NCBI GenBank assembly: GCA_965220975.1
Contig: OZ244855.1
Location: 2,384,967-2,448,966 of the forward strand
From: Candidatus Poriferihabitans sp.
GTDB lineage: Bacteria; Pseudomonadota; Gammaproteobacteria; Arenicellales; Poriferihabitantaceae
DNA length: 64,000 bases
Reading direction: 5' to 3'
The notes beneath the pieces were generated by a model, which was not told the origin of the DNA, did no database searches, and worked only from the letters and a program-made list of their open reading frames with translations. Numbering within the stretch: the stretch's first letter is position 1; the number at the start of each line of letters is the position of its first letter. The position numbers and the translations under genes were made by a program. This document shows positions 1-64,000 of the stretch, piece after piece.

Positions 1-554
1 TCAAGTGTTTCAAGAGGAAGATGTGCATATTGAATGGTCGAAAGCCGTTGTTCGGAGTCCAGTTGAAACCGAATGGTTTTACCCGGTTTGATTCGATGCA
101 GTATTTCTGCACCGCGTGTATTGGCAACATTCAAGGCTTGTTGGTAGGACAGACCATTTCGAAGAGAAATCTTGACGAATGTATCCCCTTTACGAACCTG
201 GTCCTCTATCCATTGCTGGGTTCCCTGAATATCGGATACCAGACCAATATCGCGCTGGGGTTCTTCATATCGCTGAGACGGGAATTCTGAACCGGTTTGT
301 GAATCCGGCACAAACCCGACCGAATCATCAGGAAATGTTGCAGTCAACTGAAGATGGGCTATGGATGATGGATCTGAAAACGAGCCTTTTTGGGACAACA
401 ACGTCCCCGATGAGCTATCCAATGAAGTGGTTGGTTCCGTTGAGAAAACGGTCGGTATGATCAGGACTGTCGTAAGAACTGACATAAACACCCCTGCGAG
501 TGCGGCAATCAGCACACCATGTACCATTAAGAAGATCCTTTTTGAAATCAGCAC
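1..554 (-). CDS. N-terminal part of an OapA-domain / M23-family peptidase-like protein (partial, runs off the left edge)
   Basis: This is my own minus-strand translation; it is absent from the ORF track because it leaves the window. The frame is open from GTG at 554 (or ATG at 527). It starts MLISKRIFLMVHGVLIAALAGVFMSVLTTVLIIP, a membrane anchor. It continues ...WIEDQVRKGDTFVKISLRNGLSYQQALNVANTRGAEILHRIKPGKTIRFQLDSEQRL, which resembles OapA domains that precede M23 peptidase domains. It is divergent from tyrS. Confidence 0.45.
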   Translation of the reverse strand, partial: MLISKRIFLMVHGVLIAALAGVFMSVLTTVLIIPTVFSTEPTTSLDSSSGTLLSQKGSFSDPSSIAHLQLTATFPDDSVGFVPDSQTGSEFPSQRYEEPQRDIGLVSDIQGTQQWIEDQVRKGDTFVKISLRNGLSYQQALNVANTRGAEILHRIKPGKTIRFQLDSEQRLSTIQYAHLPLETL

Positions 555-1163
555 ATTCAAAGTCCAACAATCAGTTGAGTAAAGGGGTTCAGAACCAGTA
601 AGGCCCAAGCATGCGCATGGGGCCAGCGGCAAGTGCAACAAACTATTTATTGTATGAGATTGGCGCAGTATTTTACAATTATTCTAGGCAAAGATCGGTA
701 TATTTACAACGCAAATTCCAATATAAATCACAACACAGCCCCTGTCTGTCCGTGGAGGTGTACCTTTTCTGGACAGGCAGAGGGTTAAATTTGAGTCTAG
801 AAATGCTCGCTTGATTCCGAAAGAGTGACAATTCCGACTTTCGGGGACATAAGCGGCAAGATCCGGAGCTAATTTGGCTCTGGCTATTGCAGAAGCAGGA
901 TTTTTTGTTGGGCAGGAAATATCCGCATTCTGTCATTTTCATTGGTCCTTTAGCATTTCTCATTTCATACCGATTTAGTGGTACTGATTTTTCTCCAGAT
1001 GTCTGTTTCTCCTGGATCTCGAGTCGAAACACATACAGAAGTTATTCAATGAGAAACCTAGCGAAGACATCCAGACTTTTCTATGAATTTACGATCGGGT
1101 GTTACACTACACTTTCCCAGACCTGTACCTGAAGCATGCGAAAAGAAAGGCTTCTCAAAACTG

Positions 1164-2399
1164 ATGACGAACAAGCAGAAAGCATACACCCCTAGTGAAA
1201 AAATCACCGAACTGAAGCGTGGTTCAGAAGAAATCCTGTTGGAATCAGAACTACTCGAAAAGCTAACATCAGGGCAACCACTTCGGGTTAAGACCGGGTT
1301 TGATCCGACTGCGCCAGATTTGCATCTTGGACATACTGTACTAATCAATAAAATGCGACAGTTTCAGGAATTCGGCCATACCGTGATTTTCCTGATTGGA
1401 GATTTCACAGGTATGATTGGTGATCCTAGCGGGCGAAACGCGACCCGCCCCCCGCTTTCACGTGAGGATATTGAGAAAAATGCTAAAACGTACAAAGAGC
1501 AGATTTTCAAGATTCTTGATCCTGAACTAACCGAAATTCGTTTCAATTCAGAATGGATGACCCCTCTTGGTACTGAGGGCATGATTCGATTGGCTTCCCG
1601 AATTACCTTGGCAAGGATCGCTGAAAGAGATGACTTCAAGAAACGGCTAGCAGATAACCAGCCCATTGCAATCCATGAACTTCTGTATCCATTGGCTCAG
1701 GGCTACGACTCAGTCGCCCTAAAATCGGATATCGAGCTTGGTGGAACCGACCAAAAGTTCAATTTGCTCATGGGCCGGGAACTCCAGAAACAATACGGCA
1801 TGTCACCTCAGACAGTACTGACCGTACCTCTGCTTGAAGGGTTAGACGGCATCAATAAAATGTCAAAATCCTTGGACAACTATATCGCATTGGAAGATCC
1901 ACCAAATGAGATGTTTGGCAAGATCATGTCAATCTCGGATGAATTGATGTGGAGATACTACGAATTACTGAGTTTTCAGTCGGTATCCGAGATTGAGCAG
2001 ATTCAGCAAGACGTTCAAAATGGTGCGAACCCGAAAGATGCAAAGGTTGCCTTGGCAAGTGAGATCACAGCACGATTTCATGGAGTAACTGAAGCAAAAC
2101 GGGCTTGTGTTGGCTTTGCCAGTCAATTTACGAAGGGTGTTGCTCCTAAAGAGATGCCGCATGTACAGATTCCATCTGATGACCAAGGTATCTTAATGTC
2201 CGTAATATTGCGGGATGCTGGTCTCGTTGACTCGTCCTCAGACGGCATACGAATGATTCGCCAAGGTGCGGTAAAAGCAGACGGTGAGCGTATTTCAGAC
2301 ATAAAATATGTCATGAGGCCAGGAACCTCCAGTACCATTCAGGTGGGTAAACGAAGATGGGCACATGTTGAAGTTCAACATCGAGATTTATCCATTTGA
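1164..2399 (+). CDS. tyrS: tyrosyl-tRNA synthetase (type 2, with C-terminal S4-like domain)
   Basis: The class I synthetase signatures HLGH (DLHLGHTV) and KMSKS are present, and the C-terminus reads [28 protein letters not shown] prefer the ATG at 1164 ([14 protein letters not shown]) over the upstream track start at 1083. Confidence 0.95.
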
Positions 2400-2673
2400 T
2401 ACTGAAAGGCATAACGATCGGTTGCGATTTCAATTAGAAGAAGTTGCTGCCCTTGCGGGTGATGGTTGCTGTTATTTGAATCTATGAAAAATTGACCGTG
2501 AAATCCAGCTCTTGTCAAAGGTGACCTGTCGATTTGCAGCTGTTACAAGGATAAATTCAAGGCCCTTGTTTTTGGACTATTCGCAAACCGATGTGGAAGT
2601 TCCGAATGCCAAAGAGATAGAAAAAATCCTCAATCCAACGATGAAGTGCCTAAACCAAACCAACCTAGAGAGC

Positions 2674-4073
2674 GAGTTATGGTCGAAAGTAGTGCGCGGG
2701 GCGGAAAGGGGTTCATCCAGCGGCTACCGTTTTCTGGTCTGATTGTACCTCAATTCCATCCTTGAACTGCACTCCCTCGATGACCTGTCCGAGCCTGCGG
2801 AACCCGCGCAGCCTTCGCCAGCGGGATTCCGCGCACTGTCCGAGCTTGAACATCATGTCGAGCATGGTGTCGCGGCTCAGGCAGCCCCGTGTCGTCCGGG
2901 TCCGGTGGCGGATCGTGGCAAAGGTCGACTCGATCGGGTTGGTGGTGCGAATGCTCTGCCAGTGCTCGGCCGGGAAGTCGAAGAAGTTCATCAGCTCCTT
3001 GCGATCCTCGATCAGCTTCACTGCGGCCTTGGGATACTTGTCCTGGTAGCGGGCCAGGAAACGGTCGAAGGCCCGGTCGGCATGGTTCCGGGTCTCCGCC
3101 ATCCAGATCTGCTGCAGTGCCGACTTCACCTTGGGATGGATGGCCTTCGGCATGGCGGCCAGCACGTTGGCGGTCTTGTGCACCCAGCAACGCTGGTGTC
3201 GGGCCTCCGGATAGACCCGGTCGAGTGCCGACCAGAACCCCATGGCACCGTCCCCGATCGCCAGTTTCGGAGCGTTCATGCCCCGGCTCTTCAGGTCCAG
3301 CAGCACGTCCTGCCAGCTCAGGGTGGACTCGCGCACCCCGTCCTCGATGGCCAGAATCGACTTCCGGCCCTGGTCGTCCACGCCGATCACCACCAGGCAG
3401 CAGAGCTTCGTCTCCTCGTTGCGGAGACCGCTGTACACCCCGTCCGCCCAGACGTACACCCACCGGTCCTGGCTCAGGTCACGCTGCGTCCACTCCTTCC
3501 TCTCGTCCAGCCAGACCCGCTTGAGACGCTTGACCACTGACGGCGAGAACCCCTTCGCCTGCTTCCCCAGCAGCCCGGACAGCACGCCGGCCATCTCGCC
3601 GGTGCTGACCCCCTTCAGGTACAGCCAGGGCACCCAGGCCTCCAGCGTGCGACTCTTGCGCACATACGGCGGAACCACCGACGAGCGGAAGGTCACCGGC
3701 TTGCCGTCGTTGGAACGAACCTTCGGAATCCGCACCGGGACCGAGCCGATCCCGGTCTGGATCGAGCGCTCCGGATGATGGCCACTGCGCACCACCAGCC
3801 GGAGGTTCTGTTCGGTGCGGCGGTCTTCATACTGCTTCAGGAATTCGCCCAGCTCGGCTTCCACTGCCACCTGCAGCAGCCGACGGGCACCCTCGCGCAG
3901 AATCGCGGTCAATTCATCCTTGAACTTGCCGATTTTTGAATAGTCAATAATGTTATCATCTCTCATAGTGGCGTACCTCTTGGTTAACGGTTTTTGAAAT
4001 TTGTTAGTTAATCCGGTTACGCCGCTTTTTTCAACCCCCCTTTCCGCCCACGCACTACTTTCGACCATAACTC
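2674..4073 (-). mobile_element. IS256-family insertion sequence, copy 1 (1400 bp)
   Basis: The terminal inverted repeats are GAGTTATGGTCGAAAGTAGTGCG...CGCACTACTTTCGACCATAACTC. An 8-bp direct repeat TAGAGAGC flanks both ends (2666-2673 and 4074-4081). The element is much more GC-rich than its surroundings and is near-identical to copy 2. Confidence 0.9.
2713..3966 (-). CDS. IS256-family (mutator-type) transposase
   Basis: A 417-aa protein starts at MRDDNIIDYSKIGKF, preceded by the RBS AAGAGG. The motif block LAIGDGAMGFWSALDRVYPEARHQRCWVHKTANVL is typical of the Transposase_mut family. Confidence 0.9.
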   Translation of the reverse strand: MRDDNIIDYSKIGKFKDELTAILREGARRLLQVAVEAELGEFLKQYEDRRTEQNLRLVVRSGHHPERSIQTGIGSVPVRIPKVRSNDGKPVTFRSSVVPPYVRKSRTLEAWVPWLYLKGVSTGEMAGVLSGLLGKQAKGFSPSVVKRLKRVWLDERKEWTQRDLSQDRWVYVWADGVYSGLRNEETKLCCLVVIGVDDQGRKSILAIEDGVRESTLSWQDVLLDLKSRGMNAPKLAIGDGAMGFWSALDRVYPEARHQRCWVHKTANVLAAMPKAIHPKVKSALQQIWMAETRNHADRAFDRFLARYQDKYPKAAVKLIEDRKELMNFFDFPAEHWQSIRTTNPIESTFATIRHRTRTTRGCLSRDTMLDMMFKLGQCAESRWRRLRGFRRLGQVIEGVQFKDGIEVQSDQKTVAAG

Positions 4074-4596
4074 TAGAGAGCACGCGAACAAGTAACATCA
4101 TGGCTACCATAACGAACATCATTGAAAGCTGGATCAACATTCATCTCGCGAAGATCGCAAGCTTGCTTTTTCCTGGCGGTTATATCCAAAAATCGAGCAC
4201 CTCTTTTCCCATGCTGAAGCTGTGCTTGATGGGACGCGATGAAATTTTGCAATATCGTCGTTTGATGGCAAGATTTCATCGTCGGGGTGGCTTGACGCGT
4301 ACCGGTTTTTCGCAAACAGTGCTGAAATGCGCTGTCCGAGATCGATTGATTGGTTTGATATCAAAAATCCAGATGGGCCAGTTGAGGTACACCATGAACA
4401 ATTTGCGATTTCGGATCTTCCCAGATTATGATTCTCTGAATCCAGCCCCATGGATTCTGCTCGTCTGTCGCGAGAGAAAAGCGGTCGACTTGCTGGTAAA
4501 TTTTTCCAAGCGGTTGTTGCTCAAGACGAACGTTGATTTCCATTTGGGCACGATTCACCGTGCCGATAATGGGGTATTGACCGAGGGGGTTACGAA

Positions 4597-5388
4597 TTGA
4601 TTCTCCATCCCAATTTCGATCCAGTCGCGCTTTCCATTGGCCCGATTTCTATCCACTGGTATGGACTGATGTATCTTATCGGATTCTCCGCGGGTTGGTG
4701 GATCGGATATCGGAGAGCTTCAAGACCTGAAAACAGGTTTGAACCAAAGGAAGTTGGTGATTTGCTGTTCTATGTCGCTTTGGGCGTGATTGTTGGAGGA
4801 CGGATCGGTTACATGATTTTTTACCAGATTGGGGCTTTGCTGGAACAACCCTGGTCTGTATTCGCAATCTGGGATGGTGGAATGTCGTTCCACGGCGGAT
4901 TGGTGGGAGTCATAGTGGCTTGCTTGTTCTATGGGAAGCACAAGTCCCATCACCCTCTGGCTGTGTTTGATTTTCTGGTACCGCTCATACCGCCCGGCCT
5001 GTTTTTTGGACGCATTGGAAATTTCATTAATCAGGAGCTCTGGGGAAGGGTTACGGATGTACCTTGGGCCGTGCAATTTTATACGGCTGATTTGTTACCT
5101 CGGCATCCATCGCAAATTTATGAAGCACTGCTGGAAGGGGTAGCATTATTTTTGATTTTAATTTGGTTTGCTTCCAGGCCCCGCCCACTCGGCTCGGTTT
5201 CTGCCTTGTTTTTGTTGGGTTATGGTGGTTTCCGGTTTCTGGTGGAATTCTATCGAGAACCGGATCTTCATTTAGGAACAATTGCCTTTGACTGGTTAAC
5301 GATGGGTCAGTTGCTTTGCTTGCCAATGATTTTGCTTGGGCTTCTATTGATGTTGCGAGCTTACCTAAATCCACAAGAATCGAGTTGA
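4597..5388 (+). CDS. lgt: prolipoprotein diacylglyceryl transferase
   Basis: The TTG start has a GAGGGGG RBS 7 nt upstream. The N-terminus FDPVALSIGPISIHWYGLMYLIGF, multiple TM segments and GRIGNFINQELWGR match the Lgt signature. Confidence 0.9.
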   Translation: MILHPNFDPVALSIGPISIHWYGLMYLIGFSAGWWIGYRRASRPENRFEPKEVGDLLFYVALGVIVGGRIGYMIFYQIGALLEQPWSVFAIWDGGMSFHGGLVGVIVACLFYGKHKSHHPLAVFDFLVPLIPPGLFFGRIGNFINQELWGRVTDVPWAVQFYTADLLPRHPSQIYEALLEGVALFLILIWFASRPRPLGSVSALFLLGYGGFRFLVEFYREPDLHLGTIAFDWLTMGQLLCLPMILLGLLLMLRAYLNPQESS

Positions 5389-5434
5389 TACATGCCCTGG
5401 TTTGGTCAAGGAATGTTAGACTGCATACGACGAG

Positions 5435-6988
5435 TCATCCAGTTTGGATGCTCGAAGTTTGTTCTGTGGAAACTAGATTGGCCACCAGTTTACGCGTAAG
5501 AGACAGTTGCTCTTCACCAAGTTCGGTGTATTTTGCATGGCTCGCATTGCGAAATACTTCGACCGCGGAACTGATTTCGGCGACAGCACGATCGGCATCT
5601 TTCCGATTACTGCTCATTTCGGCCAGGTGACGCCGCGCCACTCCAAGATTTGCCATTGACATGGCCCAAACCATCGGTTTGGATTCCTGTGTCCAGACAG
5701 TCAGGGTATTTTGATAGGCTTCGACCGCTCTTTGCATCGTTTCAGTACTATGCTCGCGTTCAGCAAGTTTTTGCAAAGTGGTGCCAAGATTATTCTGGGT
5801 GACAGCCCATTGTTCAGATAATTGTTCTTGGGAGCGAATAGTAAGTGCGCTATTGTAGGCGGCGATTGCCTGCTCCAATGTTCGAGGTCCACGACGATAC
5901 TCTCCAAGCGAACTTAAAGCAGTACCGAGATTAAACATGGTCGTTGCCCAGTCCAAGGGGGTGTTTGCCTTTGTCCAGGCTCGAAGTACATCCTTGTAGG
6001 CATCGACAGCTCGTTTGAGGATTTTGGGATCCTTGTTTTTCCGACCCAGAGAAAGGAGTATTGCAGCCATGTTATTCAGCGTTGAAGCCCATTCATCGGG
6101 AGTTTTCTGTTCGGTTCTGAATTGAAGTGCCTGAGCAAATGAATCAATTGCTTGATCGCAGAGATCATTGTCAGATTGGCGTTGTCCAAGGGCGCCCAAA
6201 GCATTGCCGAGACCATTTTGAACGGATGCCCAGATCGCTCCTTGTGTCTCTCGATCACAAAACTCCAAGGCATCGCGATAAGCTTGGACGGATTCCTCCA
6301 GATATCGGGTTCCTGAACGGCGTTGACCGACAACCCCAAGAATCGTACCCAAAGAATACAGCGTTTTGGCCTGTTGGTCTTGAATCTCATTTTCCTGAGC
6401 AAGCACAAGGATTTCTGTTCTCAGAAGGTCGATTGCCTTTTGCAACGCTGAGTCCTCATTGAACTCTCGGCCATAATCTCCCAGAAAGGACGCTTCAAGA
6501 TGCAGCAGATTCCATTTTTGCAGTATAGCAATACCGTGTATTTCAGAGCCCAGACGACAGAATTCTGTGGCGGAGAGGTAATTTTGCATGGCAACTGCGA
6601 CCAATGCTTGAGATTCTCGAAGCCTTGAAGAGCTTGACGGTTCCACAAGTTCGGTAGAATTTTGCAAATGTTCAAGTTCTGAGGCAATTTGCTTGAGTGA
6701 AAATTCCTGGCTGGAATGAGGCAGGTTCTTGAGATTTATGAGAGCTTGTTTAATGTTTGAGTCTCTGGGGATACTTCGACTGAGATCTCCTAGCATTCGT
6801 TCGAGGGAATCAAGATGCTTGCAGGATACCTTCAGCAGGTTCGGAATTTGTGATGTTTCAACACCGGTCATGGTGATGTATCTCAGTAATTCTTTGATTA
6901 CCGCATTTGGATATGCGAGTTGCGGGAGGAGTGTATCGAGATTTTGCATCTGCAAACGAAGAGGGGGTTCACCCCATCGGTCAACCAA
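5435..6988 (-). CDS. tetratricopeptide-repeat protein
   Basis: The 517-aa protein contains many tandem units of the form W(A/V)xTxNNLG(N/T)AL..LG...........A..A(Y/F)..AL, as in the TPR_10/12 type. Confidence 0.7.
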   Translation of the reverse strand: MVDRWGEPPLRLQMQNLDTLLPQLAYPNAVIKELLRYITMTGVETSQIPNLLKVSCKHLDSLERMLGDLSRSIPRDSNIKQALINLKNLPHSSQEFSLKQIASELEHLQNSTELVEPSSSSRLRESQALVAVAMQNYLSATEFCRLGSEIHGIAILQKWNLLHLEASFLGDYGREFNEDSALQKAIDLLRTEILVLAQENEIQDQQAKTLYSLGTILGVVGQRRSGTRYLEESVQAYRDALEFCDRETQGAIWASVQNGLGNALGALGQRQSDNDLCDQAIDSFAQALQFRTEQKTPDEWASTLNNMAAILLSLGRKNKDPKILKRAVDAYKDVLRAWTKANTPLDWATTMFNLGTALSSLGEYRRGPRTLEQAIAAYNSALTIRSQEQLSEQWAVTQNNLGTTLQKLAEREHSTETMQRAVEAYQNTLTVWTQESKPMVWAMSMANLGVARRHLAEMSSNRKDADRAVAEISSAVEVFRNASHAKYTELGEEQLSLTRKLVANLVSTEQTSSIQTG

Positions 6989-7152
6989 TCAAAGAAATAT
7001 CGCTATCTTTTGAACTCAATTAGTCAAATCGAAGGTCAAATGGTAATATGCAAAATCCGATCACGGCTTATTCATTACTTTCCTTAAGCCAACGATTCGG
7101 TAATCAGTCCAGAAGAAATCCATCTCCTGGTCATCCTGACCGAGAGATCGAT

Positions 7153-8985
7153 TTAATCAACGATATGGTAGACGGGTGCCTTCTCCATAGTCCACTCCCC
7201 GGATTCGGGGTCCCGATGTGACAAGGTTAAGACATGCCAGTTATCGTCGTCGAGTTTCATATGGTCGCCACGATAGTAATAGCCTGGCCAGCGGGTTTCT
7301 TCTCGAAACAGTGTATGTCGTACCACCGATTCAGAGGCTATTGCACGATGTCTCAGCTCCCAGGCTCGTTGCAGTTGATGCAGGTCTTCGGCACCGATGT
7401 GGTCTAAATCCTCATGGAGGGTACGAAGCAATTGTAAACCGCGAGTGAGCAAAGGCTCATTGGTCATGTAATTATTACTGATTCCCCCAGCATATTCATC
7501 CATAATCTTTTCGAGGCGTTGAAGACCGTGGAGCGGCAATATATAACTCGGGGATACAGTTCCTCCAACAATTTCGTTTCTGCCGATTTGATAATTCTCA
7601 AGAGGTTTGTAGACTTCAGTTTTCAGTTTCTCGTATTGGCTTTCGGAAACTTTAACGGGATCTTCACTGTAATCCCTTACAAACCGAACAGCAGCCTTGG
7701 CGGCCAATCGCCCTTCGGTAAATGAACCAGATGAGAATGCGTGAGCAGTACCGCCCAATGCGTCTCCTGCTCCGAACAATCCATCCACAGTCATCATTCG
7801 GTTATAGCCCCAGTAGTATTCATCGGGAGAGACGTCTTCCGGCCCACTTGCCCAGGCCCCCGAACAGGTCGCATGTGAGCCCATCACATAGGGTTCAGAA
7901 GTAGTCAATTCCGGATTGATATATTTTGGATCGATGTCCTGAGAGGCCCAGACCACAGCTTGACCGACGGTCATGCCAAGAAAGTTTTCCCAACCGATAA
8001 CTTCCTTGTGTGGATCCTGAAATGCTTCTTTCGTGACCATATGAATTGGCCCTCGACCTGCCTTCATTTCTTCAATAAAGGCATGGTTTCTGAGACAGGT
8101 TGGGGTTGGGTGGTGATCGATATATTCACCCACCAGATTCTTGGTATGATCATACCACTTGGATTCATACTCTTCACCATATGCGTTTTGGGTATAGGTC
8201 TTCAGATGTAGAAAATAAGCGCCTACTGGACCATATCCGTCCTTGAAACGGCACAGCACAATGCGGTTTTCCATCTGGGTCATTTTTGCGCCGACCAGAA
8301 TGGGCAAGGCATATGCTGAAGCAGAACTCCAAGGTGCATACCAGGTCCTGCCCATGCCTTCACCTACAGAGCGTGGCTTGAAGATGTGTGATGCGCCACC
8401 GGCGCCAACGATTACTGCTTTGGCGCGAAAGACATGAAAATCTCCCGTGCGCACATTAAAGCCCACTGCGCCGCCAATTCGATTGGGTTGGCTTTCATCC
8501 ATGAGAAGGTGAGTAACCATGATTCGGTTATAAATTTTGTCGGCAGATTTTCGAGCCGCTTCTGCAACGATTGGCTTATAACTCTCACCGTGAATCATGA
8601 TTTGCCATTTCCCTTCACGTTGGTAGCGGCCAGTTTCGGGATCTCGCATTAATGGCAAGCCCCATTCCTCGAACTTATGTACTGTCGAGTCAACGTGTCG
8701 AGCCATGTCATATGCCAGATCTTCTCGTACCATACCCATCAGGTCGTTGCGTGCATAGCGGACATGATCCTCGGGCTGGTTTTCATCCCACTGCATACCC
8801 ATGTAGCAGTTAATTGCGTAGAGTCCTTGAGCAACTGCTCCCGAGCGGTCGATATTGGCTTTTTCCGCGACTACAATTTTGAGGTCACGGCCCCAGTAGC
8901 GTGCTTCATAGGCAGCGCCAGTGCCACCCATGCCTCCGCCGACTACGAGGATGTCACAATCTTCGAATACTGTTTTCATTCCCAT
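7153..8985 (-). CDS. aprA: adenylylsulfate (APS) reductase alpha subunit
   Basis: The FAD-binding N-terminus reads DILVVGGGMGGTGAAYEARYW, and overall AprA-like sequence continues to the C-terminus. The start overlaps the aprB stop by 1 nt (TAATG). Confidence 0.92.
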   Translation of the reverse strand: MGMKTVFEDCDILVVGGGMGGTGAAYEARYWGRDLKIVVAEKANIDRSGAVAQGLYAINCYMGMQWDENQPEDHVRYARNDLMGMVREDLAYDMARHVDSTVHKFEEWGLPLMRDPETGRYQREGKWQIMIHGESYKPIVAEAARKSADKIYNRIMVTHLLMDESQPNRIGGAVGFNVRTGDFHVFRAKAVIVGAGGASHIFKPRSVGEGMGRTWYAPWSSASAYALPILVGAKMTQMENRIVLCRFKDGYGPVGAYFLHLKTYTQNAYGEEYESKWYDHTKNLVGEYIDHHPTPTCLRNHAFIEEMKAGRGPIHMVTKEAFQDPHKEVIGWENFLGMTVGQAVVWASQDIDPKYINPELTTSEPYVMGSHATCSGAWASGPEDVSPDEYYWGYNRMMTVDGLFGAGDALGGTAHAFSSGSFTEGRLAAKAAVRFVRDYSEDPVKVSESQYEKLKTEVYKPLENYQIGRNEIVGGTVSPSYILPLHGLQRLEKIMDEYAGGISNNYMTNEPLLTRGLQLLRTLHEDLDHIGAEDLHQLQRAWELRHRAIASESVVRHTLFREETRWPGYYYRGDHMKLDDDNWHVLTLSHRDPESGEWTMEKAPVYHIVD

Positions 8986-9455
8986 TAGTAGTAGACCCCC
9001 TGTTTGAATTTCGACTTATCGATGGTTGGCAGCCCGGTCTCTATATTAAGGGCATCTGGCTCATGACAGAGTAACTGGGATTCGAGTGCATCATTATCCG
9101 GCACTGCGTAATCGGCCAGCCTGGGAATTTTTTCACCCCAGGGTTGCGTGGTAATTGGTGAGACGAAGTTTTTTTCGCGACCATCGCGGAACTTGATGCG
9201 CCAAGAAATTGTGCCTTTCTCTTCTTCTCGTCGAACCCGAACGCTATGACCAAGCGGTGCAAAGTCTGCATAGCCACGAGCATCTATCGCATTTTGTGGA
9301 CAGGCTTTGACACAGGAGTAGCATTCCCAGCACATATTGGGTTCAATGTTTACAGCACGTCGATATTTCTTATCAATGTGCATGATGTCCGAAGGGCAGA
9401 TATCAACACAATGGCCGCAACCATCGCAGCGTGTCATGTATACAAATGTTGGCAT
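8985..9455 (-). CDS. aprB: adenylylsulfate reductase beta subunit (2x[4Fe-4S] ferredoxin-like)
   Basis: I place the start at MPTFVYMTRCDGCGHCVDICPSDIMHID (ATG at 9453-9455); the longer track ORF is an N-terminal over-extension. The Cys clusters are CDGCGHCVDICP and CWECYSCVKACP. Confidence 0.9.
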   Translation of the reverse strand: MPTFVYMTRCDGCGHCVDICPSDIMHIDKKYRRAVNIEPNMCWECYSCVKACPQNAIDARGYADFAPLGHSVRVRREEEKGTISWRIKFRDGREKNFVSPITTQPWGEKIPRLADYAVPDNDALESQLLCHEPDALNIETGLPTIDKSKFKQGVYY

Positions 9456-9528
9456 GATAATTCGTAATTTGGAGTTTGAGGTTGGCGATTGATTCGATCG
9501 TTGGATCGTCTCAATCAATAATCGTATT

Positions 9529-10329
9529 TCAGTATTGGCGTGGTAGTTGGCGTTTGATACCGAGTCCAAACTGAGCTGGTTTATCTGCTGGTTCAGGTAG
9601 ATTGTTCATTGTGCCGTTGGCTTCTGATATACGTTTCTCATATGCTGCAGCAGGTTTGAAGAACATGTGGGCAAATTTAGACCAGGGAACTCCACCGAAC
9701 AAGGCTAGAGCAGAAGCGACAAACAATAGAAAGAAAAACCATGACAAAAACTCGCTTCCTGCACCCAATGCAAGCGACCAGACAAGAGCAAATGTTGTAC
9801 AGGCCAAGAGAGAGACCACAAACAGATCCGCAAGCATAAAACGAAATGGAGAATTTCCTTCGGCTGCAACATCAACGCGAATAAAGAACCAGAACCAGTA
9901 GCCACCGACACAGACCATCAGGGCTCCTAAATGCCAGAGTAGGGGAAGAATGCTTGGGGTCAGAGCACCGCCGTCGGTATAACCAAAAATCATTATGGAA
10001 GTAGTAGCTGCAAACAAGATAAAACCGTACATGGTAAGCAGATGTGCAATACGACGACGAGCATTGCAGAATTCACCGGAAGCGAGTACATCATGGGCGG
10101 CGGTTGCCAGGGCAATCTTCGCGGTTTCACTCCCGCTGATCTGCCGATTGCTTGATGATTTTGTTTTTTGCAGGTTCTGGAAAAAGTATTTAGCGCTTTT
10201 TTTGTGAAGGACATCAAAGATGGTGCCTATCACGACCAGAAGAATCATGATGACCAGAAAGGCCTGCATTACTGCTGGCGGCACGATTGAGGAAATCTCA
10301 GCAAACGGATTAGTAGTTAACATGGGCAA
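9529..10329 (-). CDS. aprM: putative APS reductase membrane anchor
   Basis: The 266-aa polytopic membrane protein lies immediately upstream of aprB on the same strand, the aprMBA order known from sulfur-oxidising Gammaproteobacteria. The assignment rests on position and topology only. Confidence 0.55.
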   Translation of the reverse strand: MPMLTTNPFAEISSIVPPAVMQAFLVIMILLVVIGTIFDVLHKKSAKYFFQNLQKTKSSSNRQISGSETAKIALATAAHDVLASGEFCNARRRIAHLLTMYGFILFAATTSIMIFGYTDGGALTPSILPLLWHLGALMVCVGGYWFWFFIRVDVAAEGNSPFRFMLADLFVVSLLACTTFALVWSLALGAGSEFLSWFFFLLFVASALALFGGVPWSKFAHMFFKPAAAYEKRISEANGTMNNLPEPADKPAQFGLGIKRQLPRQY

Positions 10330-10663
10330 AGGTATCAGTTAATCGACTGTAACATTTTATATGCATGATTATGTTAAATTCTGTCGCAAGGTGCAACGGG
10401 ATAGTTTTTTTACTCCATAAAGCGACTTTATCTCTTGCGTGAGTTTACCGAGTTGGGGAAGCCGATACCGTTGCAATGTTCCTGGATCTGCGGATGGGAC
10501 AATTGTAACCTATTGATACAAACGGGATGCTCCCCGTTGCTGGAATGGAACCGGGATCAATGCGGATTTCCAGGGGTATATGACCTCACTAGTGCAATAG
10601 CAGTCGAGTTCCAGCATCCCGTACAGCTATTTCTGGTTCAGAATAATCAATGATGACAGGAGC

Positions 10664-10774
10664 CTAGCTCTTAGCCTTATCAGCATCCCACCTTGCCATA
10701 TCGGCTCTCAGACGATCAAAAGCCGCATTCATACGCTTGATGGATGTCTTGGTTTCGGCATGTTTCATGTTCAT
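10664..10774 (-). CDS. small ORF (36 aa) with an RADMAxW motif
   Basis: This ORF is below the track length cut-off. It has a GGGAGAG RBS followed by ATG and reads MNMKHAETKTSIKRMNAAFDRLRADMARWDADKAKS. It shares the R(L/F)RADMA(R/D)W..D.AK motif with the 80/87-aa proteins at 11324-11566 and 21301-21564. Confidence 0.25.
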   Translation of the reverse strand: MNMKHAETKTSIKRMNAAFDRLRADMARWDADKAKS

Positions 10775-18258: not shown

Positions 18259-19872
18259 TTAATTTTGCTTGGTGCAGTTGGAACCTCGGCATTCGGCACC
18301 GAATGCCCCGGAGACCTGCCCGCCATCGGCAGCAGTGCCAACCCCGGACTGGAAGGTACCGACCAGACCATAGGGCGCAAAGTGATGTCCGTTTGACTGT
18401 CTCTCCGGTGCGACATTTCCATAGAATTGCGCGTTGAATGTATCGCCCTTGTCGCTTGCCCCTCCATCTGTAATATCCCCGGACAATTTGACTTCCCATG
18501 CGGAGTCCGGATCAGCTCCCGTTCCGGTCACCTTCTTGAAATTGCCAATCGTTCCGGAAAGGGTATCTTTGCCAGAGCCGGCGAATTTCGCTTCAAAGTT
18601 GGCATCCGCAGTAAATTCCCCGAAACCGGTTGCCACCCTGTCATCGTTGTCATCGGTCATGGTTCGGACATACAGGCCGGCAGCTCCACCGCTGTACGTT
18701 GCGGTCAGCACACCATCACCAGATAGAACGATGTCGCGGGTTTCTTGGTATTTTCTACCGCCACCGGCAAACAGATCAACCTGTATGGAAGTTACTTCAT
18801 TCTTGTCAGTGACGTCGGTGTTCCAGTACAAGCCGAAATTCAGGAAGTTGGGATTCTGCAACTTGGCCCATTTCGCGTCAACCTTGGTTGTTTCACTGAA
18901 ATTGGTTGGATGGAATGTAATGCCACTAACATTCTCCGCATTTATCGGAAGGGCTGTTCTTTGTGCGGGATTAGTAGGGTCAGCTCGTTCTCTATTATTA
19001 TCATTAAGCACAAATGCTGAACCACTCGGAAGGACAAATGTCCCCGGAACATCAACGAAGTCGCCTTTCAGTTCCCATCTACCATTATCAGAATTATTAT
19101 CAGGCGTATCAGGATCATAATCTGCATTCCATGTCCATGATTCGGTAAAGAAGTCGGAAGGAACCGCATCAACATTGAAAGATCCCCTTGCTGCAGGGGT
19201 GCCCGTAGGATGTAATGAAACCACGCCCGTAGCAGCAACAACGCCACTACTGCCTATAAGAGGCACACCCTTACCATTACCTGTGAAAAACGCAATATAG
19301 TTCTGGCTCAAGTAAACCTCGTTTTCAGTCCAGTAGCGTATGTCCTGTATCCGGCCGGATGATCCTGCCGGGTTGGGGATATGGTGACTGTTGCCAGTCC
19401 AGCCCCCAATGTTGGGACCCGTACCGCTTGGACCGTCTTCCCAGGTTTCGCTATTCGCAAGTTCCGCGGTCATCTCGCTAATGTGACTGCTTGTTAATGG
19501 CAATGCCTCGCTGCCTTCAATGGCATCCAGAAGTTCATCAGCCTGCGTTTTTTCAAGACCGGCCAGGGCCGTTGCTCCAGCGGGGGCAAATTCACCTTTT
19601 CTGGTTTCGGCTTCGTCCTCGAGAGCAGCTAGTTCAGCGCCACTGATTCCGCCATCTTTGGCTTCTTGTATGGCAGCGTCAACACAGTCAGCGTCCCCGC
19701 AATCTTTAATTTTCATGCTGATTGATTCTTTGGTAACCGGGTCACCGCCGCCGTTGTCGCCGCCACCTTCGCCACCGCCAGTTCCGCTGCCAGTGCTTGA
19801 ACTTCCGCCCCCGCAACCGGCGATGGCCAGCATTGCGGCCAAAAGTGCCGCCATAAAAATGTTCTGTTTCAT
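18259..19872 (-). CDS. surface-lipoprotein candidate with TbpB-like C-terminal barrel (SLP b)
   Basis: The lipobox is MKQNIFMAALLAAMLAIAGC, followed by a Gly-rich linker. The C-terminus reads TATYSGGAAGLY...FTADANFEAKF...LSGTIGNF...WEVKL...FYG...VSGAFGAE. Confidence 0.75.
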   Translation of the reverse strand: MKQNIFMAALLAAMLAIAGCGGGSSSTGSGTGGGEGGGDNGGGDPVTKESISMKIKDCGDADCVDAAIQEAKDGGISGAELAALEDEAETRKGEFAPAGATALAGLEKTQADELLDAIEGSEALPLTSSHISEMTAELANSETWEDGPSGTGPNIGGWTGNSHHIPNPAGSSGRIQDIRYWTENEVYLSQNYIAFFTGNGKGVPLIGSSGVVAATGVVSLHPTGTPAARGSFNVDAVPSDFFTESWTWNADYDPDTPDNNSDNGRWELKGDFVDVPGTFVLPSGSAFVLNDNNRERADPTNPAQRTALPINAENVSGITFHPTNFSETTKVDAKWAKLQNPNFLNFGLYWNTDVTDKNEVTSIQVDLFAGGGRKYQETRDIVLSGDGVLTATYSGGAAGLYVRTMTDDNDDRVATGFGEFTADANFEAKFAGSGKDTLSGTIGNFKKVTGTGADPDSAWEVKLSGDITDGGASDKGDTFNAQFYGNVAPERQSNGHHFAPYGLVGTFQSGVGTAADGGQVSGAFGAECRGSNCTKQN

Positions 19873-19902
19873 TTCGTCAAATTCCTCTTAATCAATATCG
19901 GG

Positions 19903-20943
19903 TTAGAAGTCGTAGCGGATGCCGACATAGTGCGTGACGGTTTCCGTTGTTGCATCGTCCACGTCGTCCTTGTCATGATCCTCGGATGCTCCTTCGTACC
20001 AGAATTGCAGTCCACCGCCCACGTTGTAGTAGATGCCGGCCATTACCCTGCTTGGCTCCTTTCCGCTCCCTTCCTTGACTTCCTTGCCTTTGTCGGTGCT
20101 GACATCGGCCTGCGCGTAGCCCAGCCATCCGGAAATCTGATCGGTGAAGCTTGCGCCGACATAGCCCGCCACAAACTCCTTGTCGGCCTGCGTCACGCCC
20201 TTCATGTCTTCTGCTTCATGGTTTGACCAGGCCAGTGAACCCCAGAACTGACCCAGGGACACCTTTGCCGAAACGCCCGCACGTGCATGGTCAAGCCCCA
20301 TGACGGCATCGGTTGCATCCTTGACTATGACCATGTCTTCATCTTCGTTGAGACCCGGCATTTTTTTCATTGCGGCGGTTACTGCAAGGTCGGTCTGGTC
20401 ATCGGCATCAAACGCCGCTGCAAACGACACGTTTTCGGTTGCGTCAATGCTTATGCCAACGCCCCCGCCATTGCCGGTCAGGTTGTTTTCGGTCGAATCG
20501 CTAAACCGCAGATCGGCTTCCAGAGACAACGGACCAACCGAATTTGAATACTTGATCGTGTTCGGTGCCCGATAGGGGGTCGCTCCTTCAACGGGTCCGA
20601 TCGTCCAGGTCGGATCCATGTGCGCGCCGGTGCTGTTGTAGAAGGCAGTCCACTGGTTGCCTACATCAACCCGCCCGAAACCGCCGGAAATGCCTGCGGT
20701 CGCGATGCGGGTGCTGGCAATGCCATCCGCAGCCTTGTCGGTACTGGTCGCAAACTCGTACCGGCCATGAGCGGTCAGGCCATTGCCGAGATCGGAATGC
20801 GCCTTGACGCCGAAACGCGATCCGACAGTTGCCATGTCGGTCGTTGAATCGCCCGTATCCTGAAACTGAAGCGCGTTGTTGATCCGACCGTACACGGTCA
20901 CCTCCGCCTGCACCCCAACCGGTATCATCACCGCGGCAGACAC
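19903..20943 (-). CDS. porin paralog b, lacking start codon and n-region
   Basis: Porin hallmarks are present (TVYGRINNALQF, GSRFGVKAHSDLGNGL, C-terminal GIRYDF). The upstream frame is stop-CGQICCTDDFPAEA-VSAAVMIPVGVQA with no ATG. Confidence 0.8.
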   Translation of the reverse strand: MSAAVMIPVGVQAEVTVYGRINNALQFQDTGDSTTDMATVGSRFGVKAHSDLGNGLTAHGRYEFATSTDKAADGIASTRIATAGISGGFGRVDVGNQWTAFYNSTGAHMDPTWTIGPVEGATPYRAPNTIKYSNSVGPLSLEADLRFSDSTENNLTGNGGGVGISIDATENVSFAAAFDADDQTDLAVTAAMKKMPGLNEDEDMVIVKDATDAVMGLDHARAGVSAKVSLGQFWGSLAWSNHEAEDMKGVTQADKEFVAGYVGASFTDQISGWLGYAQADVSTDKGKEVKEGSGKEPSRVMAGIYYNVGGGLQFWYEGASEDHDKDDVDDATTETVTHYVGIRYDF

Positions 20944-20953
20944 TGCCTCTGCC
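20921..20953 (-). repeat. dyad core site b
   Basis: The reverse complement reads GGCAGAGGCAGTGTCTGCCGCGGTGATGATACC. Confidence 0.8.
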
Positions 20954-21127
20954 GGGAAGTCGTCAGTGCAGCAGATCTGACCGCATCAGGAGATGTTCAA
21001 TTGCCCGATGCCTTCAGCAATTCGCAGACCAGGGCCTGTGTCTCCAGCAGTTGAGCTTGTGGTGGCTGTTCGAGAGGGCAACCATGCCCGGGCAGACAGG
21101 GACAGTGTTGCGCTTCGGACTTGAACC
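20954..21127 (-). repeat. conserved leader L upstream of porin b
   Basis: It is the reverse complement of the leader at 14323-14497. Its distal end overlaps repeat copy B. Confidence 0.8.
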
Positions 21128-21727
21128 CGGTCGAGTACAAGCTTTGACCTGTTCAAGATTGTCCGGGTTCCATGGCATGTTGCCCTTCTTGCACGAAAGC
21201 TGTACGGGGTTGCCGTCAACCTTTGCCAATCGATTTTGCGGGCACTGAACACGCAATTCAAGGGACTGGACTTGCAAATCTGTCCGGCAAATGGTGTACA
21301 ATGGAAGGCATGGCAGAACCCGCCAACCACGAACTATCGGAACGGATCGCCGTTCTGGAGGAACGCATGAAGACACTGCAGTCCGACCTTCAGGGAACGC
21401 TCGAGCGTTTCCGGGCCGACATGGCCGACTGGAAAACCGACATGGCCGACTGGAAAACCGACATGGCCAAGCGGGAAAACCGGCTGCTTCTCGCGATTCT
21501 CGGCGGGATCGCAGTAGCTACTGCGGTACTGGGCGTGTTGATCGCCGGCATCCCTGCGGCATGAAACTCACTGCTGCTAGCACCGCCTGCGAAGCAGGCG
21601 GCGCAACCGGTCCATCTTCCGATATCCGGCAAGCCGGAACTGCGGATGCTCCAGTCTCGATCCCGTGATCGACATGCTTCAACCCCTCTGATCCGGCCCG
21701 CAGTGTTGCACTTCGGACTTGAACTCA
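21084..21727 (+). repeat. 644-bp repeat, copy B (inverted partner of 11161-11784)
   Basis: The content matches copy A plus a 21-bp tandem duplication. It ends at ...CTTCGGACTTGAACTCA, exactly as copy A does. Confidence 0.85.
21301..21564 (+). CDS. small coiled-coil/TM protein, copy B (87 aa)
   Basis: It matches copy A apart from one substitution (EPANH versus EPTNH) and a duplicated ADWKTDM heptad. Confidence 0.45.
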   Translation: MEGMAEPANHELSERIAVLEERMKTLQSDLQGTLERFRADMADWKTDMADWKTDMAKRENRLLLAILGGIAVATAVLGVLIAGIPAA

Positions 21728-21857
21728 GGAAGGTTTAACGTGCGATACTTGAGGTCTGGAGAAGAACGGCGCCTATTTTCACAAGTACTAGAATGGCACC
21801 CAGATTCGCCCATTGATGTTGTCGCCAGTGCCACTTGAGCTTCTGTGTCCTGCCAAG

Positions 21858-23257
21858 GAGTTATGGTCGAAAGTAGTGCGTGGGCGGAAAGGGGGGTTGA
21901 AAAAAGCGGCGTAACCGGATTAACTAACAAATTTCAAAAACCGTTAACCAAGAGGTACGCCACTATGAGAGATGATAACATTATTGACTATTCAAAAATC
22001 GGCAAGTTCAAGGATGAATTGACCGCGATTCTGCGCGAGGGTGCCCGTCGGCTGCTGCAGGTGGCAGTGGAAGCCGAGCTGGGCGAGTTCCTGAAGCAGT
22101 ATGAAGACCGCCGCACCGAACAGAATCTCCGGCTGGTGGTGCGCAGTGGCCATCATCCGGAGCGCTCGATCCAGACCGGGATCGGCTCGGTCCCGGTGCG
22201 GATTCCGAAGGTTCGTTCCAACGACGGCAAGCCGGTGACCTTCCGCTCGTCGGTGGTTCCGTCGTATGTGCGCAAGAGTCGCACGCTGGAGGCCTGGGTG
22301 CCCTGGCTGTACCTGAAGGGGGTCAGCACCGGCGAGATGGCCGGCGTGCTGTCCGGGCTGCTGGGGAAGCAGGCGAAGGGGTTCTCGCCGTCAGTGGTCA
22401 AGCGTCTCAAGCGGGTCTGGCTGGACGAGAGGAAGGAGTGGACGCAGCGTGACCTGAGCCAGGACCGGTGGGTGTACGTCTGGGCGGACGGGGTGTACAG
22501 CGGTCTCCGCAACGAGGAGACGAAGCTCTGCTGCCTGGTGGTGATCGGCGTGGACGACCAGGGCCGGAAGTCGATTCTGGCCATCGAGGACGGGGTGCGC
22601 GAGTCCACCCTGAGCTGGCAGGACGTGCTGCTGGACCTGAAGAGCCGGGGCATGAACGCTCCGAAACTGGCGATCGGGGACGGTGCCATGGGGTTCTGGT
22701 CGGCACTCGACCGGGTCTATCCGGAGGCCCGGCACCAGCGTTGCTGGGTGCACAAGACCGCCAACGTGCTGGCCGCCATGCCGAAGGCCATCCATCCCAA
22801 GGTGAAGTCGGCACTGCAGCAGATCTGGATGGCGGAGACCCGGAACCATGCCGACCGGGCCTTCGACCGTTTCCTGGCCCGCTACCAGGACAAGTATCCC
22901 AAGGCCGCAGTGAAGCTGATCGAGGATCGCAAGGAGCTGATGAACTTCTTCGACTTCCCGGCCGAGCACTGGCAGAGCATTCGCACCACCAACCCGATCG
23001 AGTCGACCTTTGCCACGATCCGCCACCGGACCCGGACGACCCGGGGCTACCTGAGCCGCGACACCATGCTCGACATGATGTTCAAGCTCGGACAGTGCGC
23101 GGAATCCCGCTGGCGAAGGCTGCGCGGGTTCCGCAGGCTCGGACAGGTCATCGAGGGAGTGCAGTTCAAGGATGGAATTGAGGTACAATCAGACCAGAAA
23201 ACGGTAGCCGCTGGATGAACCCCTTTCCGCCCCGCGCACTACTTTCGACCATAACTC
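21858..23257 (+). mobile_element. IS256-family insertion sequence, copy 2 (1400 bp)
   Basis: The terminal inverted repeats match copy 1. An 8-bp direct repeat CTGCCAAG flanks both ends (21850-21857 and 23258-23265). Confidence 0.9.
21965..23218 (+). CDS. IS256-family transposase
   Basis: The 417-aa protein differs from copy 1 at two visible residues (VVPSYV versus VVPPYV, and TRGYLS versus TRGCLS). Confidence 0.9.
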   Translation: MRDDNIIDYSKIGKFKDELTAILREGARRLLQVAVEAELGEFLKQYEDRRTEQNLRLVVRSGHHPERSIQTGIGSVPVRIPKVRSNDGKPVTFRSSVVPSYVRKSRTLEAWVPWLYLKGVSTGEMAGVLSGLLGKQAKGFSPSVVKRLKRVWLDERKEWTQRDLSQDRWVYVWADGVYSGLRNEETKLCCLVVIGVDDQGRKSILAIEDGVRESTLSWQDVLLDLKSRGMNAPKLAIGDGAMGFWSALDRVYPEARHQRCWVHKTANVLAAMPKAIHPKVKSALQQIWMAETRNHADRAFDRFLARYQDKYPKAAVKLIEDRKELMNFFDFPAEHWQSIRTTNPIESTFATIRHRTRTTRGYLSRDTMLDMMFKLGQCAESRWRRLRGFRRLGQVIEGVQFKDGIEVQSDQKTVAAG

Positions 23258-23452
23258 CTGCCAAGTCGGACTAATTCCTACAAGAGGACGAAATTACCTC
23301 GTCTCCAGCATAAACAGACGACCATTACCCTGCCACTGGACTCATCTTGCCAAACTTGATCAGAAAAATTACTTATAGCAAGGCAGGCGTGGAGACATGA
23401 AAGAGCAATAACAATAATGAACCTGTAGACAACTTTCCCAATCAATTGCAGA

Positions 23453-23908
23453 TTACCCAACTCCACACTTTCGTCTGTTCAAAAAGTTACGTATCTTATG
23501 CTTGGAATCATGTGGATATATTGCTCTTTTTTTCCTTGACACGGAGGGAAGCACTTTCAAAAAATCTGATTTCAAGTCTTGATCGGCTGTGCATAATACA
23601 CGCACTTCGCTCGCAAAGGCTAGTTCAAGAACATGTTGGTCATTGGAATGAAACTGTAACTGTAGATCCTTCAGTTTTTTTGATGCTGCGTTTAATGAAT
23701 CTTCGCTGACCACTTGTGCAGATATCCTCCTTTGTTCAGTATAAAAGGCTAGAATTTTCTCGTTGTTTTTTAACTCTTTCCAGAATTGACCAGATTTTGT
23801 ATAAACGATAATGCCATCGCCTTTGTTAACCCATTTTCGCCAATCCTTCATCTCATCACTAGCAAAACGTGAATACAAACTTGTGTCTAGAATTGTCTTG
23901 ATACACAT
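23453..23908 (-). CDS. PIN-domain protein
   Basis: The acidic residues are in PIN-like positions: ILDTS near the N-terminus, SNDQHVLELA, and LCTADQDL. Confidence 0.5.
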   Translation of the reverse strand: MCIKTILDTSLYSRFASDEMKDWRKWVNKGDGIIVYTKSGQFWKELKNNEKILAFYTEQRRISAQVVSEDSLNAASKKLKDLQLQFHSNDQHVLELAFASEVRVLCTADQDLKSDFLKVLPSVSRKKRAIYPHDSKHKIRNFLNRRKCGVG

Positions 23909-23994
23909 GAATCAACTCTCCTAGTGATTTTGAAAAGACATCTACCTATTAACACTCTCAATCTTAATTATTCGATTATTAGCGAGAAATTCTC

Positions 23995-25248
23995 TCAGGA
24001 GTCAAGACCTAACAAATCGTTTGTTTCTCGCTTAAAAAAATCACGATAACCCTTAGGTGCCCCCAGCACATTGCCAGATTTGTCGATATTCATACTATGA
24101 ATAACACTACTTTTACCGTTGTCTGTAGGCTGAAAATACAAAATTGACAGATCTTCAGGTTTCAATTCCCCGCGCATAACACAGATTTGAAACCGATCTA
24201 AAAAATGGTCGCTATGTGTTTCAATTATGCAACTTTTCTCATTTTCAACTATAAATTGTGCAAGGCAAGCTTGAGATTCTGGATGCAGATGAACTTCAGG
24301 ATGCTGCATCAAAAAAACCGTATTCTCGGGTTTTTCGTAAAATGCGTTTGCCCATGGAATAACACTATAGATACCGTATCCCATATCCTGTAAATTATGC
24401 TTGCCAGCCTTTGTATGAACTATCACTTCAAACTGTTGGTTACTAGCTTCTATATGAATGTCTTCCCATAACTTTAAACTTCTACCAAAACTCGAGAGGA
24501 ATTTGCTATCTATAGTATCAGTATCGATCAATTTATTAGGACGACTCTCGTAAAATCTTTGGAGCGGCGTAGGTTGCATTGTTACAGGCATAAATACCCC
24601 AAATGCTGGCTCAGGCAACAAAGGCAACTCGACCCTAAGGAAATTGATAAACTTGCTAAAGGCTTCAACATCTTCGTCTTTATGACCTTGAAGTTTGAAT
24701 AATTTTGGATCCGCATTGTACGGAAGATGTCCATGCTTAATTGCACGTGAAAGCCAGGTTGAAATCTGAGAATGGGAAATCGCAGATCGGCTTAAGGAGA
24801 GACGAAAACCAGGAGTTTCAAATGACAAGTAAGGATTATGATGGTCATGTATAGAAATCTCAATTTGGCTTTCTTCCCAGCCTAACAAAATCCTCTTTTC
24901 TCTCGGATAACCGCTAGGCAAATGGTAACCGATTGGCGAACGATCAAAATCAAATCGCACCTTTTGATGACAATGATTGGCAAAAACACCCTCAAGGGAA
25001 AATGTATCGGATTTTGTTCGCGCGATAGTATTGAAATCTCCCATTGACAGAGGACTCAAATCAAAATAGTTGCGGTCATCAAGCTGGTGTAAGTTAGCAA
25101 GCTGAATTAACGCCTTATAACAACCGATGAAGGTGGATTTCCCGGAGCTATTGGGGCCGACTAAAAGAGTAACTCTGGCCAAATTTCCAGACTGTTCACC
25201 CGCAAAACATCGTACATCCCGAAGTTTAAGTTCAATCATTTTAGCCAT
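23995..25248 (-). CDS. ABC/RecF-like AAA ATPase (AAA_15/DUF3696-like)
   Basis: Walker A is GPNSSGKST. The Walker B/D-loop region is VFLMQHPEVHLHPESQ, followed by IIETHSDHF. Confidence 0.7.
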   Translation of the reverse strand: MAKMIELKLRDVRCFAGEQSGNLARVTLLVGPNSSGKSTFIGCYKALIQLANLHQLDDRNYFDLSPLSMGDFNTIARTKSDTFSLEGVFANHCHQKVRFDFDRSPIGYHLPSGYPREKRILLGWEESQIEISIHDHHNPYLSFETPGFRLSLSRSAISHSQISTWLSRAIKHGHLPYNADPKLFKLQGHKDEDVEAFSKFINFLRVELPLLPEPAFGVFMPVTMQPTPLQRFYESRPNKLIDTDTIDSKFLSSFGRSLKLWEDIHIEASNQQFEVIVHTKAGKHNLQDMGYGIYSVIPWANAFYEKPENTVFLMQHPEVHLHPESQACLAQFIVENEKSCIIETHSDHFLDRFQICVMRGELKPEDLSILYFQPTDNGKSSVIHSMNIDKSGNVLGAPKGYRDFFKRETNDLLGLDS

Positions 25249-25321
25249 TTAACACATTCTCTGAAATTTAATCGAAACCAGTAAACCAAGTATTACTATT
25301 TTTTAGCGGATCCTGTTGAGT

Positions 25322-26719
25322 CTAGACCTTATTGATGTATGGAAAGCAATAATGATCCCCGAGTGCTTCAGTTTTTTCTATAGAACAATTTTTATCACAG
25401 ACCTGATGCTTACGCTTTAGTTGATTAGGAATAAAAGTGTAATGCAGCTTACTTGCAGATGGAGGCCACCAATTTTCAGACATGATTAGTCTTATCATCT
25501 GAAGTACCATAAAACTTGCGAGATTGACACTAAATGGAAATACATTTTGATTTCTCGGCCCATTTTCCTGCTGTAAGTTGGCAACATAAGCCGGATCATC
25601 AAATGAACCATCTCGTTCTAAAACAACATCTGATGAGGTATACTGTCCATCGCATCGCAAGCAACGATGCCCAGGACCTACAGTAGTAACACTCCAAGAA
25701 GCTTGTCCCAGAGTTTCGTCGTCCTTGTTATCAACAAAAACACCACCAGAAATTACTGGTATGCAGTGTACATATGCGATACGGTTAATCACATCTTTTG
25801 GTAGCGGACGGTCTACAGCAGAAAATAATATGTCACAATCCAAAGCTGCAAGAAAGGCTGTTTCATTTTCTATGGGTTGTGCGTATGTCTGAACATCGAC
25901 TTGTTCAGCAGTACTGCTGTGACGGAGATGTTCAGATGCGACGTCTACCTTGTTTTGACCTACATGATCAATTCCTGCGTATAACAGACGATCAAGATTG
26001 TGTTCTTGAACTCTATCGTGATCAATCAAAATTAGTTGTCCTACTCCTATCCTTGCAAGAATCTCCGCAACCATGGTGCCTACACTACCCACCCCAACCA
26101 CTCCGATTCGAAGACGGACAAGGTTGTTTTGACAATGAAGCCCCCAAGTATCAAAAGTGCGTTGGAGAATTTTTCGACGTGGGGGAACGGGTACAGCATC
26201 ATCGTTGAACGTTACATGAAGACCTTTTCCCACTACACGAACTTTGTCACACCAAACACGATAAAACCGTTCTCCATTCCACATCCAGAGTCTTGCGCTC
26301 CAACTTTCATCAGTCCCAAGAGTAAGTCCAAGAAGTGGGAAACCAGTAACTCTAGCCAACGGTGAAATTCGGTCTCTTTCTGCAACAACATCAGGTCTAC
26401 TCATGTCCTGCCAGCCAGGTTTAAGATGGTTATGCATAAATACAAGACCAGCTTTTTTCTTGTAAGCAATACGAACCGCCCTCGTTAGGTAGTTAGCCGT
26501 AAAACTTACGTTTCCATGTAGCTTTCGCTCTCCAGAATTCGGCGGGATGATTTCATAGATAATTGAAGTCTTTCTTTTTGCGCCAGTACTTTGACGCCAA
26601 AGACCAAAACAAAGGTCTTCTTGAAGACTTCCTTGATAGAAGTGTTGCAACAATAGTTCTCGCGCTTGATCATGAACGTTAACTGGTATTGCAACTTCCT
26701 CTCTCATAACTGGCTCCAA
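25322..26719 (-). CDS. JAB (JAMM) deubiquitinase-like domain fused to an E1-like ThiF adenylyltransferase
   Basis: The N-terminal JAMM-type motif is FMHNHLKPGWQDMSRPD (HxH...SxxD). The central Rossmann segment is IGVVGVGSVGTMVAEILARIGVGQLILIDHDRV, and a CLRC zinc-type motif is present. Confidence 0.75.
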   Translation of the reverse strand: MEPVMREEVAIPVNVHDQARELLLQHFYQGSLQEDLCFGLWRQSTGAKRKTSIIYEIIPPNSGERKLHGNVSFTANYLTRAVRIAYKKKAGLVFMHNHLKPGWQDMSRPDVVAERDRISPLARVTGFPLLGLTLGTDESWSARLWMWNGERFYRVWCDKVRVVGKGLHVTFNDDAVPVPPRRKILQRTFDTWGLHCQNNLVRLRIGVVGVGSVGTMVAEILARIGVGQLILIDHDRVQEHNLDRLLYAGIDHVGQNKVDVASEHLRHSSTAEQVDVQTYAQPIENETAFLAALDCDILFSAVDRPLPKDVINRIAYVHCIPVISGGVFVDNKDDETLGQASWSVTTVGPGHRCLRCDGQYTSSDVVLERDGSFDDPAYVANLQQENGPRNQNVFPFSVNLASFMVLQMIRLIMSENWWPPSASKLHYTFIPNQLKRKHQVCDKNCSIEKTEALGDHYCFPYINKV

Positions 26720-27081
26720 AATCTGGCCAGGTGCCGATTAAGAAAAGTCTTCATGTTCTTTTCGTCGACTGCCAGCATGTCCCAAAAATCGCTTGGCGGC
26801 ACACTGAAAACCTTCCAGTTCGAGCCATTATGAGTGAATTCGCTATGGTGATGTATCTTGCTGTCAGGCAAACACTCGATACAAATCCAGTGTGGTGGAT
26901 ACTCTGGATATGTATCCTCCTGAAATCCGATACCTAAATTAAAAACTTGTCCGCGATAGCGACCTGATTGAACGAGATACTCAATTACAACCAGAGGATA
27001 TTGAAAATCATACGGCTTAAATTCTTTGACATTTAACCCGAACTCCTCCAGTTCTACCAATATTTTTTTCAGTATTTGCAT
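26704..27081 (-). CDS. E2-like (UBC/RWD-fold) protein
   Basis: The 125-aa protein carries YPEYPPHWICIEC and overlaps both neighbouring genes (16 nt and 13 nt). The assignment rests on this motif and on its position in a Ubl-E2-E1 operon. Confidence 0.5.
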   Translation of the reverse strand: MQILKKILVELEEFGLNVKEFKPYDFQYPLVVIEYLVQSGRYRGQVFNLGIGFQEDTYPEYPPHWICIECLPDSKIHHHSEFTHNGSNWKVFSVPPSDFWDMLAVDEKNMKTFLNRHLARFWSQL

Positions 27082-27524
27082 GCAACGGGGGTCGCCCCAC
27101 GATGCACGGCGATAAATTTATCACCTTTATGCAACTTAACTTCTTCGTCCAATCGATCATATTTCTGCTCTGTTAGAAGATTTTCAAGGTAGTAGCTTTT
27201 CAGATCATTGACATCAATGCTGGCTGGTCTCCCAGCAATTTCAAGAATCTTTTCCACAGTCACAGGATTTACACTGGTTTTTTGTTCTTCACCGTTGACT
27301 TGATAGTCAACAACTAGATAATCCGTTCTTGAAGCAACCTTAAACTGGTCACCATCACAAATCAGTATGCTTTCATTTGGGTTACCATGTTTGATACCAT
27401 CTGGTGTTATTAACACGGCATCATAGACCGAATCATCAACTGCCTTCAAAAGGCTTTCGACGGTCTGATTTGGACTTTCAAAAGAGATAGTTTGGTCTTG
27501 GATACAGATATTTATCTTTGTCAT
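27069..27524 (-). CDS. ubiquitin-like (multiubiquitin-type, two beta-grasp units) protein
   Basis: The 151-aa protein has a GAGG RBS and is the first gene of the operon. Two repeated segments about 70 aa long have beta-grasp-like patterns (ICIQDQTISFESPNQTV... and VDYQVNGEEQKTSVNPVTV...). Confidence 0.5.
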   Translation of the reverse strand: MTKINICIQDQTISFESPNQTVESLLKAVDDSVYDAVLITPDGIKHGNPNESILICDGDQFKVASRTDYLVVDYQVNGEEQKTSVNPVTVEKILEIAGRPASIDVNDLKSYYLENLLTEQKYDRLDEEVKLHKGDKFIAVHRGATPVACKY

Positions 27525-27896
27525 TGCACTTTACCTCTACATTACCGTGAAACTGTTATCAAAAACCAAATAAAGGATTACGGAACATGCCATTTATTGT
27601 TGAATTTTCAACTTTCAAACTTTAATTTTATGTCATTACCATGCCACAGTTGTGAGTTTTCAGCCAAATCCGTCATGTCAAGTGAAAATAGGAGGTGGTA
27701 AATCTCTTTCGTTTATCACGGCAAACGACAGTCACAAATTGCTATGATAAAAGTGACCGTTCGGTAATGCAATAGTTTATTCCAAACTATCCTCATTTCT
27801 TCAATTTCGTCTACTCTAAAATGATAGGTAATTATTCGAACATTCCCTGTATCGAATAATGCTATTTGATCACAAAAAGCAACTCAGACAAGCTAT

Positions 27897-28985
27897 GTGG
27901 CTATGGCAGTGTCTGCCGCGGTGATGATTCCGGTTGGGGTGCAGGCGGAGGTGACCGTGTACGGTCGCGTCAACAACGCGCTTCAGTTTCAGGATAAGGG
28001 CGATTCAACGACCGACTTAAGTGGCATTTCATCGCGTTTCGGCGTCAAGGCGCATTCCGATCTCGGCAATGGCCTGACCGCTCACGGCCGGTACGAGTTT
28101 GGGACCAATACCGACAAGGCAGCGGATGGCATTGCCAGCACCCGCATCGCGACCGCAGGCATTTCCGGCGGTTTCGGGCGGATTGATGTGGGTAATCAGT
28201 GGACCGCTTACTACAATACCACTGGCGCAATGATGGATCCGACCTACACCATTGGCCCCATTGGTGGTGCAACCCCTTACCGCTCACCGAATACGATCAA
28301 ATATTCCAATTCGGTCGGGCCTCTTACTTTGGAAGCTGACTTGCGGTTAAGCGATTCTGCTGAAAACTTAAACGCTACTGGCGTTCCGGTTCTTTCCGGT
28401 CATGGCGGGGGCGTTGGTATCAGTATAGCCGCAACCGAAGCCCTATCGTTTGCCGCGGCGTTCGATCTTGATGATCAGACGGATTTGGTAGTTACCCCCA
28501 TGGCGGCAGCGATGCCCGGTCTTAACGAAGCGGGAGATGCCGTTGTAGTTAAAGAGGCAACCGCGGCCGTAAATGGAAATGAACACAACCGAGTTGGAGT
28601 TTCCGGGAAGGTATCACTCGGCCAATTCTGGGGATTATTGGCATGGTCTAACCATGAAGCAGAAAACGGCATGGGCGTAACGCAAGCGGATAAGGAATTC
28701 ATGGCGGCCTATGTGGGCATGAGCATGACCGATCAAATTTCCGGATGGATTGGTTTTGCGCAAGCCGATGTTACTACGAATAAAGGTATGGAAGTACAAG
28801 CTGGGCATGGTAAAGAACCTTCGAAAGTAATGGCAGGTTTGTACTACAACCTCGGCGGTGGATTGCGTCTTTGGTATGAAGGTGCTTCGGAAGATCATGA
28901 CAAAGACAGCATGACACCGACTGCGGCGGCACCTGTAACCACGGAAACCGTTACACACTTGGTCGGCATTCGCTACGACTTCTAA
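27897..28985 (+). CDS. porin paralog c, lacking a canonical start and n-region
   Basis: It is a porin paralog most similar to b. The upstream frame is stop-SQKATQTSY-VAMAVSAAVMIPVGVQA. The only in-frame ATG gives MAVSAAVM, which has no charged n-region and no RBS. Confidence 0.8.
   Translation: MAMAVSAAVMIPVGVQAEVTVYGRVNNALQFQDKGDSTTDLSGISSRFGVKAHSDLGNGLTAHGRYEFGTNTDKAADGIASTRIATAGISGGFGRIDVGNQWTAYYNTTGAMMDPTYTIGPIGGATPYRSPNTIKYSNSVGPLTLEADLRLSDSAENLNATGVPVLSGHGGGVGISIAATEALSFAAAFDLDDQTDLVVTPMAAAMPGLNEAGDAVVVKEATAAVNGNEHNRVGVSGKVSLGQFWGLLAWSNHEAENGMGVTQADKEFMAAYVGMSMTDQISGWIGFAQADVTTNKGMEVQAGHGKEPSKVMAGLYYNLGGGLRLWYEGASEDHDKDSMTPTAAAPVTTETVTHLVGIRYDF
27905..27931 (+). repeat. dyad core site c
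   Basis: The sequence is GGCAGTGTCTGCCGCGGTGATGATTCC. On its 5' side it keeps GTGGCT, as the expression copy f does. Confidence 0.8.
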
Positions 28986-29014
28986 CCCGTATTGATTAAG
29001 AGGAATATTAAACA

Positions 29015-30268
29015 ATGAAACAGAATATTTTTATCGCGGCCTTATTGGCCGGTATGCTGGCACTTGCAGGTTGCGGGGGCGGAGGTAGCGTAACCGCGCC
29101 ACCGGCAAATACCATGGTTGATGACATGGACGACGACAAGGAAATGACTGATGATACGGAAGTGGTCGAGGAAGAGGAAACCGAACCAACTCCTGCTACA
29201 TTTTCTAATGTAGACGCAAGCGGAGCATCCTTTGTAACTGGAGAGGGTGGCGCACCTGAAGAAGGTGTTGTAAGCCCGCTTGGCTCTGGCAGAAATGCTA
29301 TAGTTGGCAATGTAACCCTTACATGTCCCTCAACTGCGGGTACGAATGGCTGCCAATGGCGTATTAGCGGCGGCAACATTCAAGCAACCGGCGGAGTAAC
29401 TGCTGTTGTAACCCCATTACCGGTCACGCCAACAGTGGTTGCTACACCGGCAGACGGAAACTGGTTGTCAAAAGGTAGTATTGTTGAGGCTGTGCCAGCT
29501 GCAGGCACTCTCACTACATATGATGTTGTTATAAATGGAGTGCAACAGCAAATAGATGGTTCAGGTCGTTTAGGAACCACCCCAGACTCAAAAGTTGAAG
29601 ATTTACTCATTAGCCATACGAGAACAGAATCTGATAATTTAAGCACGGCCGCTAATGATACCAATGATTTTCTTGTTTTTGGAACTTGGTTAGAGCCAGC
29701 AACTCTTACGAACACATCGGTTACACCAAAACAAGTTTGGCATGGCAGCATGCCGCGCGTTGCACCTGTAAGAAAACAAGCTGATAATGCAACTTATACG
29801 GGCGGTGTGCATGGCTTTTTCAAGGCAGGAGCAAGTGGAACTTGGACGGCATGGACAGGCGCTGCGCTATTAACGGCTAATTTTGTGAAAGGCGAAGTTA
29901 GCGGGATGATTGACAATGATGCAAGTAACACAACAGTAGACGTTCTTGATGAACCAGGAATAATGAGTGCCGGTGTTTCTCATATCTCATTGAAAGGCGC
30001 AACATTCGCGGATAGTCTTAGCGGGAAAGTAACAATTGTAGGGACTGGAGCTGCTCCGGGATCTAACGCAATAACTAGAAACGCACCATCATCAGGAACA
30101 TGGGAGGGTGGTTTCTTTGGTCCTTCAGGGGCTGACCCAACGGGTATTGCCGGAGCTTTTAATGCTGAAAGAAAAGAAGCCGCTGCCAAATCTACCGGAT
30201 TGCCAACCACGCTGCACAGTGCGGTAGAAGTTTTTCATATTAACGGAGCATTTGAAGCACAACGCTAG
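29015..30268 (+). CDS. surface-lipoprotein candidate with TbpB-like C-terminal barrel (SLP c1)
   Basis: The lipobox is MKQNIFIAALLAGMLALAGC, followed by the acidic linker DDMDDDKEMTDDTEVVEEEETE. The C-terminus reads ATYTGGVHGFF...LLTANF...VSGMI...GIAGAFNAE. Confidence 0.7.
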   Translation: MKQNIFIAALLAGMLALAGCGGGGSVTAPPANTMVDDMDDDKEMTDDTEVVEEEETEPTPATFSNVDASGASFVTGEGGAPEEGVVSPLGSGRNAIVGNVTLTCPSTAGTNGCQWRISGGNIQATGGVTAVVTPLPVTPTVVATPADGNWLSKGSIVEAVPAAGTLTTYDVVINGVQQQIDGSGRLGTTPDSKVEDLLISHTRTESDNLSTAANDTNDFLVFGTWLEPATLTNTSVTPKQVWHGSMPRVAPVRKQADNATYTGGVHGFFKAGASGTWTAWTGAALLTANFVKGEVSGMIDNDASNTTVDVLDEPGIMSAGVSHISLKGATFADSLSGKVTIVGTGAAPGSNAITRNAPSSGTWEGGFFGPSGADPTGIAGAFNAERKEAAAKSTGLPTTLHSAVEVFHINGAFEAQR

Positions 30269-30290
30269 CCTTGATTGCTTTAATCAAATA

Positions 30291-30316
30291 CCGGGGCGTA
30301 ACAACCCCGGTTTTTT
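30291..30316 (+). terminator. CCGGGG-N8-CCCCGG hairpin plus T6
   Basis: The sequence is CCGGGGcgtaacaaCCCCGGTTTTTT. Confidence 0.65.
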
Positions 30317-30342
30317 CTATGATCTGGGAATATGAATAGCCA

Positions 30343-31215
30343 ATGAAACGAAACATTGTAACAACCGCCTTGCTTGCGGTCATGTTGGTAATAGCCGGTT
30401 GTGGAGGCGGCGGATCGGGTAATTCTAATCCCGTTATTCAACCAAGCGCAAGCGATGATACCGCCGTACAAATAATGGCTAGGAAACTGCATGAGGTACT
30501 TGGCTTAATTGATTTAAGCGTTTCCGAGGACGGGGTAATTTCTAGAACAAACTCTACATTGTCATCTGATTTTAATGCGTTCAATCTTGATAGCAGTCGC
30601 TTTGGCAGAGAGGTATTAGCCAAGACAACCGAAACCGTTCCCGGTGTCAAGCCCGGTTGGACTGGCGGCCATTTCAAGAATGGAGATAAAGAGGCGCGCG
30701 TTTACTGGATCCCGGAAACCAGCAGAGATGCCTATTCCTATTACGGATGGTGGCTTAACCGGGACAATGCGAATGGGGGTTACAGTCTGGTTTTCGTTTC
30801 TACCAGTACGGCCATCGGTGAGGGATCGGCAGCTGCGGATGTATCGAGCGCAACTGGTGAGGCAACCTATACAGGCGGATCCGCCGGACAATATGCCATC
30901 TATAGCACAGGTGCAAAGGCGGCTGAATCGGGAGATTTCACCGCGGATGTAATGCTAAAAGCCAATTTCGATACGGCTAAGGTAAACGGAACGGTAACCG
31001 GGTTTATGGTAGATGGTAGTGAAAAGAACTGGTCGGTTACCATACAGGAAAATGCCGATGATCCGGTAGCAAGCCGTTATCATCTTGGAAAGGCCATCTG
31101 GGAAATAGACGGAGAGCAGCCAAGCAGTTCGGATAAGGATGCTGGTGAATATATAGTCGGTTTCCAGGATCTGGATGTCAATGGCGTTCTAAATTACGCG
31201 GGCGGAATTTTTTAA
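30343..31215 (+). CDS. short TbpB-like lipoprotein (SLP c2), with its 3' end displaced by a T6 tract
   Basis: The lipobox is MKRNIVTTALLAVMLVIAGC, and the body reads ATYTGGSAGQYA...FTADVMLKANF...VNGTVTGF. The ORF stops at GGIF*, but the family C-terminus ...SMIGTFGTTKQ* lies in the -1 frame up to 31270. Confidence 0.7.
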   Translation: MKRNIVTTALLAVMLVIAGCGGGGSGNSNPVIQPSASDDTAVQIMARKLHEVLGLIDLSVSEDGVISRTNSTLSSDFNAFNLDSSRFGREVLAKTTETVPGVKPGWTGGHFKNGDKEARVYWIPETSRDAYSYYGWWLNRDNANGGYSLVFVSTSTAIGEGSAAADVSSATGEATYTGGSAGQYAIYSTGAKAAESGDFTADVMLKANFDTAKVNGTVTGFMVDGSEKNWSVTIQENADDPVASRYHLGKAIWEIDGEQPSSSDKDAGEYIVGFQDLDVNGVLNYAGGIF

Positions 31216-31850
31216 TGTGCGAAACGGAAACGCCTCAATGATCGGAACATTCGGGACTACCAAGCAATAACAGATCCTTATACCAAACAGGGCATAACAA
31301 CCCTAGTTTTTCTCCTGCTCGAAACAGGAATCAGTATTGAAAGTAATCGATCCCAAACGACTATTCAAATGAACTGATCAGGAATTGACTGATCACGCTA
31401 TGTGGTATATTTGCACCCATCAGACAAGAATTTGCCGTCTTATCCTGAAGCTATAGTAAGCCAGCATAAGATCTATTTTCAGTCCTAGCCAGATTACTAA
31501 AAGTTGTAATCCCGTCCTTCTTATCCAACAGGAATTCAGGAATTTGACAAATACCAATTTGGTGATTTTGATGTTATGATGCTTCTCGAATTCCTTTTCG
31601 GCCAGAACAGACAGATCATCATGCTTTACTATCAAGTAGTATCGGGACTCAAACTTGGATCACTTCAACGACTCCTAGATAATGTCTGGGTTATCCAAAT
31701 AGCAAACTGCAATTCTAGCCCTTAAGCAGATATGCATATCAGTATATTGAGGCGGTTTGTTTCGGCTATGTCCTGTGACTAACTTTGCAAATCAACCACT
31801 GCTTCGGTTTTCGTTCCGTACTCATCTTCCATATTGTTTTAACTCAAAAA

Positions 31851-31881
31851 GAAAAACCGGGGCGGTTTTATGCCCCGGTTT
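31851..31881 (-). terminator. CCGGGGC hairpin terminator after SLP d
   Basis: On the minus strand the sequence reads AACCGGGGCataaaacCGCCCCGGTTTTTC. Confidence 0.65.
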
Positions 31882-31892
31882 GTAAGGGTTGG

Positions 31893-33149
31893 CTATGGCT
31901 GAATCTGAGTACCGAATACTCCAATCATTTCAGCTCCTTGGTGTTCGGCGCTGAAGTCTCCCATTATTACAGTTGGTGCTTTGCTTCCCGAACCACCATA
32001 GGAATTAGCACGCCATGCTTCTCCGGTTGCATCACCCTCAACTCCATCAAGCGTCCAAATTGAAGTGCCAGCGGCGGTGGGGGAATAAGCTCCTGAAGCA
32101 TCGCCAGTTATTTCCTTCAACTGAACGCTCCAGTTTCGGTCTTCACCATCAGCTCCCTTGAAGCTTGAAATTGTGCCTTCTAGCTTAGCACGAGTAATAC
32201 CACTAGCAGCAAATGTTGCCGTCAAGGTTGCGGTTGCCGTGAATCCTCCGGAATCGTTAGGTACGGAATACAAGCCTACCGTATCGCCAGTATAGGTTGC
32301 GGTTGCCGTGGAATCTAAGTGTGCATTCGTCAGAGCTAAAGGAGTTTGGTTGTGGTTGTTACGAAAAAAGTTTACCATTGTAACCGGATTACCTGCGTTA
32401 GTGCTACGAGTTACCCACCAGCCCCACTTGATATCCACTTTGCGTTTTGCCTCTGGATCGGTTGGCTCAAAAGTCCAAGTAGTATTAGTAACAGTTTTAG
32501 GTTGGCCGTTTTGTGATGTACATATACTATCCCCCGAGCATGTGAACATTCCGGGAATTCCGAAATAGGTTCCGCTAACCTTGAGGTCTTCCAGGGTTCC
32601 ATCAGATTTTTGCGATCTTGGATGTTCCTTTGCATCCCTGCCGCCAAATTCTGTGGACTTGGCTTGTGCAAGTTTCCGAGGATTATCGATCGTTTTCTCG
32701 TTAGCGTCAAGTACAGCACCATCAACGGTTATCATCGCATGGCCCTTGTCGGCATCTTTGGCACTAGTAAAAAATTCAGGTGTTGCTCCCAGAGTGACAC
32801 TACTATTACCAATCAACCTGTGAAGAGTTCTAGCATCTGCCGCCGCTTTTTGTGCATCCGCTTTGCTGGTGTCAACCTTGCACAGCATGCTTGATTCGTC
32901 ATAGGCAAGGCCATCACCAGTACATGAGGCTTTTCTTGCATTCTCTGATTGTGTGTTTATCTCGTTGTCCAACTCTTCCTGAGTGTATGTTTTCGTGGTT
33001 TGATCTTCATCACTATCGGTCTGGGTACTCGATGGTGCAGCCCCTTCCACTACTGTGGCATTCGCTGGCGTGCTGGAATTACCGCCTCCGCAACCTGCGA
33101 GTGCCAGCATACCGGCCAATAGTGCCACCATGTATATATTCTGCTTCAT
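31893..33149 (-). CDS. surface-lipoprotein candidate with TbpB-like C-terminal barrel (SLP d)
   Basis: The lipobox is MKQNIYMVALLAGMLALAGC. The C-terminus reads ATYTGDTVGLY...FTATATLTATF...LEGTISSF...W.VQL...MIGVFGTQIQP. Confidence 0.75.
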   Translation of the reverse strand: MKQNIYMVALLAGMLALAGCGGGNSSTPANATVVEGAAPSSTQTDSDEDQTTKTYTQEELDNEINTQSENARKASCTGDGLAYDESSMLCKVDTSKADAQKAAADARTLHRLIGNSSVTLGATPEFFTSAKDADKGHAMITVDGAVLDANEKTIDNPRKLAQAKSTEFGGRDAKEHPRSQKSDGTLEDLKVSGTYFGIPGMFTCSGDSICTSQNGQPKTVTNTTWTFEPTDPEAKRKVDIKWGWWVTRSTNAGNPVTMVNFFRNNHNQTPLALTNAHLDSTATATYTGDTVGLYSVPNDSGGFTATATLTATFAASGITRAKLEGTISSFKGADGEDRNWSVQLKEITGDASGAYSPTAAGTSIWTLDGVEGDATGEAWRANSYGGSGSKAPTVIMGDFSAEHQGAEMIGVFGTQIQP

Positions 33150-33177
33150 TGTATATTTCCTCTAAATCAATATCGGC

Positions 33178-34428
33178 TTAGAAGTCAAACCGGATACCGG
33201 CCTTGTGGTTAGAACTGTTGTCCATGCCCGCGGTATCCGGATCTTTGGAGATGCCTTCATAGAACAGTTGCAAGCCACCGCCCATTTTGTGGTACAGACC
33301 CAGCGTGACCGCGCTCGGATTTGCATCCATCCCTTCGGTCTCGCTCTGGCCAAAACCAATCAACGCTTGAGTGCTGTCAGACAGATGTATACCGCCCCAC
33401 ACTTGCGCATATTCGGTTTCGGTTTCCTTGCCGTTGTCGGTTACATTCTTGGTACCAAGGGCCACGATGCCGTAGAACTGTCCCATCGAAAGCTTGGCCG
33501 AAACGCCTAGCCGCTCGGTTTCCGCTCCAGCCATGGCTTTGGTAACCGTACAAGCCCCGTTACTGGTACCAGCGTTGGGGGTCAAGGTGGGTGCCTCTAC
33601 TGGATTTGTTGCTTCGGCATTGTTTTTGGTGAACTTTGCATTATCTGCCTCAATCATCGCATCGCTCAAGCAATACGTCCTGTCATACATATCCTTGTCT
33701 CCAACATAGGCATAACCGGAATACGGGCCGGTAAGGGCTGTTCCTGTATCTTTGGGTGCCTTGGTTCTTTTCGTTCCCAGAACTTCCGCTTGTGCGGCAG
33801 TAAGGCCATTTACAGGCAAGGTGTATCTATTCCCATACACGGCCGGGGTTACATGATCCGACCGGTCTTCATTGTCGTAGGCAAAGCCGAGGGTAAGATT
33901 GTCGGTAACCGCAACGCGTACCCCGAAGCCGCCGCCGTCTCCGGCCAGGCCATCGGTACCTTCTTCATCACCGCCGCCGTTCAGGCGCATGTCCAACTCC
34001 AAACTGAGCGGGCCAAATGAATTGCCATACTTGATGGTATTCGATGACCGGAACGGGGTATCACCACCACCGCCCTGAGTCCAGGACGGATCCATGTCGA
34101 CACCGGTCGAGTTGTAAAAGGCACTCCACTGGTTGCCAATGTCAATACTGCCGAAACCGCCGGCAACACCAACTGAAGCAATCCGGTTACTAAGTCCGGT
34201 GTCCTTTTTGTCGGTAGTTGTGCCAAACTCGTAATGACCGCGTGCGGTCAGGCCATTGCCGATGTCGGCACTGCCCTTGAGACCGAAACGCGATCCGACA
34301 GTCGAGACATCGGTCGTCGAGTCCTCGCCCGCCTTGCCGGAATCGGCAAACTCAATTACATTTCGGATGCTTCCGTAGACCGTTGTCTCCGCCTGTGCCC
34401 CGACGGGCATCATCACCGCGGCAGACAC
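33178..34428 (-). CDS. porin paralog d, lacking start codon and n-region
   Basis: It is a porin paralog most similar to e. The upstream frame is TAG-LDPLLKTLVAEA-VSAAVMMPVGAQA with no ATG. Confidence 0.8.
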   Translation of the reverse strand: MSAAVMMPVGAQAETTVYGSIRNVIEFADSGKAGEDSTTDVSTVGSRFGLKGSADIGNGLTARGHYEFGTTTDKKDTGLSNRIASVGVAGGFGSIDIGNQWSAFYNSTGVDMDPSWTQGGGGDTPFRSSNTIKYGNSFGPLSLELDMRLNGGGDEEGTDGLAGDGGGFGVRVAVTDNLTLGFAYDNEDRSDHVTPAVYGNRYTLPVNGLTAAQAEVLGTKRTKAPKDTGTALTGPYSGYAYVGDKDMYDRTYCLSDAMIEADNAKFTKNNAEATNPVEAPTLTPNAGTSNGACTVTKAMAGAETERLGVSAKLSMGQFYGIVALGTKNVTDNGKETETEYAQVWGGIHLSDSTQALIGFGQSETEGMDANPSAVTLGLYHKMGGGLQLFYEGISKDPDTAGMDNSSNHKAGIRFDF

Positions 34429-34437
34429 TGCCTCTGC
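34406..34437 (-). repeat. dyad core site d
   Basis: The reverse complement reads GCAGAGGCAGTGTCTGCCGCGGTGATGATGCC. Confidence 0.8.
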
Positions 34438-34653
34438 TACAAGAGTTTTTAGAAGGGGATCAAGCTATCGAATAGCTATATTTTCTCGCTGGTAGAGACT
34501 GTGATTGGAACAACCAATAATCAACGCTTATAATATAAAGGTATAACTTAGCTATTTAGCGTTTTTATTATATGATATATCTATTCTATGTTTTATGTAA
34601 GCACATATAATTGAAGATAAAAACATAACACTCATTTTATTAGGAGGATTTTT

Positions 34654-34863
34654 ATGTCTGGCAAGAATCAATCACAACGAGAAATATTACGATTAAAAAT
34701 GCTCGAAGAGGCACAATCTAGACCAGGTGTTCGTGAGGCTATGGAAGTCTATCAAAAGTATCATGACCTTCAACTAAAAAATAGCAGTATAAACATCCCA
34801 CAATCTTTATTCCCAAATCCAGAAAAAACAGCTACGGTTACTTCTTCGACTGTTTCAATTTAA
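34654..34863 (+). CDS. hypothetical small protein (69 aa)
   Basis: A strong AGGAGG RBS lies 6 nt upstream of the ATG. I do not recognise a family. Confidence 0.45.
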   Translation: MSGKNQSQREILRLKMLEEAQSRPGVREAMEVYQKYHDLQLKNSSINIPQSLFPNPEKTATVTSSTVSI

Positions 34864-34883
34864 TTTAACTAGGACTACTAAAA

Positions 34884-35306
34884 ATGCCAATATGGAGCGA
34901 AATATTAGAAGAATTGAACAATTCTGAAGGAGGAATTAATAATAATCTTGATAATGTTCGTAGAAAATACTTGTTTAATCTCCAGAATAAAACCAAAAGA
35001 AATGTCATTCTTTATGCATCCGCTTGGTTGCAAAGACCAGATGCCAATAGTAATGCAGTCATGATTAATGACGAAGATATACAAGCATTAATGGAGGTTA
35101 CATACCAGCTCAAAGGAACAGACCTTGATTTAATTCTCCATAGTCCTGGTGGTTCTCCAGAAGCAACAGAGGCAATAGTAAGTTATTTACGCTCTAAATT
35201 CAGAAATATAAGAGTAATCGTACCGCAAATTGCAATGTCAGCTGCAACAATGGTCTATCAACATACCATACTTAACACGGCGGTGTTTTTTTCGTTTAAT
35301 TCCTGA
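34884..35306 (+). pseudogene. 3'-truncated SDH-family Clp-fold serine protease
   Basis: The core LILHSPGGSPEATEAIVSYLRSKFRNIRVIVPQIAMSAATM is typical of the family. Similarity ends about 15 codons before the stop, and the usual C-terminal half is missing. Confidence 0.5.
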
Positions 35307-35556
35307 AATTCAATTTATTTCAGGAGTTGGTCATGAAGATAGGCATGCGGGAGAGCCCCAGCCCCATGTATGCGGAATGGTCTGGGAATTAGACGGTTGG
35401 AAATAATGCTCCGGTCACTCCACGGTCTGAACTTAGTAAAGCTATAATGCATCTAGAAGATCTTAGAAATGATGAAATGACACATGCTTTGACATCTCGG
35501 CTTAGAAAAAGAGTATAATCGGCTTTGTTCACCTGCCATGCGTAGGAGGAACATTC

Positions 35557-35586
35557 GAAGCCGCTCTAGTACACTAGAGCGGCTTC
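35557..35586. terminator. perfect 13-bp-stem hairpin
   Basis: The hairpin GAAGCCGCTCTAG-taca-CTAGAGCGGCTTC lies directly at the stop of the minus-strand gene 35585-36103. Confidence 0.5.
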
Positions 35587-36103
35587 AGCCTTTTGTTCTA
35601 GTTCTTCGCAAAGTTTTTTTAAATTCATCACGTTCATGGCAAAGTTGCCTAACCCGAAATGGTTGATCGGTACAAAAGGCAGTCTTGAGTAACCAGTATC
35701 CTTGACGCTGGGCAAGCACCACCAAATATTCCTCGCGATACCATAGCAATGTGTTAATCCTATTTTGCCGTCTATTCTGCCACTCATCAATTTTCGAATG
35801 AGTTGTTGCATTTTCTATCACCCATCGTACCCAACGGAGTCGCTCACAACGACGCAGGTCGGGTGTTCGTTCTTCCTCAACATAACCTTCTTGAATCAAG
35901 TGCCAGAATGATGCCCAGCGTCCCGCTGTCTCAGGAATGCGACGACAACCTATTCTTAAACCACGAAACTCAAGACTAGCCCGTGCGATCTCGCACATGA
36001 AAATGCGGTTCAATTCATGTTCATAGGCCCCCCAATTGCCACCAAAATCATCGAGTAGAAGAAGAGCCGGCGGAGTCATTCGTCCGCATTCTGAGCATGC
36101 CAA
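35585..36103 (-). CDS. hypothetical protein (172 aa), partner of the DUF3800 gene
   Basis: The ORF overlaps the 3' end of the DUF3800 gene by 28 nt. I do not recognise a family. Confidence 0.45.
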   Translation of the reverse strand: MACSECGRMTPPALLLLDDFGGNWGAYEHELNRIFMCEIARASLEFRGLRIGCRRIPETAGRWASFWHLIQEGYVEEERTPDLRRCERLRWVRWVIENATTHSKIDEWQNRRQNRINTLLWYREEYLVVLAQRQGYWLLKTAFCTDQPFRVRQLCHERDEFKKTLRRTRTKG

Positions 36104-36801
36104 ACCAAGATATTGAATTTGGTGAAAGCAAAGGAGGATGTGAAGGAAAGTGCCCGTATGCCAAATTGTTCACATAGGCGGTTGATGATCTCCATCTTTG
36201 CACTATTGCCGGTTAGTCTCCGATTTGCATAGGTCAGTGCTCCAATCAAGAGGTCAGTAACTTGTAGAATCTCACTTTCATGAGATCGAATTTGCTGTAC
36301 ACGCTCGATAAACTCCTGATTGAAATCATGGAGGCTGTGGGTCAGAAATTTGTGGAGTTTATGTGTTTTTAGTCCTCCTCGTGAATCCTTCAGGTCAAGG
36401 TATACATGATAGTGTTGTGGAGCGAGAAAAACAGGGCGCAACATTGTAAAGTACATCTTGTAATACCAGTCATCATGTGTCTGATTAAAGTTAAGATGAT
36501 TAAGTTTTGCCTTGTCTGGGACGACCAGCCCTCGAAATCGCAACCGATCATCATCAAGGAAGAAATCGATTAGCCCCAAATAGAAATCGGCCCTAGCAGG
36601 TGAGACTTTAGTCCATTTTGCCTCGAAAGTGGATTTCAAACCATGTTTAATTTTCAGAGCACGTATTTGCTTCGAGAGATCATGGACAAAACGCTTTTCG
36701 CAAATTACAGCCCCCCAAGCCATAACAGGAATCTGGTCATGCTCAAGGTGGCAACTCTCATCACAATATATATTGAAAGTTTTCGGTGTCATAATACTCA
36801 C
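36076..36801 (-). CDS. DUF3800-family protein
   Basis: The N-terminal FNIYCDESCHLEHD motif is typical of DUF3800, and the protein is 241 aa. Confidence 0.6.
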   Translation of the reverse strand: MSIMTPKTFNIYCDESCHLEHDQIPVMAWGAVICEKRFVHDLSKQIRALKIKHGLKSTFEAKWTKVSPARADFYLGLIDFFLDDDRLRFRGLVVPDKAKLNHLNFNQTHDDWYYKMYFTMLRPVFLAPQHYHVYLDLKDSRGGLKTHKLHKFLTHSLHDFNQEFIERVQQIRSHESEILQVTDLLIGALTYANRRLTGNSAKMEIINRLCEQFGIRALSFTSSFAFTKFNILVWHAQNADE

Positions 36802-37465
36802 TTCTGCGCCTCAATTGCGTCCGCCGAGAGTTCGATGCTGTCGATAGAATAAATCAACATATAAGGAAGTTGTTTGGGCATAGATTTAAAAACAGGACTC
36901 GGGCACCTGTTCATTGTTGCAATCTATGCTATCCAGCAATATGTAGCAATCTGTGACCGCTTAAGCACGCTAGCCACCGCTTCAACTATCTCATCCGCTG
37001 AAGAATCATCGTTCTGATACTTCATTCGGTACAGCAATTCACCAAGTTGAGAACGCTTGGTATCGAATACATCGTAATCGCAGCCAAATTCGTTGACTCC
37101 CAGATAGATACTTGAAATTGTATGAATTTCTAAGGCAAGTCCAGATACCCATTTTTCCCTTCGGATTCATTGCAATTGTCATTCGTCCTCACGTTCTTCT
37201 ATTTGTTGACGGCGCGATTGTAACTCATCAGATTCTCAGGTTGCAACGCTCTCTCTCGACTGAAAACCCAGCGAATGACCAAAAAGAAAACTCGGTCGAA
37301 ACGGCTCAAAGCTACATATAGGGCTGAATTAGGAAAAATCATTAATTAGTTATATCGTATCGTGGATTGTGTCTTACATTGCATTCCAGTTCGTTTTCCA
37401 CCCAAACCATTCAATTCGTAAATACCATGTGATTTTTCTCGCTGCTATCGAGATAGACCATTAAA

Positions 37466-37498
37466 GGCAGAGGCAGTGTCTGCCGCGGTGATGATGCC
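37466..37498 (+). repeat. dyad core site e
   Basis: The sequence is GGCAGAGGCAGTGTCTGCCGCGGTGATGATGCC. Confidence 0.8.
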
Positions 37499-38738
37499 CG
37501 TCGGGGCACAGGCAGAGGCGACTGTTTATGGTCGCATTAACAATGTACTGGAGTTCAACGATTCCGGCAAGGCTGGAGAAGACACGACGGCCGATGTCTC
37601 GACTGTCGGGTCGCGTTTCGGCATCAAGGGCAGTGCCGACATCGGCAATGGCCTGACCGCTCGGGGGCATTACGAGTTCGGGCTGAACACCGACAAGAAG
37701 GAAACCGGTCTCAACAATCGAATTGCTTCGGTGGGTGTTGCCGGTGGTTTCGGAAGCATTGATGTCGGCAACCAGTGGAGCGCCTTCTACAACACCACCG
37801 GCGTGGACATGGATCCGAGCTGGAATCAGGGCGGCATCGGGGGTACGCCTTTTCGAGCCTCCAACACCGTCAAGTATGGCAATTCAGTGGGCCCGTTGAA
37901 TCTGGAACTGGATTTGCGTCTGAACGACGGCGGCGATGAAACGGGTACCGAGGGACTTGCCGGTGAAGGCGGCGGACTCGGAGTGCGAGTTGCGGTTACC
38001 GACAACATTACCCTGGGCTTTGCCTACGACAATGAAGACCGGTCGGACATGATCACCCCGGCAGTGTATGGTCATAGATATGATCTTAGTGATCTTACTG
38101 ATGATCAGATAAAGGTTTTGGATTTGAGGAGGTCGAAAGGTACAAATGAAACCAGCGATAGCACAGAAAACAACGGCTCCTATACTGGGCTGACTTATGC
38201 CGGTCCCAGTGCGAAGGATGGAATAGCCAGCAAGCTGTCAGACTATGATGGAGTCTACTGCCTGAGCAGTGCAATGGTTACCGAAAAGAAAGGCAAGATC
38301 ACCGCGAATGATGCGGTAGCAACCAAGGATGTCGGAAAGCTTGGGTTGAAAGAAGGCGATGCTTGTACAGTTACAAAAGACAAGACCGGGGCGGAAACCG
38401 AGCGGATGGGCGTTTCAGCCAAGATTTCACTGGGTCAGTTCTATGGAATCTTTGCCTACAGCACCAAGAACGTAACCGACAATGGCAAGGAGACCGAGAC
38501 CGAATATGCACAAGTCTGGGGAGGCGTACACCTCGCCGACAGCACTTCGGCACTGATTGGTTTTGGCCAGAGCGAGACGGAAGGGATGGATGCAAACCCG
38601 ACCGCGTTGACACTGGGTCTGTACCACAACATGGGCGGCGGATTGCAACTTTGGTATGAAGGTCAGAGCAATGATCCGGACATGGCCGGCATGGACAACA
38701 GCGTCAACCACAAGGCCGGTATCCGGTTTGATTTCTAA
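37476..38738 (+). CDS. porin paralog e, lacking start codon and n-region
   Basis: Porin hallmarks are present. The upstream frame is TAA-IPCDFSRCYRDRPLKAEA-VSAAVMMPVGAQA with no ATG. Confidence 0.8.
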   Translation: MSAAVMMPVGAQAEATVYGRINNVLEFNDSGKAGEDTTADVSTVGSRFGIKGSADIGNGLTARGHYEFGLNTDKKETGLNNRIASVGVAGGFGSIDVGNQWSAFYNTTGVDMDPSWNQGGIGGTPFRASNTVKYGNSVGPLNLELDLRLNDGGDETGTEGLAGEGGGLGVRVAVTDNITLGFAYDNEDRSDMITPAVYGHRYDLSDLTDDQIKVLDLRRSKGTNETSDSTENNGSYTGLTYAGPSAKDGIASKLSDYDGVYCLSSAMVTEKKGKITANDAVATKDVGKLGLKEGDACTVTKDKTGAETERMGVSAKISLGQFYGIFAYSTKNVTDNGKETETEYAQVWGGVHLADSTSALIGFGQSETEGMDANPTALTLGLYHNMGGGLQLWYEGQSNDPDMAGMDNSVNHKAGIRFDF

Positions 38739-38766
38739 CCCGATATTGATTTAGAGGAATTAAATA

Positions 38767-41238
38767 ATGAAACACAAAACATACATTGCGGTGCTGTTGG
38801 CCGGAATGCTGGCACTCGCAGGATGCGGGGGCGGCAATTCCAGCACGCCAGCGACTGTCGCAGTAGTGGAAGGGGCTGCACCATCCGATGGTGGCGGTAC
38901 AAGATACGTGCAGGATCAGAAAGACGCGATTGCCGCTGCTGGAACTTTAGCGGCAGTAAATGCCGTTATTTCCGGCCTGGATAATGACAGACTCTCGGCA
39001 ACAGAGAAAGGCACATTGGAAACTGAAGCTGCTGACAGGAGAAAGGCCATTTCCGATGCTGAGGTTGCCAGGGAAATTGCCCTGATCAAGGCCGCAGCCG
39101 ATGCGGGCAATGTTGACATAGCCCTTGAGATAGCCAAGCGTAACGAGAATATCTTGCCGGAAGCAAAGTCTGCCACGGGTGAAGGTTCGTTGCAAATGGC
39201 CGCTGATGATCGAAAAACTGCAATTTCCAATGAGAATACTCGATTGGCAGGCGAAGCTTCCAGTAATGCCGTTCAAGCTGCAATAGACGCGATCAACGCT
39301 GCGACTAAACTACAGGAAGTTACTGAGGCTGTTGATGAGGCCAATGCCAATGCGGCTATCTTGCAGGCAGAAAAGGACAAAACCGCTGAAGATGCAGGTT
39401 CGTATCAAATGGCCGCGGCAGAGAAGAGGGTCGAGATTTCGAGTGCTACCCAAAGAGCCGCCCTTATGACAGCTGGTGATAAGTTGAGGGATGATTTGGG
39501 CGTCGCAACCGGTGCCGGTGATGCCGTTACACAAGCGCAGATTGACGATGCGAAAGAAGCGCTTGCCGGCCTGAATACCGCTATTGACAATGCAGATGAC
39601 GTGGCAGATGAGCTGAAACAGCCGTATGTGGATCAGCGTGATACTGCCGGCATTGATACGCTGGAATCAAGACTATCCCAGGTCGACGCACTGAAAGCAG
39701 CCCGATCCGCCCTGCTTGCTGCCGTGAAGATCGATGAAAAGGATGCCCTTAATGAAGATGGCTATTTTGATTCGGATGATCCCTTTGGGACATTTATACC
39801 AACCAGAGATGAACTAACCGCTATCGCAGGCTTACGGGATGAACTCAAGCGTTTGCTGGATGACGAATCCGGTGATGTTGTGGATAATGGTCCTTACTGG
39901 AACGCCTATAGCCGAGTTGCACAGTGGTGGAGTTCAAATGACAGGAATTTGAGAGTTGTCGAAACGAATGACCAAAATAGGCAGAATGAACTTGATAAAG
40001 CGAATGCCGCAAGCCTGCACGCCGCGCTTAGTCTTGATTTTAACAACAACGATAATGTTATGGATTTAGATGATGGAACCATCGTTAATGGACGATTTAC
40101 TGACGCAACCACGCTTCAAATAGGTGAAAATGGTGGTGGCACGAGTGATCTGAAAAAAACTGATGCTTCCGTTCCTGCTCTGGCGGGCTGGAGCGGTGCT
40201 CAGTACACCACTACGGATGACGGAGAAATCAACCGCGAGGCGCATGTCTATACCAAGGTGAATCCGGGAAAGGAAGGAAAAATGTTCGCCACCACAGATT
40301 CAGGTAAGGTAGGTACTGGTGATGATGATACCCATCGATACCAACTTATTCTATTGGGTGATGATCACTATAATATAGGTTCTGCAGGCATTACCCGCCT
40401 TGTAAACACTGTTAGCATCATGATTGACAGCTTTACCCAGACCGCAGGAAGCCGGGAGTATGAAAAGCCTGATGGTTCCACTGCTAGTTATGTTTCCGAA
40501 GCCGGTTCCTATCATGGAGTCCGGGGGACGTTTTACTGTAGTGGTGCCCCTGGTGATGCCTGCAAGGTGAATCACGCGGGCGAAAACAAACAAACTTTTG
40601 AGACTGTTGGTAGCTGGCGTTTCGTACCCTCAGATCCCAATGCCCGGGTTACCATGGATGAAGATGCTCCGCTTGCCTCATACGGCTGGTGGCTGGACAA
40701 GTCTGATAGTGATGATTGGAGCGTTGGCGTGTTTGATGCCAATCGGGGTAGTGTTCAGCAACTTAGTCAATTCAATCTAGATTCCGGCAGTGCTACCTAC
40801 CGAGGTGGCGCAGCCGGCAAGTATGCTCTGACCAGCAGCACCGGAGGAAGGAACGAGGCCGGACACTTTACCGCCAGCGTGGAACTCATGGCCAAGTTCG
40901 GAGCTGGTACTGGTGGTAGTACTGGTGATACAATCTCCGGCACGGTTAGCGACTTCAAGAATGGTCAGGGCGCGGACATTGACGGACAATGGAAGGTTGC
41001 GCTAGGAGAATCCATGATTGCAGATACTGGTGCTATTTCTGCTGCTGGAGATAAATCCAAGACCACATGGTCTGTCGGTGAAACCGCTGGAACGGCTGCC
41101 GGTTCCTGGTCGGGCAACATGTGGAAGGAAGGAGACGATGGCGTACCGGACATTGTGACCGGGACATTCAACGCGCACCTCGGCAATGACGGCCGGATGG
41201 CCGGAGCCTTCGGTGCGGATCATGTTCCTAACCCATAA
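38767..41238 (+). CDS. large surface-lipoprotein candidate: lipobox, Ala-rich helical repeat stalk, TbpB-like C-terminal barrel (SLP e)
   Basis: The lipobox is MKHKTYIAVLLAGMLALAGC. Repeats about 71 codons long include GSLQMAADDRKTAIS and GSYQMAAAEKRVEIS. The C-terminus reads ATYRGGAAGKYA...GHFTASVELMAKF...ISGTVSDF...WKVAL...RMAGAFGAD. Confidence 0.75.
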   Translation: MKHKTYIAVLLAGMLALAGCGGGNSSTPATVAVVEGAAPSDGGGTRYVQDQKDAIAAAGTLAAVNAVISGLDNDRLSATEKGTLETEAADRRKAISDAEVAREIALIKAAADAGNVDIALEIAKRNENILPEAKSATGEGSLQMAADDRKTAISNENTRLAGEASSNAVQAAIDAINAATKLQEVTEAVDEANANAAILQAEKDKTAEDAGSYQMAAAEKRVEISSATQRAALMTAGDKLRDDLGVATGAGDAVTQAQIDDAKEALAGLNTAIDNADDVADELKQPYVDQRDTAGIDTLESRLSQVDALKAARSALLAAVKIDEKDALNEDGYFDSDDPFGTFIPTRDELTAIAGLRDELKRLLDDESGDVVDNGPYWNAYSRVAQWWSSNDRNLRVVETNDQNRQNELDKANAASLHAALSLDFNNNDNVMDLDDGTIVNGRFTDATTLQIGENGGGTSDLKKTDASVPALAGWSGAQYTTTDDGEINREAHVYTKVNPGKEGKMFATTDSGKVGTGDDDTHRYQLILLGDDHYNIGSAGITRLVNTVSIMIDSFTQTAGSREYEKPDGSTASYVSEAGSYHGVRGTFYCSGAPGDACKVNHAGENKQTFETVGSWRFVPSDPNARVTMDEDAPLASYGWWLDKSDSDDWSVGVFDANRGSVQQLSQFNLDSGSATYRGGAAGKYALTSSTGGRNEAGHFTASVELMAKFGAGTGGSTGDTISGTVSDFKNGQGADIDGQWKVALGESMIADTGAISAAGDKSKTTWSVGETAGTAAGSWSGNMWKEGDDGVPDIVTGTFNAHLGNDGRMAGAFGADHVPNP

Positions 41239-41253
41239 TTAATCAACCACTAC

Positions 41254-41284
41254 AAACCGGGGCGTAAAAAGCCCCGGTTTTTTG
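41254..41284. terminator. bidirectional CCGGGGC hairpin terminator
   Basis: The sequence is AAACCGGGGCgtaaaaaGCCCCGGTTTTTT. Confidence 0.65.
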
Positions 41285-41305
41285 TGCGCTAATTCCACTC
41301 GACGC

Positions 41306-42544
41306 TTACTTGACCGCACCGAATGCAGCGGTAATCTCCGCTCGCTGAAGCGTGCCGGCGGCGGTTTCCGCCTCAAATCCGTAGAAGGCCCCGACCACAT
41401 CCGGGATGCCGTCCCGATCCCGTGCATCGCTGGACGAATCGAAGTAGTGACCATGCAGGCCGAGATCGTAGCGATAGCCGTTTCGGTTCCACCACTTGCC
41501 CTTCCAGTCATAAATTCGGTGAAACCGGGCCTCTCCCGTTCCTCCATTGAAGTCAATGCTCAGGTCGGCAACACCCAGCACGGGTTCGGCGGCAGCATAT
41601 CCGACCAGGCTACCGCTGTACGATGCCCTGCCGGACAGCTCATTCAGTCTCGGAGCTGCTATGTGTTTGGCATCGACCCACGGAATGAAGACTGTCTCCC
41701 GATGCAGGCTGTCTACCCCGAAATGCACCCCGCCCGCATGATCCGCTACCATCTTCATGCCGGTATCCCAGGAACCCCATTCATGCAGGTCGTACAGCAT
41801 CGACACGTCAATCAGCGGCACGTTATCCAGCTCTCCTTCCCGGTGGTGGCGATAGGACAGGATGGACGTGTGAACCGGGTGCGGATGTCCCCCAAATCCA
41901 AGCGCATGCAGGAATTCATGCACCATGGTATCCACCAAAGGCCTCATGCGGTGAGGGGTAGAGAGGTCATGGTCCGTTTCATCACCAAGGGCATAACCCC
42001 TCGTGCCATCGGTCCACGCCACGCCGCCGGAATCCGGATCGTCATAAGGATAAATCTCGGCATGGATCACCCCTTCCGGGACAAGAGACCTGGAACGCGC
42101 TAACTGACTATCCCTGTTCACGCCGGAAAAGGTTCGGCGGGTTATTTGGTAGCCGAGTCGGTATTCCTCGGGCAGGGAACGGTTGAGAATGCCGAGTGCA
42201 CGGCGGATCACCCATACCTCCTCTTGCGTACTGCTTGAGGAAACATGGACTTCGGGCAACCGGTTCCAGGGACGGAACCACCCGCGCCCGGATACGGAGC
42301 AGTCAGAATAACCGTTGTCTTTCACACAGTCATCGTACATCGCCTGGCGATAGTCCCGGCGGGCATCATGACCAATGCCCTGATGGTGTGCTCCGGTCCG
42401 GGAGAGAGCTTCCTCTGGCCTGATTTGCTTCGCTGGGTCCGGATTGCTTGACCCACTCCCTCCGCAACCGCTCAGGACAGACAAAATCGCAACCAGGGCG
42501 ATAGCCCTTATTTTCCGTTTACTGTTCCAGAATGCGAGATTCAC
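41306..42544 (-). CDS. lipoprotein zinc metalloprotease with TbpB-like C-terminal domain, copy 2
   Basis: The lipobox is AILSVLSGC and the zinc motif is HEFLHALGFGGH. The last 203 aa are identical to copy 1, while the N-terminal half has diverged. Confidence 0.75.
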   Translation of the reverse strand: MNLAFWNSKRKIRAIALVAILSVLSGCGGSGSSNPDPAKQIRPEEALSRTGAHHQGIGHDARRDYRQAMYDDCVKDNGYSDCSVSGRGWFRPWNRLPEVHVSSSSTQEEVWVIRRALGILNRSLPEEYRLGYQITRRTFSGVNRDSQLARSRSLVPEGVIHAEIYPYDDPDSGGVAWTDGTRGYALGDETDHDLSTPHRMRPLVDTMVHEFLHALGFGGHPHPVHTSILSYRHHREGELDNVPLIDVSMLYDLHEWGSWDTGMKMVADHAGGVHFGVDSLHRETVFIPWVDAKHIAAPRLNELSGRASYSGSLVGYAAAEPVLGVADLSIDFNGGTGEARFHRIYDWKGKWWNRNGYRYDLGLHGHYFDSSSDARDRDGIPDVVGAFYGFEAETAAGTLQRAEITAAFGAVK

Positions 42545-42606
42545 GGGTTGTATTCACTTGACCAGATCAGGCAGATCGACGTCCATTCCGATTCCTGTTC
42601 CGGAAT

Positions 42607-42634
42607 GAAAAACCGGGGTTGTTATGCCCCGGCT
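42607..42634 (-). terminator. CCGGGG hairpin terminator
   Basis: On the minus strand the sequence reads AAGCCGGGGCataacaaCCCCGGTTTTTC. Confidence 0.6.
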
Positions 42635-42798
42635 TATCTCAAACGGAATGATCGCGTATCTGCGCCAAATGCACCGACCATGGTTGCCTCATCATTACCG
42701 TATTCTGCCTCAAATGTTCCGGTCGCAGCAGTGGGGGCTTGTTTTCTAGATTCCATAACCGATCTTGACAGTCGTCGGCAATGACTGGTGCAGACGCT

Positions 42799-43551
42799 TT
42801 ATCGTTCAATAAAAATAACGCCATTTTCAACATAGGTATCGTCGGATACAACAAACCCGCCAGAATAAATGAAACTGTTGCCGCTACCGCCAGCAACCGC
42901 ACCGATTACTTCATCAGCCCCAACCAAACCACCTAAATCACCACCGACACCCCGAAAACTACTGATTCCTTTCACACTCCCATCGGCATTGAATGTGCCA
43001 TTGATACGAAGGTCGCTGGAATCCGTAATGCTTTTCCCGGTGATTGTTCCATCATCAAAATTTATTGTCGCAGAAAATGCTTTTCGTTCACTCACTTTTG
43101 GATGTGACCAGATACCGGTTGTTCGAGTAGGGGTATTTTCTCCACGTGGAATAATGACCTCTGTGTCGCCATCCCGAACATAGATACCACGATTTGAACC
43201 GCCTCCACTCACCTCTCTTCCAAGATATTCTGAGAACATGACTTGATATCTTCCGAACAAGGTTGCAGAGCCGGATGATGTGGTTATTGGGGTTACTTCT
43301 GTTTGAGGCCACATCCCTGCATAGGCCACTGGTTTATTACCACGGAGGCCAATAGCAAATGATACTTTTCCGTTGTCTTTGTAACTTTCTAGCGTTTCAT
43401 GCCCCCAAACGCTACTCAATTCAAATGCGCCAGTGGCATCAGGCGCGACAATTGAATACCGGTCAATTGATTCCTCGCCACCACAAGCAACCAATAATAC
43501 ACAGGCTGTCGAAAGGAAAATATACTTCATAAACTTTTTCAATAAAGCCAT
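42799..43551 (-). CDS. lipoprotein (250 aa) with a TbpB-like C-terminal region
   Basis: I chose the start at MALLKKFMKYIFLSTACVLLVAC (lipobox), because the track N-terminus runs through the terminator hairpins. The C-terminus includes ATINFDDGTITG...INGTFNADGSVKG...VIGAVAG. Confidence 0.6.
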   Translation of the reverse strand: MALLKKFMKYIFLSTACVLLVACGGEESIDRYSIVAPDATGAFELSSVWGHETLESYKDNGKVSFAIGLRGNKPVAYAGMWPQTEVTPITTSSGSATLFGRYQVMFSEYLGREVSGGGSNRGIYVRDGDTEVIIPRGENTPTRTTGIWSHPKVSERKAFSATINFDDGTITGKSITDSSDLRINGTFNADGSVKGISSFRGVGGDLGGLVGADEVIGAVAGGSGNSFIYSGGFVVSDDTYVENGVIFIER

Positions 43552-43593
43552 CTCTTCTATTTGTTTCGTTTTTGTTTCGTTGTTTATCATGAG

Positions 43594-43672
43594 TAAAAAA
43601 CCGGGGCTTTTTACGCCCCGGTTTGTAGTTGTAGATGTGTTCACAAAAAACCGGGCTGTTACGCCCGGTTTG
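43594..43672 (-). terminator. two tandem hairpin terminators after SLP f
   Basis: The hairpins are CCGGGGC-N7-GCCCCGG (43601-43621) and CCGGGC-N6-GCCCGG (43651-43668). Each has a T-run on the minus strand. Confidence 0.6.
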
Positions 43673-43687
43673 TACAAGTAACGGTTA

Positions 43688-45829
43688 TTAGTTGTCCAGA
43701 TTGACTCCGAAAGCACCAACCATGCGCCCGGTGACCTGTCCCCTGTTCAAATATTCCGAATGGAATTTGCCAGTCGCAGATTGTGGTGTACCAGCTCCGT
43801 CCTCACCAGGTTTAATAACGTTGTAAAACTGTCCTTCCCAAGCTCCAGATTTTTCAGCGGCAGTACCACCCATGGTCCATGTGGTCATCTTCGCTGGCCC
43901 AGCACTACCATCGTTGCCAAGAATCGCCTCTTCCAGTGCGATTGACCAATCCCGAGACTGGCCGTCATCACCAACCTTGAAGTTGCTGACGGTGCCGGAA
44001 ACCTTGTCGGTACTGAAATTCGCATTCAGCGTGGCATCTGCGATAAAGTGCCCGGCATCGTTGGTTGAACCCGTGCGAATCGCATACTTCCCGGCCGCGC
44101 CACCCTGATAGGTTGCGGTACCATTCAAACTTTGTAAATCACTTGCGCGGGGAACAGCACCCCTAAGGACAGTAAAAGCACTAACAGTGGCCTTGCCGTC
44201 ATCGGCTTCGTGTATCCACCAGCCATAAGATTCATAGACATTATCAGGCGTTTGCATCAACAAAGTATCAGGATTGGTAGGTCTGAATGACCAGGTACCG
44301 ACAAATGTAAATCCTTCTGAGGCTGTACGCACTGTGCATGTTTGGTCACGACCAGACCCGGTATCACAAATATAATGCCCTGATACGCCGCTGTATGTAC
44401 CTGGAATTTCTATATCCTGTGGATTACCGTTATTACTTGGCAGTTTAAATGTTTTGTCACCTGAACCTTGGTCAAATCTCGGGCTTGAAACTTCGGCGGG
44501 CATGAAACTAGCACTCGGTAATTCTCCGTTAGCGAAATCGAAACCAGTCAAAGTTGAAAATGCAAGTCCTGGCTCAGGCGTTCCAACATTCGAGTACAGC
44601 CGAGCCGTGTAGGTGCCTCCACCTTGACCATTTCCATCAGCCTTAGCAGTGTGCTCCGAACCTGTCCAGCCATGCAAGTCTGTAACCATTGTATCCTTAT
44701 CTTCTTTCAATGGCGTAGCTGTACTCACTCCACTATCACCCCTTTGAACTGATAAAACGCCAGTACTTGCATTGATTCTAGGAGTACTTGATGCATTGTT
44801 TGCAAGAGGAGTGCCGCGTAACCCTTCCCAAAGTTTCAAGGTCATCGCCAGAGCATCAGCTTGTTGCTGATTGTGTCGCTGAGTTTCTTCACGAGTTAGC
44901 CTTTCATTCTGTGCAGTTGCCCAGCCGGTCTCAGTGTCATAGGCCGTTTGATAGGTGCTCGTATCAATGGGATTGCCGGTAATCGTGTCACCCGCATTAT
45001 TTGCATTGTCCAGTGCGGTTTTCAGCGCTCCGTGAGCCGTTATGACCGCGTTATACTGCTCCCTGGTCGGAGTATTCCCTGCCGCACTCCGACTCGTATC
45101 CAGATCGCTTTTTGCATCCATCAACGCTTTAACCAGCCCTTGCCTCGTCTTGAGCTTCTCAATGTCGGCATTGGCGTTATCACGACTCGTCTCATAGGAA
45201 GACTTGTCGTCAACATCTGCAGCTTGAGAAATTGCAGTATCCAGGTTGGCTCGAGCGGTTTCGACAGCCATGATCAAGGCATCATCAACGTCATCTCCAG
45301 CATCTTTCGCACCAGTCAGAGCTCCAGTCAGTGCAGTGTCGAGATTCTCCAGATTCGTGCGCTGAGTACTTTGTCGAGCCTGTTTCTGAATCTCGCCCGT
45401 CTTCCTGTTTGCCTTGTCCGTGAGATCAGCATGTGCAGTCATGAGTATGTTGCCGTTCGCCTTGGCTGTTTCTAATGCATCCGTGACCTCCTGTACTGTG
45501 GCTGCAGCCTCTATCTCATTCTCTGCCACTCCGACGGCAGTAGCAGAAATGCTGTTTTTCCTGGCTGTTGCCTCTCCTTCCAAGGTTTGAAAGTCTTTCT
45601 GAGAAATTTCATCCCGGTCCAGATCTTGCAAGATTTTCTCAACGGCTGCAATGGTAGTCGCTCCAGCGATTGCAGCCGATGCATCGGTCACGATCTTGGC
45701 GGCGGCCTCTTCAGCAGCTTCGGCAGCTTGGCTAGCCGCTTCTTCCGGGCTGATGCCGCTACTCCCCCCGCATCCTGCGAGCGCCAGCATACCGGCCAGC
45801 AGGGCCGCTATGTATGTTTTCTGTTTCAT
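43688..45829 (-). CDS. large surface-lipoprotein candidate with helical stalk and TbpB-like C-terminal barrel (SLP f)
   Basis: The lipobox is MKQKTYIAALLAGMLALAGC. The C-terminus reads ATYQGGAAGKYA...GHFIADATLNANF...VSGTVSNF...WSIAL...RMVGAFGVN. Confidence 0.75.
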   Translation of the reverse strand: MKQKTYIAALLAGMLALAGCGGSSGISPEEAASQAAEAAEEAAAKIVTDASAAIAGATTIAAVEKILQDLDRDEISQKDFQTLEGEATARKNSISATAVGVAENEIEAAATVQEVTDALETAKANGNILMTAHADLTDKANRKTGEIQKQARQSTQRTNLENLDTALTGALTGAKDAGDDVDDALIMAVETARANLDTAISQAADVDDKSSYETSRDNANADIEKLKTRQGLVKALMDAKSDLDTSRSAAGNTPTREQYNAVITAHGALKTALDNANNAGDTITGNPIDTSTYQTAYDTETGWATAQNERLTREETQRHNQQQADALAMTLKLWEGLRGTPLANNASSTPRINASTGVLSVQRGDSGVSTATPLKEDKDTMVTDLHGWTGSEHTAKADGNGQGGGTYTARLYSNVGTPEPGLAFSTLTGFDFANGELPSASFMPAEVSSPRFDQGSGDKTFKLPSNNGNPQDIEIPGTYSGVSGHYICDTGSGRDQTCTVRTASEGFTFVGTWSFRPTNPDTLLMQTPDNVYESYGWWIHEADDGKATVSAFTVLRGAVPRASDLQSLNGTATYQGGAAGKYAIRTGSTNDAGHFIADATLNANFSTDKVSGTVSNFKVGDDGQSRDWSIALEEAILGNDGSAGPAKMTTWTMGGTAAEKSGAWEGQFYNVIKPGEDGAGTPQSATGKFHSEYLNRGQVTGRMVGAFGVNLDN

Positions 45830-45857
45830 TGTGTATTCCTCTTAAATTGAATCAGGC

Positions 45858-46922
45858 CTAGAAGTCGTAGCGGATGCCAATGTGATGGACAACTTCGTCA
45901 TCGGCACCGGCTACATCTTTATCCGTGGAACCGCCTTCGTACCAGAGCTGCAACCCGCCGCCCATGTTGTGGTACAGTCCGGCCGCAATCTTGCTTGGTT
46001 CGGCGACCACATTTTCAGTTTCTTCCGTTGAGTAGCCAAGCCATCCCGAAGTGCTGTCCGAAAAGCTCATGCCGACATAGCCGGCAACATATTCCTTGTC
46101 GGGCTGAGCCACCCCGGCACTGTCTTCCGATTCATGAGAGCTCCAGCCCAGAGCACCCCAGAACTGGCCGAACGACAGATTGGCAGAGATGCCGGCCCGG
46201 CTGTGCTCATGACCACGCGTTGTTGTTTCGCCCTTCGTTTCACGGCGATTAGTGTCATCAAGAGGGGTATTATTGGTAAAATTGGGGTTTACCTCTTTAC
46301 GGACACTGGGTGAAGTGGTAGTTACAATATCGGTTTGATCATCCACATCAAAAGCGACTGCAAGCGTGACATTCTCGGTTGCGGCAACCCGGATGCCGAT
46401 GCCGCCACCATTGCCGGACAGTTTATCCCCTTCATCGCCCTCATCACCGAGACGCAGATCCGCCTCCAGGGCCAGGGGGCCAACCGAGTTGGAATACTTG
46501 ATGGTGTTGGGAGAGCGGTAGGGAGTACCGCCGATCGGGCCAATCGTCCAGGTCGGATCAATGTCCACGCCAACCGTGTTGTAGAAGGCGGTCCACTGGT
46601 TGCCCACGTCCACCCGTCCGAAGCCGCCGGAAATGCCCGCCGTTGCGATGCGGGTAGAAGTGATTCCGTCGGCACCGTCATCGGTATTGGTACCGAACTC
46701 GTACCGGCCATGAGCGGTCAGACCATTGCCCAGATCGGAACTCGCCTTGACCCCAAACCGAGATCCAACGCCCTGAATATCGGCCGTCGAATCATTCATG
46801 CCGCCCTTGTCTTCAAGGACAATTGCGTTGTTGATCCGACCGTAGACGGTCATGTCAGCCTGTGCCCCGACGGGCATCATCACCGCGGCAGACACTGCCG
46901 CAGCCACTAAGGATTTTTTCAT
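45858..46922 (-). CDS. porin paralog f, the only copy with RBS, ATG and a complete signal peptide (expression-site candidate)
   Basis: The RBS GAGGAAA lies 8 nt upstream of the ATG at 46920-46922. The signal peptide is MKKSLVAAAVSAAVMMPVGAQA, followed by DMTVYGRINNAI, and the C-terminus is GIRYDF. An AT-rich promoter-like region lies upstream. Confidence 0.88.
   Translation of the reverse strand: MKKSLVAAAVSAAVMMPVGAQADMTVYGRINNAIVLEDKGGMNDSTADIQGVGSRFGVKASSDLGNGLTAHGRYEFGTNTDDGADGITSTRIATAGISGGFGRVDVGNQWTAFYNTVGVDIDPTWTIGPIGGTPYRSPNTIKYSNSVGPLALEADLRLGDEGDEGDKLSGNGGGIGIRVAATENVTLAVAFDVDDQTDIVTTTSPSVRKEVNPNFTNNTPLDDTNRRETKGETTTRGHEHSRAGISANLSFGQFWGALGWSSHESEDSAGVAQPDKEYVAGYVGMSFSDSTSGWLGYSTEETENVVAEPSKIAAGLYHNMGGGLQLWYEGGSTDKDVAGADDEVVHHIGIRYDF
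46873..46899 (-). repeat. dyad core site f (inside the signal-peptide coding region of the complete porin)
   Basis: The reverse complement reads GGCAGTGTCTGCCGCGGTGATGATGCC. In this copy the dyad extends to GCGGCAG-TGT-CTGCCGC. Confidence 0.8.
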
Positions 46923-46978
46923 TAGATATTTCCTCAATTATTTATGTTATTTTGCTGGCCGAATTACCAGCGGAGCGA

Positions 46979-47009
46979 ATATTACCACGTGAACATTAAA
47001 ATTTTGTAA
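46979..47009 (-). promoter_or_regulatory. putative sigma70 promoter of porin f
   Basis: On the minus strand there is an extended -10 TGgTAATAT (46979-46987). A TTACAA -35-like hexamer lies 19 nt upstream (47004-47009). This is sequence inspection only. Confidence 0.3.
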
Positions 47010-47015
47010 TTATTT

Positions 47016-47084
47016 TGGTATTTGCTTAAATTATTTTTATTGGTATATTATTGGTATTATTATGGTATAAATTTGGTATAATTA
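47016..47084. promoter_or_regulatory. phased TGGTAT repeat array upstream of porin f
   Basis: TGGTAT starts at 47016, 47041, 47052, 47063 and 47074. The last four form exact 11-bp tandem units: TGGTATATTAT, TGGTATTATTA, TGGTATAAATT and TGGTATAATTA. Confidence 0.6.
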
Positions 47085-47349
47085 AACATTAAAAGGCCAT
47101 CAATAACTAACGAAAATACTAACAATGAAACCTGCTTCAATCATCACTTACTAGACCATAAGGGCTATGCATTCATCATTAATAACAAATTCTTCATTAT
47201 CCTGGTATGGTCTGGAACGCATACGTATATATAAATATTACTTACCAAAAGAACTTTTCCTCGATTTCTCATGCATCCCACATTCAACTATGAAGTGCAA
47301 CGCCCTGCCCAATTTGTTTGATTTTGACAAAATCTTCGGGAAAATACGA

Positions 47350-47788
47350 TGAGAAAAGTGGAATCGGCTCAGTTGGAAATTGGTGGTGTCTTCATTAAGG
47401 ACATCGAGATCAGTCCCAAGTCCCGAGATGACATACCGGCACTGCTGCTTGATCTGCAGCACCTGCAGTGACCCAAGAGTTGCGCCGACAAGTGGTCGCG
47501 TTGCTATAGTCAGAGTTCAGACCCGAAACACGCAAAAACACCAGTCATCCGAGCATGAACTTGTGGAGCATGCTGGTGCTTGCGGTGCTCAAGCAAGGAC
47601 TGGATTGCGGTTTTGACCGGCTTGCCCACATTGCGAATAATGACGGGCTGGTGCGTCAGATGATGGAACACGAAAATATGGATCACCAATATGAGTTGCA
47701 AACGGTGATCGACAATGTCAGTCTGCTGGGTCCGGAATTGCTTACCGAGATCAGCGCACTCGTAGCTCGACGGGCCACAAGGTACTAG
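47350..47788 (+). pseudogene. degraded transposase fragments (family uncertain, IS5/ISNCY-like)
   Basis: The first piece is MRKVESAQLEIGGVFIKDIEISPKSRDDIPALLLDLQHLQ*. A second piece in another frame reads LKQGLDCGFDRLAHIANNDGLVRQMM. Stops and frame changes separate the pieces. Confidence 0.35.
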
Positions 47789-48551
47789 AAAAAAAGCCTG
47801 GCAAGCCGTTGCGCGCTATTGACCACCCTGTGCAACCTGATTCAAAGTGCTCGGCAAAGCTGAGAATGGCAAATGAAAGCCTGTCTCAGGCTATGCTCCT
47901 CAAAATGCTTGTCCAAGCACTAAAATTATCAATAATGCACGCACAATACGTGGTGATTCGAAACTCTCATGCCGGATGTAGCTCTGGTTTTCGAGCACAC
48001 TCCAGACGGATTGCTGGAAAAACGAGGTTTTCTGGCATACACTACCCGAGAATTTGTCATTTAATTGTTGCGTCTTTGGATAGTACTCAACGGTATTTTA
48101 GATTAGCCATTTTTCTGGGGCGTCTATATCAGGTATACATTCCTTCAGTAATTCTCCGCTTTGTCCTGTAAAGGATCTCCAAAGGATCGCCCCTCTGGTT
48201 ACTCACCGACGAAAACATTTGGCGCATTGAGATCGCCCCTATGTGAGCATGCAACCTTCTAAAGGGCATTGCATTGCAAACTATTTCATTCCAATCAATA
48301 GCCAGGTTACATCCAGATTGGAGGAACAAGTATCAAATACGCGAGTATTGTAGCGAAATACACCATGGCTAGATGTGCATATAGTTTATAGTTTTTCCCA
48401 TTATATCTTCGTTCAACATGTTCCATGGAACATGAAACACAAAGCTCCAAAGGTCACGAGTATTAAAGATAATTCGTAATATATCGGTCATTTTCTACTC
48501 CGATTCAATTCGCCAGTTCATGCCCGAAGTACGGTGCCTTGGTCCACGTAT

Positions 48552-50405
48552 CTACATACCCCCACTCACAGATGAGATTCCTGCCAAAGAGGTATACTTG
48601 GGTACAATCGGCCCCTTTCCTTCAATAAGAGCTTGAATTTCATCAAGATCCTCCATAAATTCCTGCAAACCAACCTTAAGATAACGCCAGCAACTGAATT
48701 CTGTCTTGCTACGATGACTCTTGATCGCCTGTTTTGCTCGCGTCAGATGACTGAGGGCGAAATTATTGTTGCCAATTGCCCAATGAGCGATTGCCATACA
48801 CTGATCATAGTTGGGACCAGGATACTTATTGGGATCCGATTGATCAAGTTCCACAACATTGTCAAATAACTTTGCTTCCGCTTTTCCGTATACTCCCCAC
48901 TGAGCCATTGCAAAATTAAATGCCCGAACAATGTCCAGATCGTCTATGCCTTGCCCATCATCTCGAAACATGCTTGCGGCCTCTGCGCATCTTCCAAAAC
49001 CCATATACAGCATCCCCAACTTATGTCTGGCAGACTTACGCTGTGCTTCCGGCAAACTCTTAGTGGATAATACTTGCTCAAACAGGTCAATACCAAGTCG
49101 GATTTCATCATGGGAACGGTCGAACATGTCGGCCAGCCAGTGCTTTTCTTCGGAACTCAATGACAAAACTGCGGGCGATTGAATAGCAAGTTTCCTGTCT
49201 AGCATATTCAGGCGAATCAGTCGCGACAAGGCCTCTTTTACCATAGGTGGCGATACATTTTGACACTTCAGAACACGCCAAACATCTTCCACCACACCAT
49301 CAAGTTTGAGTCTCTCGCGGATTCTAGAACGCTTCAGAAAGGCATCCGGCTGTTTGAAACCTTTGGTAATTGCTTGATCGATTAATGACAAGGCTGATTC
49401 CAAATCAAGATGTGACTCTCTGAACTCTCCCAATCGAAATAACACTTCGCCATCATTTGCATGTCCCTCTTGAATCTTGTCGAGCATGAGGTGCTGATTT
49501 AGCATTAAGTCGTGGTCTATCGTCCTCCATGACCTGTCTGCTCGTCGTATATATTCCAGAGCACCATCCCGATCATTCCAGTTGCGCAAGGAGATTTCAC
49601 GAACAATTTTTGCATACTCGCTGGCTAAACGGCTCTTTGGCCGATCTTTAGAAAATACTACTTGATTCAATAGAGATAAACTGTCATATCGATGAACAAT
49701 CATCGGCTTCTGGCGAAAACCAAGTTGCTCTTGAAACTGCCTGATTTTATTTTCGAGTATCTGATCCTCATCGTCCAAATCAGGGACGTTTGACATAACA
49801 AAGTGAAGTTCTATATTCTTTTTCCTTACTCCCACTGCTTCCTCTCTGATGTCCCCAACTACATTGGCCAGGCCACGGAGGTTTTGTTCATTTGGAAAGA
49901 AAAAAGCAACGACCGCATCAGGAAGTTGCCGAGTGCAAATTCCACTCGTATCCGTGTGCCCGGTGCGGGAATCAATCAAGACATAATCCGGGTTGAAAGA
50001 TTTCTTCCACTGTTCCTTGAGATCTTCAAGCAAAAGAAAACCATCATGCTTTTCGTAAAGTTCGATCCAGTCAATTTGGCTGAAGCTGGCGGCATAACTT
50101 TCTTTTTTTCCAGATTGCATGATTTGCAGGCTGCCACCCTGATTTCCAATAGGTGGACACTCGGCAACAAAGTTGCTGACATCCGGAGATCGTCCTGTTT
50201 CCAGATACTGAGCAACGAAGTCAATTACGCCCAAAACCTCCTGGGAGGGCTTTAATGCATCAAATGTGTCGAGGCCCGGAGCCTCAAGATCAAAATCCAC
50301 AACCAATACATGGCGACCGTTCTTCGCTAATGTGATAGCTGCATTTGCCAATGCCATAGTACGGCCAACACCACCCTTGAATGAATAGAATGTAGTGATG
50401 TACAT
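48552..50405 (-). CDS. KGGVGR-motif ParA/MinD-like ATPase fused to a C-terminal TPR-like helical region
   Basis: The N-terminus reads FYSFKGGVGRTMALANAAITLAKNGRHVLVVDFDLEAPGL. The C-terminal 350 aa or so are helical-repeat-like. Confidence 0.7.
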   Translation of the reverse strand: MYITTFYSFKGGVGRTMALANAAITLAKNGRHVLVVDFDLEAPGLDTFDALKPSQEVLGVIDFVAQYLETGRSPDVSNFVAECPPIGNQGGSLQIMQSGKKESYAASFSQIDWIELYEKHDGFLLLEDLKEQWKKSFNPDYVLIDSRTGHTDTSGICTRQLPDAVVAFFFPNEQNLRGLANVVGDIREEAVGVRKKNIELHFVMSNVPDLDDEDQILENKIRQFQEQLGFRQKPMIVHRYDSLSLLNQVVFSKDRPKSRLASEYAKIVREISLRNWNDRDGALEYIRRADRSWRTIDHDLMLNQHLMLDKIQEGHANDGEVLFRLGEFRESHLDLESALSLIDQAITKGFKQPDAFLKRSRIRERLKLDGVVEDVWRVLKCQNVSPPMVKEALSRLIRLNMLDRKLAIQSPAVLSLSSEEKHWLADMFDRSHDEIRLGIDLFEQVLSTKSLPEAQRKSARHKLGMLYMGFGRCAEAASMFRDDGQGIDDLDIVRAFNFAMAQWGVYGKAEAKLFDNVVELDQSDPNKYPGPNYDQCMAIAHWAIGNNNFALSHLTRAKQAIKSHRSKTEFSCWRYLKVGLQEFMEDLDEIQALIEGKGPIVPKYTSLAGISSVSGGM

Positions 50406-50409
50406 ATCA

Positions 50410-50967
50410 TCATGCCACTTTGTACAATTGAAATTCCTGTTGTTTTTTTCGCATGTAGTCAGTTATCTCAATTGCACGGAATTTCCTTCTTGTAGAGTCC
50501 ATTGCTTGGGTGGTGACCGCCAACGAAAGAAATCTTTCAAGATGACTGTTATTAGCCGGGAACTGGAGGAGGCGCAGATACCGATCATATGCATGAGTCT
50601 GAATGCCCAATCCATTCTCCCAGCGATTTAGGGAAGCCTCTCCAATGCCTGTCAGTCGGGCAAATTGGGCCCGCGTCATGCCATATTGATTTCTGATGCG
50701 TTTAATTTCAATTGGAGGAAGCACCCCGAGATGCCGGCAAACCGCATCATGTTTTATTTGTTCCGATTCCTCATCAAGATATTCAAACTCGCAGGCATTG
50801 CATCGACGTACAGGGACATTCACCGATAGTTCCACCATGGATTCTCCAGATCCATAGTTGAAAACCAATGAATTCCATGCTGTTCTGGTTTCATCTGTGC
50901 CACACATTGGGCAAGCCCCTTCCTGTTTCACTGCCTGTGAACGAGGCCTGGTTCGTCTTGCGTTCAT
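50410..50967 (-). CDS. MqsA-like antitoxin (zinc-ribbon plus XRE HTH)
   Basis: The zinc ribbon is formed by CPMCG...CNACEF, followed by IKRIRNQYGMTRAQFARLTGIGEASLNRWENG. The gene lies 5 nt upstream of the ATPase gene. Confidence 0.65.
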   Translation of the reverse strand: MNARRTRPRSQAVKQEGACPMCGTDETRTAWNSLVFNYGSGESMVELSVNVPVRRCNACEFEYLDEESEQIKHDAVCRHLGVLPPIEIKRIRNQYGMTRAQFARLTGIGEASLNRWENGLGIQTHAYDRYLRLLQFPANNSHLERFLSLAVTTQAMDSTRRKFRAIEITDYMRKKQQEFQLYKVA

Positions 50968-50983
50968 TTTTCAGTCTTCCCAA

Positions 50984-51361
50984 CTAATAGTCAGAATAAT
51001 GAAAGCTGCGGCCGATAATCTTTCCAGATCCGAGTTGCAGCTTTATATAGAGTTTTGACATTCCCGGCTTTATGTCGACTTTCATCACGTACCCCTTAGC
51101 ACCAGTCGGCTTATGCAACTTCATGATTTCGACAGGGTGATCGCTCTCAAGCATGGTCGCGATGAATTCCCAAGCTGACGCATCCGTGAAAAAGCCATCA
51201 AGGCTACCATTTGGATTTCGCACCTGACCAGGACGCCAGTCGGTTGGGCGCTCTCCAGTGAATTCTGTTACACGCGCACTAGGTCTTCTCGCAAGGATAA
51301 CCAATTGCTTCCTGATAGACGTATCAAGACTCATACTCGTGAATTCCTTTTGTAATTGCAT
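50984..51361 (-). CDS. putative toxin partner (MqsR-like position)
   Basis: The 125-aa protein is encoded immediately upstream of the MqsA-like gene. Its C-terminus KLYIKLQLGSGKIIGRSFHYSDY is reminiscent of the MqsR C-terminus. Support is weak. Confidence 0.35.
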   Translation of the reverse strand: MQLQKEFTSMSLDTSIRKQLVILARRPSARVTEFTGERPTDWRPGQVRNPNGSLDGFFTDASAWEFIATMLESDHPVEIMKLHKPTGAKGYVMKVDIKPGMSKLYIKLQLGSGKIIGRSFHYSDY

Positions 51362-51569
51362 ATCATATGATCATCAATAAACAATTTCAATGGCCAAATA
51401 TTATTTAATTTGGGAATTATGTAGAAAATAAACAATCATATGATTTATTGCATGAGAGAAACAACTCTGCGGGATGTGGCTTGCTAACTGATTCGGATTT
51501 GCTGGAAAAGTGACTAAGGGCAACATTAAACAGAACTTCACGAGGCATGGTTTAATCGTTGTGGACATC

Positions 51570-51790
51570 GTGGAAAGTCACCGGCTCCGTCGTTGCCAAG
51601 AACCTTCGGAATCCTGACCGAGACCGGGCCGACCCCGGATGAGCCGCTCTGGATGACGACTACTACGCACTACCAGCCTGTGGTTCTGTTCGGTGCGATC
51701 GCCTTGGCATTGCTTCATGAACTCGTTCAGTTCAGCTTCCGTCGGAGCGAGCATCCGGTGATACCTGCCAAATATTTTGAGAATTCGGAA
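51570..51790 (-). pseudogene. IS256-like transposase remnant (internal N-terminal fragment)
   Basis: The fragment AELNEFMKQCQGDRTEQNHRLVVRSSRHPERLI aligns with AELGEFLKQYEDRRTEQNLRLVVRSGHHPERSI of the intact copies. The nucleotide similarity is visible but diverged. Confidence 0.7.
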
Positions 51791-51799
51791 GTGCAATTT

Positions 51800-52087
51800 G
51801 ATGATCACCGTATTCTGGCTTTAGCTCGGTATTCCGGTGTTCGAATATTGTTCACGAGTGACCGTGATCTTATACAGGATTTCACAAAGCCCAGGCTTAT
51901 CAACAAACCAAGAGGAAAAATTTATTCTGAACAGCGACCTGAAAATTTGATAGCTTGTTCCGGGAGCAAGGAAACCAAAGAACTCGAGATTCCAGACTCC
52001 ACGGATGATTGTCATGCCGAGCAGAGCAACTCCCCGCAGGTAGTCGACAAGCTGAATGCGCAGGGATTTCGCTGGATGCTGGATTGA
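51800..52087 (+). pseudogene. 3' fragment of a PIN-domain gene related to 23453-23908
   Basis: DDHRILALARYSGVRILFTSDRDLIQDF aligns with NDQHVLELAFASEVRVLCTADQDLKSDF. The N-terminal part is replaced by the IS remnant. Confidence 0.45.
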
Positions 52088-52322
52088 CGTACCAGACGCG
52101 TCGGCAGACCGGTGCCTGTGACGGCCCTGACTTTGGGGCTTCACGCGTTTCGACACGATCCCTTCATTACTGTCGAGATCACAGCAACCAAGCCCAAAAG
52201 TCTTGCATCGCTAGTATTGTGCCCTAGACTCCAATTCCTGAATTATCCGGTGATGAGGTTTGGTTTCATGGATATAATCAGAGTTGGTGCATTCAGTTTT
52301 TTCCTGTTCAATAAAAAAGCCG

Positions 52323-53246
52323 ATGACTTCGATTACAGACCGCCTTGCCACTGGAAAGTTATTACTGCTCGATGGAGGCGTCAGCACCGAAATCCAGAAA
52401 CGCGGCGTTGCGTTGGATGGTAATGTCTGGAGCGGGTTGACCACAAAGAACAACCCCGATGAAGTGCGAAGTGTCCACGAGGCATACATTCGAGCCGGAT
52501 CCGAAGTTATTACGGCCAACACATACTCAACCGCAAGGCATGTTCTGGAGAGCATCATGCTGGGACACGAAGCGAAGATGTTGAACTTCAAATCGGTATT
52601 GCTGGCCAAAGAGGCCCGTGATCGGGCGGCTAAAAACGAGGTCTGGATTGCCGGATCCATGTCGAGTATGCCGCCACTGACCCGCAACCACCAATCGGTA
52701 ATTGACAGACATGCTGAAGCAAGTTACTGCGAGCAGGCTGAAGTACTTGCCGAGGCCGGTGTCGACCTGATTATCTGCGAAATGATGCGCGATCTTGAGA
52801 ATGCGGAAATCGTGATCAAGGCAGCATTAGCTACCGGCACGCCGGTGTGGGTGGGCTACAGTGCGATCGTTGATCAAAGTGGCAAGGATGTGCGGGGCTT
52901 GAGCTGGTTGCATGATGGTAAATTGGATACGCGACACGACTTTACAAGCATGCTGGAGGCCCTGGTTCCCCTAGGCGGACAGGTTGCAGGCATCATGCAT
53001 ACCAATCTGGATGACATGAATCCGGCACTGGAGGTGCTTGGCCAACACTGGTCTGGCCCCAAAATGGCCTACGCAGAAACCGGTGAGTTGAGACCACCAG
53101 ACTGGATATTTGATGATGCAGTATCACCCTCAGCCTATCTTGAATCGGCACGAGGCTGGGTTGAGCAACATAATGTCCAGATCATTGGAGGTTGCTGTGG
53201 GACTGGACCCGAGCATATTTACCTCCTAAAGGAACATCTACTGTGA
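52323..53246 (+). CDS. homocysteine S-methyltransferase family protein
   Basis: The N-terminus reads LLLDGGVSTEIQKRG, followed by ITANTY, and the C-terminal zinc motif is GGCCGTGPEHI. I chose the start at MTSITDRL. Confidence 0.75.
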   Translation: MTSITDRLATGKLLLLDGGVSTEIQKRGVALDGNVWSGLTTKNNPDEVRSVHEAYIRAGSEVITANTYSTARHVLESIMLGHEAKMLNFKSVLLAKEARDRAAKNEVWIAGSMSSMPPLTRNHQSVIDRHAEASYCEQAEVLAEAGVDLIICEMMRDLENAEIVIKAALATGTPVWVGYSAIVDQSGKDVRGLSWLHDGKLDTRHDFTSMLEALVPLGGQVAGIMHTNLDDMNPALEVLGQHWSGPKMAYAETGELRPPDWIFDDAVSPSAYLESARGWVEQHNVQIIGGCCGTGPEHIYLLKEHLL

Positions 53247-53433
53247 TTACTGTGATATTTTTCGGTTGATGCCTTTGATTTTTTTGTCTGTTCACAACAC
53301 TTGATATCTTGCTAACAGAGATAAAGTTGCATCTTGATTCCATGATGCCGCATTCTGAACGTAGGACACGGTGCATTGAGAGTGCTGGCGCCGCGTTCAG
53401 ATTTCTGTATATCTTGTCGTGCTTCTTGGCAAG

Positions 53434-53970
53434 TCAATGCACTTTGTTTGTTATTTCCTTTAATCGCACGATCTCAGCATCGATTGCCCGCTCATAGGTC
53501 GCCGCACGTTCTTTTGAAAACATGTCGATGACCAATCCTGACAAACCGACAAGGACAAGAGTCACAGCAACGGCGCGCAAGGTCTCGTTCTCTGACAGTT
53601 TGAACATGACTATCGCTATTGCGAAGGCTATAGCGGCACCAATTAACGTATAGGCGTAAACAGTTTCAAACCTTTTCACTCGCGCCTTTTCCATATGTAC
53701 AAAACTGGACGGTGATTGTTCATAAGCAATTTCATACTTGGCAAGTTTACTTGACGTTCCAATAGAGCCAACAATTCCGGTTACAATGAAAATTATCGCA
53801 ACGACAGATAGAGGTATCGGCAATGCCTGTCCGACTGGAGTCGATGCCAACTTCCAAAACAGGCCGGCTATCACAAACAGTAAGATTCCAACCAGAGCAA
53901 CCAACGACACTTCAAGGACTTCTCCCTTAGACCAGATTACTGTATGGTCGAAAAAGCTCATGCTGTGCAC
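53434..53970 (-). CDS. membrane protein (about 4 TM), unknown function
   Basis: The 178-aa ORF has four clear hydrophobic segments. Confidence 0.5.
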   Translation of the reverse strand: MHSMSFFDHTVIWSKGEVLEVSLVALVGILLFVIAGLFWKLASTPVGQALPIPLSVVAIIFIVTGIVGSIGTSSKLAKYEIAYEQSPSSFVHMEKARVKRFETVYAYTLIGAAIAFAIAIVMFKLSENETLRAVAVTLVLVGLSGLVIDMFSKERAATYERAIDAEIVRLKEITNKVH

Positions 53971-53973
53971 CTG

Positions 53974-54912
53974 TTATTGTTCTTCTTGCGCTTCGGCCAA
54001 TCCAGTAAGTTCTCGGCTGATTTTCATCAGTCTAGTTACGTTCGCATCGTCCAGAACTAATGGATTTGGCTCCAAGAATATATCTTCATGTATGAACTTT
54101 CCTGATACTCCCTCATATTTGGAATCTAGTGCAACGGCGATAATGCGTTCACCGCCAACCCAAGTGGGGGCAGCCAATTTTCCAAACATTATTCTGAAGG
54201 CGCGTTCAAGACCCTTGGTATGTCGGTCCAGGTTCGAGCGAATATAACCAGGATTGAGGCAGTTGATCGAAGTACCGCTACCTTCAAGTCGGACAGCTGC
54301 GTCGCGCCCATGCATAAGCATACATAGTTTAGCTTGGGCATAAGACGAAAACATTGACCATTTGTTGTTTTCGAGATGCAGATCATCAAGAAGCAACTTG
54401 GCAGCCTCCTGAGTGGCTGAAGTTAGTTGAACAATTCGAGCGTTGGGTGTCGCCTTGATTTTTTCGAGCAACAGCTCAGTCAGCAGGAACGGCCCAAGAT
54501 AGTTGACCGCAAAGTTCATCTCATATCCATCGGGTGACAATGTACGAACCGGAAAATTCAGACCAGCACAGTTGATCAAGTAATCAATGTGCCCGCAGCG
54601 ATCAAGTACCTCACTGGCTGCCTTGCGAACCTGCCCAAGATCACCCAAGTCACACTTAACAAAAGTGAACTGTCCTCTGTGTCCTGCCTTGCGCAATTCT
54701 GAAATTACGTTTTCGGTTTTACCGACATTGCGCCCAAACAGGCAGATATCAGCACCCATTTCAGCAAAGCGTTCTACCGCTATTCGTCCTATTCCGTCTG
54801 TACCGCCGGTGAAGACAACCATTTTGCCTGTCAGATCTTTGTTGGGAACCTTAGGTGCTGTCTTTCGTGCCAGGAATGTATCGAACCATAATTTTCCGAA
54901 AGGTCGTTTCAT
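53974..54912 (-). CDS. short-chain dehydrogenase/reductase (SDR)
   Basis: The NAD(P)-binding motif is VVFTGGTDGIGR, and the catalytic YAQAK motif (YxxxK) is present. Confidence 0.8.
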   Translation of the reverse strand: MKRPFGKLWFDTFLARKTAPKVPNKDLTGKMVVFTGGTDGIGRIAVERFAEMGADICLFGRNVGKTENVISELRKAGHRGQFTFVKCDLGDLGQVRKAASEVLDRCGHIDYLINCAGLNFPVRTLSPDGYEMNFAVNYLGPFLLTELLLEKIKATPNARIVQLTSATQEAAKLLLDDLHLENNKWSMFSSYAQAKLCMLMHGRDAAVRLEGSGTSINCLNPGYIRSNLDRHTKGLERAFRIMFGKLAAPTWVGGERIIAVALDSKYEGVSGKFIHEDIFLEPNPLVLDDANVTRLMKISRELTGLAEAQEEQ

Positions 54913-54930
54913 GTATGCCTCAACTTACTC

Positions 54931-55135
54931 GAGTTATGGTCGAAAGTAGTGCGCGGGAGGTGAGGTTCATCCAGCGGCTACCGTCTTGTTGTCAGATTGT
55001 ACCTCAATATCGTCCCTTAACTGCACACTCTCGATGACTTTTCAAGCTTGCCAAACCCGCACAACCTTTCCCATATGGTTTGGCATACTGGTCGAGCTTG
55101 AACATCATGATTCACTCAGAGTGGATCGGCAGGGC
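54931..55135 (-). mobile_element. IS256-like terminal remnant (IR plus 3' end of the transposase gene)
   Basis: It starts with GAGTTATGGTCGAAAGTAGTGCGCGGG, as the intact copies do. Diverged, AT-shifted similarity then continues to ...GTCGAGCTTGAACATCATG, and the rest of the element is absent. Confidence 0.7.
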
Positions 55136-55235
55136 CTAGTGAAATTCAATATGTAGCTTGCTCAGTGTTCCATACACGGTGCAATTTTTCGGATTAATCA
55201 ATACCCGAAGCAATTTGCATCGAATAACCTCCCGA

Positions 55236-56477
55236 TTATGGAACTGATGATGTATTCCACAAAACGGAGATAGGAGCAGCATAAAAGCTATCCTTGTATG
55301 GAATAGGACTGACCTGATCATGATCAAACAACACTATCCCTTGAATAAATTTTTCACCGCATGCTTCCTGAAGCTTTCTCAATCCAGAAAAATCTTTTGG
55401 AGTGACAGTTGCGGATGACTTAACCTCAATTCCAACAATTTCTCCATTCTGGTTTTCAATTACGAAATCAACTTCATTCTTGTCCTTGTCCCTGTAATGA
55501 AAGAACGAGCAACGCTGTTCACTCCAGGTCGATATCTTTATAATTTCACTATATACGAACGTCTCCAGAATCGGCCCAAAAGAAGATTTGTCCCTCTGGA
55601 TATTATCAAATGAAGTCTTGCGTATTGTGGCTAGAAGCCCGGAGTCAAGAAACTGCAATTTGGGAGATTTGACTTGCCTTTTCAGCCTATTCCTGAACCA
55701 TGGGTGCAGTAGCTTGACCAAATAAAGTCTCTCTAGAACTTGCATGTATTTTTTCGTGCTCACATGATTCAGGCCAATGGCTTTGCCAACATTGGAATAA
55801 TTGACCAGTTGTCCGGAATGCTCTGCCAAAATGGAAACAAGCTGGGGCATGATTGACATCTGGTCAAGACGCCCCAAGTCCCTGAGGTCACGCTCAATTA
55901 ACGAATTCAAATAGCTACTGTACCAATCTTGCTTACGGACCCACTCCTTGCGGCCAAGGGGCTCTGGATAACCTCCTGCAAGTACCGTCTCAATTAATGC
56001 CTCGCCAAATACCACGCGTTTCGCTTGAGGCACCTGTCCTGAAAATGCATCATCAATAAATGTGGACGGCTTGCCGATAATCTCTGCTTGCGATATCGGA
56101 AGTAAGGGAATGACTTCGATTCGTCCGGCAAGTGAATCAGGCAAATCTGGCGAGGCCATAAAATTGGTTGAACCGGTCAATAGAAATTTTCCAGGTACAG
56201 GATCAAAGTCAACGGATTGTTTGATGGCAGACAATAGAGCAGGCGCTTTTTGAATCTCATCAATGACCACTTGATTCAAACCCCTGATTAGTCCAATAGG
56301 ATCATCAATGGCTAACTGACGAGTGGTATCATTATCCATTGTCAAATACTGCCTTGTTCCAGTAGCAATATCCAACGCAAGTGTGGTTTTACCGGACTGC
56401 CGAGGACCCGACAGCAAAACTACACGAGTATCTGACAGGGCTTTCTTGATTCTCGCCTTTACAAATCTTGGATACAT
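55236..56477 (-). CDS. AAA ATPase with DUF4143-type C-terminal domain
   Basis: Walker A is LLSGPRQSGKTT, and the family-typical blocks VIDEIQKAP, FLLTGS and EVDFVIE are present. Confidence 0.7.
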   Translation of the reverse strand: MYPRFVKARIKKALSDTRVVLLSGPRQSGKTTLALDIATGTRQYLTMDNDTTRQLAIDDPIGLIRGLNQVVIDEIQKAPALLSAIKQSVDFDPVPGKFLLTGSTNFMASPDLPDSLAGRIEVIPLLPISQAEIIGKPSTFIDDAFSGQVPQAKRVVFGEALIETVLAGGYPEPLGRKEWVRKQDWYSSYLNSLIERDLRDLGRLDQMSIMPQLVSILAEHSGQLVNYSNVGKAIGLNHVSTKKYMQVLERLYLVKLLHPWFRNRLKRQVKSPKLQFLDSGLLATIRKTSFDNIQRDKSSFGPILETFVYSEIIKISTWSEQRCSFFHYRDKDKNEVDFVIENQNGEIVGIEVKSSATVTPKDFSGLRKLQEACGEKFIQGIVLFDHDQVSPIPYKDSFYAAPISVLWNTSSVP

Positions 56478-57945
56478 GCGAATGAATTTTCGACTATCTA
56501 AAATACTTAATTAGCACTATTGAAATTTTATTATTGTCTAATTGAAAAAATTATACATGAAATATTTTATTTTTTGGAAATATATTAAATAAAATTCCTC
56601 TTTATATCATTTATATCAATAATATATTTAAATTATCTATTCCGACTTTATGAAATATATTATTTGACTAATTGAAATATAAAATCAAGAAATTAAAATA
56701 ATGAGTCCGAGTAAATGCTGTTTTTACCAAGTCCTCATCCCTCACAGATCCAAGCATGCACGATTGATGCACTCGGTTCCTCGCCATAATAAATTCGTTC
56801 ATGCAACATAGATCGACTCGCGGGCTGGAGATAGCTGGAAGCTATGCAACAGGTGATTCATTCTCTCCCTGTTCACATGGCCCGTCCCGGCTTGGGCGAG
56901 ATAGCGCTTTGCAACATCCGCGTTCCGCCTGATAAAACGGAACCTTGAGAGCCTCTTCCCGTTATTCCATAGTATGCACAATGTCCCCGAATAACTTGGA
57001 ACAGGTGCTCCTGTTGTTCACGGAGCGGGCGTTAGCCCGTCCTTCGCAACTCGTCTGAAAAATTGATAAATTTCGACTAATTTTGGCGCAAATCCGTCTA
57101 TCAGTCATTGATTATTCGTTCTCCGGGGTCTGAAAACCGGTTGTGTTGCCAACCTATGAGAGTGCTATTGAATAAAATCAATACTTTATTATTTTGGTAT
57201 ATGCTGACTTGCGAAGTTCGGGACAATGCTTTGAAGGTATACATCTTATTCGAGAATAACTTCGTATACTGCTTTTTGGGAATGTACTTGATGGCCATGT
57301 TGCACCATTCCAAAAATACATCTTTTGGACATCCTAGCTAGTTAGTCGAGAGGGGAAAGCTTCTTTGGATGATTGCATCCATGCATAATTGGAATGATCT
57401 CCCTCCTTGCTTTCTTGGTCGCAATAACAGCAACCTTACCGTGTTTTGACATCATTTTTCCCAATCTGATTTGGCATTATTCCGGCAAGGAAATCTGAAA
57501 CGTTTGCCTTGTGATATTTTTAGTGAGTTATCGATATTTTGGTAAAGAAGAGCCATTACCGGCAAAAAAACCGTTTCCTGAGCCCACACAGACAACCGCG
57601 ATGCTTTCCATTCCAGGTGGTTTTTTGGGCGACAATCCCGCAATTTTGGCCCGGACTCAACCTGGTTAAGTGATTCAGTTGTCGGGTCGCTTGTAACTCA
57701 ATTATTTTATGGCAAGCGGGGTGATTGAAATACCAATAATGAAAGTTCCTAAAACGACATATTCAGTTCAGGCAGTGTACCAGCCAGAACTTGTGCGACT
57801 CCGACTGGCACCGAAAATACCTCAACCTGCTCGAATTTGTGATCGGATACAATGGAACATTTATAGACATGGTTGTACGCGATCTGACTCGTGTGTTTAG
57901 CATTTTTTCTTGTTTGCTATATCTCTACCAGAATGGTCCGAAAAT

Positions 57946-58419
57946 TTACCAAATCACGCTGTTTAACGGCTGACCGCACGAGATCAGTCGGACTCTTTCT
58001 CTTTTTCCACGGTAGGAGATCATGTTGGCTTTCTTCTTAAACTGATTAATTTCATGTTTCGAGACACCTCCAGAAGCTGCAACGGGTCGAAATCTTATTT
58101 CTTTCCTATCAGGTAATATTCCAACAGCAGCCGAAGAACCAGCTCTTAATTGCCTGACTACTAAACTTGAATCCAACTTACCTCGTTTGAGCTCAAGCAA
58201 GACTACCCAGCCATTTCCCTTCTGATCGTCTGCAACCAGGAGGTAGTCGCAACGAGGGGAATCTTTAGGTAATGGTGAACCAGGCTTGTCAAAATCCAAA
58301 ACCGATCGAGGTTTTGGTACTCCATTCAACGGGACCTCGCACCCATGCTTTTTCAAACTGCCCTGATGAAGACAGTCCTTATTCACTTTATTACGAAACT
58401 CTTTCAGGAAATTACTCAC
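57946..58419 (-). CDS. small PD-(D/E)xK-type nuclease candidate
   Basis: The 157-aa protein reads RCDYLLVADDQKGNGWVVLLELKRGK, which fits the D...ExK motif. It overlaps the upstream ATPase gene by 8 nt. Confidence 0.45.
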   Translation of the reverse strand: MSNFLKEFRNKVNKDCLHQGSLKKHGCEVPLNGVPKPRSVLDFDKPGSPLPKDSPRCDYLLVADDQKGNGWVVLLELKRGKLDSSLVVRQLRAGSSAAVGILPDRKEIRFRPVAASGGVSKHEINQFKKKANMISYRGKRERVRLISCGQPLNSVIW

Positions 58420-59905
58420 AAGCGTCCTCTATCGCACTCGATATTTCAGCCCATTCATTATGCAAAGCCGCTGCAACATCGTCATATCCAGATGAGTACA
58501 AACCGGAATCACCGAGTTGAATTTCCTTGACAACCGAACCCTTCGGACGGTTTTTTTGCTCAAAAAGCCAAACTCCCACTTGGTCTGAACGCAAGGCAAA
58601 TTGTCTGTCTACAGCAGTATCGTATTCATGTTCTGGTAATTCCGAGCGACGGACAATATTCGCCAGTTCTTCGAGCAACCACTCGCTGTGCGTGGTCACG
58701 ATCACCTTGATACCCGCATTGACCAAGGCTGAGAGTTGACGCATAAACTCTACTTGCATTGAAGGGTGAAGATGTGATTCAGGTTCCTCGACAATCAACA
58801 CATTGCCGGGATTAACAATATGACGGAGATACAAGACTACCGGAGCAAGTTCAGAAACCATTGAGGATGCATTCGCCAATGCCAAGTCATCCTGCCAATC
58901 ATTGGGACGGTAAACAAAACGCGGATAGTTATTATGGGACTCTCTTTGAATACTTATGGTACCCCCAAGTATATGCCTTTCAATATTTTCGGTCTGATCA
59001 ATAGTTTGCTTTCTGCGCCCACGCACAGAATCAATTTCTATCAATTGTTCCAGAAAGTCTGCCAATACCCCAGACAACACGGGCATTCGTTCAGAGGGGC
59101 GAAGGCCTGCTGAGGAGGCACTTGATATCAGTGCAGTGACTACAACGCTATGAGCATGCATAATGCCTGTACGGTCCGCCGGTAGATAGTAAGCTGGAGA
59201 ATTTAAGGGACCAAGTATTGAAGGTAAAATCATGCTACCAAAGTACTCAATAAGCTCAAAATCAACAAAGCCTCGTCTTTTTGAGTCTTTTTTCAATTCA
59301 TTGATCAATTGGCTTAGAAAGTGCCTTTCGCTGTAAATCGGCTCCGAGTCAATAACAATTCGCAAATTTTCTGGGAATCTAATTTGAAATTGACCATTCT
59401 GGGCCAGAGAAAGAAAATGTTCTACACTTTCAGGACGATTGGGAATAGGTTTCCGTATGGTAATTTGTGCCTTACCAAAGGACTTCTGCTTGCGGATGAG
59501 GGAATGGACCTCCCCAACTCCAAAGCAACGGCATATTTCCTCAGCAAGCAACGCCCCGTTGCTTGCTGCTCCAGATTGAAGAAGTTGGACAAGAGAGGGA
59601 GATAAGAGTGTTTCAGTTCTTGATTTGTTTTTGTCATACTCAAGCGATTGAAACAAATCAATTAGAGGTCCTATGCTCCTGTCAATAATCTTCTTATTTG
59701 CAGAATGTAAAAATAGCGGACCCCGAGCATGACGTCCATGCCGGTAAAAAAACCGATGTAGAGCATAAATCAGAATTGCGAGATAGGACTTTCCGGTGTT
59801 GCTTGGCCCAACAAACACCGTCAGTGGACGTAGTTCTACCTCTGCTTTGGCTATCGGACCGAAATCTTTTATATCAAGTTCCAGATAACGCCTTTTTTCA
59901 TTCAT
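58412..59905 (-). CDS. ABC/OLD-like AAA ATPase (AAA_15/21 type)
   Basis: Walker A is VGPSNTGKSY. The Walker B/D-loop region is LIVEEPESHLHPSMQ, followed by VTTHSEWLLEEL. I chose the start at MNEKRRYLELDIKDFGPI. Confidence 0.7.
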   Translation of the reverse strand: MNEKRRYLELDIKDFGPIAKAEVELRPLTVFVGPSNTGKSYLAILIYALHRFFYRHGRHARGPLFLHSANKKIIDRSIGPLIDLFQSLEYDKNKSRTETLLSPSLVQLLQSGAASNGALLAEEICRCFGVGEVHSLIRKQKSFGKAQITIRKPIPNRPESVEHFLSLAQNGQFQIRFPENLRIVIDSEPIYSERHFLSQLINELKKDSKRRGFVDFELIEYFGSMILPSILGPLNSPAYYLPADRTGIMHAHSVVVTALISSASSAGLRPSERMPVLSGVLADFLEQLIEIDSVRGRRKQTIDQTENIERHILGGTISIQRESHNNYPRFVYRPNDWQDDLALANASSMVSELAPVVLYLRHIVNPGNVLIVEEPESHLHPSMQVEFMRQLSALVNAGIKVIVTTHSEWLLEELANIVRRSELPEHEYDTAVDRQFALRSDQVGVWLFEQKNRPKGSVVKEIQLGDSGLYSSGYDDVAAALHNEWAEISSAIEDACE

Positions 59906-60071
59906 GGTTTTGTTTCTTGGGTACACGACTTTATTTTAATACCCCTTCATACATCCTATACATGTTTGAAAAATATGAAAACAATGAAACGATGGCAATT
60001 TCCTGATTTTTAGGACAGTACCAATCACAAATCCGTGAAGGCATGAAAGGAGTGGACACAGTGCAAATCCA

Positions 60072-61262
60072 TCAAGAAGCATTGCAAAGTCGATTTTCAT
60101 TTCTCCAGATAGCACCAAACGGAACAACCCACAAGCCATCGCCGAACGAGCCAGCATGCTCGCCAGCATACAGTACAATGCCTGTAAACGATCGATCATC
60201 AACGAGATTTTTCTTGAACCATCTTAGATGCTTGAAATCATTTTTTGATATTGTCGCGGCAGATTTGATCTCAATGCCAAGCAGGGCACCGTCATCCCTC
60301 TCGACAATGAAGTCAATCTCCCTTTTTTCCCGATCCCGGTAATGATAAAGGGAATATTCACCACCGCTTGAATCAACTTGCGCTGCTAATTCGTTGTAGG
60401 CGAAGGTTTCAACGAGCTTACCCGCTTGGTCAGGGTCAAGTCTAACTCGCTCTTCCCTCAATCCAAGCATTGATGACATCAACCCACTATCAGTCATAAA
60501 CAGTTTCCTTTGTTTGCCGACCCTCGCATAATCGATTTTCGTCCAAGGCTCGACTTGTTCAATAATGTACAGGCTTTCCAAAGCATTAATATAAGACTCA
60601 AGAGTAGGGCGAGTTATTCCTAAACCGGTGCCGATCGTGGAGATGTTCATGAATTTTGAAGACCATGCTGACAATATTTTTACCAAGTCCCGCATTTTTT
60701 CGTGTCGATGTATGCGAGCAATATCCACCAGGTCCCTCGAAAGCAGTGCTTCAATGTAGTCTCTGTGCCAGCGAGCTCTTGCAAGAGGCTCTAAATTTAG
60801 AGTTTCGGGAAAACCACCTCGAAGTGCTGATCGAATAATGTCATCACGACTGTACGCTTGATCGCTGTCTTTGAATTTCTGGCCAAAGCAACTATCAAGA
60901 AACCTAGGCTCCGATCTCAAGATCTCTCCCTCGGTTAGTGTGCGTAGACGAATTTTGGAAATCCTCCCCGCTAATGATTCCTGGACATCCGGCATGGCTT
61001 GGAAATTGGCGGAACCAGTCAGAAGAAACTGGCCTGGCCTGTTATTTTCGTCAACAACTTTCTTGATTGCCAGAAGTAGCGGGAGGACTCGCTGGACCTC
61101 ATCAATAATCATCATTTCCTTGTTGTGCTTAACGAATCCCATGGGGTCAGCTTCCGCTAAATCCTGTAACGTGCCGTCATCTAGGGTACGGTATTCCACA
61201 TTGATCGATTCCATTTTCCTCACCAGCGTTGTTTTTCCACACTGGCGTGGTCCGGCTAACAA
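60072..61262 (-). CDS. AAA ATPase with DUF4143 domain, probably 5'-truncated
   Basis: The ORF starts at a TTG inside ...LLAGPRQCGKTT. An in-frame TGA lies 4 codons upstream, so the usual N-terminal 25-30 aa are missing. Confidence 0.6.
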   Translation of the reverse strand: MLAGPRQCGKTTLVRKMESINVEYRTLDDGTLQDLAEADPMGFVKHNKEMMIIDEVQRVLPLLLAIKKVVDENNRPGQFLLTGSANFQAMPDVQESLAGRISKIRLRTLTEGEILRSEPRFLDSCFGQKFKDSDQAYSRDDIIRSALRGGFPETLNLEPLARARWHRDYIEALLSRDLVDIARIHRHEKMRDLVKILSAWSSKFMNISTIGTGLGITRPTLESYINALESLYIIEQVEPWTKIDYARVGKQRKLFMTDSGLMSSMLGLREERVRLDPDQAGKLVETFAYNELAAQVDSSGGEYSLYHYRDREKREIDFIVERDDGALLGIEIKSAATISKNDFKHLRWFKKNLVDDRSFTGIVLYAGEHAGSFGDGLWVVPFGAIWRNENRLCNAS

Positions 61263-62289
61263 TAATACACGTCACTCCCGCTTGGACATCATTATGGTCT
61301 TGTTTTGCCACCTGTTTATTATGTTATTCATATTTCTACCTTTTGTGCGTATTTATTTTTGTTGCAATATTTATAATAACATATCCGCTTTTTTATAAAT
61401 TATATATACGCAATTCTTAAATTATTAAGATCGCTATTTTTCTAATAGTATTTCCTAGTTGAAATTACCTACATCTCGTACCCTATATTTATTTCTCCTC
61501 AAACCAGTGCTTTAGCCGACAATCAGGATTCCTTAGCCGGCTATCCTGATCCTGTCTTTGAACCACTTGCAGCGACTTGTGAGACTGCAATTCCAAAATG
61601 AACATTGTTCAGCAAATCCGGCTGGCCATAATCAGTGTTTTCAGATAACCCGTCTCAGTTTTTTAGGTCATGTGCTGTTGTTGCCGATTTCTCACTGGAT
61701 TGTTGGGCAGATACTTTCAGGCCTAGAAAACCCATGTTGTAAATGGTCAGAGGACTGACCGTCCGGTGCAACTTTGGCTTTTTTGCCGAAGCATGAGCCA
61801 CTAGGTATCTTGAACGCCGATAATCTTTAATTTTGAGTCAAATTTTCTTTTCAGAGAAAATTGAATCTTTCCTATCGGCTTTTCGACTGTAATATCCAAA
61901 GAGCGGCTGACCATTACGATCACTCCGTATTTATTCAACTAGGTGATTGCTGAATATCTACAATAGAACAACCGATCCGATCATGACTCGTCGGTCTGAG
62001 GCTATGCCTCGCTAGTTAGTGCAGATGCCATCGCAATCCTCCATGCTTGACTGTCCCTGCTCATCGCGATTGTGGTGATCATCCTGAGAGTGCATGCCGT
62101 TAACCGTTAGCGTTTCCATTGCAACTAATTTCAAGCGAAATCGCCCCACCCTACAGAATGTTTGCAAGCAAACTATTCCCGCCGTTCATGATAAACGGCA
62201 GTTTTCTGGCAGACACGAATTAACCTGAATCGTTATTACAAAGGTTTTGTGATTTGAACAAAATCGGTAATGCCAGCCTCTAATTGCTC

Positions 62290-63378
62290 TCAATCTGCTT
62301 CCGATTCCTCAGGATCATCGGGATCTAGCGGAATAAGCTCTTGTTGATAGTTGGAGATATTTCTTGGCATCTTGAGACCAAGGTGTTGCCAAGCTGAACG
62401 GGTCGCCATACGTCCCCTTGGGGTTCGCATCAAAAACCCGCGTTGAATTAAAAAGGGCTCAACAATATCTTCCAAGGTTCCGCGCTCTTCTCCTATTGAT
62501 GCTGCAATACTGTCAATGCCGACCGGACCCCCGTCAAATTTCTGCATGATTGATAACAGATAATTTCGATCGAGTAAATCCAGTCCAATCGTATCAACTT
62601 CCAGCATGTCCAGAGCAGAATCAGCAATTTTTGCGGTCAACACTCCCTTGCCCTTGACTTCCGAGAAATCGCGTACTCTACGCAACAGACGATTGGCAAT
62701 TCTTGGTGTGCCACGTGAGCGTGCAGCGATGGATCTTACCCCATCTTCTTCAAACTCGGTTTTCAGGAGCTGTGCAGAGCGCTTGACAATCTGCACCAGT
62801 TCCTCATCCGAATAAAATTGCAAACGTTGCACAATCCCAAACCGATCACGGAGTGGAGAGGTGAGCAGTCCTGCTCGGGTGGTTGCTCCAACCATGGTGA
62901 AAGGTGGCAGGTTCAGTTTGATCGAACGTGCAGCTGGGCCTTCACCAATCATGATGTCCAGATAATAATCCTCCAGCGCTGGATAGAGAATTTCTTCAAT
63001 ACTTGGGTTCAGGCGATGAATTTCGTCAATAAAAAGCACGTCACCGACTTCAAGATTCGTGAGGATAGCAGCTAAATCACCGGACTTTTCCAACACCGGC
63101 CCTGAAGTCTGTCTGAGTTTGGCACCCATCTCGTTTGCAACAATATGCGCGAGAGTGGTCTTGCCGAGTCCTGGCGGACCAAAAACCAGAACATGATCAA
63201 GCGCCTCACCTCGTTTCCTTGCGGCCTGCATGAAAATATCAAGTTGTTCACGGGTTTTGGCTTGTCCCACAAATTCTTCCAGCCGTTCGGGGCGAAGACT
63301 CTTCTCAAACACCCGATCTTCGGGCATTTCAGTTGCCGCTTCAGCAGCAAGAATTCTTTTCATTCCGAATTCATTCAT
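62290..63378 (-). CDS. ruvB: Holliday junction branch migration helicase
   Basis: The sequence contains [12 protein letters not shown], Walker [10 protein letters not shown] and FIDEIHRL. The start overlaps the ruvA stop (ATGA). Confidence 0.95.
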
Positions 63379-63968
63379 TTGTCAGACACCCAAGCGAGAG
63401 CATTTTTAATTAATTCATCTCGTGATCCGCTTTTTTCCCGAACTGCGGCAACTGCATTTTCTGCCTCATTGACTTTGAAACCAAGCGCAATCAGAGCGCT
63501 AACTGCATCCCGATAATCACTTGTGGTTTCATCGTCGATCAGATCCTGGTCATCATCAATCTGAAATAATTTCAGTCGGTCTTGCATTTCCAGAATCATC
63601 CGTTCAGCAGTCTTCTTGCCAATACCGGGAACTCGGGTCAACATGGCATGATTTCGATTGCGAATGCATTGAAGCAGTTCACCGGTGCTAAGAGTACTTA
63701 ATATGGCAAGCCCAACTTTTGGCCCGACACCGTTGATCTTCAGCAGAATTCGAAATAATTCACGCTGGCCAAGTTCGGAAAACCCAAACAGCAATTGTGC
63801 ATCCTCCCGAACAAACATGTGGACAAATAACGAAACGGTCTCACCTTCGTCTGGAAGGTCATAGATAACAGACATCGGTGCTTCCAGCTCATAGCCCACG
63901 CCATTAACATCCACTAACAGGTTTGGGGGATGTTTGTAAACAAGTCGACCATGCAAATATCCAATCAT
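63375..63968 (-). CDS. ruvA: Holliday junction DNA-binding protein
   Basis: The N-terminus is [33 protein letters not shown], and the HhH motifs are [13 protein letters not shown] and [12 protein letters not shown]. Confidence 0.95.
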
Positions 63969-64000
63969 AGTCCTCGTGTCCCATTAATTTCGATTTGGAT

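Follow-up and report, generated by a model that had tools for sequence, protein, structure and literature searches.

A putative mobile five-gene system joining a Bub-like protein-conjugation triad to an ABC ATPase and a PIN protein

Gene layout and surroundings of the locus

The window analyzed here, a stretch of 64,000 nucleotides from a Candidatus Poriferihabitans sp. genome, carries five co-oriented genes, all intact, on its minus strand from position 27524 to 23453, at the coordinates that a preliminary description of this DNA had given. The locus comprises the following features.

27069..27524, minus strand: ubiquitin-like protein (Ubl), 151 aa; ORF call, intact
26704..27081, minus strand: E2-like protein, 125 aa; ORF call, intact
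25322..26719, minus strand: JAB-E1, 465 aa from a TTG start; ORF call, intact
23995..25248, minus strand: ABC-type ATPase, 417 aa; ORF call, intact
23453..23908, minus strand: PIN-like protein, 151 aa; ORF call, intact
27525..27896, minus strand: leader 5′ of the Ubl gene, AT-rich, 372 nt, presumed promoter region
21856-21895 and 23220-23259, adjoining the operon: terminal inverted repeats (TIRs, 40 nt) of an IS256-like element, flanking a 457-aa transposase ORF
19903-20943 (minus strand) and 27897-28985 (plus strand): inverted pair of porin genes, between which the island sits

The 13-nt (Ubl/E2) and 16-nt (E2/E1) overlaps given previously are right for the TTG start of the E1 gene; an alternative ATG start at 26707 yields a 461-aa form, the version in the public collection, and an E2/E1 overlap of 4 nt. 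The remaining genes are separated by spacers of 73 nt (E1-ATPase) and 86 nt (ATPase-PIN), with a promoter-like site preceding the ATPase gene within the former. The leader, which we assume to be a putative promoter region, holds a GAGG ribosome-binding site 8 nt 5′ of the Ubl ATG, and a scan of its 372 nt found no sigma-70 consensus site. The GC content of the island is 40.4% versus 52.8% in its flanks, and the IS reported next to it is real, as seen from the 40-nt TIRs around the transposase ORF. The motifs quoted in the preliminary description (YPEYPPH, HNH...SRPD, the Walker A motif GPNSSGKST, PEVHLHP, and ETHSDH) were all present, in columns that are invariant or nearly so in the family alignments.

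The conjugation triad and its relation to Bub

The JAB-E1 protein comprises a JAB/JAMM peptidase (approximately residues 1-175) followed by a ThiF-type E1 adenylation domain (approximately residues 180-465; Pfam ThiF, 3.6e-31). Its best match in the PDB was Citrobacter BubCD (9ea4; E 2e-21, residues 20-354), and it shares 26% identity (E 3e-28) with the canonical, BubCD-like JAB-ThiF protein of the same genome, with whose Y369 its crossover-loop residue Y378 pairs and in which the JAMM residues are likewise kept; the PADLOC "E1-E2" models matched its E1 core only. The JAB assignment made earlier was borne out by the alignment with the BubCD peptidase domain and by the invariance of E34, H96, H98, S107, and D110, alongside that of G209, G211, G214, C353, C356, Y360, Y378, C441, and C445 in the same protein. 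Invariant E1 cysteines were also found outside the crossover loop (C157, C295, and C319), together with a CxxC at the start of the loop, and a thioester route could therefore still operate.

The Ubl consists of two ThiS/MoaD-like beta-grasp units in tandem and ends in the motif G143-x-T-P-V-A148, followed in the window protein by three further residues (CKY). Residues G143, P146, V147, and A148 were invariant; among 66 homologues, approximately 40 ended exactly at TPVA, 7 were fused to the E2, and approximately 20 carried 2-13 extra residues. The beta-grasp assignment was corroborated by Pfam matches in 33 relatives (Multi_ubiq in 7, best E 8e-5; DUF348 in 10) and by an hhalign comparison with a genuine Multi_ubiq protein from the same genome (probability 88%, E 3e-6, 137 columns).

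For the E2-like protein, support came at the level of the fold only. Its AF2 model (pLDDT 93) had as its top Foldseek match Citrobacter BubB (9eae_C; probability 0.96), at a modest TM-score of 0.55, followed by the eukaryotic E2s UbcH8, UbcH7, Ubc12, and Ubc13 (TM-score, 0.43-0.50), all with E > 0.1. No sequence or profile search recognized the protein: Pfam, NCBIfam, and PADLOC returned zero matches, and hhalign against Prok-E2_E found nothing. Alignments of 31 diverse members revealed invariant S93, P63, and W100, nearly invariant H64 and H117, a YP-x-YPPH64 motif kept across the family, and no conserved cysteine. The two cysteines of "HWICIEC" that the preliminary description had highlighted are thus both unconserved, and Ser93 is the invariant residue. 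The E2-like proteins form a small, distinct family, numbering just 74 clusters in a set of 1.84 billion representatives, and we propose that the window member is the Ubl carrier.

The preliminary description had linked the cassette to Bil and CBASS Cap2/Cap3 and had regarded the JAB-E1 fusion as noncanonical; the nearest characterized relative is instead Bub, and the fusion was already described in operon type "6e" (Iyer et al. 2006, PMC1779556) and as BubCD of Type I Bub (bioRxiv 10.1101/2024.11.21.623953). Type I Bub (formerly "6e"/6E.1, or DUF6527 operons) is composed of BubAB, BubCD, and BubE (Ye, Gong, Chambers & Corbett, bioRxiv 10.1101/2024.11.21.623953; Iyer et al. 2006, PMC1779556). 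Shared with it are the fusion of an N-terminal JAB/JAMM domain with a homodimer-type ThiF-like E1, conserved JAMM residues, a conserved tyrosine in the crossover loop, a Ubl with multiple beta-grasp units, an E2-fold protein with a conserved serine in place of cysteine, Ubl-E2 fusions in some members (here the 7 relatives), and mobile or defense settings. However, BubE (DUF6527), which all 544 described Bub operons possess, is absent from the window cassette; the Ubl has a terminal Ala where that of Bub has Gly; the Ubl and E2 mostly have a gene each; the E2 is not recognized by Prok-E2_E and has PPH...S...H in place of the D...S-x-H of Bub; the E1 bears a CxxC...CxxxC zinc-type motif and has only the above-mentioned 26% identity to the canonical BubCD-like protein; and an ATPase-PIN pair is appended. 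Because it lacks BubE, its Ubl ends in Ala, its Ubl and E2 are mostly separate, and its E2 family is distinct, the cassette is a relative of Bub that lies outside Type I Bub. With Bil (BilABCD), in which phage structural proteins are tagged, it has in common the Ubl, E2, E1, and JAB activities in one operon and the occurrence of tandem beta-grasp Ubls.

The ATPase and the PIN protein

Judged by its sequence, the fourth protein belongs to the NsnB/HEC-03/PDC-M55 group of ABC-type ATPases and has a DUF3696 helix at its C-terminus. It matched AAA_21 (1.2e-16), AAA_15 (2.9e-10), and DUF3696 (3.7e-4, 21.1 bits against a cut-off of 22) in Pfam, and the NsnB (3.8e-35), PDC-M55A (9e-24), HEC-03B (7e-23), and AriA (7e-15) models in PADLOC. 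Residues G31, N33, G36, K37, D288, G290, G292, Q315, P317, E318, E343, and H345 were invariant, and Q-H (in relatives, Q-Q) takes the place of the "DE" dyad of Walker B.

The PIN protein is VapC-like and probably a nuclease effector. Its D-E-D-D site (D8, E45, D90, and D109, plus D115) is intact; M1, C2, D8, W26, D90, and D115 were invariant, and E45, D109, and C148 were conserved at 90% or above. The PIN assignment stood, given an AF2 model with a pLDDT of 93.8, best Foldseek matches to VapC toxins (3h87_B, probability 1.00; 6sd6_D, TMt 0.58), and PIN-clan matches in Pfam among 42 relatives (PIN in 15, PIN_3 in 7, and PIN_9 in 6). The HEC-03 PIN model of PADLOC matched only 2 of the 42 members (E of about 0.007).

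The pair resembles Menshen (NsnABC; PMC12065111) and HEC-03 (bioRxiv 10.1101/2024.01.29.577857) in the fit of its ATPase to the NsnB and HEC-03B models, in the DUF3696 C-terminal helix, degenerate Walker B, and GxG signature, and in the small PIN-fold protein encoded directly 3′. A PIN-like domain is the predicted binding partner of the DUF3696 tail of NsnB (PMC12065111), and HEC-03, an ABC ATPase and PIN pair, shields E. coli from phages and needs both genes (bioRxiv 10.1101/2024.01.29.577857). In contrast to Menshen, the cassette has no NsnA (ParB-DUF262) sensor, and its PIN protein stands alone with D-E-D-D, whereas NsnC carries its nuclease domain apart from an inactive PIN; the PIN sequence of the cassette has barely any relationship to the HEC-03 PIN model, and neither system has a Ubl-E2-E1 triad upstream. 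In PARIS (AriA-AriB), an ABC ATPase likewise sequesters a nuclease effector and frees it on sensing a phage protein, but that effector is a Toprim/DUF4435 nuclease rather than a PIN, the window ATPase fits AriA less well than NsnB, and PARIS lacks a Ubl module.

Recurrence, linkage and mobility

Related loci were retrieved with two exact peptide patterns, and therefore only the subfamily with at least 50% E1 identity was sampled. This retrieval gave 74 loci from seven phyla, all from metagenome-assembled genomes (MAGs) and mostly of sponge-type lineages, in which the gene order was constant and the ATPase (72 loci), E2 (70), Ubl (67), and PIN (65) genes were present. The ATPase gene lay directly 3′ of E1 in 72 of the 74, with the PIN gene also in 65, and the order was kept down to 33% ATPase identity. 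The E2/E1 junction was a 4-nt overlap in 58/69 loci, the E1 stop overlapped the ATPase start (by 4 or 1 nt) in 48/69, and the ATPase-PIN gap was approximately 10 nt in most; the corresponding two junctions of the window are looser. Pairwise distances of the five proteins were correlated (r 0.78-0.91, Mantel p ≤ 0.001; E1 versus ATPase, r = 0.91). No other neighbor was conserved, as no flanking family exceeded 8 of 73 loci. This recurrent linkage, the overlapping junctions, the correlated distances, and the lack of another conserved neighbor indicate that the ATPase-PIN pair belongs to the same unit as the triad, and that the five genes are not neighbors by chance. The linkage of the pair to the Ubl genes was confirmed by this co-occurrence, neither a failure of the domain assignments nor a lack of linkage was found, and the earlier reading is supported overall. 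We found the combination of a Bub-like tagging triad with an ATPase-PIN pair in no paper; it recurs as one block in 72 genomes of seven phyla.

The operon appears to have been horizontally acquired. The GC content of the cassette was below that of its flanks in 64 of 65 loci, the E1 tree required at least 20 phylum changes (the minimum being 6), and the cassette was patchily distributed among relatives, occurring in one of seven genomes of the same genus. Restriction-modification or defense types and transposases were the only recurrent flanking Pfam families, and the five-gene form was in no plasmid or phage record searched. Both modules also exist separately: triads alone were found at two related loci (L085 and L086) and on actinobacterial plasmids, and three IMG/VR contigs (L099, L100, and L104) had ATPase-PIN pairs but no E1, E2, or Ubl. 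The cassette is therefore a fusion of two modules.

Interpretation and alternative explanations

On balance, we favor the view that the locus is one mobile five-gene system, in which two separately existing modules have been joined, and that its likeliest role is defense against phages or other mobile elements. The modules could instead be two independent defense systems, a BubE-less Ubl triad and a HEC-03/Menshen-like ATPase-PIN pair, co-traveling in a defense island without biochemical cross-talk. Their separate occurrence, the two-gene functioning of HEC-03, the 73-nt spacer with its promoter-like site before the window ATPase gene, and a TnpB-like gene that splits E1 from ATPase in the closest relative (L006) all fit this explanation. 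However, unrelated defense neighbors reshuffle fast, whereas here the set stays together in 72 of 74 loci, joined by no other gene, across seven phyla and to 33% ATPase identity; together with the E1 stop/ATPase start overlaps and the E1-ATPase distance correlation, this makes independence unlikely.

A role other than anti-phage defense seems distinctly improbable to us, be it as an addiction or stabilization module of a mobile element or as a stress or symbiosis regulator favored in bacteria associated with hosts (sponge-type), the PIN protein being the toxin. It would suit the origin of all 74 loci from MAGs, many of lineages known from sponges, the apparent horizontal transfer, and the standing of PIN proteins as classic toxin-antitoxin toxins, and no phage protection by Bub operons has been reported, none of those tested in E. 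coli having given any (bioRxiv 10.1101/2024.11.21.623953). Yet the ATPase group includes experimentally validated anti-phage members, restriction-modification and defense genes are the recurrent neighbors, the neighbors include no conserved antitoxin-like gene, and the absence of the five-gene form from plasmid and phage records leaves no obvious element to stabilize. That the first three genes serve as a sulfur-carrier or cofactor pathway of the ThiS/MoaD and ThiF/MoeB kind, rather than in protein conjugation, is scarcely credible. ThiF and MoeB models do score on the E1 domain, and a ThiS-like "VNGE" strand occurs in the Ubl; however, the ThiF, MoeB, and MoeZ equivalog scores are all far under the cut-offs, a JAB peptidase is encoded in the operon along with an E2-fold protein, the Ubl has a terminal Ala instead of Gly-Gly and in some cases forms one protein with the E2, rhodanese, ThiG, ThiH, and MoaE are missing among the neighbors, and the closest solved relative, BubCD, performs protein conjugation.

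If the five genes act as one defense system, the first module would be a Bub-like protein-conjugation triad of Ubl, E2-like protein, and JAB-E1. Within it, the JAB domain may trim the residues after G-x-T-P-V-A (CKY in the window, the fused E2 in some relatives), and the E1 domain may adenylate the exposed C-terminal Ala of the Ubl. By analogy with BubCD and BubB, we infer oxyester chemistry, in which Tyr378 in the crossover loop of the E1 would hand the Ubl to Ser93 on the E2-like protein, from which it would reach a target amine. The second module, an ABC ATPase with a DUF3696 tail and a PIN nuclease predicted from sequence to be catalytically intact, may work as Menshen NsnB-NsnC, HEC-03, and PARIS do, with an oligomer of the ATPase holding or gating the nuclease. 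A trigger would free the PIN nuclease, which would presumably cut RNA and stop growth (abortive infection). Linkage is what suggests the coupling of tagging to the nuclease, as each module can work alone; as for the direction of signaling, Ubl conjugation might act as a switch on the ATPase-PIN complex or else mark a protein of the invader. Type II CBASS Cap2/Cap3 (and 6A-MBL) offers a precedent for conjugation as an immune switch, in that C-terminal conjugation, under an E1-type adenylation domain together with a JAB peptidase, regulates an immune effector pathway, although Cap2 fuses E2 to E1 and has catalytic cysteines, and CBASS has no Ubl, since the CD-NTase itself is conjugated.

Layout of the cassette and its surroundings

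The region 23453-27524 contained five intact, co-oriented open reading frames (ORFs) on the minus strand, encoding in order a ubiquitin-like (Ubl) protein, an E2-like protein, a JAB-E1 fusion, an ATPase, and a PIN protein (151, 125, 465, 417, and 151 aa). With the start codons that give these lengths, the overlaps reported in the preliminary description (13 nt between the Ubl and E2-like genes; 16 nt between the E2-like and JAB-E1 genes) were correct, and an alternative ATG start of the third gene, giving the 461-aa form held in the public protein collection, would leave an overlap of 4 nt. The E1-ATPase and ATPase-PIN junctions of the window measured 73 and 86 nt. The block formed a compositional island with a GC content of 40.4%, compared with 52.8% in its flanks, among the following features:

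19801-20947, inverted arm with a porin gene
21856-23259, IS256-like element on one side of the island, with a 457-aa transposase ORF and 40-nt terminal inverted repeats (88% complementary)
23453-27524, minus strand, five-gene cassette (first gene at the 27524 end)
27905-29086, second inverted arm, with the other porin gene

The PIN stop codon lay 194 nt from the end of the IS256-like element. The two porin genes bracketed a segment of about 7 kb that held the Ubl island, the insertion sequence, and a small coiled-coil gene; their arms were 72-96% complementary and their 5' ends faced inward, an arrangement typical of segments with defence cargo that can be inverted or exchanged.

Proteins of the conjugation triad

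Direct Pfam, NCBIfam, and PADLOC scans returned nothing significant for the Ubl, E2-like, and PIN proteins, so that family alignments, structure models, and profile comparisons were needed. The Ubl protein aligned as two ThiS-like units, and among its relatives Pfam matches were found to Multi_ubiq (7/33) and DUF348 (10/33). Its family profile also matched the Multi_ubiq protein encoded by the same genome (probability 88%; E, 3e-6). The invariant C-terminal motif was G-x-T-P-V-A, and the protein ended exactly at the alanine of this motif in about 40 of 66 homologues, carried 2-13 additional residues in about 20 (CKY in the window), and ran on in frame into the E2 in 7 of about 66, forming a single ORF of 274-280 aa. 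By analogy with the cleavage of BubAB by BubCD, these tails and fusions beyond TPVA fit a JAB-mediated maturation that would expose an alanine instead of a glycine. An explanation of the separate Ubl and E2-like ORFs as a frameshifted fusion was rejected, since the two ORFs are also separate, overlapping by 4 nt, in most relatives.

Sequence and profile searches of the PDB with the E2-like family likewise gave nothing significant, the sole hint being Rad6 at the YP..PPH strand (E, 0.84). In a model built on 40 homologues (pLDDT, 93), the top PDB TM-score was that of BubB (9eae_C; TM-score, 0.55; probability, 0.96), followed by UbcH8, UbcH7, Ubc12, and Ubc13, with all Foldseek E-values above 0.1, so that the E2 assignment of the 125-aa protein is supported at the fold level only. 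Filing the protein under Pfam Prok-E2_E was rejected, as hhalign found no similarity between the family and the Prok-E2_E protein of the same genome (probability 0.1%). The family was very small: at E ≤ 1e-3, a search of 1.84 billion representatives yielded 74 clusters, some of which were Ubl-fused. Over 31 diverse members only P63, S93, and W100 were invariant, and H64 and H117 were nearly so; none of the cysteines was conserved, and those of the 'HWICIEC' stretch, which had been stressed as E2 cysteines in the preliminary description, turned out to be idiosyncratic to the window.

The third protein contained a ThiF domain (Pfam, 3.6e-31), and its top PDB match by phmmer was Citrobacter BubCD (9ea4; E, 2e-21), the JAB-E1 protein of the Type I Bub system (BubAB, BubCD, and BubE; also called 6E.1). 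Spanning residues 20-354, this alignment took in both the N-terminal JAB/JAMM domain and the E1 core. The preliminary description placed such a fusion outside the canonical account of these cassettes, whereas it has been known since 2006 (PMC1779556). Among 28 aligned homologues, the JAMM residues E34, H96, H98, S107, and D110 were invariant, as were the nucleotide-binding glycines, the CxxC...CxxxC set, Y360, and Y378. The E1 crossover loop of Type I Bub bears an invariant catalytic tyrosine and lacks a catalytic cysteine; here the loop began with CxxC (C353, C356), and further invariant cysteines were C157, C295, and C319. The JAB-ThiF protein of the same genome was 26% identical (E, 3e-28), and its Y369, which occupies the position of the catalytic Y370 in Citrobacter BubCD, aligned with Y378. 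The alignment suggests oxyester chemistry via Tyr378 as a possible route, and the conserved E1 cysteines would also allow a thioester route. A truncation of the window protein (465 versus about 492 aa) was considered and rejected, the absent part being a variable, unconserved tail after the last conserved motif.

ATPase and PIN proteins

The 417-aa ATPase matched Pfam AAA_21 (1.2e-16) and AAA_15, and its C-terminal tail scored 21.1 bits against DUF3696, just below the 22-bit Pfam cut-off. Its best PADLOC matches were NsnB of the Menshen system (NsnABC; 3.8e-35), PDC-M55A, and HEC-03B, with weaker matches to AriA, PtuA, and GajA; the alignment to the model named HEC-03B (7e-23) covered only residues 273-400. 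Walker A, the H-loop (ETHSDH), and a D-x-G-x-G signature were invariant. In place of the Walker B 'DE' dyad the family had Q-Q, and the window protein Q-H, followed by an invariant P-E. On account of this Walker B, which resembles the degenerate motifs described for NsnB (PMC12065111), the ATPase is probably an ATP-binding switch and not a motor.

For the PIN family, sequence and profile searches of the PDB also gave nothing significant, and many of its relatives matched PIN-clan Pfam families. The model (pLDDT, 93.8) found its best PDB matches in VapC toxins. In the acidic set, D8, D90, and D115 were invariant and E45 and D109 at least 90% conserved, and the protein appears to be an active, single-domain nuclease. 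The PADLOC model named HEC-03A was touched by 2 of 42 family members, at an E-value of about 0.007. All 42 aligned PIN proteins of five-gene loci started with Met-Cys, and a second cysteine near the C-terminus (Cys148) was at least 90% conserved; these residues could form a metal or disulfide staple or serve as a Ubl acceptor. Three clearly stand-alone, ATPase-linked PIN proteins on viral contigs started with MA, MK, and MA, a number too small for any conclusion.

Linkage of the two modules

Related loci were collected by a pattern-seeded scan of one genome per species, which yielded 74 loci; two exact peptide patterns served as seeds, which restricts the sample to the subfamily with at least 50% E1 identity. 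By tblastn, the ATPase gene lay directly downstream of the E1 gene in 72 of the 74 loci, and E2, Ubl, and PIN genes were present in 70, 67, and 65, which bears out the proposed linkage of the ATPase-PIN pair to the Ubl genes; missing genes were largely attributable to contig ends or decayed copies. The E2/E1 overlap was 4 nt in 58/69 loci, the E1/ATPase overlap was 4 or 1 nt in 48/69, and the ATPase-PIN gap was about 10 nt, and by sequence these are the junctions of a translationally coupled operon. The five proteins had strongly correlated pairwise distances (r, 0.78-0.91; Mantel p ≤ 0.001; 40 loci). A search of the flanks of 73 loci for a sixth conserved gene (BubE, CapH/CapP, or WYL) found none, and no other gene family was common to more than 8 of these 73 flanks. 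Taken together, gene order, junctions, correlated distances, and the lack of a shared flanking family indicate that the unit consists of exactly these five genes and was inherited as a block.

This linkage was not universal. Two more distant relatives within the host's own family (E1 49% and 40% identical) and loci on actinobacterial plasmids (E1 identity, 33-38%) had the triad of Ubl, E2-like, and JAB-E1 genes without the ATPase-PIN pair, while IMG/VR viral contigs carried ATPase-PIN pairs homologous to both profiles with no E1, E2, or Ubl in the 6 kb upstream. Since each module also occurs alone, the five-gene cassette represents two modules, each viable by itself, whose fused form has become fixed in a single clade. 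The phage collection gave no E1 match, and plasmids had only triad-only relatives or distant DUF3696 ATPases.

The plasmid triads came from cultured actinobacteria (L120, Rhodococcus plasmid NZ_CP108044; L121, Clavibacter plasmid pCCa, NZ_CP040793), and RefSeq labels their products as a 'multiubiquitin domain-containing protein', a hypothetical protein, and a ThiF protein. Next to them, in divergent orientation, lay ImmA/IrrE-type or HigA-type regulator genes, which resemble the CapP/CapH regulators reported beside 31% of Bub operons, and AbiE and VapBC-like toxin-antitoxin pairs lay nearby. These plasmid hosts are culturable starting points for work on a BubE-less triad. On the Aeromonas veronii conjugative plasmid NZ_AP022291 (L122:2631-5259), the gene of a distant DUF3696 ATPase overlapped a hypothetical gene (177 aa) downstream of it, and an RNA ligase family gene came next; this may be another module of an ATPase and a small partner, here with an RNA-repair enzyme. 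Haloarchaeal contigs and plasmids (L079 and the plasmid matches H11-H15) encoded full-length JAB-E1 relatives of 27-28% identity, indicating that the family reaches archaea.

Comparison with known systems

The triad was closest to Type I Bub, with which it shares an N-terminal JAB/JAMM domain fused to a ThiF-like E1. However, the Ubl-E2 fusion BubAB, cleaved by the JAB domain in Type I Bub, usually corresponded to separate genes here; the conserved C-terminal glycine at the processing and adenylation site was replaced by the alanine of G-x-T-P-V-A; and the E2, which in Type I Bub is of the Prok-E2_E type with a catalytic Ser/His/Asp, had no detectable kinship to Prok-E2_E, with a fold closest to BubB, an invariant Ser93, and nearly invariant H64 and H117. 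BubE, a DUF6527 serine protease, was absent from the cassette, and the single DUF6527 match of the genome above the cut-off (C1:298539) was located about 2.1 Mb away, inside a separate canonical Bub-like operon. Given the absence of BubE, the C-terminal residue other than glycine, and the usual lack of an AB fusion, the triad is best placed as a sister family of Type I Bub, and as far as the conserved residues can tell it would work like Bub.

This second, Type-I-like operon of the same genome (G000:C1:295869-300400; L080:4869-9400) consisted of the following genes:

Multi_ubiq protein, 258 aa
Prok-E2_E protein, 149 aa, a separate ORF
JAB-ThiF protein, 463 aa
DUF6527 protein, 133 aa

It was preceded by a GmrSD gene and followed directly by a gene for a 564-aa AAA_21/AAA_15 ATPase that overlapped the DUF6527 gene; the presence of an ABC ATPase after this operon may or may not be a coincidence.

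The pair, in turn, resembled Menshen and HEC-03, a two-gene system of an ABC ATPase and a VapC-like PIN protein. The ABC ATPase with a DUF3696 C-terminal helix is a feature shared with NsnB, whereas no counterpart of the sensor NsnA (ParB-DUF262 plus ParBDB) was present in the cassette or conserved in its flanks, and NsnC, with its inactive PIN-like N-domain and C-terminal nuclease domain, contrasted with the 151-aa protein retaining D8, E45, D90, and D109. Relative to HEC-03, the ATPase matched the HEC-03B model over part of its length, the VapC-like PIN family barely touched the HEC-03A model, and the pair was embedded in a five-gene unit. The pair is NsnB/HEC-03-like, without NsnA and with a PIN protein that is apparently active and single-domain. 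The defining feature of Bil (BilABCD) was looked for and was absent, the cassette having only one adenylation domain (about 285 aa), which is joined to JAB. Type II CBASS, with its E2-E1 fusion Cap2, separate JAB protein Cap3, and CD-NTase as the conjugated substrate, was not matched either: the PADLOC E1-E2 models aligned to the E1 core only (residues about 180-370), there was no CD-NTase, and a dedicated Ubl was present. Our literature searches found no published description of the five-gene architecture.

Possible mechanism

Among the bacterial relatives of ubiquitination, Bub-type pathways diverge most, using oxyester instead of thioester chemistry, and no Bub operon tested protected against phage (bioRxiv 10.1101/2024.11.21.623953). 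HEC-03, in which both genes are required, protects E. coli from phages (bioRxiv 10.1101/2024.01.29.577857), and the DUF3696 tail of NsnB is predicted to dock the inactive PIN-like domain of NsnC (PMC12065111). The cassette is a natural experiment in which a sister of Bub that lacks BubE is tied directly to an ATPase-nuclease pair with proven anti-phage relatives.

In the proposed scheme, the JAB domain would remove everything past TPVA, the E1 domain would adenylate Ala148 and bear the Ubl on Tyr378, and the E2-like protein would receive it on Ser93 and hand it on to an amine. The ATPase would hold the PIN nuclease through its DUF3696 tail until a trigger released or activated it. Cross-talk between the modules could run through modification of the ATPase-PIN complex by the Ubl, or through tagging of an invader protein that the complex would then recognise. 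A more specific form of the former, in which the Ubl is ligated directly to the effector complex as an on/off switch via Tyr/Ser oxyesters and an alanine C-terminus, seems to us rather unlikely; its acceptor could be the N-terminal cysteine of PIN, bared once Met1 is removed, or a lysine of the ATPase or PIN. If true, it would represent ubiquitin-like modification that directly gates a nuclease in prokaryotic immunity and would provide a concrete target for the still function-less Bub-type pathways. More generally, the ATPase-PIN complex, or what it senses, is a place to seek a Bub-type substrate, with toxicity or RNA cleavage as an easy read-out. The known chemistry would also be extended to a C-terminal alanine, as read from the sequences, and to a small, previously unrecognised E2-like family, as suggested by the structure model.

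Spread and mobility

All 74 loci were from metagenome-assembled genomes (MAGs). The 68 loci whose full-length E1 entered the tree belonged to Acidobacteriota (25), Pseudomonadota (20), Gemmatimonadota (8), Rhodothermota (7), Latescibacterota (3), Binatota (3), and Spirochaetota (2), and the tree implied 20 or more phylum changes against a minimum of 6. Among the host's relatives, one of seven congeneric genomes had the close form of the cassette, whereas it was absent from all 16 genomes that represented the order's other families. The GC content of the cassette was lower than that of its flanks in 64 of 65 loci, by a mean of 5.9 points, and tracked host GC (r, 0.79). Many record titles of the loci named lineages known from sponges, such as Ca. 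Poriferihabitaceae MAGs obtained from sponge metagenomes by the Aquatic Symbiosis Genomics project, and from these titles a sponge origin may be presumed for all loci. In the largest ORFs of the flanks, the Pfam families that recurred were solely transposases and families of restriction-modification or defence type (ResIII, Eco57I, N6_Mtase, EcoEI_R_C, MmeI_Mtase, AAA_21, and AAA_16); counted without a background comparison, these neighbours fit a defence-island habitat. The overall pattern indicates that a single immune cassette has moved repeatedly between phyla of uncultivated bacteria that are apparently associated with sponges.

In the closest relative (E1 66% identical), a 408-aa TnpB-like gene of the IS605/IS1341 type, whose product has an NADxNAAxNI motif and a zinc ribbon, split the operon between the E1 and ATPase genes (L006:9517-10743). 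One Vicinamibacterales MAG held two copies of the cassette on contigs 2 and 4 (L037 and L038) with identical E1 proteins, and the ATPase ORF of one copy was cut to 253 aa.

Follow-up and report, generated by a model that had tools for sequence, protein, structure and literature searches.

A conserved hinge between porin and lipoprotein genes of a Candidatus Poriferihabitans genome is probably an expression module and a homology joint

Both pathogens and gut Bacteroides are known to vary their surface proteins in modular fashion. In Neisseria pilE/pilS and Anaplasma msp2, antigenic variation proceeds by gene conversion between one expression locus and silent partial copies, which yields mosaic variants, and in pilE/pilS the conserved 3′ element is the Sma/Cla repeat. 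The R64 shufflon (Rci/sfx) and Mycoplasma vsa/vpma are inversion systems. We know of no prior description of modular variation of general porins paired with Slam-type lipoproteins, nor of modular surface variation in a free-living or symbiotic marine gammaproteobacterium. The shufflons of the Bacteroides outer-membrane pair SusC/SusD (Nakayama-Imaohji 2009, PMC2747901; Porter 2020, PMC7482406) are listed as known inversion targets in a survey (Milman 2023, PMC9881135), in which the word 'porin' is absent. PMC11852207 mentions Rci of R64 together with its asymmetric sfx sites. In the lpl cluster of S. aureus, a short conserved block between variable regions is a site of homologous recombination (Tsuru and Kobayashi 2008, PMC2568036).

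We analysed 64,000 nt (the window) of contig OZ244855.1 (GCA_965220975.1, Candidatus Poriferihabitans sp.; 2,384,967-2,448,966, forward strand), from a probable sponge symbiont. Its 3.37-Mb genome (G000) carries eight bicistronic cassettes, each a porin gene followed by a lipoprotein (SLP) gene; six (a-f) lie inside the window and two (g and h) elsewhere. The junction between the two genes, here called the hinge, comprises ~20 nt at the 3′ end of the porin gene, a gap of 26-31 nt that holds the ribosome-binding site (RBS) AGAGGAA, and ~69 nt at the start of the SLP gene. The same architecture is found in sister species, in 11 cassettes of G006 and at least 4 of G002. The cassettes of G000 form convergent pairs, and in both complete genomes (G000 and G006) their orientation alternates (+ - + -), so that the hinges are inverted repeats. 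The hinges in the window are:

28981..29085, + strand: hinge of cassette c, the stretch flagged initially, with the last porin codon and stop (28983-28985), the gap and the signal-peptide/lipobox block
15435..15534, + strand: hinge of cassette a, with a diverged gap and an MKHKTY-type signal peptide common to a, e and h
19804..19905, - strand: hinge of cassette b
33081..33180, - strand: hinge of cassette d
38736..38835, + strand: hinge of cassette e
45761..45860, - strand: hinge of cassette f, the sole expressible cassette, with a 'GCCTGATTCAATTTAAGAGG'-type gap as in its G006 ortholog G6_05

In cassette c the porin ends in ...CGCTACGACTTCTAA; the gap (29 nt, 28986-29014) reads CCCGTATTGATTAAGAGGAATATTAAACA, and the SLP gene starts at 29015 with a block (29015-29083) that encodes MKQNIFIAALLAGMLALAGCGGG. 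The initial annotation had described this junction as nearly the same in b, c, d and e and recognisable in a and f. The pattern is exact in b, d and e (0 expected) and c departs from it by a 1-nt deletion, while a and f are diverged yet recognisable, as claimed. The core of the signal-peptide block, ATGCTGGCNCTNGCNGGNTGCGGGGG, occurs seven times in the window when up to 3 mismatches are allowed (in the six cassette SLPs and one neighbouring protease-lipoprotein gene), versus none in 100 shuffles.

Of the eight cassettes, f alone has an AT-rich, promoter-like leader followed by an RBS and a start codon for its porin. Judged from their sequences, the seven others appear to be silent: their porin genes are 5′-truncated to a point directly behind the start codon, at a block of 18-24 nt that is identical among them, and their SLP genes keep an RBS and ATG of their own. 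The 18-nt form of this 5′ block begins all seven silent porins (at 14504, 20930, 27905, 34415 and 37472 in the window, and in g and h outside it), and homology of porin c to the expressed copy starts there, at GGCAGTGTCTGCCGCGG. The genes compared are:

45858..46922, - strand: porin f, the sole porin with ATG, RBS and full signal peptide (MKKSLVAAAVSAAVMMPVGAQA)
46882..46899, - strand: the 18-nt conserved 5′ block GGCAGTGTCTGCCGCGGT in f
43688..45829, - strand: SLP f
27905..28985, + strand: porin c, silent and 5′-truncated, without RBS or full signal peptide
29015..30268, + strand: SLP c, a lipoprotein with a Slam-type C-terminal barrel

This is the layout of a shufflon, with one promoter-proximal copy and 5′-truncated, promoterless alternatives in inverted orientation. 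The core of the 5′ block, GGCAGA-N7-TCTGCC, is the same in all copies of one genome and its spacer varies between species; the exact block had no carriers among 40 relatives. A simple promoter/terminator scan, which missed the real hairpins too, gave three promoter-like sites in 43400-47400 (cassette f with its leader) versus 4.4 expected, and none in the f hinge. The leader of f showed no homology to that of the candidate expression copy of G006. Cassettes f and g have 87 identical nt in common at their 5′ ends, which from the sequence may hint at transfer of a silent copy into the expression site. ARAGORN found no tRNA within the window, and the idea that a tRNA adjoins the leader preceding cassettes a and b was dropped. 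An exact-protein look-up with porin f and metagenome scans with the 5′ block and with the hinge pattern returned no match.

All 19 SLPs of G000 and G006 (8 + 11) carry the lipobox L(A/T)GC followed by GG. In an AF2 model (barrel pLDDT ~80) the C-terminal part is a barrel, and the top 35 Foldseek matches in the PDB are all NHBA, HpuA, PmSLP, fHbp, TbpB, HphA or LbpB. The SLPs are thus predicted to have a C-terminal eight-stranded β-barrel of the TbpB_B_D / slam_lipo type. Sequence models match them only below threshold, and a sequence-profile search of the PDB with the C-terminal domain gave no matches. The Slam (DUF560/SlipAM) translocon is usually encoded next to its lipoprotein; here the one PF04575 gene of the genome (1,552,481-1,553,296), a Slam candidate, lies ~0.64-0.83 Mb from the cassettes and is not adjacent to them.

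The 3′ ends of the cassettes carry the following hairpins:

16939..16961, + strand: terminator hairpin of cassette a
18221..18245, - strand: terminator hairpin of cassette b
30290..30316, + strand: terminator hairpin of cassette c, variant CCGGGG-CGTAACAA-CCCCGG with T6
31853..31878, - strand: terminator hairpin of cassette d
41257..41283, + strand: terminator hairpin of cassette e
43597..43669, - strand: two terminator hairpins 3′ of SLP f, a variant (43645-43669) and a canonical one (43597-43621)

The statement that each cassette ends in CCGGGGC-N-GCCCCGG holds loosely: the window has five exact matches (0 expected), but imperfect variants are present in cassettes c and h and as the first of the two hairpins of f. 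The hairpin with a T-run occurs only six times in the whole genome, every time at a cassette 3′ end. Folding energies of the hairpins are -16 to -22 kcal/mol (z -2.4 to -4.1). They resemble the terminators of single-copy monocistronic porin genes in related genera, which makes an ancestral origin probable. The hairpin would mark the 3′ boundary of the unit and act foremost as a transcription terminator, with only 10-35 nt of identity between cassettes on offer there (except in e and g, where an identical tract passes through it).

Divergence along the cassettes is not uniform. In sliding windows it dips to 0.22-0.25 at the hinge, compared with 0.37-0.46 in porin bodies and 0.5-0.6 in SLP bodies. 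The first ~65 nt of the SLP genes had been singled out as far more conserved than the bodies, and mean pairwise nucleotide identity is indeed 0.78-0.82 over codons 1-24 versus 0.37 over the following eight. Comparison of hinge, 5′ block and terminator likewise bore out the idea that short conserved blocks bracket variable porin and SLP bodies. Where residues are identical, so are the codons at a fraction of 0.61 (G000) and 0.75 (G006) in the signal-peptide block, against 0.37-0.45 in SLP bodies.

Across the hinge the two genes have different histories. Maximum-likelihood trees built from the porins and from the C-terminal domains of the SLPs conflict strongly: in AU tests the SLP data rejected porin clades (p 0.03 to 8e-7), and the porin data rejected SLP clades (p 1e-3 to 9e-26). 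Pairwise distances of porin and SLP bodies correlate at 0.14, and in sliding windows the signal of the porin genealogy (r 0.7-0.89) disappears precisely over the hinge, where that of the SLP genealogy (r 0.77-0.92) takes over. The PHI test detected recombination (z = -33.9 for the concatenate), so that the mosaicism which the initial annotation had proposed to look for is present. Porins and SLPs have thus been re-paired by recombination, on an evolutionary timescale. Some pairings are nevertheless old, those of f/G6_05 and g/G6_09 having been retained since the species split.

The hinge itself follows neither gene. Distances in the gap correlate with neither (0.05 and -0.12), those in the signal-peptide block at 0.01 with porin and 0.34 with SLP. 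Its nearest neighbours ignore both genes (the hinges of G6_03 and G6_05 are 97% identical, their porins 42% and SLPs 29%; hinges e and h are 92% identical), and quartets group by genome versus by ortholog 27:38 in the hinge, compared with 115:1300 in porin bodies. Signal-peptide variants are species-specific and common to paralogs: K-T-Y in five cassettes of G000, K-I-Y in eight of G006 and N-I-Y in three of G002. Together these patterns indicate a partial concerted evolution of the hinge.

Breakpoints are consistent with exchange at or near the hinge. In porin-sharing pairs homology ends at SLP nt 65-74, and in the SLP-sharing pair G6_01/G6_11 it begins 23 nt before the porin stop. The unalignable N-terminal region of the SLPs adjoins the hinge, and crossovers there are indistinguishable from hinge crossovers. 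Other breakpoints lie outside it: the f-g mosaic breaks inside the porin, the SLP of h is chimeric, and e and g share a tract that begins inside the SLP:

40183..41238, + strand: e-g identical tract, the last 1056 nt of SLP e, which match cassette g (genome 2,197,141-2,198,196) at 100% identity

This tract has a sharp breakpoint adjoining unrelated sequence, and e and g have the same orientation and lie 236 kb apart; it is a recent, non-inversion gene conversion. As in gene-conversion systems, conserved blocks bracket variable segments and copies are segmental mosaics, here on an evolutionary timescale only. The earlier proposal that the porin alone or the SLP alone could be exchanged is therefore supported as to independent exchange, though for that timescale only and with breakpoints also outside the blocks. 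That such exchange is independent of any inversion was not established; a reciprocal crossover between oppositely oriented hinges would itself invert.

We consider it probable that the hinge is both an expression module and a homology joint at which porin and SLP lineages have repeatedly been re-paired. It would serve first in expression, its RBS restarting translation after the porin stop and its coding part specifying the lipoprotein signal peptide with its lipobox (LAGC). In every cassette this one module separates bodies that have diverged strongly, and so it alone provides homology between porin and SLP. It would repeatedly be the place where crossovers or gene-conversion tracts are resolved, leaving the two lineages re-paired and the hinge partly homogenised within each genome. 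We infer RecA-type homologous recombination at the hinge as the mechanism, supplying new porin-SLP combinations to the single expression site. Identity tracts are short at the hinge (9-38 nt overall, 16-26 nt between f and other cassettes) as at the terminator, and thus poor substrates for frequent RecA recombination.

The hinge might instead be kept purely for its RBS and signal peptide (Sec/Lgt/LspA/Lol/Slam), with re-pairing through illegitimate or microhomology events elsewhere. An RBS and lipobox in every copy fit this reading, as does the MKQNIF signal-peptide type, which accompanies the b/G6_01/G6_11 and c/G6_06 SLP clades and so partly tracks SLP lineage. In the signal-peptide block of G000, synonymous identity within the genome (0.61) does not exceed that between species (0.64), so that homogenisation cannot account for all of the conservation, part of which is old or functional; for the gap, too, conservation between species (0.71) is similar to that within them (0.66 and 0.74). 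RNA structure was rejected as the cause of conservation, no fold in the hinge being significant (z -1.0 and -0.25). However, other lipoproteins in the cassette loci (30343-31215, 41306-42544 and 16949-18196), presumably exported by the same pathway, have clearly different signal peptides, which argues that function tolerates more variation than the cassettes show. The excess synonymous identity is also spread evenly over 24 codons rather than confined to the start region, and function alone accounts poorly for a hinge genealogy decoupled from both flanking genes or for species-specific variants common to paralogs whose orthologs differ. We therefore regard conservation for function only as unlikely. 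Still harder to sustain, and in our view very improbable, is that no recombination occurred and the cassettes are equally old duplicates, their bodies diverging fast under diversifying selection around a constrained hinge. The bodies are extremely diverged, as this would require (protein identity 21-35% for SLPs and 40-55% for porins), but at conserved residues the synonymous sites approach saturation in the bodies and not in the blocks, and the tree incongruence with AU rejection both ways, the PHI result and the perfect e-g tract beside unrelated sequence all speak for recombination.

A programmed second site, at which a site-specific recombinase would act in the hinge so that hinge-hinge inversions re-pair the genes often in a two-tier shufflon, seems quite unlikely. 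The alternating orientation would provide the necessary inverted repeats in both complete genomes, the 5′ block resembles a recombinase core, and genes for Xer-like tyrosine recombinases are located 8 kb from a cassette in G000 and 2 kb from one in G006. Yet the hinge contains neither a copy of the 5′ core motif nor a comparable dyad, is polymorphic within one genome, unlike the invariant 5′ block, and the f/G6_05 and g/G6_09 pairings have been stable since speciation. We found no dedicated recombinase for the cassettes: the Xer-like family, with a gene at genome 2,212,794-2,213,801, also occurs in the cassette-less G004, is often pseudogenised and is not specific to cassette-bearing genomes, and a serine invertase (genome 2,227,080) is missing from the cassette-rich genomes G006 and G002. 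In G003 the serine invertase and Xer-like genes are separated by 2 kb, a spacing that points to a mobile element. GC skew is disturbed over 2.165-2.425 Mb, with boundaries too blurred to assign to cassette sites, and was discarded as proof of inversion. We also think it doubtful that surface variation operates on two tiers in the living population, the 5′ block swapping whole cassettes behind the single promoter while the hinge actively re-pairs eight porins with eight SLPs; if it did, up to 64 porin-lipoprotein coats would be available to a sponge symbiont, for example in evading phage or host recognition.

As a probable homology joint, the hinge would illustrate how the two genes of a surface unit can assort independently in evolution without loss of the unit's expression signals. 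It suggests that a porin need not have its own co-evolved lipoprotein partner, which bears on the role of unexplained porin-SLP pairs, and it is a concrete place where recombinant joints can be sought in long reads.

Compared with the inversion systems, the resemblance to R64 and Mycoplasma vsa/vpma is limited to the 5′ block, where a 7-bp spacer separates a conserved from a weakly conserved arm, sites lie inside the 5′ coding region and silent copies have no start; the hinge has no such core, and recombinase linkage of the 5′ block is unproven. The Bacteroides SusC/SusD shufflons resemble the cassettes in having a bicistronic unit of barrel and surface lipoprotein in several copies and inverted orientation, one copy behind a promoter, and recombination in the 5′ part of the barrel gene. 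Here, however, the barrel is a general porin (Porin_4) rather than a TonB-dependent SusC, the lipoprotein is of the Slam/TbpB barrel type rather than SusD, the host is a gammaproteobacterium of the Arenicellales in which a dedicated recombinase was not found, and a second conserved hinge parts two genes with independent genealogies.

With pilE/pilS and msp2 the cassettes have in common a single expression locus, silent partial copies, short blocks bracketing variable segments and a conserved 3′ element. They differ in that the unit is two genes with an internal hinge, that silent copies lack only start codon and promoter, and that transfer into the expression site is not observed here. The S. 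aureus lpl cluster likewise has a conserved block between variable regions with incongruent phylogenies on its two sides (PMC2568036). Its genes are in tandem, whereas our cassettes are inverted pairs; and while the lpl block lies mid-ORF and the 3′-intergenic-5′ unit stays linked (PMC2568036), here the 3′-intergenic-5′ unit is itself the conserved block and the flanking bodies are reshuffled.

Six cassettes (a to f) lie in the window, each a co-oriented pair in which a lipoprotein gene (SLP, surface lipoprotein) follows a Porin_4 porin gene:

porin 14508-15437, SLP 15466-16920, + strand, cassette a
porin 19903-20943, SLP 18259-19872, - strand, cassette b
porin 27897-28985, SLP 29015-30268, + strand, cassette c
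porin 33178-34428, SLP 31893-33149, - strand, cassette d
porin 37476-38738, SLP 38767-41238, + strand, cassette e
porin 45858-46922, SLP 43688-45829, - strand, cassette f

In the AlphaFold model, the C-terminal 230 residues of the lipoprotein form a confident barrel, whose closest fold matches in the PDB are without exception Slam-dependent surface lipoproteins (NHBA, HpuA, PmSLP, fHbp, TbpB, HphA and LbpB). On the strength of this predicted barrel and its matches, the lipoproteins merit the SLP label; their matches to NCBIfam slam_lipo and Pfam TbpB_B_D were below threshold, and the genome has one gene for Slam, the SLP translocon. Defence-like and conflict-like genes (ThiF/E1 fusion, AAA_21 ATPase, DUF3800) lie between cassette pairs (23453-27524 and 36076-36801).

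The genome assembled into one contig of 3.37 Mb; the window occupies 2,384,967-2,448,966, and two more cassettes, g (+) and h (-), lie about 180-190 kb upstream of it. These form a fourth convergent pair outside the window (genome 2,195,775-2,204,767; loci L001 and L007), enclosing genes for a protease-lipoprotein and a 703-aa lipoprotein; an IS256-like transposase gene is directly upstream of g. The complete chromosome of a sister species of the same genus (G006; OZ241374.1, Arenicellales MAG) carries 11 cassettes (G6_01 to G6_11) in strictly alternating orientation; in 11/11 of them the gap is 26-31 nt long and the signal peptide is the same. Another sister species, G002, has at least four.

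The boundary within cassette c (28981-29085) comprises the stop codon of the porin gene, a gap of 29 nt that includes AGAGGAA, and roughly the first 69 nt of the SLP gene, encoding MKQNIFIAALLAGMLALAGCGGG. We call the porin 3′ end, the gap with its ribosome-binding site (RBS) and the signal-peptide coding block the hinge. The initial annotation had described this junction as conserved in b to e and recognisable in a and f, which holds: the pattern matches exactly in b, d and e, lacks one base in c, and a and f are diverged yet alignable. Its claim that the SLP gene start is far more conserved than the body was likewise confirmed, mean nucleotide identity being 0.78-0.82 over codons 1-24 and 0.37 immediately beyond. 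The signal-peptide core pattern matched seven times in the window and not once in shuffles, and other lipoproteins of the same loci have visibly different signal peptides. When codons were compared at residues identical in a cassette pair, the fraction using the same codon was 0.61 in the signal-peptide block (0.75 in G006), against 0.37-0.45 (0.42) in SLP bodies; corresponding values were 0.79 (0.81) in the 5′ block, the conserved start of silent porins, and 0.52 (0.46) in porin bodies. The excess in the signal-peptide block is spread evenly across all 24 codons and is therefore more than a start-region effect. No significant fold was found for the hinge RNA. The hinge is a real, non-random feature. 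The hairpin said to end each cassette is a good intrinsic terminator (-16 to -22 kcal/mol) and, with its T-run, occurs six times in the 3.37 Mb, always at a cassette end, but it is imperfect in c, h and the first hairpin of f.

Mosaic recombination among porin and SLP paralogs, anticipated earlier, was borne out. Maximum-likelihood trees for the porin (5′ block left out) and for the last 260 residues of the SLP conflict strongly: the former groups (a, G6_07), (h, G6_04), (b, c), (d, e) and (G6_01, G6_06), the latter (h, G6_07), (b, (G6_01, G6_11)), (e = g, G6_09) and (c, G6_06). In AU tests each gene rejected the other's clades, in both directions (p from 0.03 down to 9e-26), and porin and SLP pairwise distances were correlated at r = 0.14 (18 cassettes). 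The PHI test was significant for porin (z -5.9), SLP (z -4.5) and the concatenate (z -33.9), with 0/200 permutations as extreme in each. In 90-column sliding windows, correlation with the porin genealogy was 0.7-0.89 along the porin and dropped across the hinge, first to 0.35 and then to 0.09, while that with the SLP genealogy rose from about 0.1 through 0.38-0.57 to 0.77-0.92. BLAST segments between cassettes sharing a porin type cover porin, gap and signal peptide and end at SLP nt 65-74 (six independent pairs); in the SLP-sharing pair G6_01/G6_11, homology begins 23 nt upstream of the porin stop.

The nearest neighbours of the hinge itself match neither porin nor SLP relationships. The hinges of G6_03 and G6_05 are 97% identical (porins 42%, SLPs 29%), those of e and h 92%, and G6_02 has the most divergent porin but a hinge 96% identical to that of G6_10. 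Each species also has a signal-peptide variant of its own, common to cassettes whose orthologs in the other species differ: K-T-Y marks cassettes a, e, f, g and h, K-I-Y eight of those in G006, and N-I-Y three in G002. In quartets of ortholog pairs, sites grouping by genome versus by ortholog numbered 27:38 in the hinge for porin-ortholog quartets and 13:53 for SLP-ortholog quartets, 115:1300 in porin bodies, 138:1445 in SLP bodies and 29:5 in the porin 5′ block. Concerted evolution governs the 5′ block, but the hinge only in part.

The conserved blocks had been proposed to allow exchange of the porin or the SLP alone, independently of inversion. The incongruent trees and their switch at the hinge support such exchange over evolutionary time, but it is probably rare there and at the terminator, because the longest perfect matches are 9-38 nt in the hinge (16-26 nt for f against the others) and 10-35 nt at the terminator (e-g excepted), and lengths of 9-38 nt are at or below the efficient range for RecA-type recombination. 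Consistent with this, f/G6_05 and g/G6_09 have retained their porin and SLP alike since the two species diverged. Breakpoints also fall inside genes: the porin shows mosaicism between f and g, and in the SLP of h the N-terminus is G6_08-like and the C-terminus G6_07-like. SLPs e and g are 100% identical over their final 1056 nt (window 40183-41238; genome 2,197,141-2,198,196), the tract starting abruptly inside the gene at a sharp breakpoint, ...DLKKTDASVPALAGW; homology of lower identity extends into the protease-lipoprotein gene that follows (93.5% over all 2355 nt). Since e and g are silent, in the same orientation and 236 kb apart, gene conversion without inversion operates in these cassettes. 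A reciprocal crossover between hinges of opposite-orientation cassettes would, however, itself be an inversion, so independence from inversion cannot be claimed in general. The hinge is an expression module and also a seam along which two surface genes were re-paired.

Cassette f is the only one whose porin has a full signal peptide together with an ATG and an RBS. Its AT-rich leader (46923-47100, - strand) has an extended -10 (TGGTAATAT), also found in the expression copy of a third species (L033), and phased ATACCA repeats upstream. In the seven other cassettes the porin begins at one and the same nucleotide, with (G)GCAGA-GGCAGTG-TCTGCCGCGGTGATGAT, and the G006 block reads GCAGA-GGTCGTT-TCTGCC in 11/11 copies; it resembles a pair of inverted arms flanking a 7-bp spacer. 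A degenerate K-S/T-L-V-A is still encoded in the left flanks of silent copies. In G006 the f ortholog is a silent copy, hence cassettes change position over time.

The sole G006 cassette with a preceding ATG (L027; 2,932,052-2,932,074) reads ATGAAAATCCTTAG..., with A4 for the A6 of f, which shifts the start out of frame by 2 nt. It may be that no porin of this family is expressed in frame in G006 as assembled, or that the A-tract acts as a second on/off switch. Silent a, b and h have in common a ~180-nt leader (91-94% identity; window 14323-14503 and 20948-21127, genome about 2,204,768-2,204,947) containing a tRNA-3′-end-like GGTTCAAGTCCGAAGCGCACCA; ARAGORN found no tRNA in the window, which includes the a and b copies. 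The 3.5-kb contig of L033 (JAJEAV010000021.1) has an expression-type porin start at one end and, at the other, a silent copy missing nothing but the ATG, adjoining a P4-type integrase gene.

In related genera (L013, L014, L015, L017) the orthologous porin is single-copy and monocistronic, directly followed by a terminator resembling that of the cassettes (AAAACCGGAGCGAAATGCTCCGGTTTTTTT). The porin-SLP fusion and hinge are therefore innovations of this genus, with the SLP inserted between the porin and its terminator.

No dedicated recombinase for the cassettes was identified among the candidate Xer-like tyrosine recombinase and serine invertase genes. An Xer-like gene (genome 2,212,794-2,213,801) and a Hin/Mpi-like gene (2,227,080-2,227,634) lie 8 kb and 22 kb from h; their homologs in another relative, G003, are 2 kb apart, an arrangement more suggestive of a mobile element than of a shufflon enzyme. 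GC skew is mixed-sign over 2.165-2.425 Mb, the stretch holding g to e, and returns to steady negative between e and f, which fits past large inversions or acquired islands.

Our literature search turned up no such system in which a porin is paired with a Slam-type lipoprotein. The closest ones described are shufflons of SusC/SusD in Bacteroides, antigenic variation by gene conversion, and recombination at a conserved block in the lpl cluster of S. aureus; the cassettes are a variation on these already described surface-gene recombination systems.

Follow-up and report, generated by a model that had tools for sequence, protein, structure and literature searches.

The locus at positions 43688–46922 of the window (the whole 64,000-nt stretch of DNA that was analysed) raises the question why a gene for a general porin is followed so closely by a gene for a Neisseria-type surface lipoprotein. 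The original prediction took this arrangement for a surface module of two partners, porin and surface lipoprotein (SLP), that manages with neither a TonB-dependent receptor nor a Slam translocon. We arrive at a different reading, to which we assign a probability of roughly two in three: the pair would be the currently expressed porin plus Slam-type lipoprotein operon of a cassette-switching system, with inversion, reciprocal at a short core site, as the most likely switch. The operon and its surroundings comprise the following features:

46900..46935, minus strand: expression-site leader with RBS GAGGA, ATG at 46922 and porin codons 1–8 (MKKSLVAA)
46882..46899, minus strand: putative recombination core GGCAGTGTCTGCCGCGGT, copy of the expressible cassette, an 18-mer in signal-peptide codons 9–15
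45858..46922, minus strand: expressible porin, 354 aa, ATG at 46922, Porin_4 match with E 1e-24
45830..45857, minus strand: porin-lipoprotein spacer, 28 nt, RBS AAGAGGA
43688..45829, minus strand: surface-lipoprotein candidate, 713 aa, lipobox LAGC
43595..43668, minus strand: two tandem terminator-like hairpins, each with a T run, closing the porin-lipoprotein operon
41306..43560, minus strand: two extra lipoprotein genes within the putative invertible segment of the expressible cassette
41306–42544, minus strand: the first of these, an HExxH protein with the barrel motif
42799–43560, minus strand: the second, a lipoprotein of ~250 aa

As predicted, the porin gene lies upstream of the lipoprotein gene in the same orientation and is separated from it by a short, RBS-bearing spacer; at all six porin-to-lipoprotein junctions of the window this spacer measures 28–30 nt and contains (A/T)AGAGGAA. 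A hairpin (CCGGGGCG...CCCCGGTTT) is located 3′ of each pair. A consensus scan of the window for sigma-70 promoters and terminators carried no information, with fewer matches than in shuffled sequence and obvious hairpins missed, and Rfam and tRNA scans of the whole window yielded no matches. The only window ORFs of at least 600 aa encode AprA, two lipoproteins and a CbiA-like ATPase.

The assignment of the upstream gene to the general porins proved correct. The window porins match Pfam Porin_4 with E values of ~1e-25 (88–98 bits compared to a cut-off of 27 bits), and the AF2 model of the expressible porin (pLDDT 87) retrieved Omp32, BpsOmp38, PorB and OmpF in Foldseek searches (E ~1e-17 to 1e-15, TM ~0.7–0.8). 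Judged by this model the protein is a standard 16-stranded general-diffusion porin with an L3 helix, of the PorB/OmpF class. The pairing of general porin and lipoprotein is conserved in another strain as well as in an Arenicellales MAG.

Every lipoprotein carries the lipobox L-A-G-C-G-G (...LLAGMLALAGC-GG across the paralogues), and the predicted C-terminal motif ATY.G.A.GKYA ... GHFTA ... SGT(I/V)SNF ... W.V.L ... GAFGA is found in the five main paralogues, and four others have a weaker version of it. The 713-aa protein is laid out as lipobox, an Ala/Glu/Thr-rich region of ~380 aa, a β-rich ‘handle’ domain and a predicted C-terminal 8-stranded barrel, whose strands occupy residues 187–327 of the modelled C-terminal fragment (AF2, pLDDT 91.1, pTM 0.77). 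When this barrel was compared with the PDB by Foldseek, the top 16 matches were all fHbp, NHBA, HpuA, HphA or PmSLP-1 (E 1.5e-5 to 2e-3), and the next-ranked match, at E 0.013, was an unrelated protein. The structural comparison supports the proposed barrel of the fHbp/NHBA/HpuA/TbpB class, whereas sequence profiles stay below threshold: TbpB_B_D (PF01298) reaches E 5e-4, with 18–21 bits against a cut-off of 26 bits, and slam_lipo (NF041636) E 2e-5, with 21–26 bits against 80 bits. Such weak matches were obtained for 13 (TbpB_B_D) and 2 (slam_lipo) of the 76 family members, and a PDB sequence-profile search with the family found no SLP.

Pfam scans covered all window ORFs from 450 aa upwards, apart from the second copy of an IS256-type transposase (21845–23218), together with 18 shorter ORFs. 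Among the scanned ORFs neither a TonB-dependent receptor (PF00593, PF07715) nor a SlipAM/DUF560 protein was matched, and a tblastn search of the window with a genuine Slam was empty. The 10 kb beyond either window end hold housekeeping and defence genes only; neither a Slam nor a recombinase gene is among them, so that the predicted absence of receptor and Slam holds for this larger region as well. However, many homologues of the lipoproteins in other genomes have no Slam nearby, and a Slam-free stretch of 64 kb therefore says little. Other homologues (33–54% identical) do adjoin a Slam gene (PF04575): this is the case in ~22 of 78 loci, in other, mostly sponge-type MAGs, and in 14 of the ~22 linked loci the Slam gene begins 130–480 nt downstream in the same orientation. 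A search with a profile built from 10 Slams returned 2348 matches, and none of the best 120 of these 2348 lies on the contigs of 3,368,333, 3,218,294 and 2,991,077 bp; since genomes with many lipoprotein copies are also missing among the matches listed, this result is uninformative for the present genome. The lipoproteins probably reach the cell surface through a Slam translocon whose gene lies in another part of the genome.

These data bear directly on the idea of a self-sufficient module, in which the porin would be the dedicated outer-membrane partner or translocon of the lipoprotein and would replace receptor and Slam in a two-component uptake or surface unit. The missing Slam and receptor genes fit this idea, the order porin, 28–30 nt, lipoprotein is kept throughout the cassettes and across three genomes of the lineage, and both genes would switch as a unit. 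On the other hand, the Slam-linked homologues elsewhere, which in many genomes lie directly upstream of PF04575 genes, have no porin, and the porin has the fold of an ordinary diffusion porin. Furthermore porins and lipoproteins change partners from strain to strain, as would not be expected of a tightly matched pair: a lipoprotein conserved at 93% goes with porins of 43% identity, and a porin conserved at 98% with lipoproteins of ~53% identity. We thus find no support for a Slam-free and receptor-free module and regard it as very improbable. Highly doubtful, too, is a related proposal that porin and lipoprotein form a physical surface complex, or that the porin aids or replaces Slam in lipoprotein export, with switching exchanging whole units of translocon or receptor plus cargo; if true, the lineage would have an equivalent of TbpA/TbpB or SusC/SusD that is built on a porin and brings its own antigenic variation.

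The window holds at least six porin-lipoprotein cassettes, and the pair at 43688–46922 is apparently the only expressible copy. The remaining cassettes are:

37472..41238, plus strand: putatively silent cassette; core 37472–37489, 5′-truncated porin 37476–38738, lipoprotein (823 aa) 38767–41238
31893..34432, minus strand: putatively silent cassette; core 34415–34432, truncated porin 33178–34428, lipoprotein 31893–33149
27905..31215, plus strand: putatively silent cassette; core 27905–27922, truncated porin to 28985, lipoproteins 29015–30268 and 30343–31215
18259..20947, minus strand: putatively silent cassette; core 20930–20947, truncated porin 19903–20943, lipoprotein 18259–19872
14504..18196, plus strand: putatively silent cassette; core 14504–14521, truncated porin to 15437, lipoprotein 15466–16920
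16949–18196, plus strand: HExxH lipoprotein with the same barrel, within the preceding cassette

Alignment of the six porin 5′ ends revealed that a complete Sec signal peptide with translation start (MKKSLVAAAVSAAVMMPVGAQA) is confined to 45858–46922. The five other porins start at ...SAAVMMPVGAQA and are devoid of promoter, RBS, ATG and the first codons of the signal peptide; the truncated copies are therefore presumably silent. Each pair had been thought to be co-transcribed with its porin paralogue: the gene order and the spacer recur in six of six cases, but five of the six porins have no promoter, RBS, start codon or first ~9 codons. The 36-mer of the leader has a single match in the window even when up to 3 mismatches are permitted, and occurs once each in the loci L001, L004 and L005. 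All five truncated porin ORFs are intact (309–420 codons), although they have diverged by 17–35% at the DNA level. One further porin-lipoprotein cassette without leader parts is located ~180 kb away, and for another porin of the same genome (P0272) the position was not found. Of the called porins of the clade, 49 begin within the signal peptide or downstream of it, against 8 with a full leader (~6:1), while the more distant outgroup porins all possess full leaders.

The homology among the six porin 5′ ends begins abruptly at the core, and every cassette keeps the reading frame of the leader. A 15-mer of the core is present in exactly 6 copies in the window (0.08 expected), and the full 18-mer is invariant across 10 copies, synonymous sites included, while the neighbouring codons vary. 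Its five codons show zero synonymous change in these copies, whereas each of the conserved residues that follow (V, P, V, G, A) shows synonymous variation. The expressible copy of the core and its left flank jointly form the palindrome GCGGCAG-TGT-CTGCCGC. Two junctions are aberrant, with deletions of 5 nt and 57 nt, and both are situated at the core. The six sites alternate strictly in orientation (+ - + - + -), so that the window contains three convergent cassette pairs. The cassette at 37472..41238 converges on the expressible one, and a single inversion of 37472–46899 would place it in frame behind promoter and leader. As in a shufflon, several copies of a short site thus lie in both orientations within 5′ coding sequence, one of them with promoter and start. 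A search of JGI metagenome contigs with a 22-nt site gave two matches on unrelated contigs of 62% GC, which we judged to be chance.

Could the same anatomy have arisen with no programmed switching at all? The cassettes would then be ordinary paralogous operons, mostly decaying at the 5′ end or using internal GTG starts, whose junctions are shuffled by occasional homologous recombination between strains. Some of the truncated cassettes indeed keep a decayed leader in their flank (TTA AAA AAA GCA CTT ...), so part of the pattern could stem from old duplications and decay, and GTG or ATG codons are found at or close to the site. The locus is also rich in IS elements and defence islands, as is typical of a plastic region. 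However, products initiated at the truncated ends would have neither a charged n-region nor a spaced RBS, all five truncated porins are intact, and the ratio of truncated to full copies recurs clade-wide next to complete outgroup porins. Taken with a core that is invariant at synonymous sites and a single leader per locus, these observations make an unprogrammed origin quite unlikely.

The cassette-switching reading gains further weight from the flanks, which are joined to different cassettes in comparisons of different contigs and strains (rather than of reads from one clone); as in a shufflon, alternative flank-cassette junctions are thus found in natural populations. L004 has a 100% identical expression flank, yet a different cassette follows it there, and a syntenic expression site in the same species (RuvA 100% identical) likewise carries a different one. 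The flank at window position 27905 is 100% identical to that at L004:17833, with cassettes that are only 73% identical; conversely, the cassette at 20947 is 96% identical to that at L005:19552 with unrelated flanks. L005 and L006, which belong to one assembly, share a 100% identical flank as far as GGCAGTGTCT, beyond which their porins differ. One peptide encoded by a presumably silent flank, MLRNDMSVCYGFHRVNDFPAE, is joined in identical form to three different cassettes, and P0252, with the full leader, shares 93.9% identity with P0389, which lies behind a presumably silent flank. Several independent crossovers fall within 18–25 nt at the border of the homologous stretch.

Gene conversion like that of pilE/pilS or vlsE would explain part of these data. 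RecA-dependent, non-reciprocal copying, in which one expression locus receives sequence from 5′-truncated silent copies through homology in the conserved signal-peptide stretch and in further conserved blocks, needs no site-specific recombinase, and none is linked to the locus. As in pilS, the presumed silent copies have no promoter and no 5′ end. The cassettes are mosaics, with the porin 3′ end, the spacer and the lipoprotein 5′ end conserved at 74–85%; mosaic porins and the reassorted porin/lipoprotein pairs indicate that ordinary homologous recombination operates too. Nevertheless, cassettes are also swapped at the truncated flanks, which indicates that the exchange is reciprocal. Copying into one site is equally at odds with the strictly alternating site orientation and its convergent pairs, with independent crossovers confined to so narrow an edge, with aberrant deletions at the core and with a core conserved at the DNA level. 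We therefore consider gene conversion unlikely as the switch and prefer inversion, which the reciprocal exchange and the site orientation suggest.

Shufflons usually have a dedicated, adjacent recombinase gene. Here no recombinase gene was detected in the window and the adjoining 10 kb on either side, and tblastn searches of the window with four integrases were negative as well. L005 has a tyrosine recombinase gene 1.5 kb upstream of its expression site; this gene was rejected as the source of the switch enzyme because it is a singleton cluster on a 4.9-kb strain-specific insertion missing from the window. A XerC/D-like gene in an ICE-like context, ~8 kb from a distant cassette module, is the sole candidate.

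The locus thus looks like a shufflon-like surface-variation system. The single expression site would supply promoter, RBS, ATG and the first 8–9 codons of the porin signal peptide, and reciprocal recombination at the 18-bp site would fuse another cassette in frame to this leader, most likely through site-specific inversion by an unlinked tyrosine recombinase. Each switch would alter the major porin and the downstream lipoprotein together, while homologous recombination in conserved stretches adds mosaic cassettes. For a probably sponge-associated gammaproteobacterium the likely gain would be evasion of phage adsorption or host recognition.

Several known systems share parts of this design. In the G segment of phage Mu, the constant promoter and N-terminal codons lie outside an invertible segment with two convergent alternatives (Sv+U vs Sv′+U′); the P1 Cin system and the Moraxella Piv pilin inversion stand beside Mu and its Gin invertase in this comparison. 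Each alternative there, as here, consists of the remainder of a first gene and the whole of a second, in our case porin and lipoprotein. The present locus differs in having three segments, with more elsewhere in the genome and only one expression flank, in a crossover site inside the signal-peptide coding region, in having no adjacent invertase gene, and in a cargo of chromosomal outer-membrane proteins rather than tail fibres or pilin. With the R64 shufflon (Rci/sfx) it has in common multiple short sites in both orientations, asymmetric with one conserved and one variable arm, and a constant N-terminal part with alternative C-terminal segments. R64, however, is a compact plasmid element with adjacent rci that varies only the PilV C-terminus, whereas the cassettes here measure 3–9 kb, contain several genes and are spread over >30 kb. 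Neisseria pilE/pilS and Borrelia vlsE likewise combine one expression locus with promoterless, 5′-truncated silent copies of a major surface antigen; they employ non-reciprocal gene conversion, unlike the reciprocal swapping at a defined short site seen here.

Programmed rearrangement that swaps whole outer-membrane protein operons is known mainly from Bacteroides (SusC/SusD), and also for pilins and tail fibres. The inversions at SusC/SusD loci of Bacteroides fragilis and B. thetaiotaomicron, which take place in the 5′ end of a β-barrel gene and exchange barrel-plus-surface-lipoprotein operons behind one promoter, resemble the present locus in just this respect. SusC, however, is a 22-stranded TonB-dependent transporter instead of a 16-stranded diffusion porin, and the lipoprotein here is of the Slam/fHbp type, in a gammaproteobacterial host and with an unlinked recombinase. 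This inversion class is listed as a known target in PMC9881135 (its refs 5, 38, 39). A literature search on porin plus shufflon returned no case of a major general porin with Neisseria-type surface lipoprotein cargo. The same switching logic would here operate in a sulfur-oxidising, probably sponge-associated gammaproteobacterium, and an invariant 18-bp site, multi-kb cassettes and an unlinked recombinase make it a concrete, testable system.

The lipoproteins themselves have the architecture described for Slam-dependent/T11SS cargo (PMC5449769, PMC12282271): like TbpB, LbpB, fHbp, HpuA, NHBA, HphA and PmSLP-1 they combine a lipobox with an N-terminal effector part that varies and a predicted C-terminal 8-stranded barrel, and some of their relatives are encoded immediately upstream of PF04575 genes. 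They differ from this cargo in scoring below the curated PF01298 and NF041636 thresholds, in having no TonB-dependent receptor partner and in being fused, in this lineage, into cassette-variable porin operons. The data define a large, un-annotated Slam-linked lipoprotein family across many phyla, which may be a general variable interface of symbionts with hosts or phages; its members occur in sponge-type MAGs of these phyla, in some of them beside inverton-like switches.

The porin–lipoprotein pair originally predicted at 43688–46922 was confirmed, on the minus strand, by its open reading frames, its spacer, a Pfam match and a lipobox. It comprises the following features:

45858–46922, minus strand: porin gene, ATG at 46922 with GAGGA just 5′
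28 nt between the two genes, minus strand: spacer containing AAGAGGA
43688–45829, minus strand: lipoprotein gene (713 aa)
43595–43668, minus strand: two tandem terminators, each a hairpin with a T run, 3′ of the lipoprotein gene

The porin matches Pfam Porin_4 above threshold (E = 1e-24), and its AlphaFold2 model (pLDDT 87) resembles in Foldseek the 16-stranded general porins Omp32, BpsOmp38, PorB, OmpT/U and OmpF (E ∼1e-17 to 1e-15, TM ∼0.7–0.8). From 5′ to 3′ the lipoprotein gene encodes a classical lipobox (LALAGC-GG), an Ala/Glu/Thr-rich N-terminal region and a conserved C-terminal part of ∼330 aa, which contains the motif described in the original prediction.

Alignment of the 5′ ends of the six porins in the window showed that the full signal peptide MKKSLVAAAVSAAVMMPVGAQA together with RBS and ATG occurs only in 45858–46922. 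In the other five copies homology starts abruptly at GGCAGTGTCTGCCGCGGT, and the DNA upstream is unrelated. These truncated, presumably silent porin reading frames are intact across 309–420 codons, and all cassettes (porin gene plus downstream lipoprotein gene) are in frame with the leader (RBS, ATG and first eight codons); the leader 36-mer is present once in the window with 3 mismatches permitted. A 15-mer of the core site, an invariant 18-mer in signal-peptide codons 9–15, was found exactly six times in the window, versus 0.08 expected:

14504, 27905 and 37472, plus strand: core copies
20947, 34432 and 46899, minus strand: core copies

Their strand alternates perfectly, resulting in three convergent cassette pairs. 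The five core codons GCA GTG TCT GCC GCG show zero synonymous change in ten distinct copies, while the conserved residues that follow (V, P, V, G, A) each vary synonymously, which indicates that constraint acts on the core DNA itself.

Several silent flanks (the DNA 5′ of the core) in two species carry a palindrome CTATC-N(1–3)-GATAG ∼25–45 nt upstream of the core (window 37430–37445 and 34470–34485; ∼15450 in L005 from the window's species; ∼7490 in L008, an Arenicellales MAG), which might bind an accessory protein or act as an insulator. Some silent flanks can be read as decayed leaders (TTA AAA AAA GCA CTT GCG ACA GAG). Upstream of the sole complete porin gene, 46990–47090 is very AT-rich with a reiterated ATACCAA motif (TATACCAAATTTATACCATAATAATACCAATAATATACCAATAAAAA) that could serve as a promoter UP element or regulator-binding array; further upstream, 47165–48500 resembles a degraded IS.

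Flanks and cassettes recur in other combinations. A different sample of this species carries the expression flank unchanged (70/70 nt) in front of another cassette; the 27905 flank is found elsewhere (120/120 nt identical) with a cassette only 73% identical to that of the window, and the 20947 cassette (96% identical) lies behind an unrelated flank. L005 and L006, two parts of one assembly, have flanks of 100% identity as far as GGCAGTGTCT, beyond which each enters a different porin; a 5-nt GCCGC deletion lies at the L006 junction. This flank type and core recur in a further module of the window's genome, ∼180 kb away, and are followed there by a 57-nt deletion starting at GCCGC. Upstream of three different cassettes, which share 54–81% identity with one another, the flank encodes an identical peptide, MLRNDMSVCYGFHRVNDFPAE. 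The porin cluster P0252 with full leader is 93.9% identical to P0389, which lies behind a silent flank encoding MLRNDMSVCYGFHRVNDFPAE, and nearly all differences fall in the first ∼50 residues. Within the clade, 49 porins are gene-called as starting inside or after the signal peptide compared with 8 carrying a full leader; more distant porins, as an internal control, all have complete MNKKLIAAAVSAAV... leaders. Damaged cassette copies were seen in other contigs (L001:8909–9972; L006:10215; L090:9955–9975; L004:15026–17374) and include a split porin (in a contig of 6x coverage), the 5-nt and 57-nt deletions at the core and a silent porin interrupted by a Tn5-like insertion.

We estimate the probability of the cassette-switching model as a whole at roughly two in three, and rank inversion specifically below it. 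The anatomy is that of a gene-altering inversion system: a constant promoter and leader outside putative invertible segments, which are convergent, each arm containing the rest of gene 1 and the entire gene 2. The arms of the Mu G segment likewise consist of the remainder of gene 1 and a complete gene 2, the shufflon has a similar multi-site layout, and the Bacteroides SusC/SusD inversions have a similar cargo of barrel protein and surface lipoprotein (PMC9881135). Cassettes could also be replaced by pilS-like gene conversion, and homologous recombination clearly yields mosaic cassettes as well. We nevertheless favour site-specific recombination over conversion because silent flanks swap cassettes reciprocally, crossovers are restricted to 18–25 nt, synonymous positions of the core are conserved and aberrant junctions fall at the core. 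The recombinase of the switch was not found; only two recombinases were seen, an integrase encoded on a strain-specific island and a XerC/D-like gene in an ICE-like context ∼8 kb from the distant cassette module.

The ICE-like module, at L090:1–4546, comprises ArdC, this XerC/D-like tyrosine recombinase, a prepilin peptidase and a TraI_2 relaxase; the recombinase beside a prepilin peptidase recalls the R64 pilU-pilV-rci layout. In other MAGs a tyrosine recombinase gene precedes a lipoprotein homologue, with inverted repeats of 21–28 nt (CCGATAATCGTTATTATCAGA), spaced 146–163 nt, in between:

L003:9557–9744, L031:8838–9025, L049:8884–9096 and L056:8435–8647: inverted repeats before lipoprotein homologues

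This arrangement looks like an invertible-promoter switch, and phase variation of the lipoprotein family may therefore be widespread, by different mechanisms.

The C-terminal 329 aa of the lipoprotein were modelled with AlphaFold2 and an alignment of 76 homologue sequences (pLDDT 91.1, pTM 0.77). In the model an 8-stranded barrel comes after a beta-rich 'handle' domain. When the PDB was searched with it in Foldseek, all of the 16 best matches belonged to the Neisseria-type surface lipoproteins (fHbp, NHBA C-domain, HpuA, hemophilin HphA and PmSLP-1; E 1.5e-5 to 2e-3), and an unrelated protein followed as the 17th (E 0.013). The fold assignment is thus supported, and the originally predicted TbpB/fHbp/HpuA-class barrel was right. 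Sequence profiles remained sub-threshold (TbpB_B_D 18–21 bits versus a 26-bit cut-off; HphA_C 18 bits; NCBIfam slam_lipo 21–26 bits versus 80 bits) and matched only a minority of family members at all, and a profile search of PDB sequences with the family found no surface lipoprotein (SLP). By curated criteria the lipoproteins form a new, distant family outside PF01298 and NF041636.

A profile search yielded more than 330 un-annotated homologues. A scan with one genome per GTDB species gave 77 loci; nearly all of these belong to sponge-type MAGs, including Arenicellales, Poriferihabitaceae, Binatia, Entotheonellaceae, Rhodobacterales and Defluviicoccus. On the contigs L008–L084 the family (33–54% identity over 330 aa) appears in MAGs of many phyla (Gamma- and Alphaproteobacteria, Binatia, Entotheonellaceae, Acidobacteriota, Nitrospinota; Chloroflexota and Saccharibacteria contigs are probably mis-binned), with 5–8 copies in several genomes. 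This range and the multi-copy genomes suggest horizontal spread within sponge microbiomes. Two further lipoproteins (16949–18196, plus strand; 41306–42544, minus strand; 84% identical to each other) combine a metalloprotease-like HExxH motif, HEFLHALGFGGH, with the same C-terminal barrel motif; they have no match in Pfam and a sub-threshold one to slam_lipo (E 3e-4). They occupy the middle of convergent cassette pairs and are kept in L005, L008 and L090 (75–81% identical in L005 and L008, the two compared by sequence).

No TonB-dependent receptor or PF04575 (DUF560, Slam translocon) protein is encoded in the window, as originally noted, nor within 10 kb of either end. A TPR plus PF04575 protein is encoded 1.2 kb downstream of one lipoprotein homologue, and tblastn with this Slam detected a Slam of 43–56% identity beside the lipoprotein in ∼22 loci, in 14 of which it starts 130–480 nt downstream on the same strand; wherever a source name exists, these proteins are called 'surface lipoprotein assembly modifier'. 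By gene neighbourhood, then, the family is Slam-linked. Many-copy genomes, for example a 4.99-Mb Poriferihabitaceae MAG, mostly lack a Slam within 10 kb of each copy, so Slam evidently acts in trans, as does Slam1 of Neisseria (see PMC5449769), and its absence from 64 kb is therefore weak evidence for Slam independence. A Slam profile search was uninformative, with none from the window's genome among the 120 of 2348 matches listed.

Among loci L001–L084, fetched for the lipoprotein family, a porin adjoins the lipoprotein only in L001 and L004–L006 (window's species), L008 and L012 (a mis-binned contig); the pairing is lineage-specific and modular. Partners also reassort between strains of one species (RuvA 100% identical): the lipoprotein at 15466–16920 has a 93% identical orthologue whose porin is just 43% identical to the window partner, and the porin at 19903–20943 has a 98% identical orthologue paired with a lipoprotein ∼53% identical. 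Such reassortment argues against tightly co-adapted physical partners; docking on conserved surfaces may still occur. With Slam-linked homologues and exchangeable partners, the proposed Slam-free two-partner module is unsupported, and the main interest lies instead in a probable, previously undescribed porin-plus-SLP cassette-switching system. Literature searches turned up neither a porin shufflon nor a paper tying Slam lipoproteins to sponge symbionts. If the major porin and a large lipoprotein of the surface switch jointly, this would plausibly help the cell to escape adsorption by phages or recognition by its host.

The nearest genome is an Arenicellales MAG. The genes aprB and aprA (APS reductase) and one for an AprM-like membrane protein at 7153–10329 suggest that the organism oxidises or otherwise metabolises sulfur. 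From the habitat of the lipoprotein family we infer a sponge-associated, sulfur-oxidising gammaproteobacterium. Around the first cassette pair, inverted repeats (11161–11784 and 21083–21727, 98–100% identical over ∼620 nt; 14326–14548 and 20903–21126, 91–95% over ∼220 nt) encode a small coiled-coil membrane protein (MEGMAEP...), the left copy being broken by a ∼2.5-kb insertion. Two copies of an IS256-family transposase are located at 21845–23218, adjoining the inverted repeat, and at 2713–4140. Defence-island-type genes fill the spaces between and beside cassettes (23453–27524, 35585–36801, 48552–50967, 55236–61262): ThiF/E1-like plus AAA_21, a PIN-like gene, DUF3800, CbiA-like ATPase-TPR plus MqsA-like HTH, AAA_15/21 and AAA_14/DUF4143. 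This content is strain-variable, as L004 and L005 have GmrSD, MvaI/BcnI and DruA-transposase genes.
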